NCBI RefSeq assembly: GCF_001412615.1
Contig: NZ_CP013011.1
Location: 840,001 to 872,000 of the forward strand
Origin: Pyrodictium delaneyi
Lineage (GTDB): Archaea > Thermoproteota > Thermoprotei_A > Sulfolobales > Pyrodictiaceae
Length of the DNA stretch: 32,000 nucleotides
Direction: 5' to 3'
Shown: positions 1-32,000 of the stretch, piece after piece
How the letters are laid out: each line of letters begins with the position of its first letter
Numbering within the stretch: position 1 is the first letter of the stretch
Translations under genes and position numbers: made by a program
The notes under the pieces: generated by a model
Databases searched by the model: none
Seen by the model: the letters and a program-made list of their open reading frames with translations, nothing else
Told to the model about the DNA's origin: nothing

Positions 1-2939
1 CACTCAAGGTCGAGGAATGGGTTCTCCGCTTCTGGGAGGAGAATAAGATATACGAGAAAGTCAAGCGGATGACCTGGGACGAGCGCAAAGACGCCCCGAT
101 ATTCGCGTTCCTCGAGGGCCCGCCCACCGCTAACGGCTTCATGCACGTTGGTCACGCCCGGGGCAGGACGCTGAAGGACGTGAAGCTCCGCTATGCCCGG
201 ATGCGGGGCTACAGGGTCTGGGACCAGGCCGGCTGGGACACCCAGGGGCTCCCCGTAGAGCTCGAGGTAGAGAAGCGGCTGGGGCTTCGGAGCAAGAAGG
301 AGATAGAGGAGTACGGCGTCGAGCGCTTCATAGAGGAGTGTAAGAAGCTCGTAGACTACTACCTCGGGCACTGGGAGCGGGCGAGCAAGCGGCTAGGCCT
401 CTGGCTAGACTACCAGCACGCCTACCAGACAAGGGATCCCCGCTACATAGAGGCCATATGGGAGTTCGTCAAGCGGGCGCACGAGAAGGGCCTACTCTAC
501 GAGGGCCGCCGCGTAGTGCCAAGATGCCCCCGCTGCGGCACGGCACTGAGCAGCCATGAGCTAGCCCAGGGCTACGAGGAGGTAGACGACCCCAGCGTCT
601 ACTTCAAGCTGCCCCTCGAGGGGCTCGAGAACACCTACCTAGTCGCCTGGACCACCACCCCCTGGACCATAATAGCCAACGAGGCTGCTGTGGTCCACCC
701 TGAGGAGTGGTACGTCTTCATAGCAGTCGGCGACGAGGTCTGGATACTCGCCGAGAAGCGGCTAGAAGCATTTGCCAAGGAGGTCGGGCTAGAGAACTAC
801 ACCGTGATAAACAGGGTGACAGGCTCCAGCCTCGTAGGCATGAGGTACCGGCACCCGCTCCTCGAGGAAGTGCCCTACCACCAGCGCCACGAGCCCCCGT
901 ACCACACTGTGCTAGCGGCAGACTGGGTGACCATGGAGGATGGTACCGGGGTAGTACACGCCGCGCCCGCCCACGGCCCCGAGGACTTCGAGCTAGGCCA
1001 GAAGCACGGCCTGGAGGCGTACACGCCGCTCCGGGAGGACGGTGTATTCGGCGAGGAGGCTGGCGCGTTCAAGGGGCTCTGGTTCGAGGACGCTAGCAGG
1101 AAGGTAGTCGAGGTGCTTAAGGAGAAGGGGCTGCTTGTCCACGCTGGCGTGGTGAGGCACGAGTACCCGTTCTGCTGGCGCTGCGGCACCAGGCTCTTCT
1201 ACTACGCGTCGAGGCAGTGGTTCATAAGGCTCACCGACGAGCTGAAGCGGAAGATGGCCGAGGAAGTATACTCGATGAGGTGGGCCCCGGGCTGGGCAGT
1301 GAAGAGGATGGGCGACTGGGTGGAGAACGCCCGTGACTGGTGTATAAGCCGCGAGCGCTACTGGGGCACCCCGCTCCCCGTCTGGCGGTGCACCGGCTGC
1401 GGCCACATAGTGGTCGTGGGCAGCCTAGAGGAGCTACGCAAGCTGGCCGTGGACCCGGAGAGTGTGCCGGAGGACCCACACCGGCCTCACATAGACCGGG
1501 TGGAGCTGCGCTGCCCAGAGTGCGGCGGCGTGATGAAGCGTGAGCCGTTCGTGGTAGACGTGTGGATGGACAGCGGCGTAGCGCACACTGCTGCGCTCCG
1601 GCAGTACGGGTGGCTCAGCCTGTGGGACAAGCTATACCCCTACACCTGGATAACCGAGGCCGCCGACCAGACCCGTGGCTGGTTCTACACGCTACTCGTG
1701 ACGGGCGTAGTCTGGCACGGCCGGGCGCCCTACCGTAGCGTGCTGCTCCAGGGCCACGTGCTCGACAAGCACGGCAAGAAGATGAGCAAGAGTAAGGGCA
1801 ACGTGATATGGGCCATGGACTGGATGGAGAAGAACGGCACGGACCCGATGAGGATATTCCTGCTAAGCCGCGCGCCGTGGGACAGCATAAACTTCGACCC
1901 AGACGAGGTGAAGCGGTACCAGGGCTACCTCAACATACTCTGGAACACAGTCAAGTTCGCCGACACCTACATGGAGCTAGACCAGTGGAAGCCGAAGCCG
2001 CCCACCGAGGCACGGCTCCAGGCTGAGGACCGGTGGATACTCTACAGGCTACACGAGGCGCTGCGGAGGGTCGAAGAGGCTATAGAGAGCGACAACATGC
2101 ACCAGGCTGTCCAAGCCCTGGTAGACCTTGTAGTGGAGCAGCTGAGCCACCGCTACATACCATTGATAAGGCCCAGGGTCTGGGAGGAGGAGGCCACCGA
2201 GAGCAAGGACGCCGCCTACGCCACCCTCTACTACGTGCTAAAGGCGACACTGGCAGCGATGGCCCCGGTGGTGCCGTTCCTCTCGGAGTACCTCTACCAG
2301 GCCTTCATACGGAAGTATGAGCCCGACGCCCCCGAGAGCGTACACATGCTCCAGTGGCCCCAGGTGCCCGGGGAGCTGCTCGACGAGGAGAGCTACCGCG
2401 CCGTAGAGGAGGCGCTAGACGCTGCAGAGAAGGTGTTGGCCCTCCGCAGCGAGCGCCGGCTGAAGAGGCGCTGGCCACTCCGCCGCGCCGCTGTAGCCGC
2501 GAAGCCGGGCACCATGCTGAGCCCCAGCCGGCTCCAGGAGGCCGCTGACGTGCTAGCCAGGTTCGCCAACATAAAGACGGTCGAGGTCGTAGAGGGGGCG
2601 CCCGAGTGGGCGGCTGGCGCCGAGAAGCTAGAGACAGACAGCATGGTCGTCTACGTGGACATGGAGCTAGACGAGGAGACCATGCTCGAGGGCCTAGCCA
2701 GGGAGGTTATACGCCGCGCCCAGGTGCTAAGGAAGGAGCTAGACCTCCCAGTAGACCACACCGCCAAGAGGCTAATAGTGTACGCCGCCGGCCGGCTACG
2801 CAGCGCCGTAGAGCGGCACATGGAGCTCATAGCCCGCGAGGTACGCGTCGAGCGGGTAGAGCTGGCAGCAGAACCGCCCGCCGAAGGGAAGCGCTGGCGG
2901 ATAGAAGAGGACGAGCTAGTAGTAGCCCTAGAGCCCTAG
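1..2939 (+). CDS. ileS: Isoleucyl-tRNA synthetase (class Ia; Thermus/eukaryote-like type), 5' end cut by window edge
   Basis: The frame of the 69..2939 ORF stays open back to nt 3 (LKVEEWVLRFWEENKIYEKVKR-MTWDE...), so the true start lies upstream of the window. HIGH-type motif in PPTANGFMHVGHARG, KMSKS motif as KMSKSKGNV, plus WCISRERYWGTPLPVW and EAADQTRGWFY. The N-terminal 200 aa matches my memory of type-2 IleRS (GPPTANGxPHVGH...AGWDTxGLPVELEVEK.LGL). Confidence 0.88.
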   Translation, partial: LKVEEWVLRFWEENKIYEKVKRMTWDERKDAPIFAFLEGPPTANGFMHVGHARGRTLKDVKLRYARMRGYRVWDQAGWDTQGLPVELEVEKRLGLRSKKEIEEYGVERFIEECKKLVDYYLGHWERASKRLGLWLDYQHAYQTRDPRYIEAIWEFVKRAHEKGLLYEGRRVVPRCPRCGTALSSHELAQGYEEVDDPSVYFKLPLEGLENTYLVAWTTTPWTIIANEAAVVHPEEWYVFIAVGDEVWILAEKRLEAFAKEVGLENYTVINRVTGSSLVGMRYRHPLLEEVPYHQRHEPPYHTVLAADWVTMEDGTGVVHAAPAHGPEDFELGQKHGLEAYTPLREDGVFGEEAGAFKGLWFEDASRKVVEVLKEKGLLVHAGVVRHEYPFCWRCGTRLFYYASRQWFIRLTDELKRKMAEEVYSMRWAPGWAVKRMGDWVENARDWCISRERYWGTPLPVWRCTGCGHIVVVGSLEELRKLAVDPESVPEDPHRPHIDRVELRCPECGGVMKREPFVVDVWMDSGVAHTAALRQYGWLSLWDKLYPYTWITEAADQTRGWFYTLLVTGVVWHGRAPYRSVLLQGHVLDKHGKKMSKSKGNVIWAMDWMEKNGTDPMRIFLLSRAPWDSINFDPDEVKRYQGYLNILWNTVKFADTYMELDQWKPKPPTEARLQAEDRWILYRLHEALRRVEEAIESDNMHQAVQALVDLVVEQLSHRYIPLIRPRVWEEEATESKDAAYATLYYVLKATLAAMAPVVPFLSEYLYQAFIRKYEPDAPESVHMLQWPQVPGELLDEESYRAVEEALDAAEKVLALRSERRLKRRWPLRRAAVAAKPGTMLSPSRLQEAADVLARFANIKTVEVVEGAPEWAAGAEKLETDSMVVYVDMELDEETMLEGLAREVIRRAQVLRKELDLPVDHTAKRLIVYAAGRLRSAVERHMELIAREVRVERVELAAEPPAEGKRWRIEEDELVVALEP

Positions 2940-2967
2940 CCCCTCTTTCTCTTTTAGCCCAGAGAGA

Positions 2968-3022
2968 GGCCGGCACCTATCCCGTTCCAGGCTCTGCATG
3001 GAGCCCCTTTACGGTGCCGGCC
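2968..3022. terminator. Hairpin between convergent ileS and Nudix genes, next to a T-rich tract
   Basis: Perfect 10-bp inverted repeat GGCCGGCACC (2968-2977) / GGTGCCGGCC (3013-3022). Nested inner stem GGCTC-tgcatg-GAGCC. Pyrimidine/T-rich run ctctttctctttt at about 2942-2955, just after the ileS stop. Confidence 0.3.
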
Positions 3023-3033
3023 CGGGCCTAGGG

Positions 3034-3597
3034 TTATTCCTGGGCTCTCGGCTCCTCTTCCAGGGCCTCCGTCCTGATCGGTTTCAGCGTGCAGCTGCCC
3101 AGTATCTCCGGGAGCATTTCTAGGAGGACACGGGCGCCCGGCGTCAGGGGGAGCCTTAGGGCCTCCCTGTAGGGCACAAACCTGGCCTCCTCCGCGTCAC
3201 TATCGCCCCTGGGCTCGCCCCGCAGGTACCTCATCAGCACGTCTATTATCACGTAGTGCTCCGGCAGGCCGCCAGGCCCCACCGCCACCAGCTCGTGGAT
3301 ATGCGCCACGCCGAGGGGCTCCGCCTCAACCCCAGTCTCCTCCAGCAGCTCCCGCCGAGCCGCCTCGAGTATCGTCTCCCCGGGCTCAAGGTGGCCGCCG
3401 GGGAGGCTCCACCGGCCAGGGAACGGTGGGTACCGGCGCCGCACCAGCAGAATCTCCAGCCCGTCACCGCTATCGCGGGGCACTATGGCGCCGACGCCCA
3501 CCACAGGGCCCCGCACCGCCCGCCCAGGACGCACGCCAGGTGGCACCACAGTGGGAGAGAATGAGCCCCAGGGGGCTAGATAAGGAGCCCGGCCCAC
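3034..3597 (-). CDS. Nudix hydrolase
   Basis: Canonical Nudix box GGHLEPGETILEAARRELLEETGV (Gx5Ex7REUxEExGU). The N-terminal ~30 aa are Pro/Gly/Arg-rich, so the true start may be internal, near VVGVGAIV. Confidence 0.8.
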   Translation of the reverse strand: MGRAPYLAPWGSFSPTVVPPGVRPGRAVRGPVVGVGAIVPRDSGDGLEILLVRRRYPPFPGRWSLPGGHLEPGETILEAARRELLEETGVEAEPLGVAHIHELVAVGPGGLPEHYVIIDVLMRYLRGEPRGDSDAEEARFVPYREALRLPLTPGARVLLEMLPEILGSCTLKPIRTEALEEEPRAQE

Positions 3598-3610
3598 GCG
3601 CCCCAGGGGG

Positions 3611-3856
3611 CTACTCCTCCTCTAGGGGCTCCGCCCCTAGCACCTCCTCAGCTATAGCGTCAACCTCATCGCCGCGGGCCTCCCGGAACCGCTTAGAGAG
3701 CAGCTCACTCGCCTCCTTGTAGGCCTTCTCCAGCCTCTCCAAGGGTATGTATATCAGCTCCCCGTCCCCCGTCTCCAGGAACACCGCGAACCGCTTACGC
3801 CGGTAATCCACAGCCACGTGGAGGCAGGGCGGCTCCCCGCACTCATAGCCAGCCAT
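3611..3856 (-). CDS. Small hypothetical protein (81 aa, acidic C-terminus)
   Basis: ORF ends 13 nt upstream of the Nudix ORF on the same strand. No recognisable motif. Confidence 0.4.
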   Translation of the reverse strand: MAGYECGEPPCLHVAVDYRRKRFAVFLETGDGELIYIPLERLEKAYKEASELLSKRFREARGDEVDAIAEEVLGAEPLEEE

Positions 3857-4043
3857 ACCAGCCCACCCCAGACCCAGCCCTAGGACGCCACCAGGCTATA
3901 GAAGAGTATAGCCTCCACTATCACACCCGCGCCGGGTATCCCTCGGTCAACAGTCCCGCTAGGGTCATGCGTTGGCATCCCTGCCGTCCGCTGACCATCC
4001 TGTAGAGCAGAGAACCCCTAGCCCCGGGGAGTGGTCCAAGACG

Positions 4044-4439
4044 CTACGGTATGTATTCTAGCACCTCCTCCAGTATGCTCCGGAGCGTTGGAGGAGCCGC
4101 TGGCACTACTTTGCCGTCTCCAGTATGTTTATGGTGTGGATGAGAAGGAACCTCCGGATGATGTGGCGCGTTATCATACCTAAATACGAGCTTACCATCG
4201 GGGTCGGCGTAATGATATCTGTACTTGAGCCTAGATATATCACTCTTCGAGACTACCACGTATTCTAGGAACTCTAGCTGCGACCCATCAACGAAGACTA
4301 TTCTACCCCTAACAAGGCCCTCAGTTGGTGTAGCCTCTTCAACGCTTAGCTCGTAGTCAACAATTATATCCGTGAAGCTCTTCAGCGTCTCGGCAACCCA
4401 GTTAGCGTAGTCTCTGAAGCCTCTGTAGCTCCTTCTCAA
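4044..4439 (-). CDS. DUF6516 / TumE-like putative toxin
   Basis: VFVDGSQLEFLEYVV...YRYHYADPDGKLVFRYDNAPHHPEVPSHPHHKH matches my memory of the conserved core of the DUF6516 (TumE toxin) family. Assignment is from memory only. Confidence 0.55.
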   Translation of the reverse strand: MRRSYRGFRDYANWVAETLKSFTDIIVDYELSVEEATPTEGLVRGRIVFVDGSQLEFLEYVVVSKSDISRLKYRYHYADPDGKLVFRYDNAPHHPEVPSHPHHKHTGDGKVVPAAPPTLRSILEEVLEYIP

Positions 4440-4707
4440 GCTCCCTCAGCCTTTCCTCTATAACTCTCCTTGCTCTCAGATAGCTCCACCAAAGGAAGTA
4501 GTCCTCATCGTCACCTAGTTCGCCTCTCTCAAACTTCTCGAGAAACACGCTAGAACTCATACCGTACTTCTCTTCGAGCCGGCTGATCCGGGTCTCGTAC
4601 ATCCGTAGCTTAGCCCGTAGAAGCCTAGCCTCTCTCGCAAGCGCGTCGACTACTATGCCGACAGCCACACCCACAACACCTCTAGTATCAGGGAGGGCTC
4701 TGTACAC
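4402..4707 (-). CDS. Small coiled-coil partner protein (putative antitoxin of the DUF6516 gene)
   Basis: Lies directly upstream of the DUF6516-like ORF and overlaps it by 38 nt. The motif EEKYGMSSSVFLEKFERGELGDDEDYFLWW is typical of small partners of this toxin family. The true start may be the internal Met (MYETRISRLEEKYG). Confidence 0.45.
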   Translation of the reverse strand: MYRALPDTRGVVGVAVGIVVDALAREARLLRAKLRMYETRISRLEEKYGMSSSVFLEKFERGELGDDEDYFLWWSYLRARRVIEERLRELEKELQRLQRLR

Positions 4708-4886
4708 AGCCCCTAGTTAGTTCCAAGGCCCAGGCCAGGGCAAAAAGCTGCCTCAGACTATCCAGAGCCCACGCACAATAGGCGAACACTCCACGAGCAT
4801 AACCTCCTGGACAAATCCCCGCCAAGGAGCCGCCTGGGGTCACTCAGTCCCCAGGCACCCCTGCACCCCTGTAGCCCCTGGAGCAC

Positions 4887-5609
4887 CTACACAGTACCAG
4901 CCTCCTCTCTTGCCGCGGCTTGGCCGCGAAGCCTCCTAGCCCCCAGCACCCCGAGCAGGGAGCCAGCGAGCCACAGGGCGTCGCCCAGTAGGGCCGAGGA
5001 GAAGCCCAGAGGGAGCCCAGCAAGCCAGAGGACTATACCGGCCCTTATCGGGCTGCCGCCGGGCTCGCCTCCCAGCCTCCACAGCGCCACAGTCTCCAGA
5101 GCCAGTCCGGCAAAGCCAGCCACGATACCGATAAGAGTCAACGCGAGCGCGGCGAACACGAACACGCCGGCAAAGACGCCGGCAGCAGAGGCTACACAGC
5201 CGGGGGAGGCAGCACACGACGCAGCCAAGACGAGCATGGCGCCGGCCAGCGTCACCGAGGCCAGACCAGCAATGACGAGCTTAGCGCCTGTCAGCCCCAG
5301 GCTGTAGCCCGGCCGGTAGAGCCTCAGCAAGCCGAACCCCTTCCAGAGAAAGTAGACCGGCAAAGCATAGACAGCCAGCAGCGCGAAACCCGCGAGAAAC
5401 ATCTCTAGGAGCGGCGGGTTCCCAGACGGCGCCCCCGGCCCCGGGGCCAGCAGGTCGCCCACGACAGCGCCTACAGCCCGGTGGGCGAGGCCCAGCCCGA
5501 GGCTCGCCAGGAAGTACTGGTACACGTAGCCGGCGCCCCGCCGGAGAAGCCCAGGCTCCCCAGCACCACCGGTAGGGCCGGTATCCACGGCGGGCAGCCC
5601 CAGCACCAT
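4887..5609 (-). CDS. Multi-pass membrane protein, function unknown
   Basis: Several long hydrophobic Ala/Leu/Gly/Val segments. TATA-like aaatataaata at about 5623-5633, roughly 20 nt upstream of the ATG on the coding strand. High GC makes the ORF call less certain. Confidence 0.5.
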   Translation of the reverse strand: MVLGLPAVDTGPTGGAGEPGLLRRGAGYVYQYFLASLGLGLAHRAVGAVVGDLLAPGPGAPSGNPPLLEMFLAGFALLAVYALPVYFLWKGFGLLRLYRPGYSLGLTGAKLVIAGLASVTLAGAMLVLAASCAASPGCVASAAGVFAGVFVFAALALTLIGIVAGFAGLALETVALWRLGGEPGGSPIRAGIVLWLAGLPLGFSSALLGDALWLAGSLLGVLGARRLRGQAAAREEAGTV

Positions 5610-5889
5610 ACACGCCAGCAGGAAATATAAATATCAACAGCATATAGGGTAGCGCTGGCTCTTAGAGCCTAGGCGCTATCTGGCAGATTCTCCACCCGGG
5701 GGGACATCGGTAGGGTGTAGAGAAGTATTGTTATGGCTGTATAGCCGGCCGCCACACTGGTGACAACAGTCAGCCTAATCTTCTAGGTACGCCTCTATAG
5801 GCTAGTCTTCGTCTGCGCTCCTCGCCTCTCCAGGGCGGTGCCTAATTTTAGCGGCGCCTAGTGGGTAGGTAGAGTATGGTGGGACCACA

Positions 5890-6147
5890 GTGAGTAGTGG
5901 GACGATAGTCCGGCTTGACTCTAAGGGCCGGGTCACCCTACCCCTAGAGGTTAGGAGGAAGCTGGGGCTCCGTGAGGGCTCCCAGCTCCGGGTCCTCGTC
6001 GACGAGGAGAAGGGGAGGATAATAATCGAGAAAGCAGAGTCCATAGCCGAGAGGTACTACGGCGTATTCAGGCCCCGTAGACGCGTAGACGACGTAGAGG
6101 AGGAGATAGAGGAGGCGGTGTACAGGGCTTGGCTAGGAGATACATAG
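5890..6147 (+). CDS. vapB: AbrB/SpoVT-fold antitoxin (VapB-like)
   Basis: GTG start. LDSKGRVTLPLEVRRKLGLREGSQLRVLVDEE is the swapped-hairpin AbrB/MazE motif. Overlaps the downstream PIN gene by 19 nt. Confidence 0.75.
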   Translation: MSSGTIVRLDSKGRVTLPLEVRRKLGLREGSQLRVLVDEEKGRIIIEKAESIAERYYGVFRPRRRVDDVEEEIEEAVYRAWLGDT

Positions 6148-6545
6148 ACGTAAACATCCTCGTCTACTGGCTCACCGGGCACCCAGAGTACGGCAGAAAA
6201 GCCCTAGAGTGGGTGAAGAGAGTAGAAGCCGCCACAAGAGGCACATACATAACAGCAAGCATCACCATCTACGAGCTCATAGTAGTCCTCGCACGGCTCA
6301 CCGGGAGAAAACTCAGCGACAAGAGCCTCGTAGACAAGGTCCTCGAGGCGCTCAGCGGGCTACAGGGGCTACGAGTAGTCGAGACAACACAGCAAGACTA
6401 CCTAGACGCAGCCCGCTACATGGAGGCCTACAGCCTAGACCTCGAAGACGCCCTACACCTAGCCGTCGCGCTACGACACAAAGCCGCCGAGATAGTGTCA
6501 AACGACACCGACTTCGACAAGACACCCCTCAAGCGCGTCTTCTAG
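6129..6545 (+). CDS. vapC: PIN-domain ribonuclease toxin (VapC-like)
   Basis: TTG start. The four acidic PIN positions are visible: YIDVN..., TIYELIVV, DLEDALHLA, SNDTDFDK. Confidence 0.75.
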   Translation: MARRYIDVNILVYWLTGHPEYGRKALEWVKRVEAATRGTYITASITIYELIVVLARLTGRKLSDKSLVDKVLEALSGLQGLRVVETTQQDYLDAARYMEAYSLDLEDALHLAVALRHKAAEIVSNDTDFDKTPLKRVF

Positions 6546-6753
6546 ACCGCAAGCCGGAAGGGCACACCCCGATACCCCTGGGGCCTGGCTATCAGCTGTG
6601 TCTTGCGGGTATAGTAGTCTGTCAGCCTTGCTGTCCTTGCCCGGGCTAGTGTCTGCCTCACACTCTCTATTACCTCAAGAAGCATGTGTTTATGCAGTTG
6701 TCCTCATAGCCATAGAGTATAGGGGCTCCCTGAGCAGCCTACAGGAGGAGACC

Positions 6754-6915
6754 GTGGCCAAGGCTATCTACGAGAAGGGCGTGCTAAGGCCCCTCCAGGA
6801 TCTCGGCCTCCAGGAGGGGGAGGAGGTCGAGATAATCGTCCGCCGGAGGCCCAGCCTCAGGCAGGAGGACGTCGACCGGGTTATCGAGGAGATAGATGAT
6901 GAAGGTATTCTTTGA
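6754..6915 (+). CDS. Small antitoxin-family protein (AF2212/DUF104-like)
   Basis: Conserved core AKAIYEKGVLRPLQDLGLQEGEEVEIIV. It is paralogous to the 7873..8115 and 31473..31676 products. A GTG at 6754 preceded by aggaggag is a better start than the track start at 6598, whose extension is hydrophobic/low-complexity and absent from the paralogs. Confidence 0.65.
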   Translation: MAKAIYEKGVLRPLQDLGLQEGEEVEIIVRRRPSLRQEDVDRVIEEIDDEGIL

Positions 6916-7330
6916 CTCCAACGTCCTCCTCGGTGCCTCGCCGGCGCCAGGGAGGCCAAGAAGCTTGTAGATATGGCTGAGCACGGCGAATGGGAGGACT
7001 ATGTGAACGATATCGTGGTCAGCGAAGTCGTCTACGGCTACCCGAGACTAGCCCTCAACGTCTCCAGGTACAAGCCCTAGAGACTACATAGCCAAGCACA
7101 TAGACGTGGTCGAGGAGCTGCTAGAGCAGGACGTCTACCCACTATTCACGAGCTTCAGGCACATCCCGACCAATGCTGGAGTAGACATGATAGTAGAGTA
7201 CATGACCAGCTACAGGCTATTGCCAAACGACGCGCTGATAGCCGCGACGTGCCGGAGCCACGGTATAGAGGCGATAGCCACCTTCGACGAGGACTTCAAG
7301 CAGATACCATGGCTCAAGGTGATACCATAG
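6896..7330 (+). pseudogene. vapC: PIN-domain toxin gene disrupted by two frameshifts
   Basis: ATG 6896/6899 gives MMKVFFDSNVLL..., stopping at TAG 6968-6970. The homologous sequence continues in another frame (CLAGAREAKKLVDMAEHGEWEDYVNDIVVSEVVYGYPRLALNVSRYKP*, stop 7078). It then returns to the first frame (RDYIAKHIDVVEELLEQ...LPNDALIAATCRSHGIEAIATFDEDFKQIPWLKVIP, end 7330). The C-terminus parallels the intact paralog at 7408..7854 (...FDGDFRRVPWLKVIS). Confidence 0.65.
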
Positions 7331-7407
7331 CCCGGGGGAGACACCCCGGAGCCAGCACGTATCTCTGCTCCGCGCCTCGGCGAGGAGCCTCAGGGAGCAA
7401 GCTTGTT

Positions 7408-7854
7408 TCACGAGATTACCTTCAGCCACGGCACCCTCCTGAAGTCCCCGTCAAACGTCAGGATAGTGTCTATGCCGTAGTGCCTACATGTAAGGGCTAT
7501 TATAGCGTCGCTTGGCGTCAGATTATAGTTTTTCATGACCTCTAGTAGTTCGCTTGGCTCTGCATGATCTCTTAGAACCGTAATACCGAGTTCCCGGAGC
7601 ATTTCCACGTATTCCTCTAGCTTATCAGCTGCGAAGCCCAGCCCCTTCTCTCTTATATGCTCCTTCAGCCTGTCAAGCCTCCTAATCCCCAGCCTGACCC
7701 TGGCTAGACGACGTATTATGACGAACTCGACCTCATTGATTATCCCTACTGTCACTGCTAAGTCCGGGTGAGATGCTAGAAGGAGCTCTGCTTCATCGGC
7801 TCTCTCCCCTTCAAGCAGGTAGTGTATGAATACGTTCGAGTCAACCAGCTTCAA
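7408..7854 (-). CDS. vapC: PIN-domain toxin (VapC-like), intact
   Basis: MKLVDSNVFIHYLL, INEVEFVI, TPSDAIIALT and LTFDGDFRRV supply the acidic PIN residues. An antitoxin-like ORF sits 18 nt upstream on the same strand. Confidence 0.75.
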   Translation of the reverse strand: MKLVDSNVFIHYLLEGERADEAELLLASHPDLAVTVGIINEVEFVIIRRLARVRLGIRRLDRLKEHIREKGLGFAADKLEEYVEMLRELGITVLRDHAEPSELLEVMKNYNLTPSDAIIALTCRHYGIDTILTFDGDFRRVPWLKVIS

Positions 7855-7872
7855 CCCTTACCCCCACGGAGC

Positions 7873-8115
7873 CTAGAGGCGCTCGAACTCCGCCTCAAGC
7901 AGTAGCTCCTCTATCTCCTCCCTACTCGCCCTGCCAAGCATCCCCCTATACTTCCGTAGACGTCTAACCCTATCCTCAAACCTCTCCAGGCGGACGAAAA
8001 CCTCCTCACCCTCTTCCAGGTCCACATCGTCTAGCAGCTTGAGGACACCACCCTCATACCTAGCCCTTACAACCCTGGACAAGGCCAGCCCACCCAAACC
8101 AGTTGACCAGTGCAT
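7873..8115 (-). CDS. Small antitoxin-family protein (AF2212/DUF104-like)
   Basis: SRVVRARYEGGVLKLLDDVDLEEGEEVFVRLE...RKYRGMLG parallels MARIVRARYEKGVLRPLEDLGLDEGEEVIIRV...RKYKGVLG at 31473. By analogy the real start is probably the TTG at 8082. Confidence 0.65.
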   Translation of the reverse strand: MHWSTGLGGLALSRVVRARYEGGVLKLLDDVDLEEGEEVFVRLERFEDRVRRLRKYRGMLGRASREEIEELLLEAEFERL

Positions 8116-8338
8116 GCCCTAATTACCACTCGCTACTAGACCCCCTAGCGCTACGCAGCAGTAGTTCTAGACGCCAACGCGGCCATAGCAGCTCTGGTAA
8201 AAAGGGGCAACGATTCAACCGCTACACCGCATCCCCCGGCTCCAAGGACTCTACCCCTCCCCCTACCCCAGAAAACTCGGCCCTCCGGCAGCCCCGCACT
8301 CCGTAGTAGCCTCACATCCCTGAACCCTAGGCCTGGGC

Positions 8339-9148
8339 TTAGGGCCCAAGGCCCAGGTACTCTTGGAGCGAATGTATTATCCTATCTGGATTGGCTACGT
8401 TCTCTTCTATGATCTCGTGTATCTTATGCCTTAGCTGCCAGTGGGAGAGACTCATAGAGTACTCGAGCGCGGCATAGCCGCCGTACTCCAGGATTACGCG
8501 GGCCAGCCCCGTAGAGGTAAACACCTTACCCACGACTTTGAACGCGAGGCCATATGTAGGGTCGAGCCGTATAAGCACAATGTCGAGCACCAGCCTCGTC
8601 AAGTTCCCGTAAAACCAGCTCCACGCCCAGCCACTATCATACATCAGTACTAGATTTGCCGCTCTCACCAGACCGTTATAGTCCCTCGCCAAGCCGCACA
8701 GGGTCTGCAAGGCCTCCACGGAGCCACGTCCAGCAGAGTCCATCAGCCCCCTAATCTCCCGGTAAGACAGGTAGGGCAAGCGTACACCCAGATCCTTCTC
8801 CAGGCCCTCTACCAGATTCCTATACTCGTTCAAAACCTCGTAAACCCTATCATAGCCGCCCCCGGCAGCAGCGATAGCATCATGCATACTACACTCCGGC
8901 AGCAACGGCAGCCCCGCAAAACCACTCGCCAGCACACGTGTTACCCCATCATACCCATAGCGGGACGCAGCGCTGTAAACCGACCCAATATAATACGACA
9001 GGGCACTGCCATAGCTATGCTGACCCAGAACCAGATCCCTAACCGAGTTAACTAGAGTAGCCTGGCTATCAACTATCATAATTGTTGTAACTATTACCAG
9101 AACCAGCACCAGAAAGACCATGAGTACCAGCAGCACATTACTACTCAT
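8339..9148 (-). CDS. N-terminally membrane-anchored hypothetical protein
   Basis: One strongly hydrophobic N-terminal segment (VLLVLMVFLVLVLVIVTTIMIV), then about 240 aa with no motif I recognise. G+C is intermediate compared with the flanks. Confidence 0.5.
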   Translation of the reverse strand: MSSNVLLVLMVFLVLVLVIVTTIMIVDSQATLVNSVRDLVLGQHSYGSALSYYIGSVYSAASRYGYDGVTRVLASGFAGLPLLPECSMHDAIAAAGGGYDRVYEVLNEYRNLVEGLEKDLGVRLPYLSYREIRGLMDSAGRGSVEALQTLCGLARDYNGLVRAANLVLMYDSGWAWSWFYGNLTRLVLDIVLIRLDPTYGLAFKVVGKVFTSTGLARVILEYGGYAALEYSMSLSHWQLRHKIHEIIEENVANPDRIIHSLQEYLGLGP

Positions 9149-9320
9149 CTACAATGCCCCATACGTAGCAGAACATCAGTATTACCATAACTATGCTACT
9201 AACTACCTTCAAACTAGAAGCCAGAAATCAACATCCTTGGCCTTCTACAAGACACAACCCCTAATGGAGGAATCCACAGAGGATAGGCCCAGAGCCAGCG
9301 GCCCAGGGGCTAAGCAGCAG

Positions 9321-10445
9321 CTACCTGCGGCTCCGGAGGACTAGTAGGTAGAGCCTCCTGCCCGGCCGGAACCTCTCGCCGAGCGGCTTCGTCTCCGCTT
9401 GTAGGCCGTACTCCCTGGCTAGCCTCGCGAGGGCCTCGTGGACCGGGATGTATGCTCCGCCGAGTATGCTGTCCCCGATGGTGTACCATGCCTGCCACTC
9501 TAGCCTCCCGGCTAGAAGCTCGATGTGCCTCTCCATGGCGTGGAAGTACTGGAGGAGGAAGCGGCGGTAGCCGCGGGCCCTGCTCCCCCTTATCCTAGAG
9601 GCTAGCTCGCGGAGCCAGGGATGCCGTGTCTCCTGTTTCCAGGCCCTGGCGGCTGCCTCGCATGCCGGCATCTGTATGCCTCGGAGCCAGCCGAGGTCCT
9701 CGCTGCCGTGGGCCAGGCCGGCCCAGAGTAGCTCGAGCATGGTGTGTCTCACGTAGTCCAGGTTGTTGGCGAAGGGCGGGCTCGTCAGCAGCCCACAGAT
9801 CCTCCCTGGGAGCCACGCGGTGGAGTCACCCCATACGAGGTCCACTGGGCCGCAGAACCGGTGGCCACGGAGGTCCCCGACGGCCCCGCGGAGGGCCTCC
9901 GCGAAGCCCTGGTACACATCGTGCCTTGTGGCCTCTACTGTTCCCCGGCGGAACCTGGGAGCCGGGCTGCGGCGGAGCAGGCTATACTCGCCTGCCACCC
10001 GGCCGAGGACCGCTAGTAGGAGGGGCCTCCAGTCCCGGGGTGCTTCTTCTACGAGGCGGCGGAGGCGGCCGAGAGCAGTGAGCACCTCCCGTGGGTGGTA
10101 CCGTTCTAGCCTGGGGCTCGGCACTAGGGGCTCCAGCTCCTCCACCGAGCCAAGCCGCTCCAGGGTCCAGTTGAGTACCGCGTCGTAGTCGAGGGGCCTG
10201 GTCTTCGCGGCTACGAGGATGAGGCTCCACGGGTCGGCGTCTACGCCTAGGAAGGAGAAGCACCTCTTCTGCGCCTCGACTGCTACCACGCCGCTCCCCA
10301 CGAACGGGTCTACGATGCCCCGGCAGCCCGCCTCCCTCGCGGCCTGCATGAACTCTTCTACGAGGCTTGGGCTGAGCCCGTGCTCGGTGTACACGCCGAT
10401 ACGGTGAACCGCGATACTGCGCCAAGGGTTAGCCAGAGCAGGCAA
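9321..10445 (-). CDS. DNA methyltransferase (amino-MTase; motif I before motif IV; SPPF variant)
   Basis: SAM-binding motif I in IVDPFVGSGVVAVEA. Catalytic motif IV in LLTSPPFANNLDY. Last gene of a four-gene minus-strand run, 22 nt after the endonuclease-like gene. Confidence 0.75.
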   Translation of the reverse strand: MPALANPWRSIAVHRIGVYTEHGLSPSLVEEFMQAAREAGCRGIVDPFVGSGVVAVEAQKRCFSFLGVDADPWSLILVAAKTRPLDYDAVLNWTLERLGSVEELEPLVPSPRLERYHPREVLTALGRLRRLVEEAPRDWRPLLLAVLGRVAGEYSLLRRSPAPRFRRGTVEATRHDVYQGFAEALRGAVGDLRGHRFCGPVDLVWGDSTAWLPGRICGLLTSPPFANNLDYVRHTMLELLWAGLAHGSEDLGWLRGIQMPACEAAARAWKQETRHPWLRELASRIRGSRARGYRRFLLQYFHAMERHIELLAGRLEWQAWYTIGDSILGGAYIPVHEALARLAREYGLQAETKPLGERFRPGRRLYLLVLRSRR

Positions 10446-10467
10446 CCCGGCCCTCCTCTAAGCGCTT

Positions 10468-10827
10468 CTAGAGCCAGTCGTAGTAGCCGTACCTGACTCT
10501 CCGGATCTTCACGCCTAGCTGCCTGGCGAGCCTCTGTGCTGCGGTAGTTATCCCTGTCTCGTAGGAAAGCACTAGCACTGGTATGGCCCTCGCCCTCCCG
10601 GCCTTCCTGGCTAGTTTCTCTACCTCGCTCCTGGTCACAGGTTTCGAGGGGCGGTGCTTGACCTCGAACACGTACCTCCTCCCCGCGTGCCACGCCACTA
10701 TGTCTATCTCCCCGTAGCTCCTAACGATATTCCTCTCTATGCCATAGTAGCCCTTGGACTCTAGCAGCCTGGCCACGAAGGACTCGTAGCCGCTCCCGCG
10801 CCCCCTCCGGCGGGGCATTCCCGCCAC
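10468..10827 (-). CDS. Small PD-(D/E)xK endonuclease (Mrr-cat-like; Hjc-like fold not excluded)
   Basis: FVARLLESKGYY...GEIDIVAWHAGRRYVFEVKHR...VTRSEVEKLARKA...IPVLVLSYETGITTAAQRLARQLGVKI fits the D-x(12)-ExK core and the overall pattern of Mrr-type restriction endonuclease catalytic domains. Confidence 0.6.
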   Translation of the reverse strand: MAGMPRRRGRGSGYESFVARLLESKGYYGIERNIVRSYGEIDIVAWHAGRRYVFEVKHRPSKPVTRSEVEKLARKAGRARAIPVLVLSYETGITTAAQRLARQLGVKIRRVRYGYYDWL

Positions 10828-10893
10828 CCTAGGGGGAGCTGAAGCACGGACATGCAGCCGTGGCCCTGGGAGATGCTCGCTGAGGGGAGTGTG

Positions 10894-12474
10894 CTAGGCT
10901 AGCCTTACCCGGACGGCGTCTCCCTGCTCGGCTAGCTCCTGCATCTTCTGGGCTGTACGTGATAGCCTACGGCCAGCCCAGCTGCCCCCAGCCCTGGCGA
11001 GTTTGCCTACGGCGCCTATGACGACCATTAGCTTGTGGTGGCGGCTGAGCTGGACGTTCAGCACCTGGGGCTCGTTGTAGTACATTGTCTGGTAGAAGTT
11101 GTCGTCTACCCAGGGGTCGTAGTCGCTGCGCCCGCTATACTCCTTGCCGAGTATCGCCACTACTGCGTCTGCCTCGCCGCCTATAACGGCCTGGACCGTG
11201 GCTGAGAGCGGCGGGTCGAAGTACTGGCCATAGTTGTGCTTGAAGTTGAAGGCTACGTTGGTGACTATGTCGCTGTACGGGGCTATAACCATCGTAGAGG
11301 GCTCCGCGTAGCTCCCCAGCTCGCGGGCAGCCTTGGCGTAGGCCTGTAGTATGAGGGAGACCTCGAGCCCCAGTTTGGTCCTCCTCTTGTCATAGGTGGA
11401 CGCCGTCCTCGAGGCGCTGAACTCGCCTGTCTCGACTACTACGAGGGGCTTCTCCGAGGTGACGGCCTCGTACACCGCGTTGAAGAGCCTGTCCAGCTCG
11501 GTACTCCAGGAGACAGTGCTGCGCAGCATCCGCTCTACCCGGGTCCTCGCGTCCTCGAATAGCTCGCGGAGGCTGCGTAGCCTCCAGTGTGCCGGCTCGT
11601 AGGCGCGTAGCCTGTCGTCGTAGAACCCGTGGCTTATCGGCTGCTCGCTGGGCCCGGGGAGCCTGTACGTGGTGTCGAGCATCACGAAGTTGTCGCGCTC
11701 TAGGCCGTGCTGGCGCACCAGGTGCATGACCTTGTTCATCAGTAGGCTTACCCTCTGGGCGCGGAACGCCTCCGGTACCGTTATCGCCTGCTCCGGGTCG
11801 CCGAGGGCGACGAGCGAGGCCGGGTAGTCGCTGTACCTCATTATAGCGTCGGCTATGCTTATGAAGGCCCGGTAGTAGGGGCTCTTACTAGCCTCGTCCA
11901 CCACCAGGTGTATCCTGCCCGGCTTGCTCGTGAAGCGGCCGCTCACCCTCTGGTACTCCGTCGCGAACACTATCCGGACCACGCTGGGGTCCACGGGCCC
12001 GTAGACCATGCTCTTCAGCGCCGTCTCGCTCGGCGGGCTCTCGTCCACCCCCTTTGCCCGGAACACCTTCTCGCAGTCCCTGACCGTCACCTTGGAGCCG
12101 TAGACGCGGGCACGGTCCACGATGTCCCGGAGCGTGTAGCCCCGTGCTAGGAGCGCGGCAGCAACCCTCTCAAACGCCTGCGCAGCCAGGTGGTTCGTAG
12201 GGGCAACATATATCACCAGCTCATCCAGCATATCGTCAAGCATGTCGGCCATGTGGTCGTGCACGAAGCTCTCGACTACGCTAGTCTTGCCCGTCCCCGG
12301 CGGCCCCTGGACGCCGCCCAGCGGCGCCTTAGCCGAGCCCTTCATCACCCGGACCAGTATGTCCACCGCCTTCTGCTGGCTACTGTTCAGCCGGAGGACG
12401 CGCCTACCAGACCTAGCCTCCTCGGCGCGCCTCCACGCCTCGGCGAGCAGCTCGCAGACATTGTAGCGGGCCAT
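10894..12474 (-). CDS. Superfamily 1B helicase (Upf1/Dna2-like, AAA_11/AAA_12 type)
   Basis: Full motif set present. Q: LNSSQQKAV. I: GPPGTGKT. Ia: VAPTNHLAAQAFERV. II: LVVDEASK. III: LVALGDPEQ. IV: LDTTYRLPGP. V: TVQAVIGGEADAVV. VI: LNVQLSRHHKLMVVIG. Confidence 0.8.
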   Translation of the reverse strand: MARYNVCELLAEAWRRAEEARSGRRVLRLNSSQQKAVDILVRVMKGSAKAPLGGVQGPPGTGKTSVVESFVHDHMADMLDDMLDELVIYVAPTNHLAAQAFERVAAALLARGYTLRDIVDRARVYGSKVTVRDCEKVFRAKGVDESPPSETALKSMVYGPVDPSVVRIVFATEYQRVSGRFTSKPGRIHLVVDEASKSPYYRAFISIADAIMRYSDYPASLVALGDPEQAITVPEAFRAQRVSLLMNKVMHLVRQHGLERDNFVMLDTTYRLPGPSEQPISHGFYDDRLRAYEPAHWRLRSLRELFEDARTRVERMLRSTVSWSTELDRLFNAVYEAVTSEKPLVVVETGEFSASRTASTYDKRRTKLGLEVSLILQAYAKAARELGSYAEPSTMVIAPYSDIVTNVAFNFKHNYGQYFDPPLSATVQAVIGGEADAVVAILGKEYSGRSDYDPWVDDNFYQTMYYNEPQVLNVQLSRHHKLMVVIGAVGKLARAGGSWAGRRLSRTAQKMQELAEQGDAVRVRLA

Positions 12475-12494
12475 CCCCGGCGCACCCCGTCGGG

Positions 12495-14342
12495 CTATAT
12501 CCTCACGCCGCCGAAGAGCAGGGCTAGCATGTCCTCGGCCTCCAGCTGCTCCTCCCTACCCAGCCTCTCCAGCGCCTCAGCACCCCTCCTCACAGTGCCC
12601 ATTTCCGCCGCCGTTACGCCCAGCAGCTCTAGCTGGGTCAGCTCCACGTTCACCTCGAGCGCCACAACGCCGTGGAACACTTCGGGGCTCGTCTCGGCCA
12701 GGTGCTCGAGCAGCGCCGGGTATATCCTGGAGAGCTTGTTGGCAGGCGCGACCCTCACGTAGACCCGGTCGGCCCCCTCGTCGTACTCCACGCTGCTGAC
12801 AGAGCCGTGGAAGCTTGCCCGGAGAAGCGGGTCACGTACATGCCCCTCGTTGAGGAACACCGCCGCCGGCTTGCCCTCCCGCAGGGTGAAGAGGTGCATG
12901 TTCTCCCGCTCCCAGCGGAGCGGCGGCCTCGCCAGCACCAGCTCGCCGCCATCAACCCAGGCCTCGTCGAACAGGTCCACCCTGGAGCCGTCGGGCAGCA
13001 CCCGGTTGACCAGCCTGCCGCGTATCCAGTCCATGCCGCTGCCGTACCTCAGTGCTAGGTCCCTGAAGTGCTTGTACGGGGCGAGCGCGTTCTCGCGGTG
13101 AGCGTATATCGCGAACCGGGCCCTCCAGGACTCGCTGCGGAAGGCCTTGAAGTCCGCGTAGCGGGGGTCCCGGCCGCTACTGAGGTAGTAGACGCAGGCC
13201 TCCCGGACGTTGTCCGGGCACAGCTTGCAGGGCCAGCGGAGCTCCTCGCGCAGCGGGCTACCCATGGGGAGCCGTACCCTGTCCCCGTCCAGCACCAGCT
13301 CGGGGACGAGGCGGAACACCGGCCTCCTCTTACCGCCCCTAGTCACGACGCTGCATATCTCCTCCACGTTGCGCGCATACTTGAGGTGCTCCCGCAGGTC
13401 GGTGACAGAGAGCGTGAGGTGCTCCGCCGCCAGCACCAGCCCCGCCATGAGCCTCCGCAGCTCGTGGTAGTCGCAGCCGCCCCGCCCGCCGATGCACAGC
13501 CGGGGGTGCTTCACGTAGACCCTCGAAGCCCTCCCCGTAGGCGAGGGCCTCACAACACCAGGCACGACGCGGGCGCCCCTGCCGTCCGGCCCCTCCCCGA
13601 GCACGGCGGAGACGTAGCTCTCGAACCCGTCCCCGGCGAGGCCCAGCCGCTCCGCCTCAAGCATAGCGTAGACATACGCCTGCGCTATGTCCACCTTGGT
13701 GACCTGGGCCGTCCTCCCCTCCCCAGGGCTATACGACTTCCACTCGATCACCGCAGCGTACCTGCCCACCGGGTCCTCCACGACAACATCGGCGACCCCC
13801 CAGACGTGGAGACGATAGCTCATAAACTGGTGCTCAGCAAGCACCCGGCTCCTCGCAAGAGCCTCCTCCGCCTCATCGCCCGCCAGAGCACGGAACGCAG
13901 TCTCCACGAACTCCACGCCAGCCCGGGCAAGCTCCTCCGAGGTCCGGATTATCTCGTCCTCCCGCGACTGGTCAATCTTCTCAACATCAAGAACCCCATC
14001 AGACTTAAGCCGGCCAAACGCCTCCTCCACAAGCCCACCGTAGTCGACACTACCCCCGCCCACATGCTCCCGCAGCGCCCGGGGAAACACCAGGGCAAGA
14101 ACCAGGTGGACAGCCTCACCCTTACCAGGCAGCACCGAGTGATAGAACCCACGAACACCCATCGTCTCCCCGAGACGCGCCATAAACACGCACTGCGCAG
14201 CAGCAGTAGCAACACTCCGGGCCTTCACAAGGTGCGCAGTAGCCCCGAGAAGACGGCCACCATCCTCCCCACAGCCAGGCCGACCGGTCGCCTCCACAAA
14301 GAACCTCTCAACAAGCAAGACACGAGGCCCCATATAGCACAC
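12495..14342 (-). CDS. RecB/Cas4-like PD-(D/E)xK nuclease-domain protein with Cys cluster and C-terminal uncharacterised domain
   Basis: HVWGVADVVVED...AAVIEWKSY...VDIAQAYVYAML gives D / ExK / QxxxY in the order typical of RecB-family (Cas4, AddB, Dna2) nucleases. Downstream cysteines: CIGGRGGC and WPCKLCPDNVREAC (CxxCx7C). The GTG at 14342 or the ATG at 14333 may be the start. The helicase gene follows after 20 nt. Confidence 0.6.
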   Translation of the reverse strand: MCYMGPRVLLVERFFVEATGRPGCGEDGGRLLGATAHLVKARSVATAAAQCVFMARLGETMGVRGFYHSVLPGKGEAVHLVLALVFPRALREHVGGGSVDYGGLVEEAFGRLKSDGVLDVEKIDQSREDEIIRTSEELARAGVEFVETAFRALAGDEAEEALARSRVLAEHQFMSYRLHVWGVADVVVEDPVGRYAAVIEWKSYSPGEGRTAQVTKVDIAQAYVYAMLEAERLGLAGDGFESYVSAVLGEGPDGRGARVVPGVVRPSPTGRASRVYVKHPRLCIGGRGGCDYHELRRLMAGLVLAAEHLTLSVTDLREHLKYARNVEEICSVVTRGGKRRPVFRLVPELVLDGDRVRLPMGSPLREELRWPCKLCPDNVREACVYYLSSGRDPRYADFKAFRSESWRARFAIYAHRENALAPYKHFRDLALRYGSGMDWIRGRLVNRVLPDGSRVDLFDEAWVDGGELVLARPPLRWERENMHLFTLREGKPAAVFLNEGHVRDPLLRASFHGSVSSVEYDEGADRVYVRVAPANKLSRIYPALLEHLAETSPEVFHGVVALEVNVELTQLELLGVTAAEMGTVRRGAEALERLGREEQLEAEDMLALLFGGVRI

Positions 14343-14484
14343 GCCGCGCCATAAAACCCAGTATTAAATACAGCGCAACAACACATCTACACAACAAGCC
14401 AAAACACCCCGGCCACCGGCTACCAAGAAACGCAGAACATATATAACAATCAAGACCCACCGCGGGCACAAGGGCAACAACACC
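14343..14484. promoter_or_regulatory. Divergent promoter region between the two arms of the methylase/ATPase/nuclease locus
   Basis: TATA-like attaaata (about 14363-14371) sits about 20-30 nt from the minus-strand start. acatatataac (about 14437-14447) sits about 40 nt upstream of the TTG at 14485. The + strand is extremely C+A-rich. A 10-bp direct repeat GCAACAACAC occurs at 14375-14384 and 14474-14483. Confidence 0.45.
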
Positions 14485-17139
14485 TTGGAGCCGCTCATAG
14501 CACACTACTACCCAACCAAAGAAGCCGGAGAAGAGTCACAAAGAGAACGAGGGACAAGAATACCGCCACCGCTCTTCTATCTCCATCTCTGGTGGGCGCG
14601 CCGCCCCCTAGCAGCAAGTCGCGCCACAGTCGCAGCCCTCGCAGTAGACACCAACAAGCCACCCGACAAGAGGTTCGTAGAAGAGCTCCTCCAAGCCATC
14701 AAGCTCGTGCCAGGGCTCCCCCGGCCAGCGTACAACTACAGCCCGGACCGGGAATGGATAGCCAGGCACAGCCGCGTAAAGGAGGCCACGCTCCTAGACC
14801 CCTTCGCCGGGGGCGGTAGCATCCCCCTCGAAGCCCTCCGCCTAGGATTCAAGAAGGTAGTGGCAGTCGAGTACAACCCCGTAGCCTACATCATACTCAA
14901 AGCAACCCTCGAGTACCCCCTCCGCTACGGCAAGAAGCTGGTAAAAGACGTAGAGTACTGGGCCAAGTGGCTAGTAGAGAACGTCCGCCGCGAGCTAGCC
15001 CCCTACTACCCACCACACCCCAAGGGACGACCCACAAACTACATCTGGGTAAGAGTCTACACATGCCCCGACGGCAAAAAGGTACCAAGCCTCAGCAACC
15101 CCATACTCTCAAAAGACAACAAGATAGCGCTAAAGCTGGAAGGCTTCGACGAGGAAGGCAACCCAATACTAAGGGTAGTAAATGTAAACGATGTAAGTAA
15201 GGCTAAGGAGCAGTACGCCACTATACGCCGCAAGAAGCTACGCTGCCCCACAGCCACCCTCGACTCCAAGGAGCTCCAACGCCAGTACCAAGAAGCCATG
15301 AAGCAGTGGGAGGAAGAAGGACGCTACGGCTACCACCCAGCAGTCCTAGCAGCCGTCAAGCTAGAAGACGGCAGCTACGCAGAGCCCACACAAGAGATGA
15401 TAGAAGCATATCGAAAAGCTGAACAGTACCTTCGAGAGCACTGGGACGAGCTGTTAGCGGAAGACCTCATCCCGGCAGAGCAGATTCCCGAGGGCGAGAA
15501 GACCCGCGAAGTACTACTACGCGGCATAGACAAGTTCTACAAACTCTTCAATGCACGCCAGCTGCTAGTCCATGCGATAGTAGTGAAGTACATTAGAGAA
15601 GCCTACCAAGAAATGCTGAACAAGGGCTACGACGAGGACTATGCAAAGGCGGTTGTAACCTATCTTGCTCTCGGTCACGGTAAGCTTTTAGACTATAGCT
15701 CTACTATGACCATGTGGCATATTAAAGGAGTAATAGGTCACACATTTGCTCGTCATGCGTACACATTTGGTAACGACTTTGCCGAAGGCGACATTATTCC
15801 TGGCAATAAGCAGGGGGATCTACTGAGCTGGGTGTTCTTTAGCAATACGGGTATCGTGAAGGCTTTGGAGCGTATTGTTGGCCTCCTCGAGGGTGCTAGC
15901 GGTGAGGTTGAGGTTGTTCTTGGTGATGCTGCTGATCCTGCTACCTATGCTGGAGTCGATGGTATAGACTTTGTTGTTGCTGATCCGCCGTATTACGATA
16001 ATGTGCAGTATGGTGAGCTTAGTGACTTCTTCTATGTCTGGTTTAAGCGTAGCCTTGGCGAGTTGTATCCGGAGGCGTTTGTCTGGGATACTGTGCCTAA
16101 GGATTCTGAGATTGTTGTTAACCGTGCTCGTGGGAGGGATGGGGCGTGGTTTGAGTCGAGGCTTCGGGCGGTGTTTGAGCTTGTGAGGGAGCAGGGTGCT
16201 GGGAGGCTTGCTGTGATGTATGCTCACCGGAGCAGTGAGGGCCTCTACGCGATGTTTGGGGCGCTTCTTGGGGCTGGCTGGAAGCCTGTTGGCGTGTGGG
16301 GCGTTGCTGCGGAGCAGCCTCGTAGCCAGCATATTGTGGGCAAGGCTGCTGCCCGGAGCATGCTTGTCATAGGCGCTGTGCCCCGTAGTGGCGGCTCTGG
16401 GTGTTTCTGGGATGCGCGGCTGCAGCGCCGTGTCGAAGAGGCCGTTGAGGCCGCTGTGAGGGAGACGCTAGGGCTCGGGCTTGGCCTTGTCGACGCGGTC
16501 TTGGCTGGTGTTGGTGCCGCGTTTCGTGTTGCTGGGGAGTGCTGGCCTCTCCAGAGGCTCGAGGGCGGCGTGGTCGGTGTCAGGGAGGTGGTTGACCTTG
16601 CTAGCCGTGTTGCGAGCCGTGCTGTGACCCGGGAGGTGCTGCGGGCTGAGATCGACCCATTGTCGACCATGTACTTCCTCGCCAGGGTCGTGTACGGCGA
16701 GCCGGAGTACGACGAGCTTAGGCGGCTGGGCTATGCTGCTGGGCTGAGCCACGAGGTGTTCATAGAGAGGTTCACCAAGGGATCGAGGACGAGCCGTGGC
16801 CGGAAGGTGTACCCGCTGAAGAGGCTCGACGAGATAGACGCTGTGCTGAGGCCGGGCTCGCTGGTGGAGGCTCTGGCTGTCGCCGTGCGGAGGTTCCTCG
16901 TGGCTGGCGTGGAGGAGGCTTTGGAGGCGCTGCGTGAGGCCGGCTATGGGCTCGACACGGCTGTGTGCCGGTACGTGGAGGCGCTTATGGCTGACAGCGA
17001 GGGCGGCGAGAAGAAGGCGCTTCAGGGTATCTACGCGGCCTGTGTGCAGCGTGGCCTGGCCGGCGGCCGCGGCGGCAGAGGCCCGGGCGAGGGCTCCGGC
17101 GGCCAGCGCACGCTCGTCGAGTTCCTGGGCAGAAGGTAG
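14485..17139 (+). CDS. DUF1156-type DNA methyltransferase (DPPY, probable N6-adenine)
   Basis: N-terminal LHLWWARRPLAASRA is the DUF1156 signature as I recall it. Motif I: LLDPFAGGGSIPLEA. Motif IV: FVVADPPYYDNVQYGELSDFFYVW. TTG start. Confidence 0.8.
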   Translation: MEPLIAHYYPTKEAGEESQRERGTRIPPPLFYLHLWWARRPLAASRATVAALAVDTNKPPDKRFVEELLQAIKLVPGLPRPAYNYSPDREWIARHSRVKEATLLDPFAGGGSIPLEALRLGFKKVVAVEYNPVAYIILKATLEYPLRYGKKLVKDVEYWAKWLVENVRRELAPYYPPHPKGRPTNYIWVRVYTCPDGKKVPSLSNPILSKDNKIALKLEGFDEEGNPILRVVNVNDVSKAKEQYATIRRKKLRCPTATLDSKELQRQYQEAMKQWEEEGRYGYHPAVLAAVKLEDGSYAEPTQEMIEAYRKAEQYLREHWDELLAEDLIPAEQIPEGEKTREVLLRGIDKFYKLFNARQLLVHAIVVKYIREAYQEMLNKGYDEDYAKAVVTYLALGHGKLLDYSSTMTMWHIKGVIGHTFARHAYTFGNDFAEGDIIPGNKQGDLLSWVFFSNTGIVKALERIVGLLEGASGEVEVVLGDAADPATYAGVDGIDFVVADPPYYDNVQYGELSDFFYVWFKRSLGELYPEAFVWDTVPKDSEIVVNRARGRDGAWFESRLRAVFELVREQGAGRLAVMYAHRSSEGLYAMFGALLGAGWKPVGVWGVAAEQPRSQHIVGKAAARSMLVIGAVPRSGGSGCFWDARLQRRVEEAVEAAVRETLGLGLGLVDAVLAGVGAAFRVAGECWPLQRLEGGVVGVREVVDLASRVASRAVTREVLRAEIDPLSTMYFLARVVYGEPEYDELRRLGYAAGLSHEVFIERFTKGSRTSRGRKVYPLKRLDEIDAVLRPGSLVEALAVAVRRFLVAGVEEALEALREAGYGLDTAVCRYVEALMADSEGGEKKALQGIYAACVQRGLAGGRGGRGPGEGSGGQRTLVEFLGRR

Positions 17140-17201
17140 CGCCCCGTGTACCGCCTAGCCTTGTGCGTGTTGTGGCCTGGTGCTAGTCGGGGTGGCTTGT
17201 C

Positions 17202-20200
17202 TTGGCTGGTGGGCGTGCTGGCTGGGTCCCGTTTGAGGAGATCCGGGAGGGGCATATCACGGATAGTAGCTTCGTGGTGCAGCTCTGGTATGTGCACCGT
17301 GGCTGCCCGGGTGGCGGCTGGAGCTGCGTTGATGAGCGCTACCGTGACCCGGTGAAGTTCTTTGACCGTACCTACTTCTCTGAGGGGCTGCGGCAGGTCC
17401 TCGGCAACGTGGTGCGGAGGCTGGTCTACGGGGGCGAGGGTAACGCTGTTGTGCTCCTGCACACCGGGTTTGGCGGGGGTAAGTCGCACACGCTTCTCTC
17501 GATATACCACGTTGCCCGGGGGCTCGGGGAGGCGGCTAGGAGCCGCCGGCTCCGGGAGTTCCTGCACGAGGTGGGCGTCGAGCCGGGGGAGGCGGGCTTC
17601 CGCTCGGCGGTAGCGGTGTTCGACGGGGCTGCTGTGGACCCGGTGCGGCTACGCGATGTCTATGGGGCGCCTAACGCCTGGGTGTTTATCCTCGAGGAGC
17701 TTGTCCGCTCGGCAGGCGCCAGCGAGCTGGCTAGACGTGTGGCTCGTTACCGGAGGGCTGCGCCGGGCAGCGAGGAGATTGGCGAGATTCTTGCCCGGCT
17801 CGAGGGGGCCGGGGTCAGGCCGGTTATACTCATCGACGAAATAGCGATGTATCTCCGGAACCTGGAGGTGCGTGGCGACGAGGAGGCTCGGCGCGAGGCC
17901 GAGGGCCTTAGGATATTCCTCCACAACCTCGCCGTGGCAGTGTCGAACTCCAGGTACGCTGTGCTGGCTATCGCTACACCGCAGCAGTACGAGGGGGAGT
18001 CCCAGCAGGTGATAGCCACTCTCTCGGACGTGAAGAGGGTAGCCATGCCGACCTCCATTGTGGGCCGGGGCGATGCTGCTGCTGTGCTCCGGGCTGCTCT
18101 CCTAGAGGAGGTGGACGAGGCCGCTGCCGCCGCTGTGGCTGAGAAGTATGCGAGGCTCTACGAGGGGGAGCGGGACCGGTTCCCCGTGGACGCCTCTATG
18201 CCGGAGTACCGGCGGCGGATGGCCTCGAGCTACCCGTTCCACCCGTTCCTGGTGGACGTGCTCTATGGGGAGCTTGCGGAGGTCCCTGGGTTCCAGGGTA
18301 CGCGCGACATACTGCGTATCGTGGCGTGGGCGCTGTACTGGAGGAGCCGGGGCGGCGACACCTACGATATGCTTGTCCTAGGCGACCTGGACGCCACCAG
18401 GAGGGAGATACTAGACGAGCTCCTCACCAGGAACGAGCTCCTGAAGAAGCTCCGCAATGCCGTGTCCTACGACGTGGAGGTCATAGAGGAGATTGACGAG
18501 AAGCTGGCCCGCGAGGGACTGCCACGCGTCGCCTCGCTCACCTACTCGGCCGTACTAGTAAGGAGCGCTGCTGGCAAGCCCTCCCGGCCCGAGGAGGTAG
18601 CGCTGGGCGCCGTCACACCGGTCCGCGGCGTCACTGTGCAGCTCGTCCAGCACATGCTGGAGAGCGAGCTCCTAAGGAAGACCGCGCACCTCCACCGCAT
18701 CGACCGGGGCGGCGAGACACTGTACATGGTCAAGTCCCGCGCCAACATCTACATGCTGGTCCACCGTATAGCGGGCGAGATACTGGCTAGGAGCAGGGAC
18801 CGTGTGCTAGAGAGGCTCCGCAGGGAGATAGGGAAGATAGCGAAGCCCACGGCTGAGTGCAGGATAGTTGTCTGGCCCCGGCACCCCGGCCAGGTGGAGG
18901 ACACGCCGAGGATTAAGCTGGTGCTCCTGGACCCAGAGGAGCCAGCCGTAGCCGCGGGCGGGGGCAGGCTCCTCGGCCTCCTAGAGAGGTTCACCATGTA
19001 CAGCCAGGCAGGCGCCGGAGCCGCCTACCGGAAGCACCGGAACACCGTGCTCTACCTGGTCCCGGATATGAGGCTCTACCAGCAGCTACTCCAGAGCATA
19101 GCCAGGCTCATGGCTGTCGAGAGACTGATGCAGCCAGAGCAGAAGCAGTACTACGGCCTAGAGAAGGCCGACGAGGACGAGCTGAACAGGATGAGGAACG
19201 AGCTGCTGGACGAGATCGCCTCTGACACTGCTGCACTCTACGCGACGCTCTACTACCCGCTCGAAGCCCGGCCCGACGGCAGCGTGGTCTTCGACAAAGC
19301 CGAGCTAGACCCCTCCAAGATCCGGGGCAGCGGCCTCTGGCAGACAGTGCGGGAGAAGCTACGCGAGATAGGCAAACTAGCCACGGACGTGCCCGAGGAG
19401 TACGTGCTAACCGAGATACTAGCCAAGAGGTATAACGCGCTACGCCGCCCACTAGGCGTCGACGAGATAGCCTCAGCGTTCACCGAGGACCCCAGCAGCG
19501 TACTACTCATAGACCCGGAGAAGGTTGTACGGGAGAAGCTAGCCAGCCTCGTAGAGCGCGGCAGACTGGTAGCCCTCACCCCCAGCGGCCCCGTCTGCAT
19601 GAAGAGGCCCGCGCTAGCCAGCAAGGACGTACGCTTCGCGCCCTGCAGCTCCCCAGAGGCCCGCCAGAGCTGCGTAGTGGAGACCGGGGATGAGGGCCTC
19701 GAGTGCCGCCCCAAGCCCCCGCAGGACTGCAGAAGCCCCGTATGGGACACCGAGACCAGAACCTGGAAGTGCACCGAGCAAGCCGAGCCAGGAGAGGAGA
19801 CAGGAGAAACAGAGGAGACCGGCCGAGAGATAGGCAGAGCCGTAGCCGAGCCCCCGAGGCAGCCGGCGAGGCCGTGGACGCTGAGCTATCGGGGCATCAA
19901 CCCGTACCAGCTCCGCGAGGAGCTGCTGAAGACAGACCGGCTAGAGGAGCCCGTGGAGGCCATTAGCCTCCGGCTAGTACTGAGCGGCGGGGTGGACCAG
20001 CAGCTCGTCTCCGGGCTAAAGATATTACTACAGGCCGTGAAGGACATGGCGTCCCGGGGGAGCGGCTACTCCCTAAACGCCCGGGCCGTGGTGAGGTCAG
20101 AGAGCAGGGTATCAAGCGTGACCATAGACGCTGAGACTGCTAGCATAGAGCAGCTCTACAGGATCCTAGACGTAGCTAGGAGCCTGGGAGGCATAGCCGA

Positions 20201-20345
20201 GGTGCGGCTCGACATAGACCTAAGGAGGCGGGAGGGCAAGCCCCTACTACTCCGCGACGTAGCTGACGCGCTGAACCGCAGGATGCTGGCCAAGTACCCC
20301 GGCCTACAGCTAGAGGACGTGTACATAGAGCTCTCACGGGGCTAG
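17202..20345 (+). CDS. DUF499-type large P-loop ATPase (BrxC/PglY-like)
   Basis: N-terminal W-VPFEEI...YRDPVKFFDRTYFSEGLRQVL, followed by Walker A in LLHTGFGGGKSHTLLSIYH and Walker B in VILIDEIAMYL. This order and wording match the DUF499 family. 1047 aa, 62 nt downstream of the methylase gene. Confidence 0.75.
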   Translation: MAGGRAGWVPFEEIREGHITDSSFVVQLWYVHRGCPGGGWSCVDERYRDPVKFFDRTYFSEGLRQVLGNVVRRLVYGGEGNAVVLLHTGFGGGKSHTLLSIYHVARGLGEAARSRRLREFLHEVGVEPGEAGFRSAVAVFDGAAVDPVRLRDVYGAPNAWVFILEELVRSAGASELARRVARYRRAAPGSEEIGEILARLEGAGVRPVILIDEIAMYLRNLEVRGDEEARREAEGLRIFLHNLAVAVSNSRYAVLAIATPQQYEGESQQVIATLSDVKRVAMPTSIVGRGDAAAVLRAALLEEVDEAAAAAVAEKYARLYEGERDRFPVDASMPEYRRRMASSYPFHPFLVDVLYGELAEVPGFQGTRDILRIVAWALYWRSRGGDTYDMLVLGDLDATRREILDELLTRNELLKKLRNAVSYDVEVIEEIDEKLAREGLPRVASLTYSAVLVRSAAGKPSRPEEVALGAVTPVRGVTVQLVQHMLESELLRKTAHLHRIDRGGETLYMVKSRANIYMLVHRIAGEILARSRDRVLERLRREIGKIAKPTAECRIVVWPRHPGQVEDTPRIKLVLLDPEEPAVAAGGGRLLGLLERFTMYSQAGAGAAYRKHRNTVLYLVPDMRLYQQLLQSIARLMAVERLMQPEQKQYYGLEKADEDELNRMRNELLDEIASDTAALYATLYYPLEARPDGSVVFDKAELDPSKIRGSGLWQTVREKLREIGKLATDVPEEYVLTEILAKRYNALRRPLGVDEIASAFTEDPSSVLLIDPEKVVREKLASLVERGRLVALTPSGPVCMKRPALASKDVRFAPCSSPEARQSCVVETGDEGLECRPKPPQDCRSPVWDTETRTWKCTEQAEPGEETGETEETGREIGRAVAEPPRQPARPWTLSYRGINPYQLREELLKTDRLEEPVEAISLRLVLSGGVDQQLVSGLKILLQAVKDMASRGSGYSLNARAVVRSESRVSSVTIDAETASIEQLYRILDVARSLGGIAEVRLDIDLRRREGKPLLLRDVADALNRRMLAKYPGLQLEDVYIELSRG

Positions 20346-20935
20346 ACAAACGCCTCCCAGCACACTCCTATTTTCCTCGAGACGAGGGTCACGAGCCAGG
20401 ACCACTCCCCCGGGGGCTTGAGGGGGAGCGCCTCCTCGCCGCCCGCCTCCTCGACGAGCCGGGCGAGCCCCGGGAGCACGAGCACCACGCGCGTGCGCTG
20501 CGGCAGGCTACGGATAGTCCAGAAGACTAGCAGCCGCCACCACCGGTCACCCAGGTCAGCACCGTCGAGCAGCAGCACCACCGTGCCAGCACCGGGGCAG
20601 CCACCCTTGCACAGCAGCCCAGCAGCCTCGGCCACACCCAGCTCCAGGTAGCCGCCGGGGTCGCCACCCGCCTCGTCCCGGGCATCCTCGAGCGAGCCAC
20701 AAACGAGCACACTACGCGGCCGCGAACCAGGCCGGAGACACATCACAAGATCCCGCACATCACCCACACTACTGTCCACGCCCCGGCCACGCCGAGGCCC
20801 CCCAGGCCTAGCTGGCTTGGCAAGCCCTACAGCCCTCAGGTATTCGTCTAGCGTTCGCTGAGCAGCCACCTGCCAGCCCCACAACGCAGCTTCCGAATGA
20901 GGCGTGAACACCCGCCTCTGCGATAGTAACACCAT
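20342..20935 (-). CDS. Hypothetical protein (197 aa)
   Basis: Its stop codon overlaps the ATPase stop by 4 nt (convergent). GC-rich with a G-first-position codon bias and no competing ORF. No motif recognised. Confidence 0.45.
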   Translation of the reverse strand: MVLLSQRRVFTPHSEAALWGWQVAAQRTLDEYLRAVGLAKPARPGGPRRGRGVDSSVGDVRDLVMCLRPGSRPRSVLVCGSLEDARDEAGGDPGGYLELGVAEAAGLLCKGGCPGAGTVVLLLDGADLGDRWWRLLVFWTIRSLPQRTRVVLVLPGLARLVEEAGGEEALPLKPPGEWSWLVTLVSRKIGVCWEAFV

Positions 20936-21126
20936 GCACGTCTAGAGACACAACTCCTGAACAGAATAGCATCATAGAGATAATAGAACCCGAACCTAGA
21001 ATGGGCAAAGTGTGTAGTCTCCCTAAGGAGGAAGGGCATCTGCAGTGTATTTCTACCCTATCATGCTCAGTCAAATAAGCACACTAATCTTTATAGATCT
21101 AAGGGCGTCTAGAGTATCATGATCTC

Positions 21127-22368
21127 CTAGTAGCCTTTAACCACGTATATGTATGGCTTAATGGATGGCCCTGTGCTGTGTCCTGCGTGGCTGTAGATTC
21201 CTCTTCTAGTGAAGGTGTCCGGCTTGAACATTATCGGCTTTCTGACTCTGAACTCCCTAGCTACTTCCGCTATTGTCTTGGCTACTTCTACGACTAGGCT
21301 TACTGCTAGGAAGCTGGGCACATAGACTATCACTGGCTGCTCCTCACTATTCTCCACTATTCCGACCGTCTTGGCTGCGTAGTCTAGCTTCTTCTCCCTG
21401 AGCCTTCGAATGACCTCTGCTAGGAATCTCCCGCGGAGCCTTCTCTTCACGAATACCATCCATTTGCCTGAGGTGCTAGTTATGTCGAGCAGCTGTTTGC
21501 CGTTGGGGCCTACTTCGAGTCTATCGGGTCTAAGCCATGTTAGTGCGTGGCTAGCCTCTTTGCTGAGCACCTCTATGCCGGCCTTGCCCAGCTTATGTTT
21601 CAAGGCTTGTAGGACTCGTTGCTGGTTGTCTGCTATTAGTAGCTCGGCTAGAAGCATTTCTAGCGGCTCGTCTCTATCGGCTCCTAATGCCCGGCGGAGG
21701 AACTCTACGGATTCTCTCAGGGCTTCCTCCTCGAGTCTTCTAGTGTTCGTTGGGCTAAGGTAGTGCAGCCATTTGTTGTCTAGACTGTAGCCCTCGGAAG
21801 CCATTGTGCTGAGTATGCTCTCTATTGTTCTTCTCGTCTCCACGTCTAGGCCTGGCAGTTCCTCCAGCACTATCCTCCAGTCATCGATGCTGCTTAGCTC
21901 TCTCCATACCTTGAATGCTTTCTCTACGAGTGTTTTGACGGCCTCAATGTCTAGACCATTAACAGCAGCTAGCTGCTCTATCGCCTCCATCCTTCTGTGG
22001 ATTACTAGTGCATAGCCCTGGTGCTTAGCGAGATGACATCTTTTACAGAGAAGCCGGATTCCAGCTAGCACTGCTATTCCTTTACCGTCTTCCAGGTAGT
22101 ACCTCCAGTCCTCATCGACATCGTAGGCAGGGGACGCACCACATGTGCCACAAGCGCCGCCTCTGGGGATACCCTACCACCACGTATGGAGCCTCTCTAG
22201 GGCCTCTGCACAGCGGCCAGTACCATTACAGAAGGCATCATCGATCAGCCAGGGGTCTGCTCGGGCGAGCTTCGCTAGACTAATGCCCCATAAGGGGCTA
22301 GGCACAAGCCTTGGACACAACTTGCCGAGGGTTCTACAGACCTCATGATATGACTCGACGAGCGGCAT
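21127..22368 (-). pseudogene. HNH/zinc-finger-like nuclease-family gene interrupted by one in-frame TAG
   Basis: ORFs 22174..22368 and 21127..22071 share one frame, and the 34 codons between them are open. Read-through gives ...ALERLHTWW*GIPRGGACGTCGASPAYDVDEDWRYYLEDGKGIAVLAGIRLLCKRCHLAKHQGY... The CxxC...(D/H)ExW...CxxCHxxKH unit therefore straddles the stop and the nominal GTG start. Confidence 0.6.
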
Positions 22369-22516
22369 AGACTTCTACCTTACCATATCAGTCAACTTGC
22401 ACAAATACAACTATATTACTGTACCTATATTTAATCCTGTATTTATGCAGCCGTAGTGAGAGCATGCGTGGCGAATTATTCATCATAGCTAACTAATTTT
22501 GACAAATCCTTAAATA

Positions 22517-23539
22517 TTAATGGCAAAGAATTCGCTCAATCGATTTATCCGGAGCCGGGGCTGCAGACTTTTGCCCTATTATATTTTCGAGACTATTGAG
22601 CAAGTACGTAAAGCTAGTTATTATTACCGTCGCAACTACTTCTTCACGTCTTCTAGCCTTCACAACTAAGCAATTATTGCCTATGACTTTTTCGCTTGCA
22701 CCTGCTAGTATTAGTACGCCGTATCTCGCATTAGCTAGGTACATGTAGCTATATACTTGTTTTCTATAGCTCAGAATACTTTCCCGACTAAACTTTGTCC
22801 TAAGCTTGACCTCAGCAATAACTCTATACCTTGTTTGGTCCGGTTTATTAACTAGAGTTATAAGAGCATCCGGTCTTAAGGGCTTAATTTTCCCTAGGGA
22901 AAACTCTTCTCTGACACCCCATTCATGCATAAGTGTTATAGTGTTATCCACACATTCAGTTCTAATCCTGAATTTTAGAGCATGCCCGCTATAGAAGGGA
23001 TAAACTTCGCATCCTTGATCAGCAGACGCATGGCCAACCGTCATCAGCAAGTATAGTGTGAGTATAGCGAGGAACTGTACAATATAACCCATGAGTTTAT
23101 CACTGGCAAGTTTAATATAATAAGCTTTTTTAAAAATTAAGTCATTTAATATATCAGTAGATAATTTTGCTTTTAACAATAGCTTCGATGCAAGAACATC
23201 GTTGACAAGGTATGACATATCGTATATATCCTCATCGAAAGCATAATCGAAAGAAAGCCGCATACGTGGGACATATCTACTATTGTACACAAAATTTTTT
23301 ATGAAAGTTTCACATAACCTAGTATAGCTGCTGTTATCTAGACAGAAATCTATTATCTTTTTTCGAATACTCCTATTAGTGAACAGTATATTGAACTCTC
23401 GCGAAACTAAGTTATGTAGCCTGTTAACTCCTCTAATACTACTTTTTTCTAGCTGTTCTAAGAGCCATGAAAATCGTAGAATATATTTTATGTAAGTATT
23501 TTCAATATTGCTAGCTTCTTCATAGGTCACAAGAATCAC
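22517..23539 (-). CDS. McrC-like PD-(D/E)xK nuclease subunit
   Basis: C-terminal LRPDALITLVN...YRVIAEVKLR is a PD...ExK core. The gene starts 6 nt after the McrB-like gene ends. Very AT-rich. Confidence 0.6.
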   Translation of the reverse strand: MILVTYEEASNIENTYIKYILRFSWLLEQLEKSSIRGVNRLHNLVSREFNILFTNRSIRKKIIDFCLDNSSYTRLCETFIKNFVYNSRYVPRMRLSFDYAFDEDIYDMSYLVNDVLASKLLLKAKLSTDILNDLIFKKAYYIKLASDKLMGYIVQFLAILTLYLLMTVGHASADQGCEVYPFYSGHALKFRIRTECVDNTITLMHEWGVREEFSLGKIKPLRPDALITLVNKPDQTRYRVIAEVKLRTKFSRESILSYRKQVYSYMYLANARYGVLILAGASEKVIGNNCLVVKARRREEVVATVIITSFTYLLNSLENIIGQKSAAPAPDKSIERILCH

Positions 23540-23545
23540 CTTATA

Positions 23546-25342
23546 TTATTGCGGCATCCTAATACAGCTGCTACAGATTGTCTTTATGCCGTCCCTTAAG
23601 CTATGTTGAGTAAAGCCTAGTAGCTCTGATAGTAGATTACATTTGTCATTATCATCGATGAAGCTCGCCCTGTATATATTCATTATATCTCTTACAGCCC
23701 AAATACCTACTTCGAAAATATCGCAGTTTATGCCTATACTAGCGAGCTTTCTACATATACACTTATTATGCCCCTCTTTAAATCTCATTATGTTAAGAAG
23801 AGTTCCAAGCGATATACCGTTTACCCTTATAATAGGGAAGCGGAGTTGAAATGCAATACTAAAGGGAAATAGCAAGCTAGTTTCGACATCGTTAGCGCTT
23901 GATACAATTATAAATGGCTGTTCTATTGTATATCCTCCTTCTTTGGCCAAAGTACTAATTAGGTGTTTTAAGTATACATAGTCATTAAAGACAGCTACAT
24001 TATCTTCTGCAAGTATCTTTAAGCGAGGTGTTACAACAATCCGTCTCTCGAAAGATAGCATGCTTAACAGTTCGCCACCAACTTTATCTATTTCGGTTCT
24101 ATTCACCTCGTCAAGGACAAGTACTGGCAATATGCCTTGCGCGGCGTAGTTCAGTGCCCTCGCAATACAGCCAGGCAAGTACACAAGTCTACCATTGTTA
24201 TCGCTAACAACTGTACCCACCAATTCTGCTCTACCAGTATCTATACTTATGGGACAATATTCGACAACTACTTTTACAGCATTCTTATCTATATTGTTAA
24301 CAATTCTTTCAAGTAGTCTAGGTAATATTTCAACTGATAAGTATGTTTTTCCTGCCCGTGGTGGTCCAACGATGAATACTCTACGACTAACCAAGACATG
24401 CTTCAACATTTCCCGCAGTATGTGCGTGTAAATGGTTTTGCATTCCTCTCTTAATTCACCTATATTAATATTTCTACAAATATCTTCAACAGTATTTACT
24501 ATAAATTCATCTATTTCGTCATCATTAATCTTCGCGAGCTTCAAAAGCAGATTTATAATATAATTTAAATTATTAACTACTTCATTTGACTTATCTATTT
24601 CAGCATTTTCATTACTAGAATACGTTATGGTTCTATTTATTAGTGGCCAATCTAGCATTATATTATTAAATAAATTGTTTAGTTCTTCTTTGACAATCTT
24701 CCCTATAATGTCCTTAAGCTCGCTCTCCATAATACTTCTAACATAGATCTGAAAATCGCTTCTAATACTTTCTAAGTTTTTCTCAAAAATATTAACTTTC
24801 TCCTTTATTTCTTTAACTTCTTCAATACAAAGTCTAGGATTAATTAAACGAGCGGCCTCACCAAGCTGTCGCGAGACGTCTTCATTTTTACTTTTACTTT
24901 GATTCTTTTCCTCTTGCGTACGGAAAGACAACTGAGTATGCTGTAAATCCAAAACCGTTTTTTCTTTATGATCTTGCCAGTTATTTTGACTTGCTCGAAC
25001 AGCCGAAGATAATAGCTGAGGGGGTTGTGAGGAACTTTTAGTCTTAGTCTTTTTTGACTGCATAATAGCGCTTAAAGACGCTTTTGTTACTTTCTTAGCA
25101 TGATCAAATTTCTTACATGGTCTAGGTATTAATCTTCTACACCTATATTCTCTCGTGAGTTTATTTATAGACTTCCATTCATCCAATATATAGATGTCAG
25201 TATTACTCTCTAGTATTACATAGCATGATAACGATTTTTCACGCTTAGTACAGTAGAAGTAAACATGAAATCTATTAGCGTTAACGTATGATACCTTCGG
25301 ATTCTCGCATTGATAGCATCGTTGCACATCCATGGCTCTCAC
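23546..25342 (-). CDS. McrB-like AAA+ (AAA_5) NTPase with a novel N-terminal region
   Basis: Walker A in FIVGPPRAGKTYL. Walker B and signature in LVLDEVNRTEIDKVGGELLSMLS, compared with McrB DEINRANxSKxFGELxxLxE. The N-terminus holds a Cys-containing module (CYQC...C...C), then a long Lys/Ser/Gln/Glu-rich, probably coiled-coil linker. Confidence 0.65.
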   Translation of the reverse strand: MRAMDVQRCYQCENPKVSYVNANRFHVYFYCTKREKSLSCYVILESNTDIYILDEWKSINKLTREYRCRRLIPRPCKKFDHAKKVTKASLSAIMQSKKTKTKSSSQPPQLLSSAVRASQNNWQDHKEKTVLDLQHTQLSFRTQEEKNQSKSKNEDVSRQLGEAARLINPRLCIEEVKEIKEKVNIFEKNLESIRSDFQIYVRSIMESELKDIIGKIVKEELNNLFNNIMLDWPLINRTITYSSNENAEIDKSNEVVNNLNYIINLLLKLAKINDDEIDEFIVNTVEDICRNINIGELREECKTIYTHILREMLKHVLVSRRVFIVGPPRAGKTYLSVEILPRLLERIVNNIDKNAVKVVVEYCPISIDTGRAELVGTVVSDNNGRLVYLPGCIARALNYAAQGILPVLVLDEVNRTEIDKVGGELLSMLSFERRIVVTPRLKILAEDNVAVFNDYVYLKHLISTLAKEGGYTIEQPFIIVSSANDVETSLLFPFSIAFQLRFPIIRVNGISLGTLLNIMRFKEGHNKCICRKLASIGINCDIFEVGIWAVRDIMNIYRASFIDDNDKCNLLSELLGFTQHSLRDGIKTICSSCIRMPQ

Positions 25343-25469
25343 GTAAAGTGGTGATTTTCAAGTAAAATATATAATTTTTGAGCCTTTAATGCAGTTCACA
25401 GTCATTATGTACTACCTTTGGTTTAAAATTACTCCCGACAATAGGAACGAGAGAATTGGAGATGTGGCT
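25343..25469 (-). promoter_or_regulatory. AT-rich promoter region of the McrBC-like operon
   Basis: aaaatatataattttt at about 25364-25380 is centred about 25-35 nt upstream of the ATG at 25342 on the coding strand. Confidence 0.4.
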
Positions 25470-26684
25470 CTACGCTACCTTTTCGTACATGTATTCCTCT
25501 TTGGCTCCTTCTCTGGGCTTGAACACTATGACTGCTTTCTGGATGCTTTTCCTCCTTTTCCTCTCTAGCGGGAATACTGCTAGCGCCTCTGCTGTACTCC
25601 ATAGCTGCTGTAGTGCACTAGGGTGGCGTGTGCAGGAATCAGCAATGGGAGCGATTGTTTCTAGGAGCTGCTTGTAGTTCTTTGCATTACGTGCATATTC
25701 TGCTGTTTTCTCCATGCAGTCCTCGATGATGTCAAAACCGCCTATTGTTGTTAGTCGGTATATGCTTCTTAGAGCATCCATTCCGCTAAGCAGAGTACCT
25801 GCTTCGGCGACAGCTATACCGTATAGTGGCTTGAGAAGGGTTGGTGGTTCTTTATAGAAGTCTGTTGTGAATTCATAGACTTGTGTGCCGTCACTTAGTA
25901 TGTGGCTGGGCTTGAGCTGTTTGGCTATATCGTTTAGGATCCTACGGTAGACGTCTGCGAAGTAGTCATAGCTGAAGCATAGTTTATCGTTTATCAGCAC
26001 CATTCTATTATCATTGCTCACCTTTGGGTAGTCCTTAAAGAATTTGCTAGATACTCCGTAGTACCCAAGGACGCTCTTTACGGCTGGGAAGTCTAATATG
26101 CCTGCATCAATGCACACTCCATGTTTCCGGAAACCTACGCCATAGCCACTGGGAGCTAGCGAGGCTAGGACTGTAGATCCAGTGTCCTCTATAATGTACT
26201 CGGCTCTTGAGTAGGTGCTTAGGGCTTTGTGGGCTATGCGCGGTATATCTTCCACGCTACTGATCTTAATTGTCTGTGGCGGGAACCCCGTCGCGTACGT
26301 TTTTCGATACATTACTGTACCGCAGAGGGGACAGAGGAAGTAAAGGTACAGAGTCCCATAAGCATCACCGCTGTAGCCTATGCGTAATAGGGCCAAGCTT
26401 TCACCGCATTTGGGGCACCGAAAGATTATGTGATCCGTTTCGTCAACTTCTATGCGGGGCTTGGCATGCCTATTTATGGCCTCGGCTAAGTCTATGCCAA
26501 GTTCTCCCATAAGGTCTACCATGAAGCCCTTATCCTTCCCTTCGTTAACATAGTTCCAAACGAGTTCTGAGACAAGTTCGCTGATAGATTTGCCTTGTAT
26601 GTCTGCTATTGTGGCAAGAGTTTCATAGACTTCTTTCCTAATAGTTATGGTACGGTACGATTCCTTCGGCATCTCTGACACCAC
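25470..26684 (-). CDS. Ribbon-helix-helix (CopG-like) + zinc-ribbon protein with a large uncharacterised C-terminal domain
   Basis: N-terminus: RTITIRKEVYETLATIADIQGKSISELVSELV (RHH pattern). Then FRCPKCGESL...FLCPLCGT (CxxC...CxxC). The likely true start is the ATG at 26672 (MPKESY...). Confidence 0.55.
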   Translation of the reverse strand: MVSEMPKESYRTITIRKEVYETLATIADIQGKSISELVSELVWNYVNEGKDKGFMVDLMGELGIDLAEAINRHAKPRIEVDETDHIIFRCPKCGESLALLRIGYSGDAYGTLYLYFLCPLCGTVMYRKTYATGFPPQTIKISSVEDIPRIAHKALSTYSRAEYIIEDTGSTVLASLAPSGYGVGFRKHGVCIDAGILDFPAVKSVLGYYGVSSKFFKDYPKVSNDNRMVLINDKLCFSYDYFADVYRRILNDIAKQLKPSHILSDGTQVYEFTTDFYKEPPTLLKPLYGIAVAEAGTLLSGMDALRSIYRLTTIGGFDIIEDCMEKTAEYARNAKNYKQLLETIAPIADSCTRHPSALQQLWSTAEALAVFPLERKRRKSIQKAVIVFKPREGAKEEYMYEKVA

Positions 26685-26962
26685 GAAAAAATATGCACAT
26701 ACATATATATAAACTTTTCTTAGTAGTACCGTACCATAGCTCTTGGATTGTAGTAAGAAACAATGCTATACTTTATCTTCATCAAGATGGTTTAGGCTAG
26801 TTAGTGTAGTTAGTGTCCGTGCTTTTCACGTGCTATATATTAGTTAGCTTATTATCTAGAATTAATTGACTGCTACGTGGCTTTTTATTTGTGTTAGGCC
26901 TTAACACTTGTAGAGTTATATTGAAGAGGTAATACTACTTTGAGGTAATACGGGTCGGTGTC
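26685..26962. promoter_or_regulatory. AT-rich divergent intergenic region with short direct repeats (candidate operators)
   Basis: TATA-like acatatatataaac at about 26700-26714. Tandem AGTTAGTGT x2 at 26799-26807 and 26808-26816, with a third TAGTTAG at 26841-26847. GAGGTAATAC occurs at 26926-26935 and 26942-26951. Confidence 0.4.
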
Positions 26963-28351
26963 TTGACCAACGATGGAGGAGTAAATGTACAGGGCTACTA
27001 TGGTATGGCGCTCTACCGGTTGGTTTCCTTTAGCACACTGAGGGGGCTGAGTAGGAGGCTATGCAAAAGCGCGCCATGCAGGAAGGACGATTTGAAGTAT
27101 GATTGTGCGTTTGGTCTTGTTGATGAATGCTTTGGTGTGATAAAGAGGCTTGTTTTTGATAGCGGGTTTAAGGGCTGTGAGACTATAGTTGCGAAGAATA
27201 CGCGGTCGTATTTTCTTCCCGTGCTAGAGGCTGTTGATGCCGGAAGGCTGGGCGATGTGCTTCATTATCCCGAGGATCCTCCGATCTCTATTCGTCGTTC
27301 AGATGGTATGCTGATTGGCCGGCTGGGTGTCGAGGCTAGGCCTGTGTATGGGGTGAAGCTGGGTGACTGGCCTAGGGGTAGTGTGGAGCTTCTAGATAAT
27401 GGTGCTATCGTTGTACGCTCGAGCGTGGGTAAGATCACTCTGGCTCCTCTTCCTAGCCCGGATAGTTCTGATGGTATGTTGCAGCTCGGCGACGCTAGGT
27501 GGTATTTGTACTTGTTCACGGCGAGGAGGAGGGAGGCTTTTGAGCTGGGTGTGGCTCCCTCGACTGACAAGGGTATCAGCGAGATTCGCCCCTTTACCCC
27601 GTTTGGTGCATTGTTGGTAACTAGTAGGAGGCTGGGGAATGGCTGGTCTGTTGTCGAGCTAAGGGTCTATGCCCAGCGGAGACTGGCTAGGATGTTTGAC
27701 AGCATAGTATCCTTCCTTACAGCCCTTATGAACGGTAGGCTAAGCGGAAAAGGAGAGACCATTGTTCTTGATGCGGGTTTCCCCATTATAAGGCCTTATA
27801 GAGCGTTTATCGCGTCTAATCTCTGGGAGGCGTTGAACGGCAGTCATAAGCTATCGTTTATGGCCCTGAGGGGGATGGATTTCGCCCTTATGATATTTGG
27901 GAGAAAGCTTGTCTATCCGATTATGCGTGATGATGACGGAGACTCGGAGATAAAGAAGCTCATAGAGGCTATCCGGAAGGTTAATAATGGCGAGATGAGC
28001 GTCGAGGACTTCGTAAAGAATGTCCTAGCCAGGGGCTATGAGATAGGCTATATGAAGCTAAGTAATGTAACTAATCCAGACCTATATAGCGAGATCTTGG
28101 ATGATGCGAGGCAGGGTATAATGGGAGGCAGCAGCGACATTGTCAAGGCTATAGTCAGCAGCGTTAGCAAGCCATACGTTGGGTTTAAGCCGGCTAGGCT
28201 GAGAGTAGACTACTTCTCTAACATGACGGAGGAGGCTGCATACGAGAATGTTGTGAAGCCCCTGGAGAGTTCTATAGCGAGAGTGCTTGATGAGGTCGCT
28301 AGGCAGGTGCAGCGGGGCTATGGACTGCAGAAGGCTGTTAATGCTGCTTAG
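26963..28351 (+). CDS. Hypothetical protein (462 aa), no recognisable domain
   Basis: Long ORF transcribed divergently from the RHH gene. The ATG at 27005 (MALYRLV...) is an alternative start. Its stop overlaps the start of the next gene. Confidence 0.55.
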   Translation: MTNDGGVNVQGYYGMALYRLVSFSTLRGLSRRLCKSAPCRKDDLKYDCAFGLVDECFGVIKRLVFDSGFKGCETIVAKNTRSYFLPVLEAVDAGRLGDVLHYPEDPPISIRRSDGMLIGRLGVEARPVYGVKLGDWPRGSVELLDNGAIVVRSSVGKITLAPLPSPDSSDGMLQLGDARWYLYLFTARRREAFELGVAPSTDKGISEIRPFTPFGALLVTSRRLGNGWSVVELRVYAQRRLARMFDSIVSFLTALMNGRLSGKGETIVLDAGFPIIRPYRAFIASNLWEALNGSHKLSFMALRGMDFALMIFGRKLVYPIMRDDDGDSEIKKLIEAIRKVNNGEMSVEDFVKNVLARGYEIGYMKLSNVTNPDLYSEILDDARQGIMGGSSDIVKAIVSSVSKPYVGFKPARLRVDYFSNMTEEAAYENVVKPLESSIARVLDEVARQVQRGYGLQKAVNAA

Positions 28352-29213
28352 TGCTGCGGAGGGGTATGTGATTGGTGGGGAGCGGTACTACTGTGTGGTT
28401 GAGTCTCAGCTCCCGTTTCTGGGCATAAGCGTGGACGAGATGGAGTCGTTGCCTGGTGCGAGGAGTGTCTGCTGCTGGGAGGGAGGTGTCTGCGGGGACT
28501 GTGTGGAGTCGTTGTGGCCGCCGATCTATGTAGCGCGTTGCGTAGGGGCACGTGGCCTCGAGGAACTGATAGCGTCCAGCTGTATACAGGGCGGCCTTAA
28601 GGGCGTCTCCAGGCAAGAGCATGTCCTGGAGCGTTGTGTTGTTTTTCTAAGACTGCTGAGCGCACTCTTCAAGATGCGGATAAACAACGAGGTGATGTTT
28701 AAGAGGATCCTCGAGGGACTTCTGCGTATCACTCTCCCAGACTGCATAGTAGGAGTAGAGAGCCATCCACGGTTTGACGTAAGCAGGGTAGACATATTCA
28801 TAGAGTGTCGCGACGCTGCCGTGGCTATAGACATCAAGTCGCCGAAGGACATAAGGGATACGCCGGCCAAGAGCACTCCAGACCAGATTGCGAAGACCTT
28901 CATGCACCTTAGGGAGAGCTACCAGTGGGAGAGGAAGCCGGTGGCGTTTATCGTTATACCGACCAACGGTCAGCCAATACCATACTTCTACGGTATCGGC
29001 GAGAGGGAGAAGGGCTACATCCACTTGCTTACATTGTTGACTATACCTGGCCTAGAGAAGTACTGCAAGAAGATGGAGAGGGAGCAAGATAGGCCGTTTA
29101 CCCTGCACGAGCTGCTTTATGCTCTAGCCACCGCCAAGGTGGAGACGATACACATCGAAGAGAGGGAGCTGGCAAGGTTCTTCCGGCGGCACCTGGACAC
29201 GGCAGAGCTCTAA
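28341..29213 (+). CDS. Hypothetical protein with a possible PD-(D/E)xK nuclease core
   Basis: The ATG at 28341 overlaps the upstream stop (28349-28351) by 11 nt, so I prefer it to the track start at 28287. ESHPRFDVSRVDIFIECRDAAVAIDIKSPKD could be an E...D...(D/E)xK core. This is a weak, motif-only call. Confidence 0.5.
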   Translation: MLLSAAEGYVIGGERYYCVVESQLPFLGISVDEMESLPGARSVCCWEGGVCGDCVESLWPPIYVARCVGARGLEELIASSCIQGGLKGVSRQEHVLERCVVFLRLLSALFKMRINNEVMFKRILEGLLRITLPDCIVGVESHPRFDVSRVDIFIECRDAAVAIDIKSPKDIRDTPAKSTPDQIAKTFMHLRESYQWERKPVAFIVIPTNGQPIPYFYGIGEREKGYIHLLTLLTIPGLEKYCKKMEREQDRPFTLHELLYALATAKVETIHIEERELARFFRRHLDTAEL

Positions 29214-29536
29214 GACCGGGCTTGGTGGGGCTGGAGTTGTCTCTCGGGCGCGTCTATGGCTTCCTGGTGCTCTTCGGGAGGTGGCTGGGTCTCGCTCCTA
29301 CCGGCCCTGGCTTCCTCTTGCCTGCCGCTTCCAGGCCAAGACCGAGGTGGTGCCAGCAGGAGGACAGCGGGGTGCTTCTACTGTGCGGTACCGCAGTAGT
29401 AGAGCCCCCGGGACGGGGTAGACATGATCACACAGAGGGATACCACAAGAGGGGGTGAAGGGTCAGCAGGCACCCCCGGCGGTGCTCCGGGAGCCTGGCT
29501 GGAGAGACATGCGCCGGGCTGGCTTGTGGAGGGGTT

Positions 29537-29920
29537 GTGGCCGGGGCCTTTGATATAAGGGCTGGTTTGCTCTTTGTCTGGTTTGGTGTGTTGTCCGGGA
29601 TGCATTGGTGGTGGGGTGGTGAGGCTGGCTACTGGGGTGGCTCCTGGGGCCATATGTACCCCTGGTCTCCGTGGGTGTTCCCGTTTATGGGCTTGTTCTG
29701 GGGTTTTGGGGGCTTAGTGTGGCTCTTTCTGGGCTTGCTTGTGGCGTTCTTCGTTTACAGTGATGCGTCGGGGAGGTATCCGCGGGGTAGCTTGGCGCCG
29801 TTGGCGTGGGCGGTTGGTGTGGTGTTTGGCGGGCTGTTGGTGCTGCTCATATACCTGGTGGTTAGGCCGTCGGGGGAGAGGAGGGAGGAGATGGAGGAGA
29901 AGGGGGAGGGGCGGGGCTAG
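29537..29920 (+). CDS. Small Trp/Gly-rich membrane protein (PLDc_N-like C-terminal half?)
   Basis: Two or three hydrophobic segments. LLVAFFVYSDASGRYPRGSLAPLAWAVGVVFGGLLVLLIYLVVRP resembles the small cardiolipin-synthase-N-terminal-type membrane domain. Start is uncertain (GTG 29537 or the ATG of MHWWWGG). Confidence 0.4.
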   Translation: MAGAFDIRAGLLFVWFGVLSGMHWWWGGEAGYWGGSWGHMYPWSPWVFPFMGLFWGFGGLVWLFLGLLVAFFVYSDASGRYPRGSLAPLAWAVGVVFGGLLVLLIYLVVRPSGERREEMEEKGEGRG

Positions 29921-30056
29921 GGACCCCTGGTAGGGTGTCTGTGGCCTGGCCTGGTTGCTGCTCTCTGTGCCCGTGTTGGTGGTTCTCTCCGGGGTTACCT
30001 CTCTTCTGTGGCTCTGGCGTGCTGCCGGGGGTGCTCTGGGTGGTGGTCCCTCTGTA

Positions 30057-30068
30057 GGGGGGGGGGGG
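30057..30068 (+). repeat. Homopolymeric G12 tract
   Basis: Twelve consecutive G, directly readable. It lies about 10 nt upstream of a T-rich box (aggtttttatcg) and about 70 nt upstream of the aminotransferase ATG at 30139. Confidence 0.95.
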
Positions 30069-30138
30069 CGTGTGTAGGTTTTTATCGCGGGTTCTACTGG
30101 TTCGGGGGTGGTGTGCTGGTGTGGCGCGCTTCCTCCTA

Positions 30139-31260
30139 ATGACGCCGGGTCCGACGGTTGTGGATCCCGACGTCCTGTTGGAGATGGCCCGGCCGACGAT
30201 GAACCATGTGTCGCCGGAGTTTGACGAGCTGCACCGTGAGACACTGGGGCTGCTGGGGAGGGTGTTCGGCACCGGGGGCCGTGTCATACTGTTCCCGGGG
30301 AGTGGTACTGCCGCGATGGAGCTGGCGGTGCGGAGTGTCGTCGGCCCTGGGGACCGTGTGCTCGTGCTCCGTGCGGGTGTGTTCGGGGACTATCTCGCCG
30401 AGGCGGCCCGGAGCGTTGGGGCGCGGGTCGACGTGGCCCGGGTGGAGCCCGGCAAGGGGTTTACGGCGTCTATGCTGGAGGAGTACCTGTCCGGGGCCAG
30501 CTATTCCGCTGTGTTGTTCCAGCACGTGGATACCTCTACTTCTGTCGCTAACCCGGTGGCCGAGCTAGCTAGGGTGGCTAGGAGGCACGGCGCCCGGGTT
30601 GTGGTGGACGGGGTGGCCTCGATAGGCGGTATGGAGATGAGGATGGACGAGTGGGGCGTAGACGTGTGCTTCACGGGCTCGCAGAAAGCGCTCTCCACTC
30701 CGCCAGGCCTAGCCATAGTGGCCTTCCGCGAGGGGTTCGAGCCCCGTAGGGACACCTCGACACTCTTCTTCAACGTGGAGAAGCTCCTCGCGGAGATGGA
30801 GTCTACCCGGAACTACTACCTCACACCAGCAGTCAACCTAGTATACGGCCTCAACAGGTCGCTCAAGCGGATGATAGAGGGGGAGGGGCTCGGGGAGCGC
30901 TACCGCCGCCACCGCGTCATGGCTGAGGCTGTGCAGGCCGCTGTCGAGGCACTGGGGCTCCAGCTGGTCGCCGAGAAGCCCTTCCGGGCCCGCACAGTCA
31001 CAGCCGTCTACTTGCCCCGGGGCATAGAGTGGCCAAGGCTCTACACGGAGGCCCGGAGGAGGGGCGTAGAGCTAGCCGGGGGCCTCGGCGAGCTGAAGGG
31101 CAGGATATTCAGGATAGGACACATGGGCGAAACCACGGTAAACGACATAGCCGCCACGATAGCCGTGCTCGAGAGGGTACTCGCCAGGCTAGGCTACAGC
31201 GTTAAACTAGGCAAGGGGCTAGAGGCTATGCAGCAAGTCCTAGACAGCCATGGATACTAG
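30139..31260 (+). CDS. Class V pyridoxal-phosphate aminotransferase (serine-pyruvate/alanine-glyoxylate type)
   Basis: MTPGPTVVDPDVL...VILFPGSGTAAMELAV...FTGSQKALSTPPGLA, with the PLP lysine in SQK. I prefer the ATG at 30139 to the track GTG at 30070, because family members start at M-x-PGP. Confidence 0.8.
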   Translation: MTPGPTVVDPDVLLEMARPTMNHVSPEFDELHRETLGLLGRVFGTGGRVILFPGSGTAAMELAVRSVVGPGDRVLVLRAGVFGDYLAEAARSVGARVDVARVEPGKGFTASMLEEYLSGASYSAVLFQHVDTSTSVANPVAELARVARRHGARVVVDGVASIGGMEMRMDEWGVDVCFTGSQKALSTPPGLAIVAFREGFEPRRDTSTLFFNVEKLLAEMESTRNYYLTPAVNLVYGLNRSLKRMIEGEGLGERYRRHRVMAEAVQAAVEALGLQLVAEKPFRARTVTAVYLPRGIEWPRLYTEARRRGVELAGGLGELKGRIFRIGHMGETTVNDIAATIAVLERVLARLGYSVKLGKGLEAMQQVLDSHGY

Positions 31261-31472
31261 GCGATACCCGGGGGATCCTGGGCGGCGGGCCGTAGGGCAC
31301 GACACACCCTCTACCCCCTCGTAGCTGCAGGGGCAGTCATGGCAGCCCCTGGACTAGTGCTGGGTCCTGGTGGTTGGTTCGTTTCTGTATCCCCTGGCTG
31401 CTGTACCGCTACCGCTGCTGCCACGCTATTTAAGGCTACGAGGATTGTTGTTAGAGCTGGAGGGCTGCGGCT

Positions 31473-31676
31473 GTGGCTAGGATAGTTCGTGCCCGGTACG
31501 AGAAGGGCGTACTAAGGCCTTTGGAGGATCTCGGGCTAGATGAGGGTGAGGAAGTGATAATAAGAGTGATTAGTGTTGAGGAGAGACGTCGTGTATTGAG
31601 GAAGTATAAGGGTGTCCTGGGTCCTGTTGACGAGGAATTGTTGGAGGAGGCGCTGGAGGAGGCAGAAACTCTTTGA
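31473..31676 (+). CDS. Small antitoxin-family protein (AF2212/DUF104-like)
   Basis: GTG start. MARIVRARYEKGVLRPLEDLGLDEGEEVIIRV...RKYKGVLG is paralogous to 6754..6915 and 7873..8115. TATA-like tatttaagg sits about 40 nt upstream. Confidence 0.65.
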   Translation: MARIVRARYEKGVLRPLEDLGLDEGEEVIIRVISVEERRRVLRKYKGVLGPVDEELLEEALEEAETL

Positions 31677-31998
31677 TCTATGTGGATGCTAATGCCCTGG
31701 TATACCTCCTCCATGATGTTAGGCCTAGATCCGATATAGTAGAGGATGTACTGAGCCGGGAGGATAGGGTATACACTAGTCTACGCACCTTAGAGGGGTC
31801 TCCTACGTCCTGATACGTGTAAAGGCTACGAGGCAGTATGGGGTACGAGGAGTACATGGGGTAAGAGAGGCTATAAAGCGCTATGGGCTTGGCTTCGTGA
31901 AGAGGGAGCTGGAGCAGCTACGCGGCATTATCAGAGATTATGGTGTAGAAGTGCTACCCGACATAGCTGCTCTTGACGAGCTACACGAAACCATGTGA
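31673..31998 (+). pseudogene. vapC: PIN-domain toxin gene, frameshifted and prematurely terminated (continues to window edge)
   Basis: The TTG at 31673 overlaps the antitoxin stop (TTGA). It gives LIYVDANALVYLL...VYTSLRTLEG, then a stop at 31811-31813. The homologous sequence continues in another frame (VSYVLIRVKATRQYG...KRYGLGFVKRELEQLRGIIRDYGVEVLPDIAALDELHETM*), stopping at 31996-31998, before the expected C-terminal acidic motifs. Confidence 0.5.
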
Positions 31999-32000
31999 GG

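Follow-up and report, generated by a model that had tools for sequence, protein, structure and literature searches.

The 11.6-kb stretch at positions 9321–20935 of the window, i.e., the whole 32-kb stretch of DNA analysed here, is probably a mobile, restriction-modification-like cassette that acts against viruses or plasmids in (hyper)thermophilic archaea. Its core would consist of five genes, encoding a DUF1156-type methyltransferase (MT1), a DUF499 ATPase, a nuclease and a helicase that together resemble a split Dna2 and replace the Snf2 helicase-nuclease of related systems, and a second methyltransferase (MT2). As a variant of Hma/BR-type immunity, the cassette is apparently undescribed. 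To our knowledge, experimentally characterised immunity beyond CRISPR and classical restriction-modification (R-M) is scarce in thermophilic archaea.

Layout of the locus and its Hma-type arm

Seven ORFs were read in the stretch, at the coordinates given by an earlier sequence-only reading of this DNA, and the head-to-head layout, the gene inventory, the gaps of 20–66 nt and the 142-bp spacer described there were all found again. Within the arms, the gaps measure 22, 66, 20 and 62 nt, the last of these placing the MT1 gene upstream of the ATPase gene. The divergent intergenic region (14343–14484, 142 bp) has a GC content of 0.51, as compared with 0.58–0.67 in the flanking genes, and direct reading of its sequence locates two opposed AT-rich TATA-like boxes, at 14362–14370 (TATTAAATA) and 14439–14446 (ATATATAA); it is a putative archaeal bidirectional promoter. 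The nuclease gene has an alternative ATG start at 14333.

The plus-strand arm begins with MT1 (14485–17139, 884 aa), predicted to be an N6-adenine DNA methyltransferase, which matches DUF1156 in Pfam (1.1e-12) and HmaB, or BR-MTase, in PADLOC (1.8e-53), and in which motif I (DPFAGGGS) and motif IV (DPPY) are conserved in eight lineages. It is followed by an AAA+ ATPase of ORC/Cdc6-like, BrxC-related type (17202–20345, plus strand, 1047 aa), which matches DUF499 in Pfam (6.7e-25) and HmaC in PADLOC (9.4e-57), so that both family assignments of the sequence-only reading are borne out by profile searches. Walker A and B are conserved in the ATPase, while conservation drops to 0.21–0.25 in its fast-evolving C-terminus. 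Against the NCBIfam models, MT1 scores 147.6 bits (DUF1156_antiphage, cut-off 1000) and the ATPase 77.7 bits (anti-phage DUF499, cut-off 1200); since these equivalog thresholds are missed widely, the proteins represent a divergent lineage rather than equivalogs. The ATPase clade is discrete, with 42–95% identity inside it, falling to 27% against canonical DUF499 proteins.

By these profile matches, the plus arm is assigned to the HmaB and HmaC pair of Hma, for which PADLOC lists a helicase (HmaA), a methylase (HmaB) and an ATPase (HmaC), and which has also been described as DUF499-centred BREX-related (BR) systems (PMC8565338; PMC12839542). An operon of the order COG1743, DUF499 and SWI2/SNF2-nuclease was reported by Bell et al. 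2020 (PMC7641849), and BR systems have been divided into types 1–3 (Rakesh & Krishnan 2026; PMC12839542), a Swi2/Snf2 helicase being stated to be present in all of them (PMC12839542). The nuclease of HmaA, the canonical Hma effector, is required for phage defence (PMC11232893). Like Hma/BR systems, the cassette has an N6-adenine methylase of DUF1156 type and, after it, an ORC/Cdc6-like DUF499 ATPase (AAA+) whose C-terminus is hypervariable; it also shares with them an associated helicase and PD-(D/E)xK nuclease, frequent occurrence in archaea and in defence islands, and R-M-like logic. The DUF499 ATPase and the adjacent DUF1156 methyltransferase of these systems are both found, but no Swi2/Snf2 (SF2) component corresponding to HmaA is, the only helicase in the cluster being of SF1B type; together with a separately encoded nuclease, it would form a two-gene Dna2-like enzyme. 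The cassette further differs in its conserved second methyltransferase, in its divergent layout instead of a single operon, in a DUF499 clade only about 27% identical to the canonical one, and in having no DUF3780, PglZ or iSTAND. The markers of type 1 (REase-Snf2 fusion), type 2 (HKD-helicase and DUF3780) and type 3 (PglZ and iSTAND) were absent from the Pfam results for the scanned window ORFs and from the gene tables of related loci, iSTAND, which has no Pfam model, being judged only by the absence of an extra conserved gene. The earlier view that the locus matches no named system therefore has to be given up for the plus arm, which PADLOC identifies as the Hma pair, but it stands insofar as every described type has the Swi2/Snf2 helicase that is absent here.

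Alternatively, the gene for the Snf2 helicase-nuclease could lie at another position in the genome; the locus would then belong to a canonical Hma/BR system, in which the Dna2-like pair would be no more than an auxiliary or backup nuclease. The genome was viewed through 32 kb, in about 20% of type-1 BR loci the helicase-nuclease fusion is missing while other nucleases occur close by, and auxiliary nucleases are common beside BR loci (PMC12839542). However, published BR loci retain the Snf2 helicase in the operon, whereas in about 25 loci no Snf2 gene was found up to 10 kb away, and neither Snf2 nor PglZ, DUF3780 or HKD genes occur in the 32-kb window or in related loci (flanks up to 10 kb). 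The sharp separation of the DUF499 clade, from 42% to 27% identity, and an insertion of exactly the five genes, with no Snf2 gene, into a ribosomal operon (see below) likewise speak against a distant Snf2 partner, which we consider quite improbable.

The nuclease and helicase and their resemblance to Dna2

The minus-strand arm begins with a RecB/Cas4-type nuclease (12495–14342, 615 aa), with an N-terminal PDDEXK_1 domain at residues 47–235 (Pfam). Across 20 sequences, residues E170, D185, K202, Q221 and Y225 and the cysteines C51 and C372-x2-C375-x5-7-C383 are invariant, and E200 is kept in at least 90%. The cysteines match a 1+3 Fe-S signature of Dna2 type that, from knowledge of the family, makes an Fe-S cluster a candidate feature of the protein. 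In the AlphaFold2 (AF2) model (pLDDT 89.4, pTM 0.92), the nuclease domain is followed by a C-terminal helical stalk and a β-barrel, and the sole significant folds among PDB structures are those of eukaryotic Dna2 (5EAX/5EAW; E 5e-7, probability 1.0, about 620–650 columns), another Dna2 structure being 5EAN. The neighbouring gene, 20 nt away, encodes a helicase (10894–12474, minus strand, 526 aa) that would supply the split enzyme with its RecA motor. It matches AAA_11/AAA_12/AAA_19 of SF1 (Pfam), and the motifs GPPGTGKT, DEAS and GDPxQ are invariant. Its AF2 model (pLDDT 89) is closest to IGHMBP2 (3.7e-14) and Dna2 (5EAW, 4.8e-14), then to Upf1 and Sen1, so that Dna2 ties for the best PDB match (E about 5e-14). 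Whereas the Pfam domains uphold the RecB/Cas4-like and SF1B assignments of the sequence-only reading, it is these structural matches, the only significant one for the nuclease and a joint best for the helicase, that sustain its idea of a split Dna2-like enzyme.

The two genes are neighbours in every locus with both positions visible, and the subunits may contact each other, and one or the other may contact the ATPase. Judged from their families, the enzyme would work with 5'→3' polarity and on DNA rather than RNA. Like Dna2, it combines a RecB-family nuclease, cysteines of the Cas4/AddB/Dna2 type, a β-barrel with stalk and a Upf1-like SF1B motor, but Dna2 is a single polypeptide, and sequence identity between the cassette proteins and Dna2 is only about 12–16%. 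The match of both halves to Dna2 could be taken to mean that the operon encodes a housekeeping archaeal Dna2-type replication or repair enzyme with methylases as unrelated neighbours. We regard this as very improbable, as the nuclease family comprises just 99 representative clusters in a set of 1.84 billion proteins and is patchily distributed, its genomic contexts are unrelated with no fixed synteny, and methylases move along with the pair in one transferable block. Unlike housekeeping Dna2, the pair is thus rare, mobile and methylase-linked in variable contexts, and it is proposed to serve in immunity, not in the processing of Okazaki fragments or DNA ends.

Single-protein nuclease-helicase defences are known from Nhi and UvrD-Cas4 fusions (PMC5704561), and a DNA2-like helicase/nuclease fusion has been noted with BRIGADE type I (bioRxiv 10.1101/2025.09.15.676423), so that a Dna2-like enzyme beside a BrxC-like ATPase has a precedent. 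Like the cassette, these defences unite an SF1 helicase with a nuclease of PD-(D/E)xK/Cas4-like type; in contrast to it, all three are fusions without the methylase pair, and the PADLOC matches that link them to the cassette helicase are only weak (Nhi 4e-4, AbiO 8e-5, and MkoA 2e-15 over the C-terminus).

Recurrence, mobility and the second methyltransferase

The fifth core gene, MT2 (9321–10445, minus strand, 374 aa), encodes a second DNA amino-methyltransferase, in which motif I (DPFVGSG) precedes motif IV (TSPPF), both being invariant; the base that it methylates would be N4-C or N6-A. It matches MTase_II in PADLOC (3.3e-10), and in its family MethyltransfD12 is matched by 7/7 members and N6_N4_Mtase by four. 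Homologues with 42–67% identity adjoin the helicase gene in six other lineages, and MT2 accompanies the nuclease-helicase pair in loci without the 119-aa endonuclease that lies between the helicase and MT2 genes in the window. Since this trio of nuclease, helicase and MT2 is also found without DUF1156 and DUF499, MT2 is probably the protective methylase of the nuclease-helicase effector.

Of 22 informative independent loci, about 20 have all five genes together. This co-occurrence extends over several orders of thermophilic archaea and identities of ~30–95%, still holds at 30–35% identity and is kept despite altered gene order and orientation. The gene for the DUF1156 methylase is part of the cluster in 20/22 of these loci and lies 5 kb away in one further locus, and the DUF499 gene is found with the DUF1156 methylase in all 15 loci having enough flank; the prediction of the sequence-only reading that the two arms recur together is hence confirmed by the neighbourhood check. 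Nucleotide homology to relatives that are 86–88% identical spans exactly 9335–20933, with unrelated flanks beyond both ends, and close relatives carry the same block in different flanks. In a Desulfurococcales lineage, the insertion that separates rpS12 from rpS7 consists of exactly the five core genes, and the five-gene set adjoins rpL3-L4-L23 in another lineage. Given the sharp ends of the homology block and the five-gene recurrence, the arrangement is far beyond chance, and the sequence comparisons indicate that the cassette moves as a block and is horizontally mobile.

Some loci depart from this pattern. Two of them (L022 and L028) hold nuclease, helicase and MT2 with neither DUF1156 nor DUF499 nearby, so one half can occur without the other; in Staphylothermus hellenicus, the DUF1156 and DUF499 genes lie 1.2 kb from the trio and are much more divergent than it, and the orientation of the ATPase gene differs between lineages. 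As defence genes generally cluster, these loci could reflect two uncoupled systems sharing defence islands, in which case the trio would be autonomous and the HmaB/HmaC pair, lacking a helicase, possibly degenerate or an orphan. Such a coincidence is unlikely in view of the retention of DUF1156 within the cluster in 20/22 loci across about 30–95% identity, the parallel identity gradients of the five core proteins, the insertion of the five-gene block into a ribosomal operon, and the different flanks of the block in close relatives. Moreover, HmaB and HmaC would everywhere lack their obligatory effector, yet their catalytic motifs are intact, and in a neighbour-joining tree of the nuclease (without support values) the loci with the trio alone fall at scattered places among five-gene clades, which suggests secondary loss.

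A further reading, whose chances we place somewhat below even, is that the trio is an autonomous and unrecognised Dna2-type R-M module of hyperthermophilic archaea which plugs into interchangeable partners, mostly DUF1156 and DUF499, PAPS-reductase genes in Sulfolobales, and none at some loci. In Stygiolobus, the nuclease-helicase pair has PAPS-reductase genes on its flanks, and neither MT2 nor DUF499 was detected beside it. If this reading is true, an enzyme of Dna2 architecture would for the first time be seen in an immune role, which might bear on the origin of that architecture, and the five-gene form would be a fourth, Snf2-less BREX-related type, whose targets would be single-stranded ends or replication intermediates and which would not cut at recognition sites.

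Proposed mechanism, related systems and accessory genes

In the five-gene cassette that we favour, MT1 and MT2 would modify the DNA of the host, each at its own motifs, while the DUF499 ATPase, with its fast-evolving C-terminus, would scan for or sense unmodified or foreign DNA and recruit or license the effector. Once assembled from its nuclease and helicase subunits, this Dna2-like heterodimer may be loaded at single-stranded ends, at nicks or at replication intermediates, from where it would move in 5'→3' direction and break down the DNA of the invader. The same logic of methylase, ATPase and helicase-nuclease has been published for BR systems (PMC12839542; PMC7641849) and lends support to the general model of methylases, sensor ATPase and helicase-nuclease put forward in the sequence-only reading.

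The BrxC-related ATPase and site-specific adenine methylase are also reminiscent of BREX, especially of type 3 and of type 4 with its PAPS reductase BrxP, and the modular exchange of the modification enzyme in BREX is echoed by the Stygiolobus locus. Unlike BREX, the cassette is without PglZ, BrxA/B, BrxL and BrxHII, and its ATPase is of DUF499 rather than BrxC (DUF6079) type. No domains of PglZ, BrxA/B/L or Lon were found in the window ORFs (Pfam, PADLOC), PglX was seen only as a partial match to the methylase (1.8e-6), and the cluster contains no Pfam or PADLOC match to HsdS, HsdR or HsdM of Type I R-M, in agreement with the earlier report that PglZ, BrxL, HsdS/R and Snf2 are missing. If the proposal is true, the BREX/Hma-related family gains a type without its supposedly universal Snf2 helicase, the sensing and modifying core of methylase and DUF499 ATPase can drive a different effector (an SF1B, 5'→3', end-threading Dna2-like nuclease), and a defence system apparently specific to thermophilic archaea is added. 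Pyrodictium occultum and S. hellenicus are cultured, genome-sequenced hosts of the cassette and open to methylome or biochemical study, and the clean two-gene split of a Dna2 architecture offers a natural system for nuclease-motor cooperation.

Two further ORFs, which the sequence-only reading counted among the parts of the locus, are not core genes but lineage-specific accessories according to the loci compared, and would have been added in the lineage of the window as dispensable components. The small PD-(D/E)xK endonuclease (10468–10827, minus strand, 119 aa; Mrr_cat/YraN/Hjc-like) matches UPF0102 (2e-9) and Mrr_cat (7e-9) in Pfam and, among the loci compared, is confined to the window, L001/L016 and L002, being frameshifted and thus a pseudogene in L001. 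A classical Type II R-M pair of the 374-aa methylase and this endonuclease, the simple R-M pair suggested earlier, was rejected, as the endonuclease is restricted to the closest relatives and frameshifted in one of them, whereas the methylase is kept with the nuclease-helicase pair where the endonuclease is missing. The convergent 197-aa ORF (20342–20935, minus strand) has no family match in Pfam, PADLOC or NCBIfam; it falls within the 9335–20933 homology block, i.e., in the transferred block, and its frame is open in L001 and L002, while the more distant loci compared all lack it. Its codon changes (33–48 synonymous vs. 38–46 non-synonymous, compared with 207 vs. 59 for the ATPase gene) give a weak coding signal, and it is doubtful as a gene. 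The genes around the cassette are of defence or toxin type: at related loci they include Cas3, GmrSD, an Argonaute, SIR2 and Eco57I-like genes, and in the window the cluster is neighboured by TumE and PIN toxin genes.

A Snf2-less relative of Hma systems

Defence systems commonly exchange effectors as they evolve, and the locus at 9321-20935 is probably an Hma-like defence cassette with a split Dna2-like effector. All seven genes are recovered in the ORF list where the sequence-only reading had placed them, in two tight arms (gaps of 22, 66, 20 and 62 nt) that diverge from a shared spacer of 142 bp. The minus arm encodes a nuclease, a helicase, a 119-aa endonuclease and a methyltransferase (MT2), the plus arm a methylase (MT1) and an ATPase, and a 197-aa ORF (20342-20935, minus strand) is convergent to the latter. 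The spacer is the most AT-rich part of the block (GC 0.51) and holds two opposed TATA-like boxes, namely TATTAAATA at 14362-14370, 20-37 nt from the candidate nuclease starts, and ATATATAA at 14439-14446, 39-46 nt from the MT1 start, which together suggest a putative promoter region. A 428-aa ORF (13068-14354, plus strand) runs antisense inside the GC-rich nuclease gene, and further long antisense ORFs lie within the ATPase and methylase genes; these are most likely artefacts of the GC-rich composition.

Pfam profile searches bore out the domain assignments proposed for the plus arm, with DUF1156 and a methyltransferase domain in the 884-aa protein and DUF499 in the 1047-aa protein, and PADLOC identified the two as HmaB (1.8e-53) and HmaC (9.4e-57), respectively. 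The NCBIfam "anti-phage-associated DUF1156/DUF499" entries are also matched by the plus arm, at scores far under the equivalog cut-offs. MT1 and the ATPase keep their catalytic motifs across the family, and the active sites are intact. Homologues of the ATPase make up one tight clade (95-42% identity), followed by a jump down to 27%. The C-terminus is the least conserved part of the ATPase, which agrees with the hypervariable, sensor-like C-terminus reported for DUF499 proteins (PMC12839542).

Payne et al. (2021; PMC8565338) gave the Hma system (helicase, methylase, ATPase) its name; the same operon had already been described as COG1743, DUF499 and a SWI2/SNF2 helicase-nuclease, in this order (PMC7641849), and was renamed "DUF499-centred BREX-Related (BR) systems", types 1-3, by Rakesh and Krishnan (2026; PMC12839542). 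Defence against phage T4 depends on the nuclease domain of HmaA (PMC11232893). A Swi2/Snf2 helicase is stated for all BR systems, and the types are marked by a C-terminal REase (type 1), an HKD domain and DUF3780 (type 2), or PglZ and iSTAND (type 3) (PMC12839542). Neither a Swi2/Snf2 helicase nor any of these type markers was found across the 32-kb window, as had been noted before for the SNF2-type helicase and PglZ. The cassette is related to Hma/BR systems by descent and logic, but lacks their defining Snf2 helicase and all three sets of type markers. The earlier statement that the locus matches no named system does not hold for the plus arm, half of the locus being already named as HmaB and HmaC of Hma. 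Of the Snf2-less five-gene form (nuclease, helicase, MT2, MT1 and ATPase) no description was found in the searchable literature, absence there being no proof of absence elsewhere. Literature on DUF1156/DUF499, COG1743/COG1483 and Dna2-like/Cas4-like defence yielded the Snf2 form and, besides it, only UvrD-Cas4 fusions that are unrelated, and Pyrodictium, Hyperthermus, Pyrolobus and Desulfurococcales do not appear in the supplement text of PMC12839542. What comes closest is a "DNA2-like helicase/nuclease fusion" described next to BRIGADE type I loci, which contain BrxC (bioRxiv 10.1101/2025.09.15.676423).

Proteins of the minus arm

Profile searches upheld the assignment of a RecB-type nuclease and an SF1 helicase, as Pfam places a PDDEXK_1 domain at the N-terminus of the 615-aa protein and SF1 helicase domains (AAA_11/AAA_12/AAA_19) in the 526-aa protein. 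In an alignment of 20 family members, the RecB-family residues E170, D185, K202, Q221 and Y225 of the nuclease are invariant and E200 is present in at least 90%; the same alignment contains 1+3 cysteines in the style of Cas4/AddB/Dna2 (C51 and C372-x2-C375-x5-7-C383) and a likewise conserved C-terminal half. The helicase motifs GPPGTGKT, DEAS and GDPxQ are also invariant. Sequence searches of the PDB gave little, with no useful match for the nuclease profile or the single helicase sequence and only weak N-terminal Upf1/Sen1 matches for the helicase profile, and fold searches on predicted structures were therefore required. The AlphaFold2 model of the nuclease (pLDDT 89.4, pTM 0.92) had two significant matches in the PDB, both to mouse Dna2 (5EAX/5EAW; E 5e-7, ~620-650 aligned columns), and senataxin/Sen1 accessory domains, Cas4, MGME1 and AddB followed below significance. 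In its C-terminal region a long helix precedes a six-stranded beta unit, which we take to be the stalk and barrel, going by Dna2 and Upf1-like helicases. The helicase model (pLDDT 89) matched IGHMBP2 (3.7e-14), Dna2 (4.8e-14 to 1.2e-13), Upf1 and Sen1, and this predicted fold places the protein in the Upf1-like SF1B family. Since each of the two models matches Dna2, the description as a split Dna2-like nuclease/helicase could be retained. The architecture is like that of Dna2, but the cassette enzyme is split, rare and mobile: homologues of the nuclease fall into 27 clusters at 93-34% identity, and the family comprises 99 representative clusters among 1.84 billion proteins. Every named source of nuclease and ATPase homologues is a thermophilic archaeon (Pyrodictiaceae, Desulfurococcales, Staphylothermus, Sulfolobales and one Archaeoglobales MAG). 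Searches of viral contigs and of phage and plasmid records found no relatives of the nuclease, and these collections thus gave no sign of a virus- or plasmid-borne cassette.

The 374-aa MT2 has no Pfam match at E<=0.01, and matched type II methyltransferase models in PADLOC (3e-10); within its family, the D12-class DNA methyltransferase profile is matched by 7/7 members and N6_N4_Mtase by four. Motif I (DPFVGxG) stands before motif IV (TSPPF), both being invariant, and comparison of the MT2 profile with PDB sequences gave only sub-threshold matches to motif I. SPPF is more typical of N4-cytosine methyltransferases, and going by these motifs the product of MT2 may be m4C or m6A. The 119-aa protein is a Mrr_cat/UPF0102/Hjc-type PD-(D/E)xK nuclease by Pfam, as had been assigned, and an HMM scan of the loci restricts it to the window and its closest relatives, two of which carry it intact (L002) or frameshifted (L001, 3230-3660); in the window it is intact. 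The 197-aa ORF has no Pfam, PADLOC or NCBIfam match, lies inside the block shared with relatives, against which its coding constraint is weak, and has no counterparts in the distant loci scanned. On this distribution, neither the endonuclease nor the ORF is part of the conserved system, and counting them as core parts was not supported.

Linkage of the two arms and proposed mechanism

Gene contexts were obtained from exact-protein look-ups and one metagenome scan; an ATPase search of genome contigs was uninformative on co-occurrence because just two very close relatives were returned. Nuclease and ATPase homologues fall on shared contigs in the hit lists, and an HMM scan of all fetched loci found the nuclease and helicase genes adjacent wherever both are visible, with MT2 almost always beside the helicase. 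In the same scan, every one of the 15 loci with enough flank carries DUF499 and, of 22 informative independent loci, 20 have DUF1156 within the cluster, and the identity gradients across loci are parallel for all five proteins, which substantiates the proposal that the two arms recurrently occur together. The DUF1156 count argues against two systems that are merely side by side and not coupled, a reading that keeps some probability in view of the exceptions. In two loci in defence-type surroundings (L022 and L028), nuclease, helicase and MT2 are present and DUF1156/DUF499 are absent within several kb, and in Stygiolobus caldivivus (AP024597; L037 7041-13114) a distant nuclease-helicase pair without MT2 lies between two PAPS-reductase-domain genes, 5-9 kb from two DUF1156 genes. 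By analogy with type 4 BREX BrxP or Dnd-like chemistry, the PAPS-reductase genes may be a swapped modification module. A neighbour-joining tree (no support values) disperses the trio-only loci among those with five genes, and we read the trio of nuclease, helicase and MT2 as a semi-autonomous effector and methylase unit that is usually, not obligatorily, coupled to HmaB/HmaC.

In such a coupled system, MT1 and MT2 would mark self DNA and the DUF499 ATPase would detect unmodified or foreign DNA, upon which the two-subunit Dna2-like enzyme might load on single-stranded ends or replication intermediates and travel 5'->3', degrading the invader. MT2 would be the protective methylase belonging to the effector, since it and the nuclease-helicase stay together without the Hma pair. 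A natural test of MT2 dispensability is offered by Staphylothermus hellenicus (L036, CP002051; complete genome, cultured strain), where all five genes are present and the MT2 homologue (11634-12698) is split into ORFs of 247 and 65 aa; the other four genes are intact, the DUF1156/DUF499 pair being much more divergent.

The gene order varies among the related loci. In Pyrodictium occultum, among ABC-transporter genes, nuclease and helicase diverge from DUF1156 and DUF499, with MT2 moved beyond the ATPase; in a second genome the four genes (nuclease, helicase, DUF1156 and DUF499) adjoin Cas3, and loci at just 34-39% nuclease identity retain all five genes, the ATPase gene in inverted orientation. 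No Snf2 helicase was found in any related locus fetched, the large unassigned neighbours being an Lhr helicase, an Eco57I-like enzyme, an Argonaute and an ABC ATPase. The 862-aa and 1030-aa neighbours in L022, considered for their sizes as a very divergent MT1 and ATPase, were rejected as such, being an Lhr-type helicase and an Eco57I-like enzyme.

Mobility and genomic surroundings

The cassette is mobile: DNA homology to relatives of 86-88% identity spans 9335-20933 and then stops, with unrelated flanks on both sides. In a Desulfurococcales lineage (L011 3994-14658; L013/L014 2552-13216), exactly the five genes are inserted between rpS12 and rpS7. Defence cassettes do not usually land in such a place, the RNA polymerase/ribosomal/EF-1alpha cluster being highly conserved apart from this insertion. 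Another cassette (L034), whose nuclease gene has 53% identity and is truncated at the contig end, stands beside rpL3-L4-L23. The block in the window is bracketed by an imperfect direct repeat, AGACACAAC(C/T)CCT, at 9250-9263 and 20946-20959 (9 bp exact, 13/14 overall). As regions of this size would share ~0.4 such 9-mers by chance, it was not accepted as an att site and is a weak hint of an insertion-site duplication. There are no tRNA genes in the 32-kb window and no integrase domain among the window ORFs scanned.

In a Pyrodictiaceae MAG (L016 12507-16784, on the contig that also holds L001), a 936-aa Argonaute and an AAA_21/ABC-type ATPase lie directly beside the cassette; the former was rejected as the missing Snf2 on account of its Piwi domain. 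This defence-island context is unlike that of the window, despite 86% identity of the cassettes. To the left of the cassette in the window lie a TumE toxin (4044-4439), two PIN-domain toxins (6129-6545 and 7408-7854) and an AF2212-like antitoxin (7873-8115). This toxin-antitoxin cluster, together with the housekeeping IleRS/NUDIX genes to the left and an aminotransferase gene (30070-31260), roughly marks ~4-29 kb of the window as a variable island. A further block on the minus strand (22517-26684) is low in GC, at 35-41% compared to ~60-67% for the cassette. Its three proteins are one of 340 aa, an AAA_5 (McrB/dynein-type) ATPase of 598 aa and one of 404 aa that has weak zinc-finger/VapB-like matches. 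None of the three matched PADLOC models, and the block may represent a defence pair of foreign origin, either McrBC-like or unknown.

Follow-up and report, generated by a model that had tools for sequence, protein, structure and literature searches.

A nuclease–helicase gene pair beside DNA-modification genes in Pyrodictium delaneyi, a candidate two-subunit restriction effector of a DUF499-centred defence cassette

The window analysed here, 32,000 nucleotides of the Pyrodictium delaneyi genome (NZ_CP013011.1, positions 840,001 to 872,000), contains a cassette of divergently oriented genes (Table 1). A DUF499 ATPase and a DUF1156 methyltransferase are encoded on one strand, and a nuclease subunit (NUC), a helicase subunit (HEL) and the methyltransferase MT374 on the opposite one, the two arms diverging from a 142-bp putative shared promoter region with TATA-like boxes facing NUC (TATTTAATA) and the DUF1156 gene (ATATATAAC). 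Both the NUC and HEL reading frames were confirmed, as was the 20-nt spacer between them (12475-12494); a small endonuclease gene follows HEL after 66 nt and MT374 follows that gene after 22 nt, all on the same strand, an arrangement in which co-transcription of the four genes is plausible. The DUF1156 protein matches Pfam DUF1156 (1.1e-12), PADLOC HmaB (1.8e-53) and NCBIfam DUF1156_antiphage (4.4e-43, under the cut-off of that model), and the DUF499 gene is syntenic in related loci. MT374 displays motifs I (DPFVGSGV) and IV (SPPF), and its homologues carry N6_N4_Mtase/MethyltransfD12 domains. No Snf2 helicase is encoded within the window. The first-pass annotation had emphasised the endonuclease and methyltransferase neighbours; they indeed lie downstream of the pair on the same strand, but the endonuclease is confined to the closest relatives (among related loci, only L006 and L008/L022) and is a lineage-specific accessory gene.

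Table 1. Features of the P. delaneyi cassette; positions refer to the window
Feature	Position	Strand	Evidence or detail
MT374, second amino-methyltransferase, 374 aa	9321..10445	-	translation; PADLOC MTase_II 3.3e-10
Small Mrr_cat/YraN/Hjc-like PD-(D/E)xK endonuclease, 119 aa	10468..10827	-	Pfam UPF0102 2.2e-9, Mrr_cat 6.6e-9
HEL, SF1B helicase subunit, 526 aa	10894..12474	-	motifs, Pfam AAA_11/AAA_12/AAA_19, profile, fold
HEL Walker A	12283..12306	-	
HEL motif I			GPPGTGKT, residues 57-64
HEL motif Ia			YVAPTN
HEL motif II			DEAS, residues 193-196
HEL motif III			GDPxQ
HEL motif IV			TYR
HEL motif V			TVQxxIGGE
HEL motif VI			NVQLSRH
NUC, nuclease subunit, 615 aa	12495..14342	-	ORF and translation
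NUC helix/six-strand barrel/helix module, residues 393-610	12513..13166	-	AF2 secondary structure
NUC C372-x2-C375-x7-C383, predicted C-terminal Fe-S triad	13194..13229	-	all Cys in 75/75
NUC PD-(D/E)xK catalytic core, residues 166-232	13647..13847	-	E170, D185, E189, E200-W-K202, Q221xxxY225
NUC C51, predicted N-terminal 4Fe-4S ligand	14190..14192	-	Cys in 70/70 ungapped family members
Divergent intergenic region, 142 bp	14343..14484	.	A/T-rich TATA-like boxes both ways; sequence reading
DUF1156 N6-adenine methyltransferase (HmaB/MtsC-like), Pyrde_0858 (100% identity)	14485..17139	+	Pfam, PADLOC
DUF499 AAA+ ATPase (HmaC/MtsA-like)	17202..20345	+	Pfam DUF499 6.7e-25; PADLOC HmaC 9.4e-57

NUC is a Cas4/AddB-type PD-(D/E)xK nuclease for which an Fe-S cluster is predicted from conserved cysteines. 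It matches Pfam PDDEXK_1 at 27.7 bits (cut-off 22; E 3.2e-6), and its AF2 model (pLDDT 88.9, pTM 0.92) retrieves Cas4, AddB, MGME1 and EXO5 in Foldseek, along with phage Cas4-family exonucleases (best E 6.4e-5). The catalytic residues, with E or D at position 200, are invariant or nearly so in an alignment of 75 family members and map, in the model, to strands 166-201 and helix 216-232. The RecB/Cas4-type assignment of the first-pass annotation and its D, ExK and QxxxY motifs (D185, E200-W-K202, Q221xxxY225) are thereby borne out, and NUC falls inside the PD-(D/E)xK superfamily. Homologues, whose N-termini read MLIERFF or MLVERFF, point to the TTG at 14318 as the probable translation start and thus to a protein of 607 aa beginning with MLVERFF.

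Exactly four cysteines are invariant across the 75 relatives, namely C51 and the triad C372, C375 and C383, which is separated from QxxxY by an insertion of ~150 aa and is spaced by x7 here and by x5 in more distant members. This 1+3 arrangement fits a 4Fe-4S site, as had been surmised, and the four residues are the predicted cluster ligands. The loop directly ahead of the triad (367-370) has low pLDDT, which we read as compatible with a metal site, the metal being absent from the model. Of the two cysteine clusters originally pointed out, CxxCx7C thus holds throughout the family; CIGGRGGC was rejected as an Fe-S cluster because just 17/75 members retain C283 and 16/75 retain C290, and it does not represent a conserved metal site.

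The C-terminal ~220 aa of NUC, previously described as a domain of ~200 aa, have no Pfam match and form in the AF2 model a helix (393-433), six strands between 454 and 563, and a second helix (569-595), with strong conservation of R409, the RENAL motif (416-420) and E563/T569/E572/L573. The best PDB match of NUC is the SF1B helicase senataxin, a weak one (Foldseek E 9e-3, prob 0.99, TM 0.13), and another SF1B helicase, Aquarius, is also among the best matches; compared by profile with a conventional Upf1-like helicase, NUC gave no match, and no OB domain was identified in the NUC model. HEL, in turn, is a bare SF1B motor of the Dna2/Upf1 type. All motifs from I to VI are present, as first reported, and show little or no variation across 46 sequences; the AF2 model (pLDDT 90) comprises the RecA domains 1A and 2A only, with no barrel domain, and its top folds, Dna2 (5eaw, 1.2e-13) and Upf1 (1.3e-13), are practically tied. 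The family profile matches Upf1 (1.8e-12), Sen1, SETX, Aquarius and IGHMBP2, with profile position 23 aligning to residue 178 of the Upf1 construct, so that the HEL N-terminus coincides with the end of the Upf1 stalk/1B; likewise, when HEL is compared with a conventional archaeal Upf1-like helicase, it starts just after the first 136 aa of the latter. We propose that the C-terminal module of NUC may provide the stalk and 1B barrel to the helicase in trans, a reading of the modelled barrel as 1B that leans on the weak senataxin match (E 9e-3, TM 0.13). The original notion of a split Dna2-like machine survives in part: NUC holds a helix-barrel-helix at the stalk/barrel position and HEL is devoid of it, but the likeness to Dna2 is architectural, not an established relationship.

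In every locus with downstream sequence (~30 non-redundant groups; 25-92% identity), HEL lies downstream of NUC on the same strand; their start and stop codons frequently overlap, and sequence identity rises and falls in parallel for NUC and HEL. No fused NUC-HEL protein was found among 1.84 billion representative proteins, the longest relative having 793 aa. The family is rare (27 clusters in a search of 5.8e9 proteins; 99 matches among the 1.84e9 representatives), and the pair is sporadically distributed over Thermoproteota and Archaeoglobi, in defence islands that also hold CRISPR and toxin genes; an Aeropyrum MAG has the five genes by themselves amid conserved ribosomal and RNA-polymerase genes. 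The locus set comprises 35 non-redundant groups, and since genomes and metagenomes were scanned with exact peptide patterns, which missed the known carriers P. delaneyi and P. occultum, these counts are minimum values and the association statistics do not cover all carriers.

A DUF1156 gene adjoins NUC in 21 of the 35 groups, accompanied by a DUF499 gene wherever the flank suffices, and the divergent region of ~100-160 bp between NUC and the DUF1156 gene is retained from 33% to 92% identity. These divergently transcribed HmaB/HmaC-like genes, the most conserved partners of the pair, had been overlooked in the first-pass annotation. No canonical Snf2 helicase-nuclease is present in the inspected DUF1156/DUF499 cassettes; a DUF1156 homologue of Thermococcus zilligii (31% identity) does have a canonical SNF2+NOV_C protein. 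More divergent versions of the pair have a DndC-like (1e-34) gene on one side and an SspD-like (1.6e-16) gene on the other, or adjoin Eco57I/TaqI_C-type methyltransferases, so that a DNA-modification enzyme is a constant neighbour; no locus with sufficient flank lacks such a gene. Sporadic and placed beside modification genes, rather than universally conserved regardless of methylases, the pair has a context that argues for defence, in line with the defence or DNA-degradation role favoured from the outset over replication or repair.

Because of this invariable proximity to modification genes, the most likely role of the pair is to cut DNA for an antiviral system based on methylation. We estimate at roughly 0.6 the probability that NUC and HEL constitute an obligate two-subunit ATP-driven nuclease-helicase acting as the restriction effector of a modification-based defence cassette. 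With its DUF1156 and DUF499 partners, the pair belongs to an already described class of defence system: the P. delaneyi cassette is a DUF499-centred, BREX-related (Hma/MANTIS-like) system, in which NUC-HEL most likely replaces the usual single helicase-nuclease protein. By analogy with MANTIS (bioRxiv 10.64898/2026.09.23.753747), the ATPase would load the methyltransferase to mark host DNA; the ATPase-methyltransferase complex would recognise unmarked sites on incoming DNA and then recruit or license NUC-HEL. The SF1B motor of HEL would translocate 5'-3' on single-stranded DNA, the strand being cut by the Fe-S-stapled nuclease of NUC, whose helix-barrel-helix may dock on HEL domain 1A as an Upf1-like stalk/1B, yielding a Dna2-like layout in two chains.

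The pair also occurs without DUF1156/DUF499 genes (L028, L034 and the Sulfolobales clade), which means that it can function by itself or with different partners; we read it, from these genomic associations, as a presumably heterodimeric, portable restriction effector. The NUC-HEL-MT374 triad could even be self-sufficient, and an unlikely though reasonable alternative is that it forms a self-contained restriction-modification system, comparable to Type III or Type ISP with the motor and nuclease split, in which DUF1156-DUF499 is a separate co-travelling layer. MT374 homologues directly adjoin HEL in most main-clade loci, L028, L034 and L023 have one with no DUF1156 gene in the available flanks, and UvrD-Cas4 fusions linked to Mod/Res-type methylases offer a published precedent (PMC5704561). 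However, DUF1156, DUF499, NUC and HEL occur without an MT374 homologue in L001/L007 (~10 kb downstream) and in L009, where the contig stops ~1.2 kb past HEL; the retained divergent region also speaks against this alternative, and the DUF1156-DUF499 pairs would be left without the helicase-nuclease that published systems require (PMC12839542). Less probable still is an autonomous sensor-effector akin to Nhi, Hachiman or Gabija, directed against viral replication or ssDNA intermediates and linked to modification genes merely by clustering in defence islands. There are known nuclease-helicase defences that phage SSB triggers, Nhi responding to the phage replication machinery and SSB (PMC10732053), at least three unrelated modification modules occur as partners of the pair, and HEL matches PADLOC MkoA (2.3e-15) and, weakly, AbiO and Nhi; yet the Nhi match spans only ~60 residues (E 4e-4), and a modification gene is immediately adjacent wherever the flank is long enough, often with a shared promoter region or overlapping genes. 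A housekeeping end-resection or flap-processing enzyme, which in archaea would do in two chains the work of Dna2 or AddAB in replication or double-strand break repair, would agree with the domain content but is highly improbable for so rare and patchy a family, found in defence islands, inserted in one genome within a ribosomal/RNA-polymerase gene cluster and always flanked by modification genes.

Among known systems, eukaryotic Dna2 (mouse, 5EAN/5EAW), the top structural match of HEL, has the same order of elements: a 1+3 Cys RecB/Cas4-type nuclease, a stalk/barrel-like module and SF1B 1A/2A domains. In the pair, by contrast, these are split over two polypeptides, the ~150-aa insertion is present, no OB domain was identified and the genes lie in a defence rather than a replication setting; the 50 best solved-structure matches of NUC do not include Dna2, nor is there a match at the sequence level, and the likeness is best regarded as architectural analogy rather than established homology. 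AddAB and AdnAB are likewise two-subunit helicase-nucleases with a nuclease domain stapled by a 1+3 Cys 4Fe-4S cluster, but both subunits of AddAB have an SF1A (UvrD-like) scaffold, whereas the motor of the pair is SF1B and NUC has no RecA-like domains. Nhi and Mokosh MkoA also join SF1 Upf1-like helicases to nucleases in defence, in single-chain or otherwise organised proteins without an Fe-S nuclease; neither is known to depend on DNA modification. UvrD-Cas4 fusions and Cas4-like + YprA pairs, which belong to predicted defence systems, share a PDDEXK_1 Cas4-like nuclease, a helicase and methyltransferase linkage, but their helicases are SF1A UvrD (fused) or SF2 YprA, with no stalk/barrel module and no DUF499/DUF1156 partners (Hudaiberdiev et al. 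2017, PMC5704561). The likeness to Dnd, Ssp and BREX type 4 concerns only the distant Sulfolobales clade, where, in Stygiolobus and Sulfurisphaera, the pair lies between PAPS-reductase genes of the DndC-like and SspD-like kinds but the known restriction partners DndFGH, SspE, SspFGH and PglZ are absent. The closest parallels are Hma (HmaABC), BR types 1-3 and Gao_RL/MANTIS (MtsABCD), which similarly encode, in defence islands, a DUF499 ORC/Cdc6-type AAA+ ATPase beside a DUF1156 N6-adenine methyltransferase together with a helicase and a nuclease. For MANTIS itself, physical contact of the effector with MtsABC was looked for without success, nor was cleavage reconstituted (bioRxiv 10.64898/2026.09.23.753747). 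The helicase of all surveyed BR systems is Swi2/Snf2, an SF2 enzyme that in types 1 and 2 forms one protein with a PD-(D/E)XK or HKD nuclease and in type 3 is accompanied by PglZ (PMC12839542). The P. delaneyi cassette, in contrast, is devoid of Snf2, DUF3780 and PglZ and encodes in two genes a predicted Fe-S Cas4-type nuclease with a putative stalk/barrel module and an SF1B motor, to which loci of the pair usually add a second, small methyltransferase.

The two genes that the first-pass annotation had described as a split nuclease-helicase, here NUC (the nuclease subunit) and HEL (the SF1B helicase subunit), lie exactly where it placed them, 20 nt apart, and form one arm of a divergent cassette. 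Across a shared 142-bp intergenic region, and reading away from it in the other direction, are genes for a DUF1156 methyltransferase, whose product is 100% identical to Pyrde_0858, and, separated from it by 62 nt, a DUF499 AAA+ ATPase, which scores below the equivalog cut-off of its NCBIfam model. The annotation had taken a same-strand Mrr-like endonuclease gene and a methyltransferase gene as the context of the pair; both are present, but the defining partners, DUF1156 and DUF499, had been missed. A Snf2 helicase of the HmaA/MtsD kind is absent from the window and from the related cassettes inspected, and the cassette-flanking ORFs of at least 80 aa gave no Pfam or PADLOC match to DUF3780 (type 2 of the BREX-related, or BR, systems) or to PglZ and iSTAND (type 3). 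Most simply, the cassette can be read as a member of the known class of DUF499/DUF1156 systems in which the effector has been replaced. It would represent a modular effector swap in a known defence family, and it would include an unusual helicase that receives its accessory domain from the partner subunit.

Features of the Pyrodictium delaneyi window and of related loci, with their positions
Feature	Sequence	Position	Strand	Annotation
Class I aminoacyl-tRNA synthetase gene	window	69..2939		
TumE-family toxin	window	4044-4439	(-)	Pfam 7e-26; PADLOC PDC-M44B 3e-25
PIN-domain protein	window	7408-7854	(-)	6.6e-16
MT374	window	9321..10445	(-)	amino-methyltransferase, 374 aa
Mrr-like gene	window	10468..10827	(-)	endonuclease, 119 aa
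HEL	window	10894..12474	(-)	ORF of 526 aa
NUC	window	12495..14342	(-)	ORF of 615 aa
DUF1156 methyltransferase	window	14485..17139	opposite to NUC	PF06634 1.1e-12; PADLOC HmaB 1.8e-53
DUF499 AAA+ ATPase	window	17202..20345	opposite to NUC	PF04465 6.7e-25; PADLOC HmaC 9.4e-57
197-aa ORF	window	20342-20935	(-)	no family match
314-aa ORF	window	21127-22071	(-)	no family match
Low-GC island	window	22000-27000		35-45% GC versus 62-67% elsewhere
340-aa ORF	window	22517..23539	(-)	low-GC island; no clear family
AAA_5 ATPase	window	23546..25342	(-)	low-GC island; 598 aa
404-aa ORF	window	25470..26684	(-)	low-GC island; no clear family
Mrr-like gene	L008, Pyrodictiaceae MAG	10989-11338		
Five-gene cassette	L002, Aeropyrum sp. 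MAG	3994-14658		same in L010
Homologue of the 314-aa ORF	L004, Bathyarchaeota	14871-15989		Pfam Bles03 (PF08939)
Cassette region	L046, Ferroglobus placidus DSM 10642	3476-14579		
Pair and neighbours	L017, Stygiolobus caldivivus	3736-14621		

Translation of NUC probably starts at the TTG at position 14318, giving 607 aa, because homologues open with MLIERFF or MLVERFF; a TATTTAATA box precedes this candidate start by approximately 45 nt. Residues 47-235 match Pfam PDDEXK_1 (PF12705) with 27.7 bits against a curated cut-off of 22, and in an alignment of 75 family members E170, D185, E189, (E/D)200, W201, K202, Q221, and Y225 are essentially invariant. D185, E200-W-K202, and Q221xxxY225 correspond to the D / ExK / QxxxY motifs of RecB/Cas4-type PD-(D/E)xK nucleases, which bears out the class assignment made in the first-pass annotation. 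The AlphaFold2 model, for which 28 homologues served as input (pLDDT 88.9, pTM 0.92), yielded weak, coherent Foldseek matches to solved structures of Cas4 (8d3l_I, probability 0.98), AddB, MGME1, and EXO5, and among viral models it matched Cas4-family exonucleases (E-values from 6.4e-5 to 2e-3; TM score 0.52 on the target for the match with the lowest E-value). Sequence searches of the PDB with either NUC itself or the 28-sequence profile returned no meaningful match, so that kinship to Dna2, AddB, and Cas4 is argued from the Pfam match and the fold. Exactly four cysteines are invariant across the 75 members, namely C51, C372, C375, and C383, the last three being spaced CxxCx7C in P. delaneyi and CxxCx5C in more distant members, with some 150 residues inserted between QxxxY and this triad. 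One N-terminal and three C-terminal cysteines constitute the Fe-S "staple" of Cas4, AddB, and Dna2 (PMC5704561), and the spacing in NUC (x2 and x5-7), which had been singled out for checking, fits this predicted four-cysteine 4Fe-4S pattern at the level of sequence. Of the two cysteine clusters originally highlighted, the triad thus held up, but CIGGRGGC is ruled out as a metal site by the retention of its cysteines in only 17/75 and 16/75 members. Two further cysteines, C24 and C330, are shared by the close clade but retained by only 53/68 and 56/75 members, respectively, of the whole family, and they are probably not core Fe-S ligands. No cas genes, which an association of a Cas4 with CRISPR adaptation would require, are present in the window; Cas3 is found nearby in one locus only (L001).

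All seven SF1 motifs are present in HEL and conserved among 46 homologues, as expected from the initial reading of this protein as an SF1B helicase. The family profile matches Upf1 (1.8e-12), Sen1, SETX, Aquarius, and IGHMBP2, and the AlphaFold2 model (pLDDT 90) has the RecA 1A/2A fold, with Dna2 (5eaw_A, 1.2e-13, TMq 0.56) and Upf1 (1.3e-13) as the top Foldseek matches, followed by IGHMBP2, Sen1, and nsp13. In profile alignments, position 23 of HEL corresponds to residue 178 in the Upf1 helicase construct, and to residue 137 in a 596-aa archaeal Upf1-like helicase of the conventional type. HEL is a bare SF1B motor lacking an in-chain stalk/1B barrel, and its model contains no barrel. The C-terminal 220 residues of NUC, for their part, have no Pfam match and are modelled as two long helices, of 41 residues (393-433) and 27 residues (569-595), with six beta-strands (454-563) between them. 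Among solved structures, NUC as a whole matches senataxin best (E-value 9e-3, probability 0.99, over 182 columns), followed by Aquarius and then by ferredoxin reductase beta-barrels. Both senataxin and Aquarius belong to the Upf1-like SF1B helicases, the accessory hallmark of which is a 1B barrel mounted on two stalk helices. With moderate confidence, we interpret the modelled C-terminal module as a stalk/1B equivalent; the stalk and barrel missing from HEL appear to be carried by NUC. Profile-profile comparison of NUC with the 596-aa helicase revealed no sequence-level counterpart of the barrel. Several of the family's most conserved motifs fall within these C-terminal 220 residues of NUC (R409, RENAL at 416-420, TLREGKP, and ExNVxLTQLEL), a pattern that would fit an interaction surface. 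We know of no described SF1B helicase with its stalk/barrel accessory domain on a partner protein.

NUC homologues form only 27 clusters among 5.8e9 proteins, and the NUC profile found 99 matches among 1.84e9 representatives, none exceeding 793 aa, whereas HEL is represented by 66 clusters, every one of 289-552 aa; neither these clusters nor the profile matches include a fused nuclease-helicase. We collected 46 loci, 43 of which were reached through NUC or HEL homologues and, with the window, fall into 35 non-redundant groups, across which NUC is 25% to 92% identical to the window protein. The numbers of loci are minimum values because the scans of genomes and metagenomes relied on exact peptide patterns, which missed the carriers P. 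delaneyi and P. occultum. In all groups with downstream sequence (approximately 30), HEL lies directly downstream of NUC on the same strand, often with overlapping stop and start codons, and in Staphylothermus hellenicus and Stygiolobus caldivivus the protein encoded upstream is a full-length homologue of NUC (hhalign probability 100%). Besides these two species, cultured carriers comprise P. delaneyi, P. occultum, Ferroglobus placidus, and Sulfurisphaera ohwakuensis. No virus-borne copy was found in IMG/VR, searched with NUC and with HEL.

Among the 35 groups, 21 have a DUF1156 gene beside NUC-HEL; they include cultured P. occultum, S. hellenicus, and F. placidus as well as MAGs of Hyperthermus, Aeropyrum, Acidilobaceae, Desulfurococcales, Bathyarchaeota, and Archaeoglobales. 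In most of these DUF1156-type loci, HEL is adjoined by MT374, an amino-methyltransferase with DPFVGSGV and SPPF motifs. The Mrr-like gene is restricted to the two closest relatives and is thereby ruled out as a core component; in the Pyrodictiaceae MAG it consists of two overlapping tblastn pieces, probably in different frames, which points to a frameshifted or decaying copy, as one would expect for a dispensable accessory gene. In the Aeropyrum sp. MAG, the genes for DUF499, DUF1156, NUC, HEL, and MT374 stand alone within a conserved ribosomal/RNA-polymerase cluster, flanked by S7/EF-1alpha on one side and S12/NusA/L7Ae/RpoA on the other. Such an isolated placement bears the hallmark of a mobile cassette that has been inserted.

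Several features surrounding the cassettes deserve mention. In F. placidus, a UPF0175/DUF3368 toxin-antitoxin-like pair and a 380-aa gene separate NUC from DUF1156, and the protein at the DUF499 position, of 977 aa, has no recorded Pfam match. A TumE-family toxin and a PIN-domain protein encoded near the P. delaneyi cassette place it in a toxin/defence island, downstream of the gene for a class I aminoacyl-tRNA synthetase. The 197-aa ORF lies antisense to the DUF499 gene and overlaps its end; it recurs at the same position, with 78-81% identity, only in the two closest relatives (L006 and L008). The 314-aa ORF has a 27%-identical homologue next to the cassette in loci of Bathyarchaeota and could be accessory to the system. 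The adjacent low-GC island looks horizontally acquired; PADLOC gave no support for a McrBC identity of its AAA_5 gene pair.

The pair also associates with other modification modules, and in 100% of the informative loci a DNA-modifying enzyme is encoded immediately adjacent to it. Distant NUC-HEL pairs of Stygiolobus, Sulfurisphaera (L018), a Vulcanisaeta MAG (L015), and a metagenome (L040) adjoin DndC-like PAPS-reductase genes (1e-34), with an SspD-like gene (1.6e-16) on the other flank in the two Sulfolobales loci, Stygiolobus and Sulfurisphaera, where we propose a candidate phosphorothioate-type modification-restriction system. A neighbouring protein of approximately 570-590 aa in this set of loci scores as a KAP-type P-loop NTPase in the metagenomic locus, and two proteins without assigned family also flank the pair. 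In two further loci (L028 and L034), the pair and MT374 are located beside Eco57I- or TaqI_C-type methyltransferases.

Taking the domain identities, conserved residues, synteny, and absence of a canonical effector as established, we favour, with a probability of roughly 60%, the reading that NUC-HEL is a heterodimeric ATP-driven nuclease licensed by DUF499-DUF1156 at unmethylated sites. NUC and HEL would assemble through docking of the NUC stalk/barrel onto domain 1A of HEL, the motor would translocate on ssDNA with presumed 5'-3' polarity, and the Fe-S nuclease would degrade the translocated strand, with the DUF499-DUF1156 complex granting access as proposed for HmaA and MtsD. We infer an antiviral function, in agreement with the defence role that the first-pass annotation had, in our judgement rightly, assigned. 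NUC, HEL, and MT374 could instead form a self-contained restriction-modification system, merely co-travelling with DUF1156/DUF499; the frequent MT374 neighbours are in line with this, but we consider it rather unlikely. We give still less credence to an autonomous Nhi- or Hachiman-like sensor-effector: HEL matches the PADLOC Nhi model with an E-value of 4e-4 over residues 425-486 only, and Nhi is a single chain whereas NUC-HEL comprises two. A housekeeping Dna2/AddAB-like repair enzyme, its domain content notwithstanding, is highly improbable given the rarity, patchiness, and genomic context of the pair.

DUF499/DUF1156 systems (Hma, BREX-related, MANTIS) are widespread, and their restriction step, to our knowledge, still awaits reconstitution in vitro. 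The licensed-nuclease reading addresses a gap in the published classification, in that the sensing/modification core could drive an SF1B motor and an Fe-S nuclease instead of Snf2, and the sharing of this effector with DndC/SspD-like and Eco57I-type modules argues for a generic modular hand-off from detection to degradation. An accessory domain supplied in trans would offer a clean system for studying the control of Upf1/Dna2-type motors, and proteins from cultured hyperthermophiles should suit biochemistry and structural work. It is conceivable, although doubtful, that the pair represents an ancient archaeal, defence-dedicated two-chain Dna2 architecture with the stalk/1B barrel in trans. If so, enzymes of this kind would be the sort of precursor that gave rise, by gene fusion, to the single-chain nuclease-helicases of the Dna2 type, a fourth type of DUF499-centred system would be defined, and methylation- and phosphorothioate-based immunity in hyperthermophiles would have a portable effector in common.

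Among known systems, Hma combines DUF499, DUF1156, and a helicase, as does the P. delaneyi cassette. The MANTIS methyltransferase is loaded by the DUF499 ATPase and hemimethylates asymmetric sites, and restriction requires a helicase-nuclease effector (bioRxiv 10.64898/2026.09.23.753747). The helicase of Hma and MANTIS is a Swi2/Snf2 enzyme of SF2, whereas the P. delaneyi cassette has NUC-HEL in its stead. According to the BR survey, the helicase of BR systems is always Swi2/Snf2, with a PD-(D/E)XK or HKD nuclease fusion or with PglZ alongside, and term searches of the survey found no SF1-type, Cas4-like, or Dna2-like effector (PMC12839542). A DUF1156 homologue of Thermococcus zilligii (31% identity) adjoins a canonical 1097-aa SNF2+NOV_C protein and DUF499. 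Bona fide Cas4 is encoded with CRISPR-cas adaptation genes, whereas NUC has the PDDEXK_1 match and the Cas4-like fold only. Upf1-like helicases share their motifs and RecA 1A/2A fold with HEL but carry the stalk/1B barrel in-chain. In Dna2, a stalk/beta-barrel lies between nuclease and helicase, and the C-terminal module of NUC is a candidate counterpart. The description "split Dna2-like" is fair for the architecture, but the comparisons lend no support to a specific kinship of the nuclease part: Dna2 does not appear among the 50 top-ranking structural matches of NUC, and neither the single sequence nor the profile of NUC matched it in the PDB. Dna2 nevertheless unites, in a single polypeptide, the same RecB/Cas4-type nuclease motifs, four-cysteine pattern (1 + CxxCx5C), and SF1B 1A/2A motor that NUC-HEL distributes over two ORFs.

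Follow-up and report, generated by a model that had tools for sequence, protein, structure and literature searches.

The DUF1156 and DUF499 genes of Pyrodictium delaneyi do form a true methylase/ATPase pair, one that belongs to the BREX-related Hma/BR family of anti-virus systems. They belong to a larger unit of two divergent operons, one on each strand, at approximately positions 9321–20345 of the window (the whole stretch of DNA analyzed, 32 kb). We regard this unit as a probable BREX-related Hma/BR-family defense locus with an exchanged effector, in which a nuclease, an SF1B helicase and a second methylase apparently stand in for the usual Snf2 helicase-nuclease of the family. The plus-strand operon is proposed to be the sensing-modifying core (a DUF1156 N6-adenine methyltransferase and a DUF499 ORC/Cdc6-like AAA+ ATPase), and the minus-strand operon the effector side (a RecB/Cas4-type nuclease, an SF1B helicase and a small amino-methyltransferase). 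The first-pass annotation had described a minimal pair without partners at 14485–20345. That range halves the system: the nuclease, the SF1B helicase and the second methyltransferase lie divergently next door and are conserved in all informative relatives. The features are as follows.

9321–10445, minus strand: small amino-methyltransferase, 374 aa (PADLOC MTase_II, family alignment)
10468–10827, minus strand: YraN/Mrr_cat-like endonuclease-fold protein, 119 aa (NCBIfam, Pfam)
10894–12474, minus strand: SF1B Upf1/Dna2-like helicase, 526 aa (Pfam, profile against PDB, AF2/Foldseek)
12495–14318, minus strand: RecB/Cas4-family PD-(D/E)XK nuclease, 607 aa (Pfam, alignment)
14319–14484, no strand: intergenic region from which both operons diverge, with a TATA-like element for each (read from the sequence)
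14485–17139, plus strand: DUF1156-type alpha-class N6-adenine DNA methyltransferase, HmaB/MtsC homologue, 884 aa (Pfam, PADLOC, alignment)
15058–15261, plus strand: two knuckles of a degenerate zinc ribbon at the apex of the TRD (homologue alignments, n = 19 and n = 115)
17202–20345, plus strand: DUF499 ORC/Cdc6-clade AAA+ ATPase, HmaC/MtsA homologue, 1047 aa (Pfam, PADLOC, AF2)
19596–19772, plus strand: small beta module of the ATPase, rich in Cys, aa 799–857 (clade alignment, AF2)
20342–20935, minus strand: 197-aa ORF convergent with the ATPase gene and overlapping its stop codon

Both plus-strand ORFs sit precisely at the coordinates first given for the pair and agree with the NCBI gene calls of P. 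delaneyi, and the methylase is 100% identical to Pyrde_0858. It has an N-terminal DUF1156 helical domain, the WWARRPL signature (aa 36–42; nt 14590–14610), motif I DPFAGGGS (aa 105–112; 14797–14820) and motif IV DPPY (aa 500–503; 15982–15993), with a TRD insert of ∼390 aa between motifs I and IV, as in the DUF1156 N6-adenine methyltransferase that adjoins the ATPase in BR/Hma systems. It scores above the gathering cut-off against Pfam DUF1156 (1.1e-12, 48.3 bits; cut-off 24), its best PADLOC match is HmaB (1.8e-53), and its catalytic residues are invariant in an alignment of 19 homologues. NCBIfam DUF1156_antiphage is matched at 147.6 bits, far under the equivalog cut-off of 1000.

The ATPase carries the N-terminal block YRDPVKFFDRTYFSEGL (aa 47–63; 17340–17390), the P-loop FGGGKSH (aa 90–96; 17469–17489) within a Walker A motif GFGGGKSH, and Walker B VILIDE (aa 208–213), the Walker A and B residues being invariant across the clade alignment. 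Pfam DUF499 is matched above its gathering cut-off (6.7e-25, 87.5 bits; cut-off 23), HmaC is the best PADLOC match (9.4e-57), and NCBIfam DUF499_antiphage is matched at 77.7 bits, far under the equivalog cut-off of 1200. The best PDB fold match of its AF2 model (pLDDT 79) is A. pernix ORC2, and the protein is of the DUF499 ORC/Cdc6-clade AAA+ type with intact Walker motifs that BR/Hma systems contain. The C-terminus is a variable ferredoxin/RRM-like region; aa 799–857 appear as short strands in the model and hold six clade-invariant cysteines (C799, C815, C824, C835, C843 and C857). The two genes had been typed from their motifs as DUF1156 and DUF499, and this typing is borne out: every quoted motif is present, the Pfam scores exceed their gathering cut-offs, and the best PADLOC matches are HmaB and HmaC.

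The suspicion that the methylase zinc ribbon is degenerate also proved right. YTCPDGKK (15058–15081) and LRCPTATL (15238–15261) align onto both zinc-ribbon knuckles of homologues (n = 19 and n = 115), where distant homologues have C-x2-4-C ... C-x2-C, and only C194 and C254 of the four cysteines are kept; the cysteine positions are therefore homologous and the site degenerate. Across the 115 homologues the loss of ligands is clade-wide and stepwise, from 4C through C3H/C2H2 to 2C. A 4C Zn finger is the norm at the methylase TRD apex (PMC12839542), and the P. delaneyi protein has no such four-cysteine finger there. The series neatly illustrates how a structural zinc site can be given up.

Both operons are transcribed away from a shared region of 142–166 bp; the nuclease start is taken as the TTG at 14318, its ORF being open to 14342. 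On inspection, this region contains a plus-strand TATA-like element, catatataac, at about 14439–14448 and a minus-strand one, tttaatact, the reverse complement of 14361–14369, both of which we consider putative promoter elements.

The nuclease matches Pfam PDDEXK_1 (3.2e-6), as do homologues, and has the core motifs GVAD (185), IEWK (202) and QxxxY (221–225), a conserved C-terminal region of ∼200 aa and, in the family alignment, invariant cysteines C24, C51, C330 and C372-x2-C375-x7-C383. In iron-staple nucleases, a D...(D/E)xK...QxxxY core is accompanied by four Cys ligands of a 4Fe-4S cluster, the first preceding the core and the other three following it as a CxxCx(n)C triad; the cysteine pattern here seems to resemble the Fe-S-binding “iron staple” found in Dna2, AddB and Cas4. 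The family comprises only 67 clusters among 1.84 billion representatives and has no significant sequence match among the solved structures in the PDB. The helicase, encoded next, has Walker A GPPGTGKT, Walker B VVDEAS, motif III GDPEQ and intact motifs V and VI, with motif residues invariant in the family alignment. It matches Pfam AAA_11, AAA_12 and AAA_19 and, in profile searches against the PDB, Upf1, NAM7 and Sen1. Its AF2 model (pLDDT 90.8) has the Dna2 nuclease-helicase 5eaw as best Foldseek match (E 1.1e-14), and Dna2, Ighmbp2 and Upf1 are among the fold matches (E 1e-14); two RecA-like domains, SF1 motifs and overall fold are all those of an SF1B Upf1/Dna2-like enzyme. From gene order and fold, we propose that the two proteins form a split Dna2-like helicase-nuclease; the staphylococcal nuclease-helicase defense protein Nhi is also comparable to this pair.

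Motif I (DPFVGSG) and motif IV (TSPPF) of the small methyltransferase are invariant across 16 homologues, and PADLOC MTase_II is matched down to 3.3e-10; its specificity could be N4-cytosine or N6-adenine. It adjoins the nuclease-helicase pair in most related loci and is absent from the available sequence of two (L005 and L009). Inserted between it and the helicase is the YraN-like protein (NCBIfam YraN, 2.9e-10; Pfam Mrr_cat in the precomputed annotation), whose homologues occur only in the Pyrodictiaceae loci L003 and L004, so that it is probably a lineage-specific accessory. The convergent 197-aa ORF has no family match in Pfam, PADLOC or NCBIfam and is kept only in the closest relatives (78–81% identity in L003 and L004), making its membership of the system doubtful. 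In all five enzymes the catalytic motifs are invariant in the family alignments, and all five look active on this basis.

The nuclease-helicase pair occurs with DUF1156/DUF499 in every informative related locus, ∼20 archaeal loci from Pyrodictiaceae, Aeropyrum, Acidilobaceae, Desulfurococcales, Ferroglobus and Staphylothermus that span several orders of Thermoproteota as well as Archaeoglobi. Among genome loci of the ATPase clade, the nuclease adjoins DUF1156/DUF499 in 7/7 and the SF1 helicase is present in all six whose contig extends far enough (48–95% identity). The P. occultum and Aeropyrum-type contigs show the same nuclease/helicase linkage, with a truncated nuclease in L013. Starting from distant helicase homologues (29–41% identity), DUF1156 and DUF499 were both found nearby in Staphylothermus hellenicus and L015, and DUF1156 in Stygiolobus; starting from the methylase, Ferroglobus placidus was found to carry all five components; and starting from the nuclease in metagenomes, DUF1156 adjoins in seven of the nine loci with usable flank.

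This linkage survives at 30–40% identity, with shuffled gene order and at different insertion sites. The small methyltransferase follows the ATPase in P. occultum, Ferroglobus and L024 have a convergent ATPase, and nuclease, helicase, DUF1156 and DUF499 all share one strand in L014 and L015. The module is inserted between the ribosomal protein genes S12 and S7 in Aeropyrum/Acidilobaceae and inside an ABC-transporter operon in P. occultum. Pairwise-identity matrices of the four module proteins correlate at r = 0.85–0.98, a co-divergence that shared organismal phylogeny would produce too. The surroundings of the loci are defense islands, containing toxin-antitoxin modules, pAgo, OLD-like ATPases and Csx1.

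Conserved adjacency inside such islands can also result from co-selection of independent systems, and we see a minor chance that the locus combines two of these traveling together: a self-contained RM-like triad and a DUF1156/DUF499 module whose effector is absent or elsewhere. The island setting itself speaks for this, as does the metagenomic locus L025, where nuclease, helicase and small methyltransferase occur with no DUF1156/DUF499 and have an Eco57I-type methylase and a Lhr-like helicase as neighbors; the triad is therefore able to occur on its own. Because its own methyltransferase has intact motifs, the triad formally has the components of an RM system, and DUF1156/DUF499 can pair with another, BrxL-like, partner, as in L019. 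Such independence is hard to square with adjacency across ∼20 loci despite low identity, rearranged order and different insertion sites, or with movement of the module as a single block into housekeeping operons, and it would leave DUF1156/DUF499 with no effector in any of these loci.

The reading as one locus with an exchanged effector is also favored by the search for canonical partners, which covered the 32-kb window of the 2.0-Mb genome and available flanks of up to 10 kb in relatives. HMM searches found no Snf2-like helicase among ORFs of at least 180 aa in the window, and Snf2, HmaA, ResIII and Helicase_C were absent from the window and the variant-locus flanks, as were DUF3780 and PglZ from the window and the flanks of relatives; the Swi2/Snf2 helicase (HmaA) of BR/Hma systems is thus missing from this span, and the only helicase in the locus is the SF1B enzyme. 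In the canonical relative Thermococcus zilligii, Snf2-NOV_C adjoins the DUF1156/DUF499 pair. No ORF tested matched DUF3780 or PLD/HKD in Pfam, PADLOC or NCBIfam, and, as a point against this reading, the locus has no recognizable counterpart of MtsB (DUF3780), the small co-factor that MANTIS requires; the standalone DUF3780 and HKD-SF2 helicase-nuclease that mark BR type 2/MANTIS/Gao_RL are both lacking. Of the BR type 3/BREX set (PglZ with or without iSTAND/BrxB, BrxC/PglY, PglX), the window gave no BrxC match (Pfam, PADLOC) and only a marginal PglX/PglXI motif-IV match (1.8e-6, 30 residues). The first-pass annotation was accurate in noting that an SF2 helicase and DUF3780 are absent, and in placing the pair near DUF1156-DUF499(-Snf2-DUF3780) defense systems and not canonical BREX, given no match to BrxC or PglZ. 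It had also allowed for a canonical helicase or PglZ partner just outside the pair: a helicase-nuclease partner does lie there, and it is not the canonical one.

With Snf2, DUF3780 and PglZ all absent from the window, the pair could be imagined as a minimal, effector-less two-gene system, for example a methylase with an epigenetic or regulatory role gated by ATP, or a system with its helicase encoded elsewhere in the genome; MANTIS methylation is indeed independent of the nuclease, needing only ATPase, methylase and co-factor (bioRxiv 10.64898/2026.09.23.753747). We consider this improbable, given the divergent nuclease-helicase operon in every clade member with flanking sequence. The least credible account is that a canonical type-1 Hma/BR locus has lost its Snf2 helicase-nuclease and is decaying, with the zinc ribbon under relaxed selection: two missing zinc ligands and NCBIfam scores far under equivalog cut-offs are in its favor, but the methylase and ATPase ORFs are full-length, no catalytic or Walker motif varies within a clade whose members share 42–95% identity, the ligand loss is clade-wide and stepwise and not a private lesion, and no pseudogene traces of an Snf2 gene were seen.

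For the exchanged-effector locus, we lean modestly toward a mechanism in which a split Dna2-like effector, licensed by a core of AAA+ loader and methylase, replaces the Snf2 double-strand translocase, and two methyltransferases protect self DNA. We infer that the two operons are coupled physically and functionally, and the methylation targets and cleavage mode outlined here are likewise putative. By analogy with MANTIS (BR type 2), the ATPase would load the methyltransferase onto short asymmetric sites; host sites would become methylated, marking self DNA, and complexes on unmodified (foreign) sites would recruit or license the helicase-nuclease. The latter would unwind and degrade the invader, probably by Dna2/AddAB-like resection from a nick or end, because SF1B motors track single-stranded DNA 5′–3′, unlike Snf2 motors, which track double-stranded DNA. 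The role of the small methyltransferase may be to act on a second motif or on the second strand, or the enzyme may instead serve as a dedicated antidote of the nuclease-helicase pair.

If this mechanism is true, the sensor-modifier core would be effector-agnostic and able to drive resection-type restriction. Its partners would comprise a dsDNA translocase-nuclease (types 1 and 2), PglZ (type 3), apparently BrxL (L019) and, here, an ssDNA helicase-nuclease, and a conserved archaeal lineage with a two-subunit Dna2-like effector would extend the family and offer a natural experiment in effector exchange. The MANTIS mechanism raises the questions of whether site orientation matters with an SF1B motor, what substitutes for MtsB/Tudor and what role the second methylase plays. 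The source organisms grow near 100 °C, which makes the proteins attractive for structural work.

The first-pass annotation supposed the family to be mechanistically uncharacterized, which is no longer accurate: HmaA has been assayed against phage T4 (PMC11232893), and detailed biochemical and structural work exists on MANTIS, a type-2 BR relative (bioRxiv 10.64898/2026.09.23.753747). The Hma system of PADLOC is the Type-1 DUF499-centered BREX-related (BR) system (PMC8565338; PMC12839542), and the most recent classification holds the helicase of all BR systems to be Swi2/Snf2 (PMC12839542). As the published classifications (Hma; BR types 1–3; MANTIS) cover only such helicases, we read the Pyrodictium-type locus as an archaeal Hma/BR-kind defense form absent from them, and we therefore expect rule-based finders that depend on HmaA or MtsD to overlook such loci or score them wrongly.

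Compared with Hma/type-1 BR, the locus shares the DUF1156-type alpha-class N6-methyltransferase, the DUF499 ORC/Cdc6-like AAA+ ATPase, an RM-like logic with PD-(D/E)XK nuclease and helicase as effector, and the lack of DUF3780 and PglZ. The Hma effector is a Swi2/Snf2 (SF2) helicase that carries a Tudor domain at its N-terminus and is fused to an REase, whereas a separate RecB/Cas4-type nuclease and a separate SF1B Dna2/Upf1-like helicase are encoded here on the opposite strand; the locus also has the extra small methyltransferase, a methylase without half its zinc ligands and an ATPase without the HEPN domain. MANTIS/Gao_RL (type-2 BR) has a homologous ATPase (MtsA) and methylase (MtsC) and serves as the mechanistic template for ATPase-dependent methylase loading, hemimethylation of asymmetric sites and a helicase-nuclease effector, but the Pyrodictium locus is without its DUF3780 co-factor (MtsB) and HKD/PLD-SF2 effector (MtsD), and its proteins fall short of the NCBIfam equivalog cut-offs. 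BR type 3/BREX has an MTase of related architecture, with a Zn finger in the TRD insert, together with a BrxC-like ATPase; it differs in its PglZ, iSTAND/BrxB and BrxHII helicase, and the ATPase here is DUF499-type, not BrxC/PglY. Finally, the effector pair consists of two separate polypeptides embedded among methyltransferases in a defense module, whereas Dna2, a nuclease-helicase of eukaryotes and archaea, acts in replication/repair; the likeness to Dna2 lies in the order of nuclease first and SF1B helicase second, a helicase model closest to Dna2, and RecB-family motifs with what looks like an iron-staple-type Cys pattern in the nuclease.

The two genes named in the first-pass annotation, a DUF1156 methylase and a DUF499 ATPase, are exact open reading frames in which every quoted motif is present, and Pfam and PADLOC agree on both. 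Three further genes lie immediately upstream of this pair and diverge from it at a 142–166 bp intergenic region with TATA-like elements in both directions.

The genes of the locus:
9321–10445, minus strand: small amino-methyltransferase, 374 aa
10468–10827, between helicase and small methyltransferase: small YraN/Mrr-like gene, Pyrodictiaceae only
10894–12474, minus strand: SF1 helicase, 526 aa (Pfam AAA_11, AAA_12, AAA_19)
12495–14318, minus strand: PD-(D/E)XK nuclease, 607–615 aa (Pfam PDDEXK_1, 3.2e-6)
14485–17139, plus strand: DUF1156 methylase, 884 aa
17202–20345, plus strand: DUF499 ATPase, 1047 aa

The host is a hyperthermophilic crenarchaeon. The window has a GC content of ∼63%, its proteins match contig NCQP01000001.1 (assembly GCA_002194565.1) residue for residue, and its methylase shares 100% identity with Pyrodictium delaneyi Pyrde_0858. 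The methylase carries WWARRPL (aa 36–42), DPFAGGGS (aa 105–112), and DPPY (aa 500–503); the ATPase carries YRDPVKFFDRTYFSEGL (aa 47–63) and FGGGKSH (aa 90–96). Both pass Pfam gathering thresholds (DUF1156, 1.1e-12; DUF499, 6.7e-25), match HmaB (1.8e-53) and HmaC (9.4e-57), respectively, in PADLOC, and match the NCBIfam "anti-phage-associated" DUF1156 and DUF499 models well under the equivalog cut-offs. Because profile searches with the pair gave no match to BrxC/PglY or PglZ, we regard the ATPase as HmaC/MtsA-like, not canonical BREX. PDB sequence searches with all four main proteins found nothing, the full-length ATPase model gave only a weak PDB match (ORC2), and a BrxC-like architecture beyond the AAA+ domain is a claim taken from the literature. 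The ATPase falls in a compact clade of archaeal proteins (42–95% identity), with a gap down to bacterial DUF499 proteins at ∼27%.

In an alignment of 11 nuclease homologues, the RecB/Cas4 motifs (D185, E-W-K202, and Q221-x3-Y225) and the cysteines C24, C51, C330, and C372-x2-C375-x7-C383 are invariant. The cysteines are arranged as in Cas4, AddB, and Dna2, nucleases of the Fe-S "iron-staple" kind, and may bind a cluster. The family is very small, with 67 clusters (E ≤ 1e-3) among 1.84 billion representatives; its profile found nothing in the PDB, and no homologue occurs on any plasmid-collection or phage-collection record. All SF1 motifs are invariant across 43 helicase homologues, whose family profile retrieves Upf1, NAM7, Sen1, and IGHMBP2 from the PDB. 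The AlphaFold model of the helicase (pLDDT 90.8) is structurally closest to the Dna2 nuclease-helicase (5eaw, E 1.1e-14), with Ighmbp2 and Upf1 as the next matches; Dna2 has the same domain order, nuclease and then SF1B helicase, whereas in the window the two are split over two genes. The small methyltransferase keeps motif I (DPFxGSG) and motif IV (TSPPF) in all 16 homologues.

These three genes are linked to the pair well beyond Pyrodictium. The ATPase-clade profile identified seven genome loci, in Pyrodictiaceae, Hyperthermus, Desulfurococcales, Acidilobaceae, Aeropyrum, and Thermoproteota MAGs. The nuclease adjoins the pair in 7/7, the SF1 helicase is present in all six whose contig reaches that far, and the small methylase is found in four of the seven; L005 and L009, two related loci, are without it in the sequence available. 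The same nuclease/helicase linkage occurs in P. occultum and on a 79-kb Aeropyrum-type contig, and a short contig (L013) has a truncated nuclease adjoining the pair. Other starting points led to the same association. Distant helicase homologues (29–41% identity) recovered DUF1156 and DUF499 in Staphylothermus hellenicus and GCA_053996195.1 and DUF1156 in Stygiolobus caldivivus, a fourth such locus being uninformative as its sequence stops 118 bp upstream of the nuclease. Searching with the methylase recovered all five components in Ferroglobus placidus (Archaeoglobi), and the nuclease, used as the start in metagenomes, gave 13 loci, with DUF1156 adjoining in L021–L024, L026, L027, and L030 (custom-built HMMs). 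Gene order and orientation vary between lineages. The five genes split the otherwise contiguous rpoA2-L7Ae-NusA-S12 / S7-EF1alpha-S10 cluster in Aeropyrum/Acidilobaceae loci and break up an ABC-transporter operon in P. occultum. Across 11 loci, the four large proteins have strongly correlated pairwise-identity matrices (r = 0.85–0.98), a pattern that shared organismal history could also produce. Snf2 helicase, DUF3780, and PglZ are absent from all variant loci within the available flanks (≤ 10 kb).

The best-supported reading is of a BR/Hma-type, RM-like module in which the Snf2-nuclease effector is replaced by a split Dna2-like helicase-nuclease and an extra small methyltransferase is added. 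Effector swapping is common in defence systems. The first-pass annotation had identified the genes of the pair and the zinc ribbon correctly but took the pair to be minimal and lacking partners; the divergent nuclease, SF1B helicase, and small methyltransferase are conserved with it. The main rival, that the three divergent genes and the pair are two independent neighbouring systems, is kept alive by metagenomic locus L025 (3879–14575), where the triad stands without DUF1156 or DUF499, next to a 1030-aa Eco57I-type methylase and a Lhr-like DEAD helicase. The triad can therefore exist without the pair and may be a so far undescribed RM-like cassette in its own right. We nevertheless disfavour two separate systems, given how broad and flexible the linkage is. 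In a neighbor-joining tree of the methylases (a distance method with midpoint root, too weak to build on), SF1-linked methylases fall into two separate clades, a hint that two methylase lineages are associated with the triad, which would point to repeated recruitment. Weak PADLOC matches labelling the helicase or nuclease as Mokosh, Nhi, AbiO, or Druantia were rejected because they extend no further than the generic motifs of SF1 or PD-(D/E)XK proteins and those systems' partner genes are absent. A housekeeping Dna2 identity was also rejected, as the family is very small (67 clusters), patchy in distribution, and moves with methyltransferases.

The proposed degenerate zinc ribbon held up in an alignment of 19 diverse methylase homologues and a survey of 115. 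A four-cysteine zinc finger is described at the apex of the methylase TRD insert (PMC12839542), and YTCPDGKK and LRCPTATL line up with its two knuckles. The first cysteine of each knuckle (C194 and C254) is invariant in 19/19 aligned homologues, and the second ligand alters step by step the closer a homologue is to the window methylase, until it is lost:

distant homologues, ≤ 35% identity (Thermococcus, Fervidibacter, Methanopyrus): C-x2-4-C ... C-x2-C
35–39% clade: C-x2-C ... C-x3-4-H
Ferroglobus-type methylases: C-x-C ... C-x3-H
47–51% clade: C-x2-H ... C-x3-H
window clade, ≥ 59% identity: C-P-[D/E/N]-G ... C-x4, without second ligand

Loss of the ligands is a clade-wide trait, not a private lesion, and since the catalytic motifs stay invariant, it is no sign of decay.

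Several other features of the pair stand out. Within the methylase TRD insert (window 15085–15985), GC drops to 0.47–0.54 vs 0.64–0.70 at the 3' end of the gene, and residues 401–450 are 54% identical to those of a relative with 90% identity overall; this patch is a candidate hypervariable, specificity-determining region or recombination tract. In the ATPase, C799, C815, C824, C835, C843, and C857 (aa 799–857, window 19596–19772) are invariant across the archaeal clade. They occupy a short beta-rich linker N-terminal to ferredoxin/RRM-like C-terminal domains and could form a metal-binding or disulfide module, of which we found no mention in the parts of the BR literature accessible to us. Past ∼aa 860–890, the C-terminal domains do not align with Aeropyrum/Acidilobaceae relatives. 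A 197-aa open reading frame (20342–20935), convergent with the ATPase gene and overlapping its stop codon by 4 nt, is kept (78–81%) in the two closest relatives only and has no detectable family in Pfam, PADLOC, or NCBIfam.

The surroundings are also unusual. A low-GC stretch (21000–29300; 35–50% vs ∼63% around it), with almost no family matches for its genes, encodes a 598-aa AAA_5 (McrB/dynein-type) ATPase (23546–25342), then a 340-aa protein (22517–23539), and other open reading frames of 314, 404, 462, and 308 aa. Its appearance is that of a recent acquisition, and it may be a further McrBC-like defence system. Upstream of the module, 3600–8150 holds a dense toxin-antitoxin cluster:

4044–4439: TumE toxin, overlapping upstream partner at 4402–4707
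5890–6545: MazE-like plus PIN
6598–6915 with 7106–7330: AF2212-like plus PIN pair
7873–8115 with 7408–7854: AF2212-like plus PIN pair

Taken together, ∼3.6–29 kb has the appearance of a defence island; the window contains no tRNA gene that might mark integration. Related loci have distinctive neighbours too. In L011/L012 (2552–13216), with equivalents in L006 and L008, the five-gene module and a BFN-domain nuclease gene sit between the genes for ribosomal proteins S12 and S7, an unusual site for a defence island in these Aeropyrum/Acidilobaceae MAGs. In the closest Pyrodictiaceae MAG (L022, 12507–16784), genes for a 936-aa protein with a Piwi domain (prokaryotic Argonaute-like) and for an ABC ATPase resembling OLD/AbiEii come after the module. 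The Stygiolobus caldivivus locus (L017, 6041–18786) places the nuclease-helicase between two PAPS-reductase-family genes, with the DUF1156 gene 5.4 kb off, a hint of a connection, in Sulfolobales, to DNA modification by a sulfur- or deazaguanine-type pathway.

The DUF1156(COG1743)-DUF499-Snf2-nuclease operon was pointed out by Bell et al. 2020 (PMC7641849) and owes its name, Hma, to the PADLOC authors (PMC8565338). The earlier view that the family is mechanistically uncharacterised is outdated: HmaA, a Snf2-PD-(D/E)XK nickase, has been tested against phage T4, with protection demonstrated (PMC11232893), and dissection of the type-2 system (Gao_RL/MANTIS) has shown that the DUF499 ATPase loads the methylase at asymmetric 6-bp sites, that hemimethylation is stimulated by a small co-factor, and that restriction requires the helicase-nuclease and both ATPase activities (bioRxiv 10.64898/2026.09.23.753747). 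If the Pyrodictium module works like MANTIS, its ATPase would load the methylase so that self DNA is marked, and complexes on unmodified sites would license the helicase-nuclease effector. As an SF1B motor follows single-stranded DNA, cleavage would likely proceed unlike that of Snf2-driven relatives. A literature search found no methylome data for P. delaneyi.

Swi2/Snf2 is stated to be the helicase of all BR systems (PMC12839542). The accessible portions of the Hma/BR/MANTIS literature contain no description of an SF1B helicase with a separate RecB-type nuclease as effector, nor does the part of the PMC12839542 supplementary text available to us mention Pyrodictium, Aeropyrum, Hyperthermus, or an SF1 variant. 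The variant lies outside the current classification while being conserved across hyperthermophilic archaea, and it yields specific, testable mechanistic predictions. On a Bathyarchaeota-like contig (L019, 5104–12811), DUF1156 and DUF499 are divergently transcribed and accompanied by a Lon-like ATPase of the BrxL type (BrxL_N + BrxL_ATPase, 1e-105); the locus has neither Snf2 nor SF1/nuclease and may represent a further effector variant of the DUF1156/DUF499 family. In Thermococcus zilligii, with a methylase at 34% identity, the canonical Snf2-NOV_C helicase adjoins the pair. Compared with the BR/Hma family, the two core proteins of the Pyrodictium module fit, whereas its helicase type and the four-cysteine finger do not.
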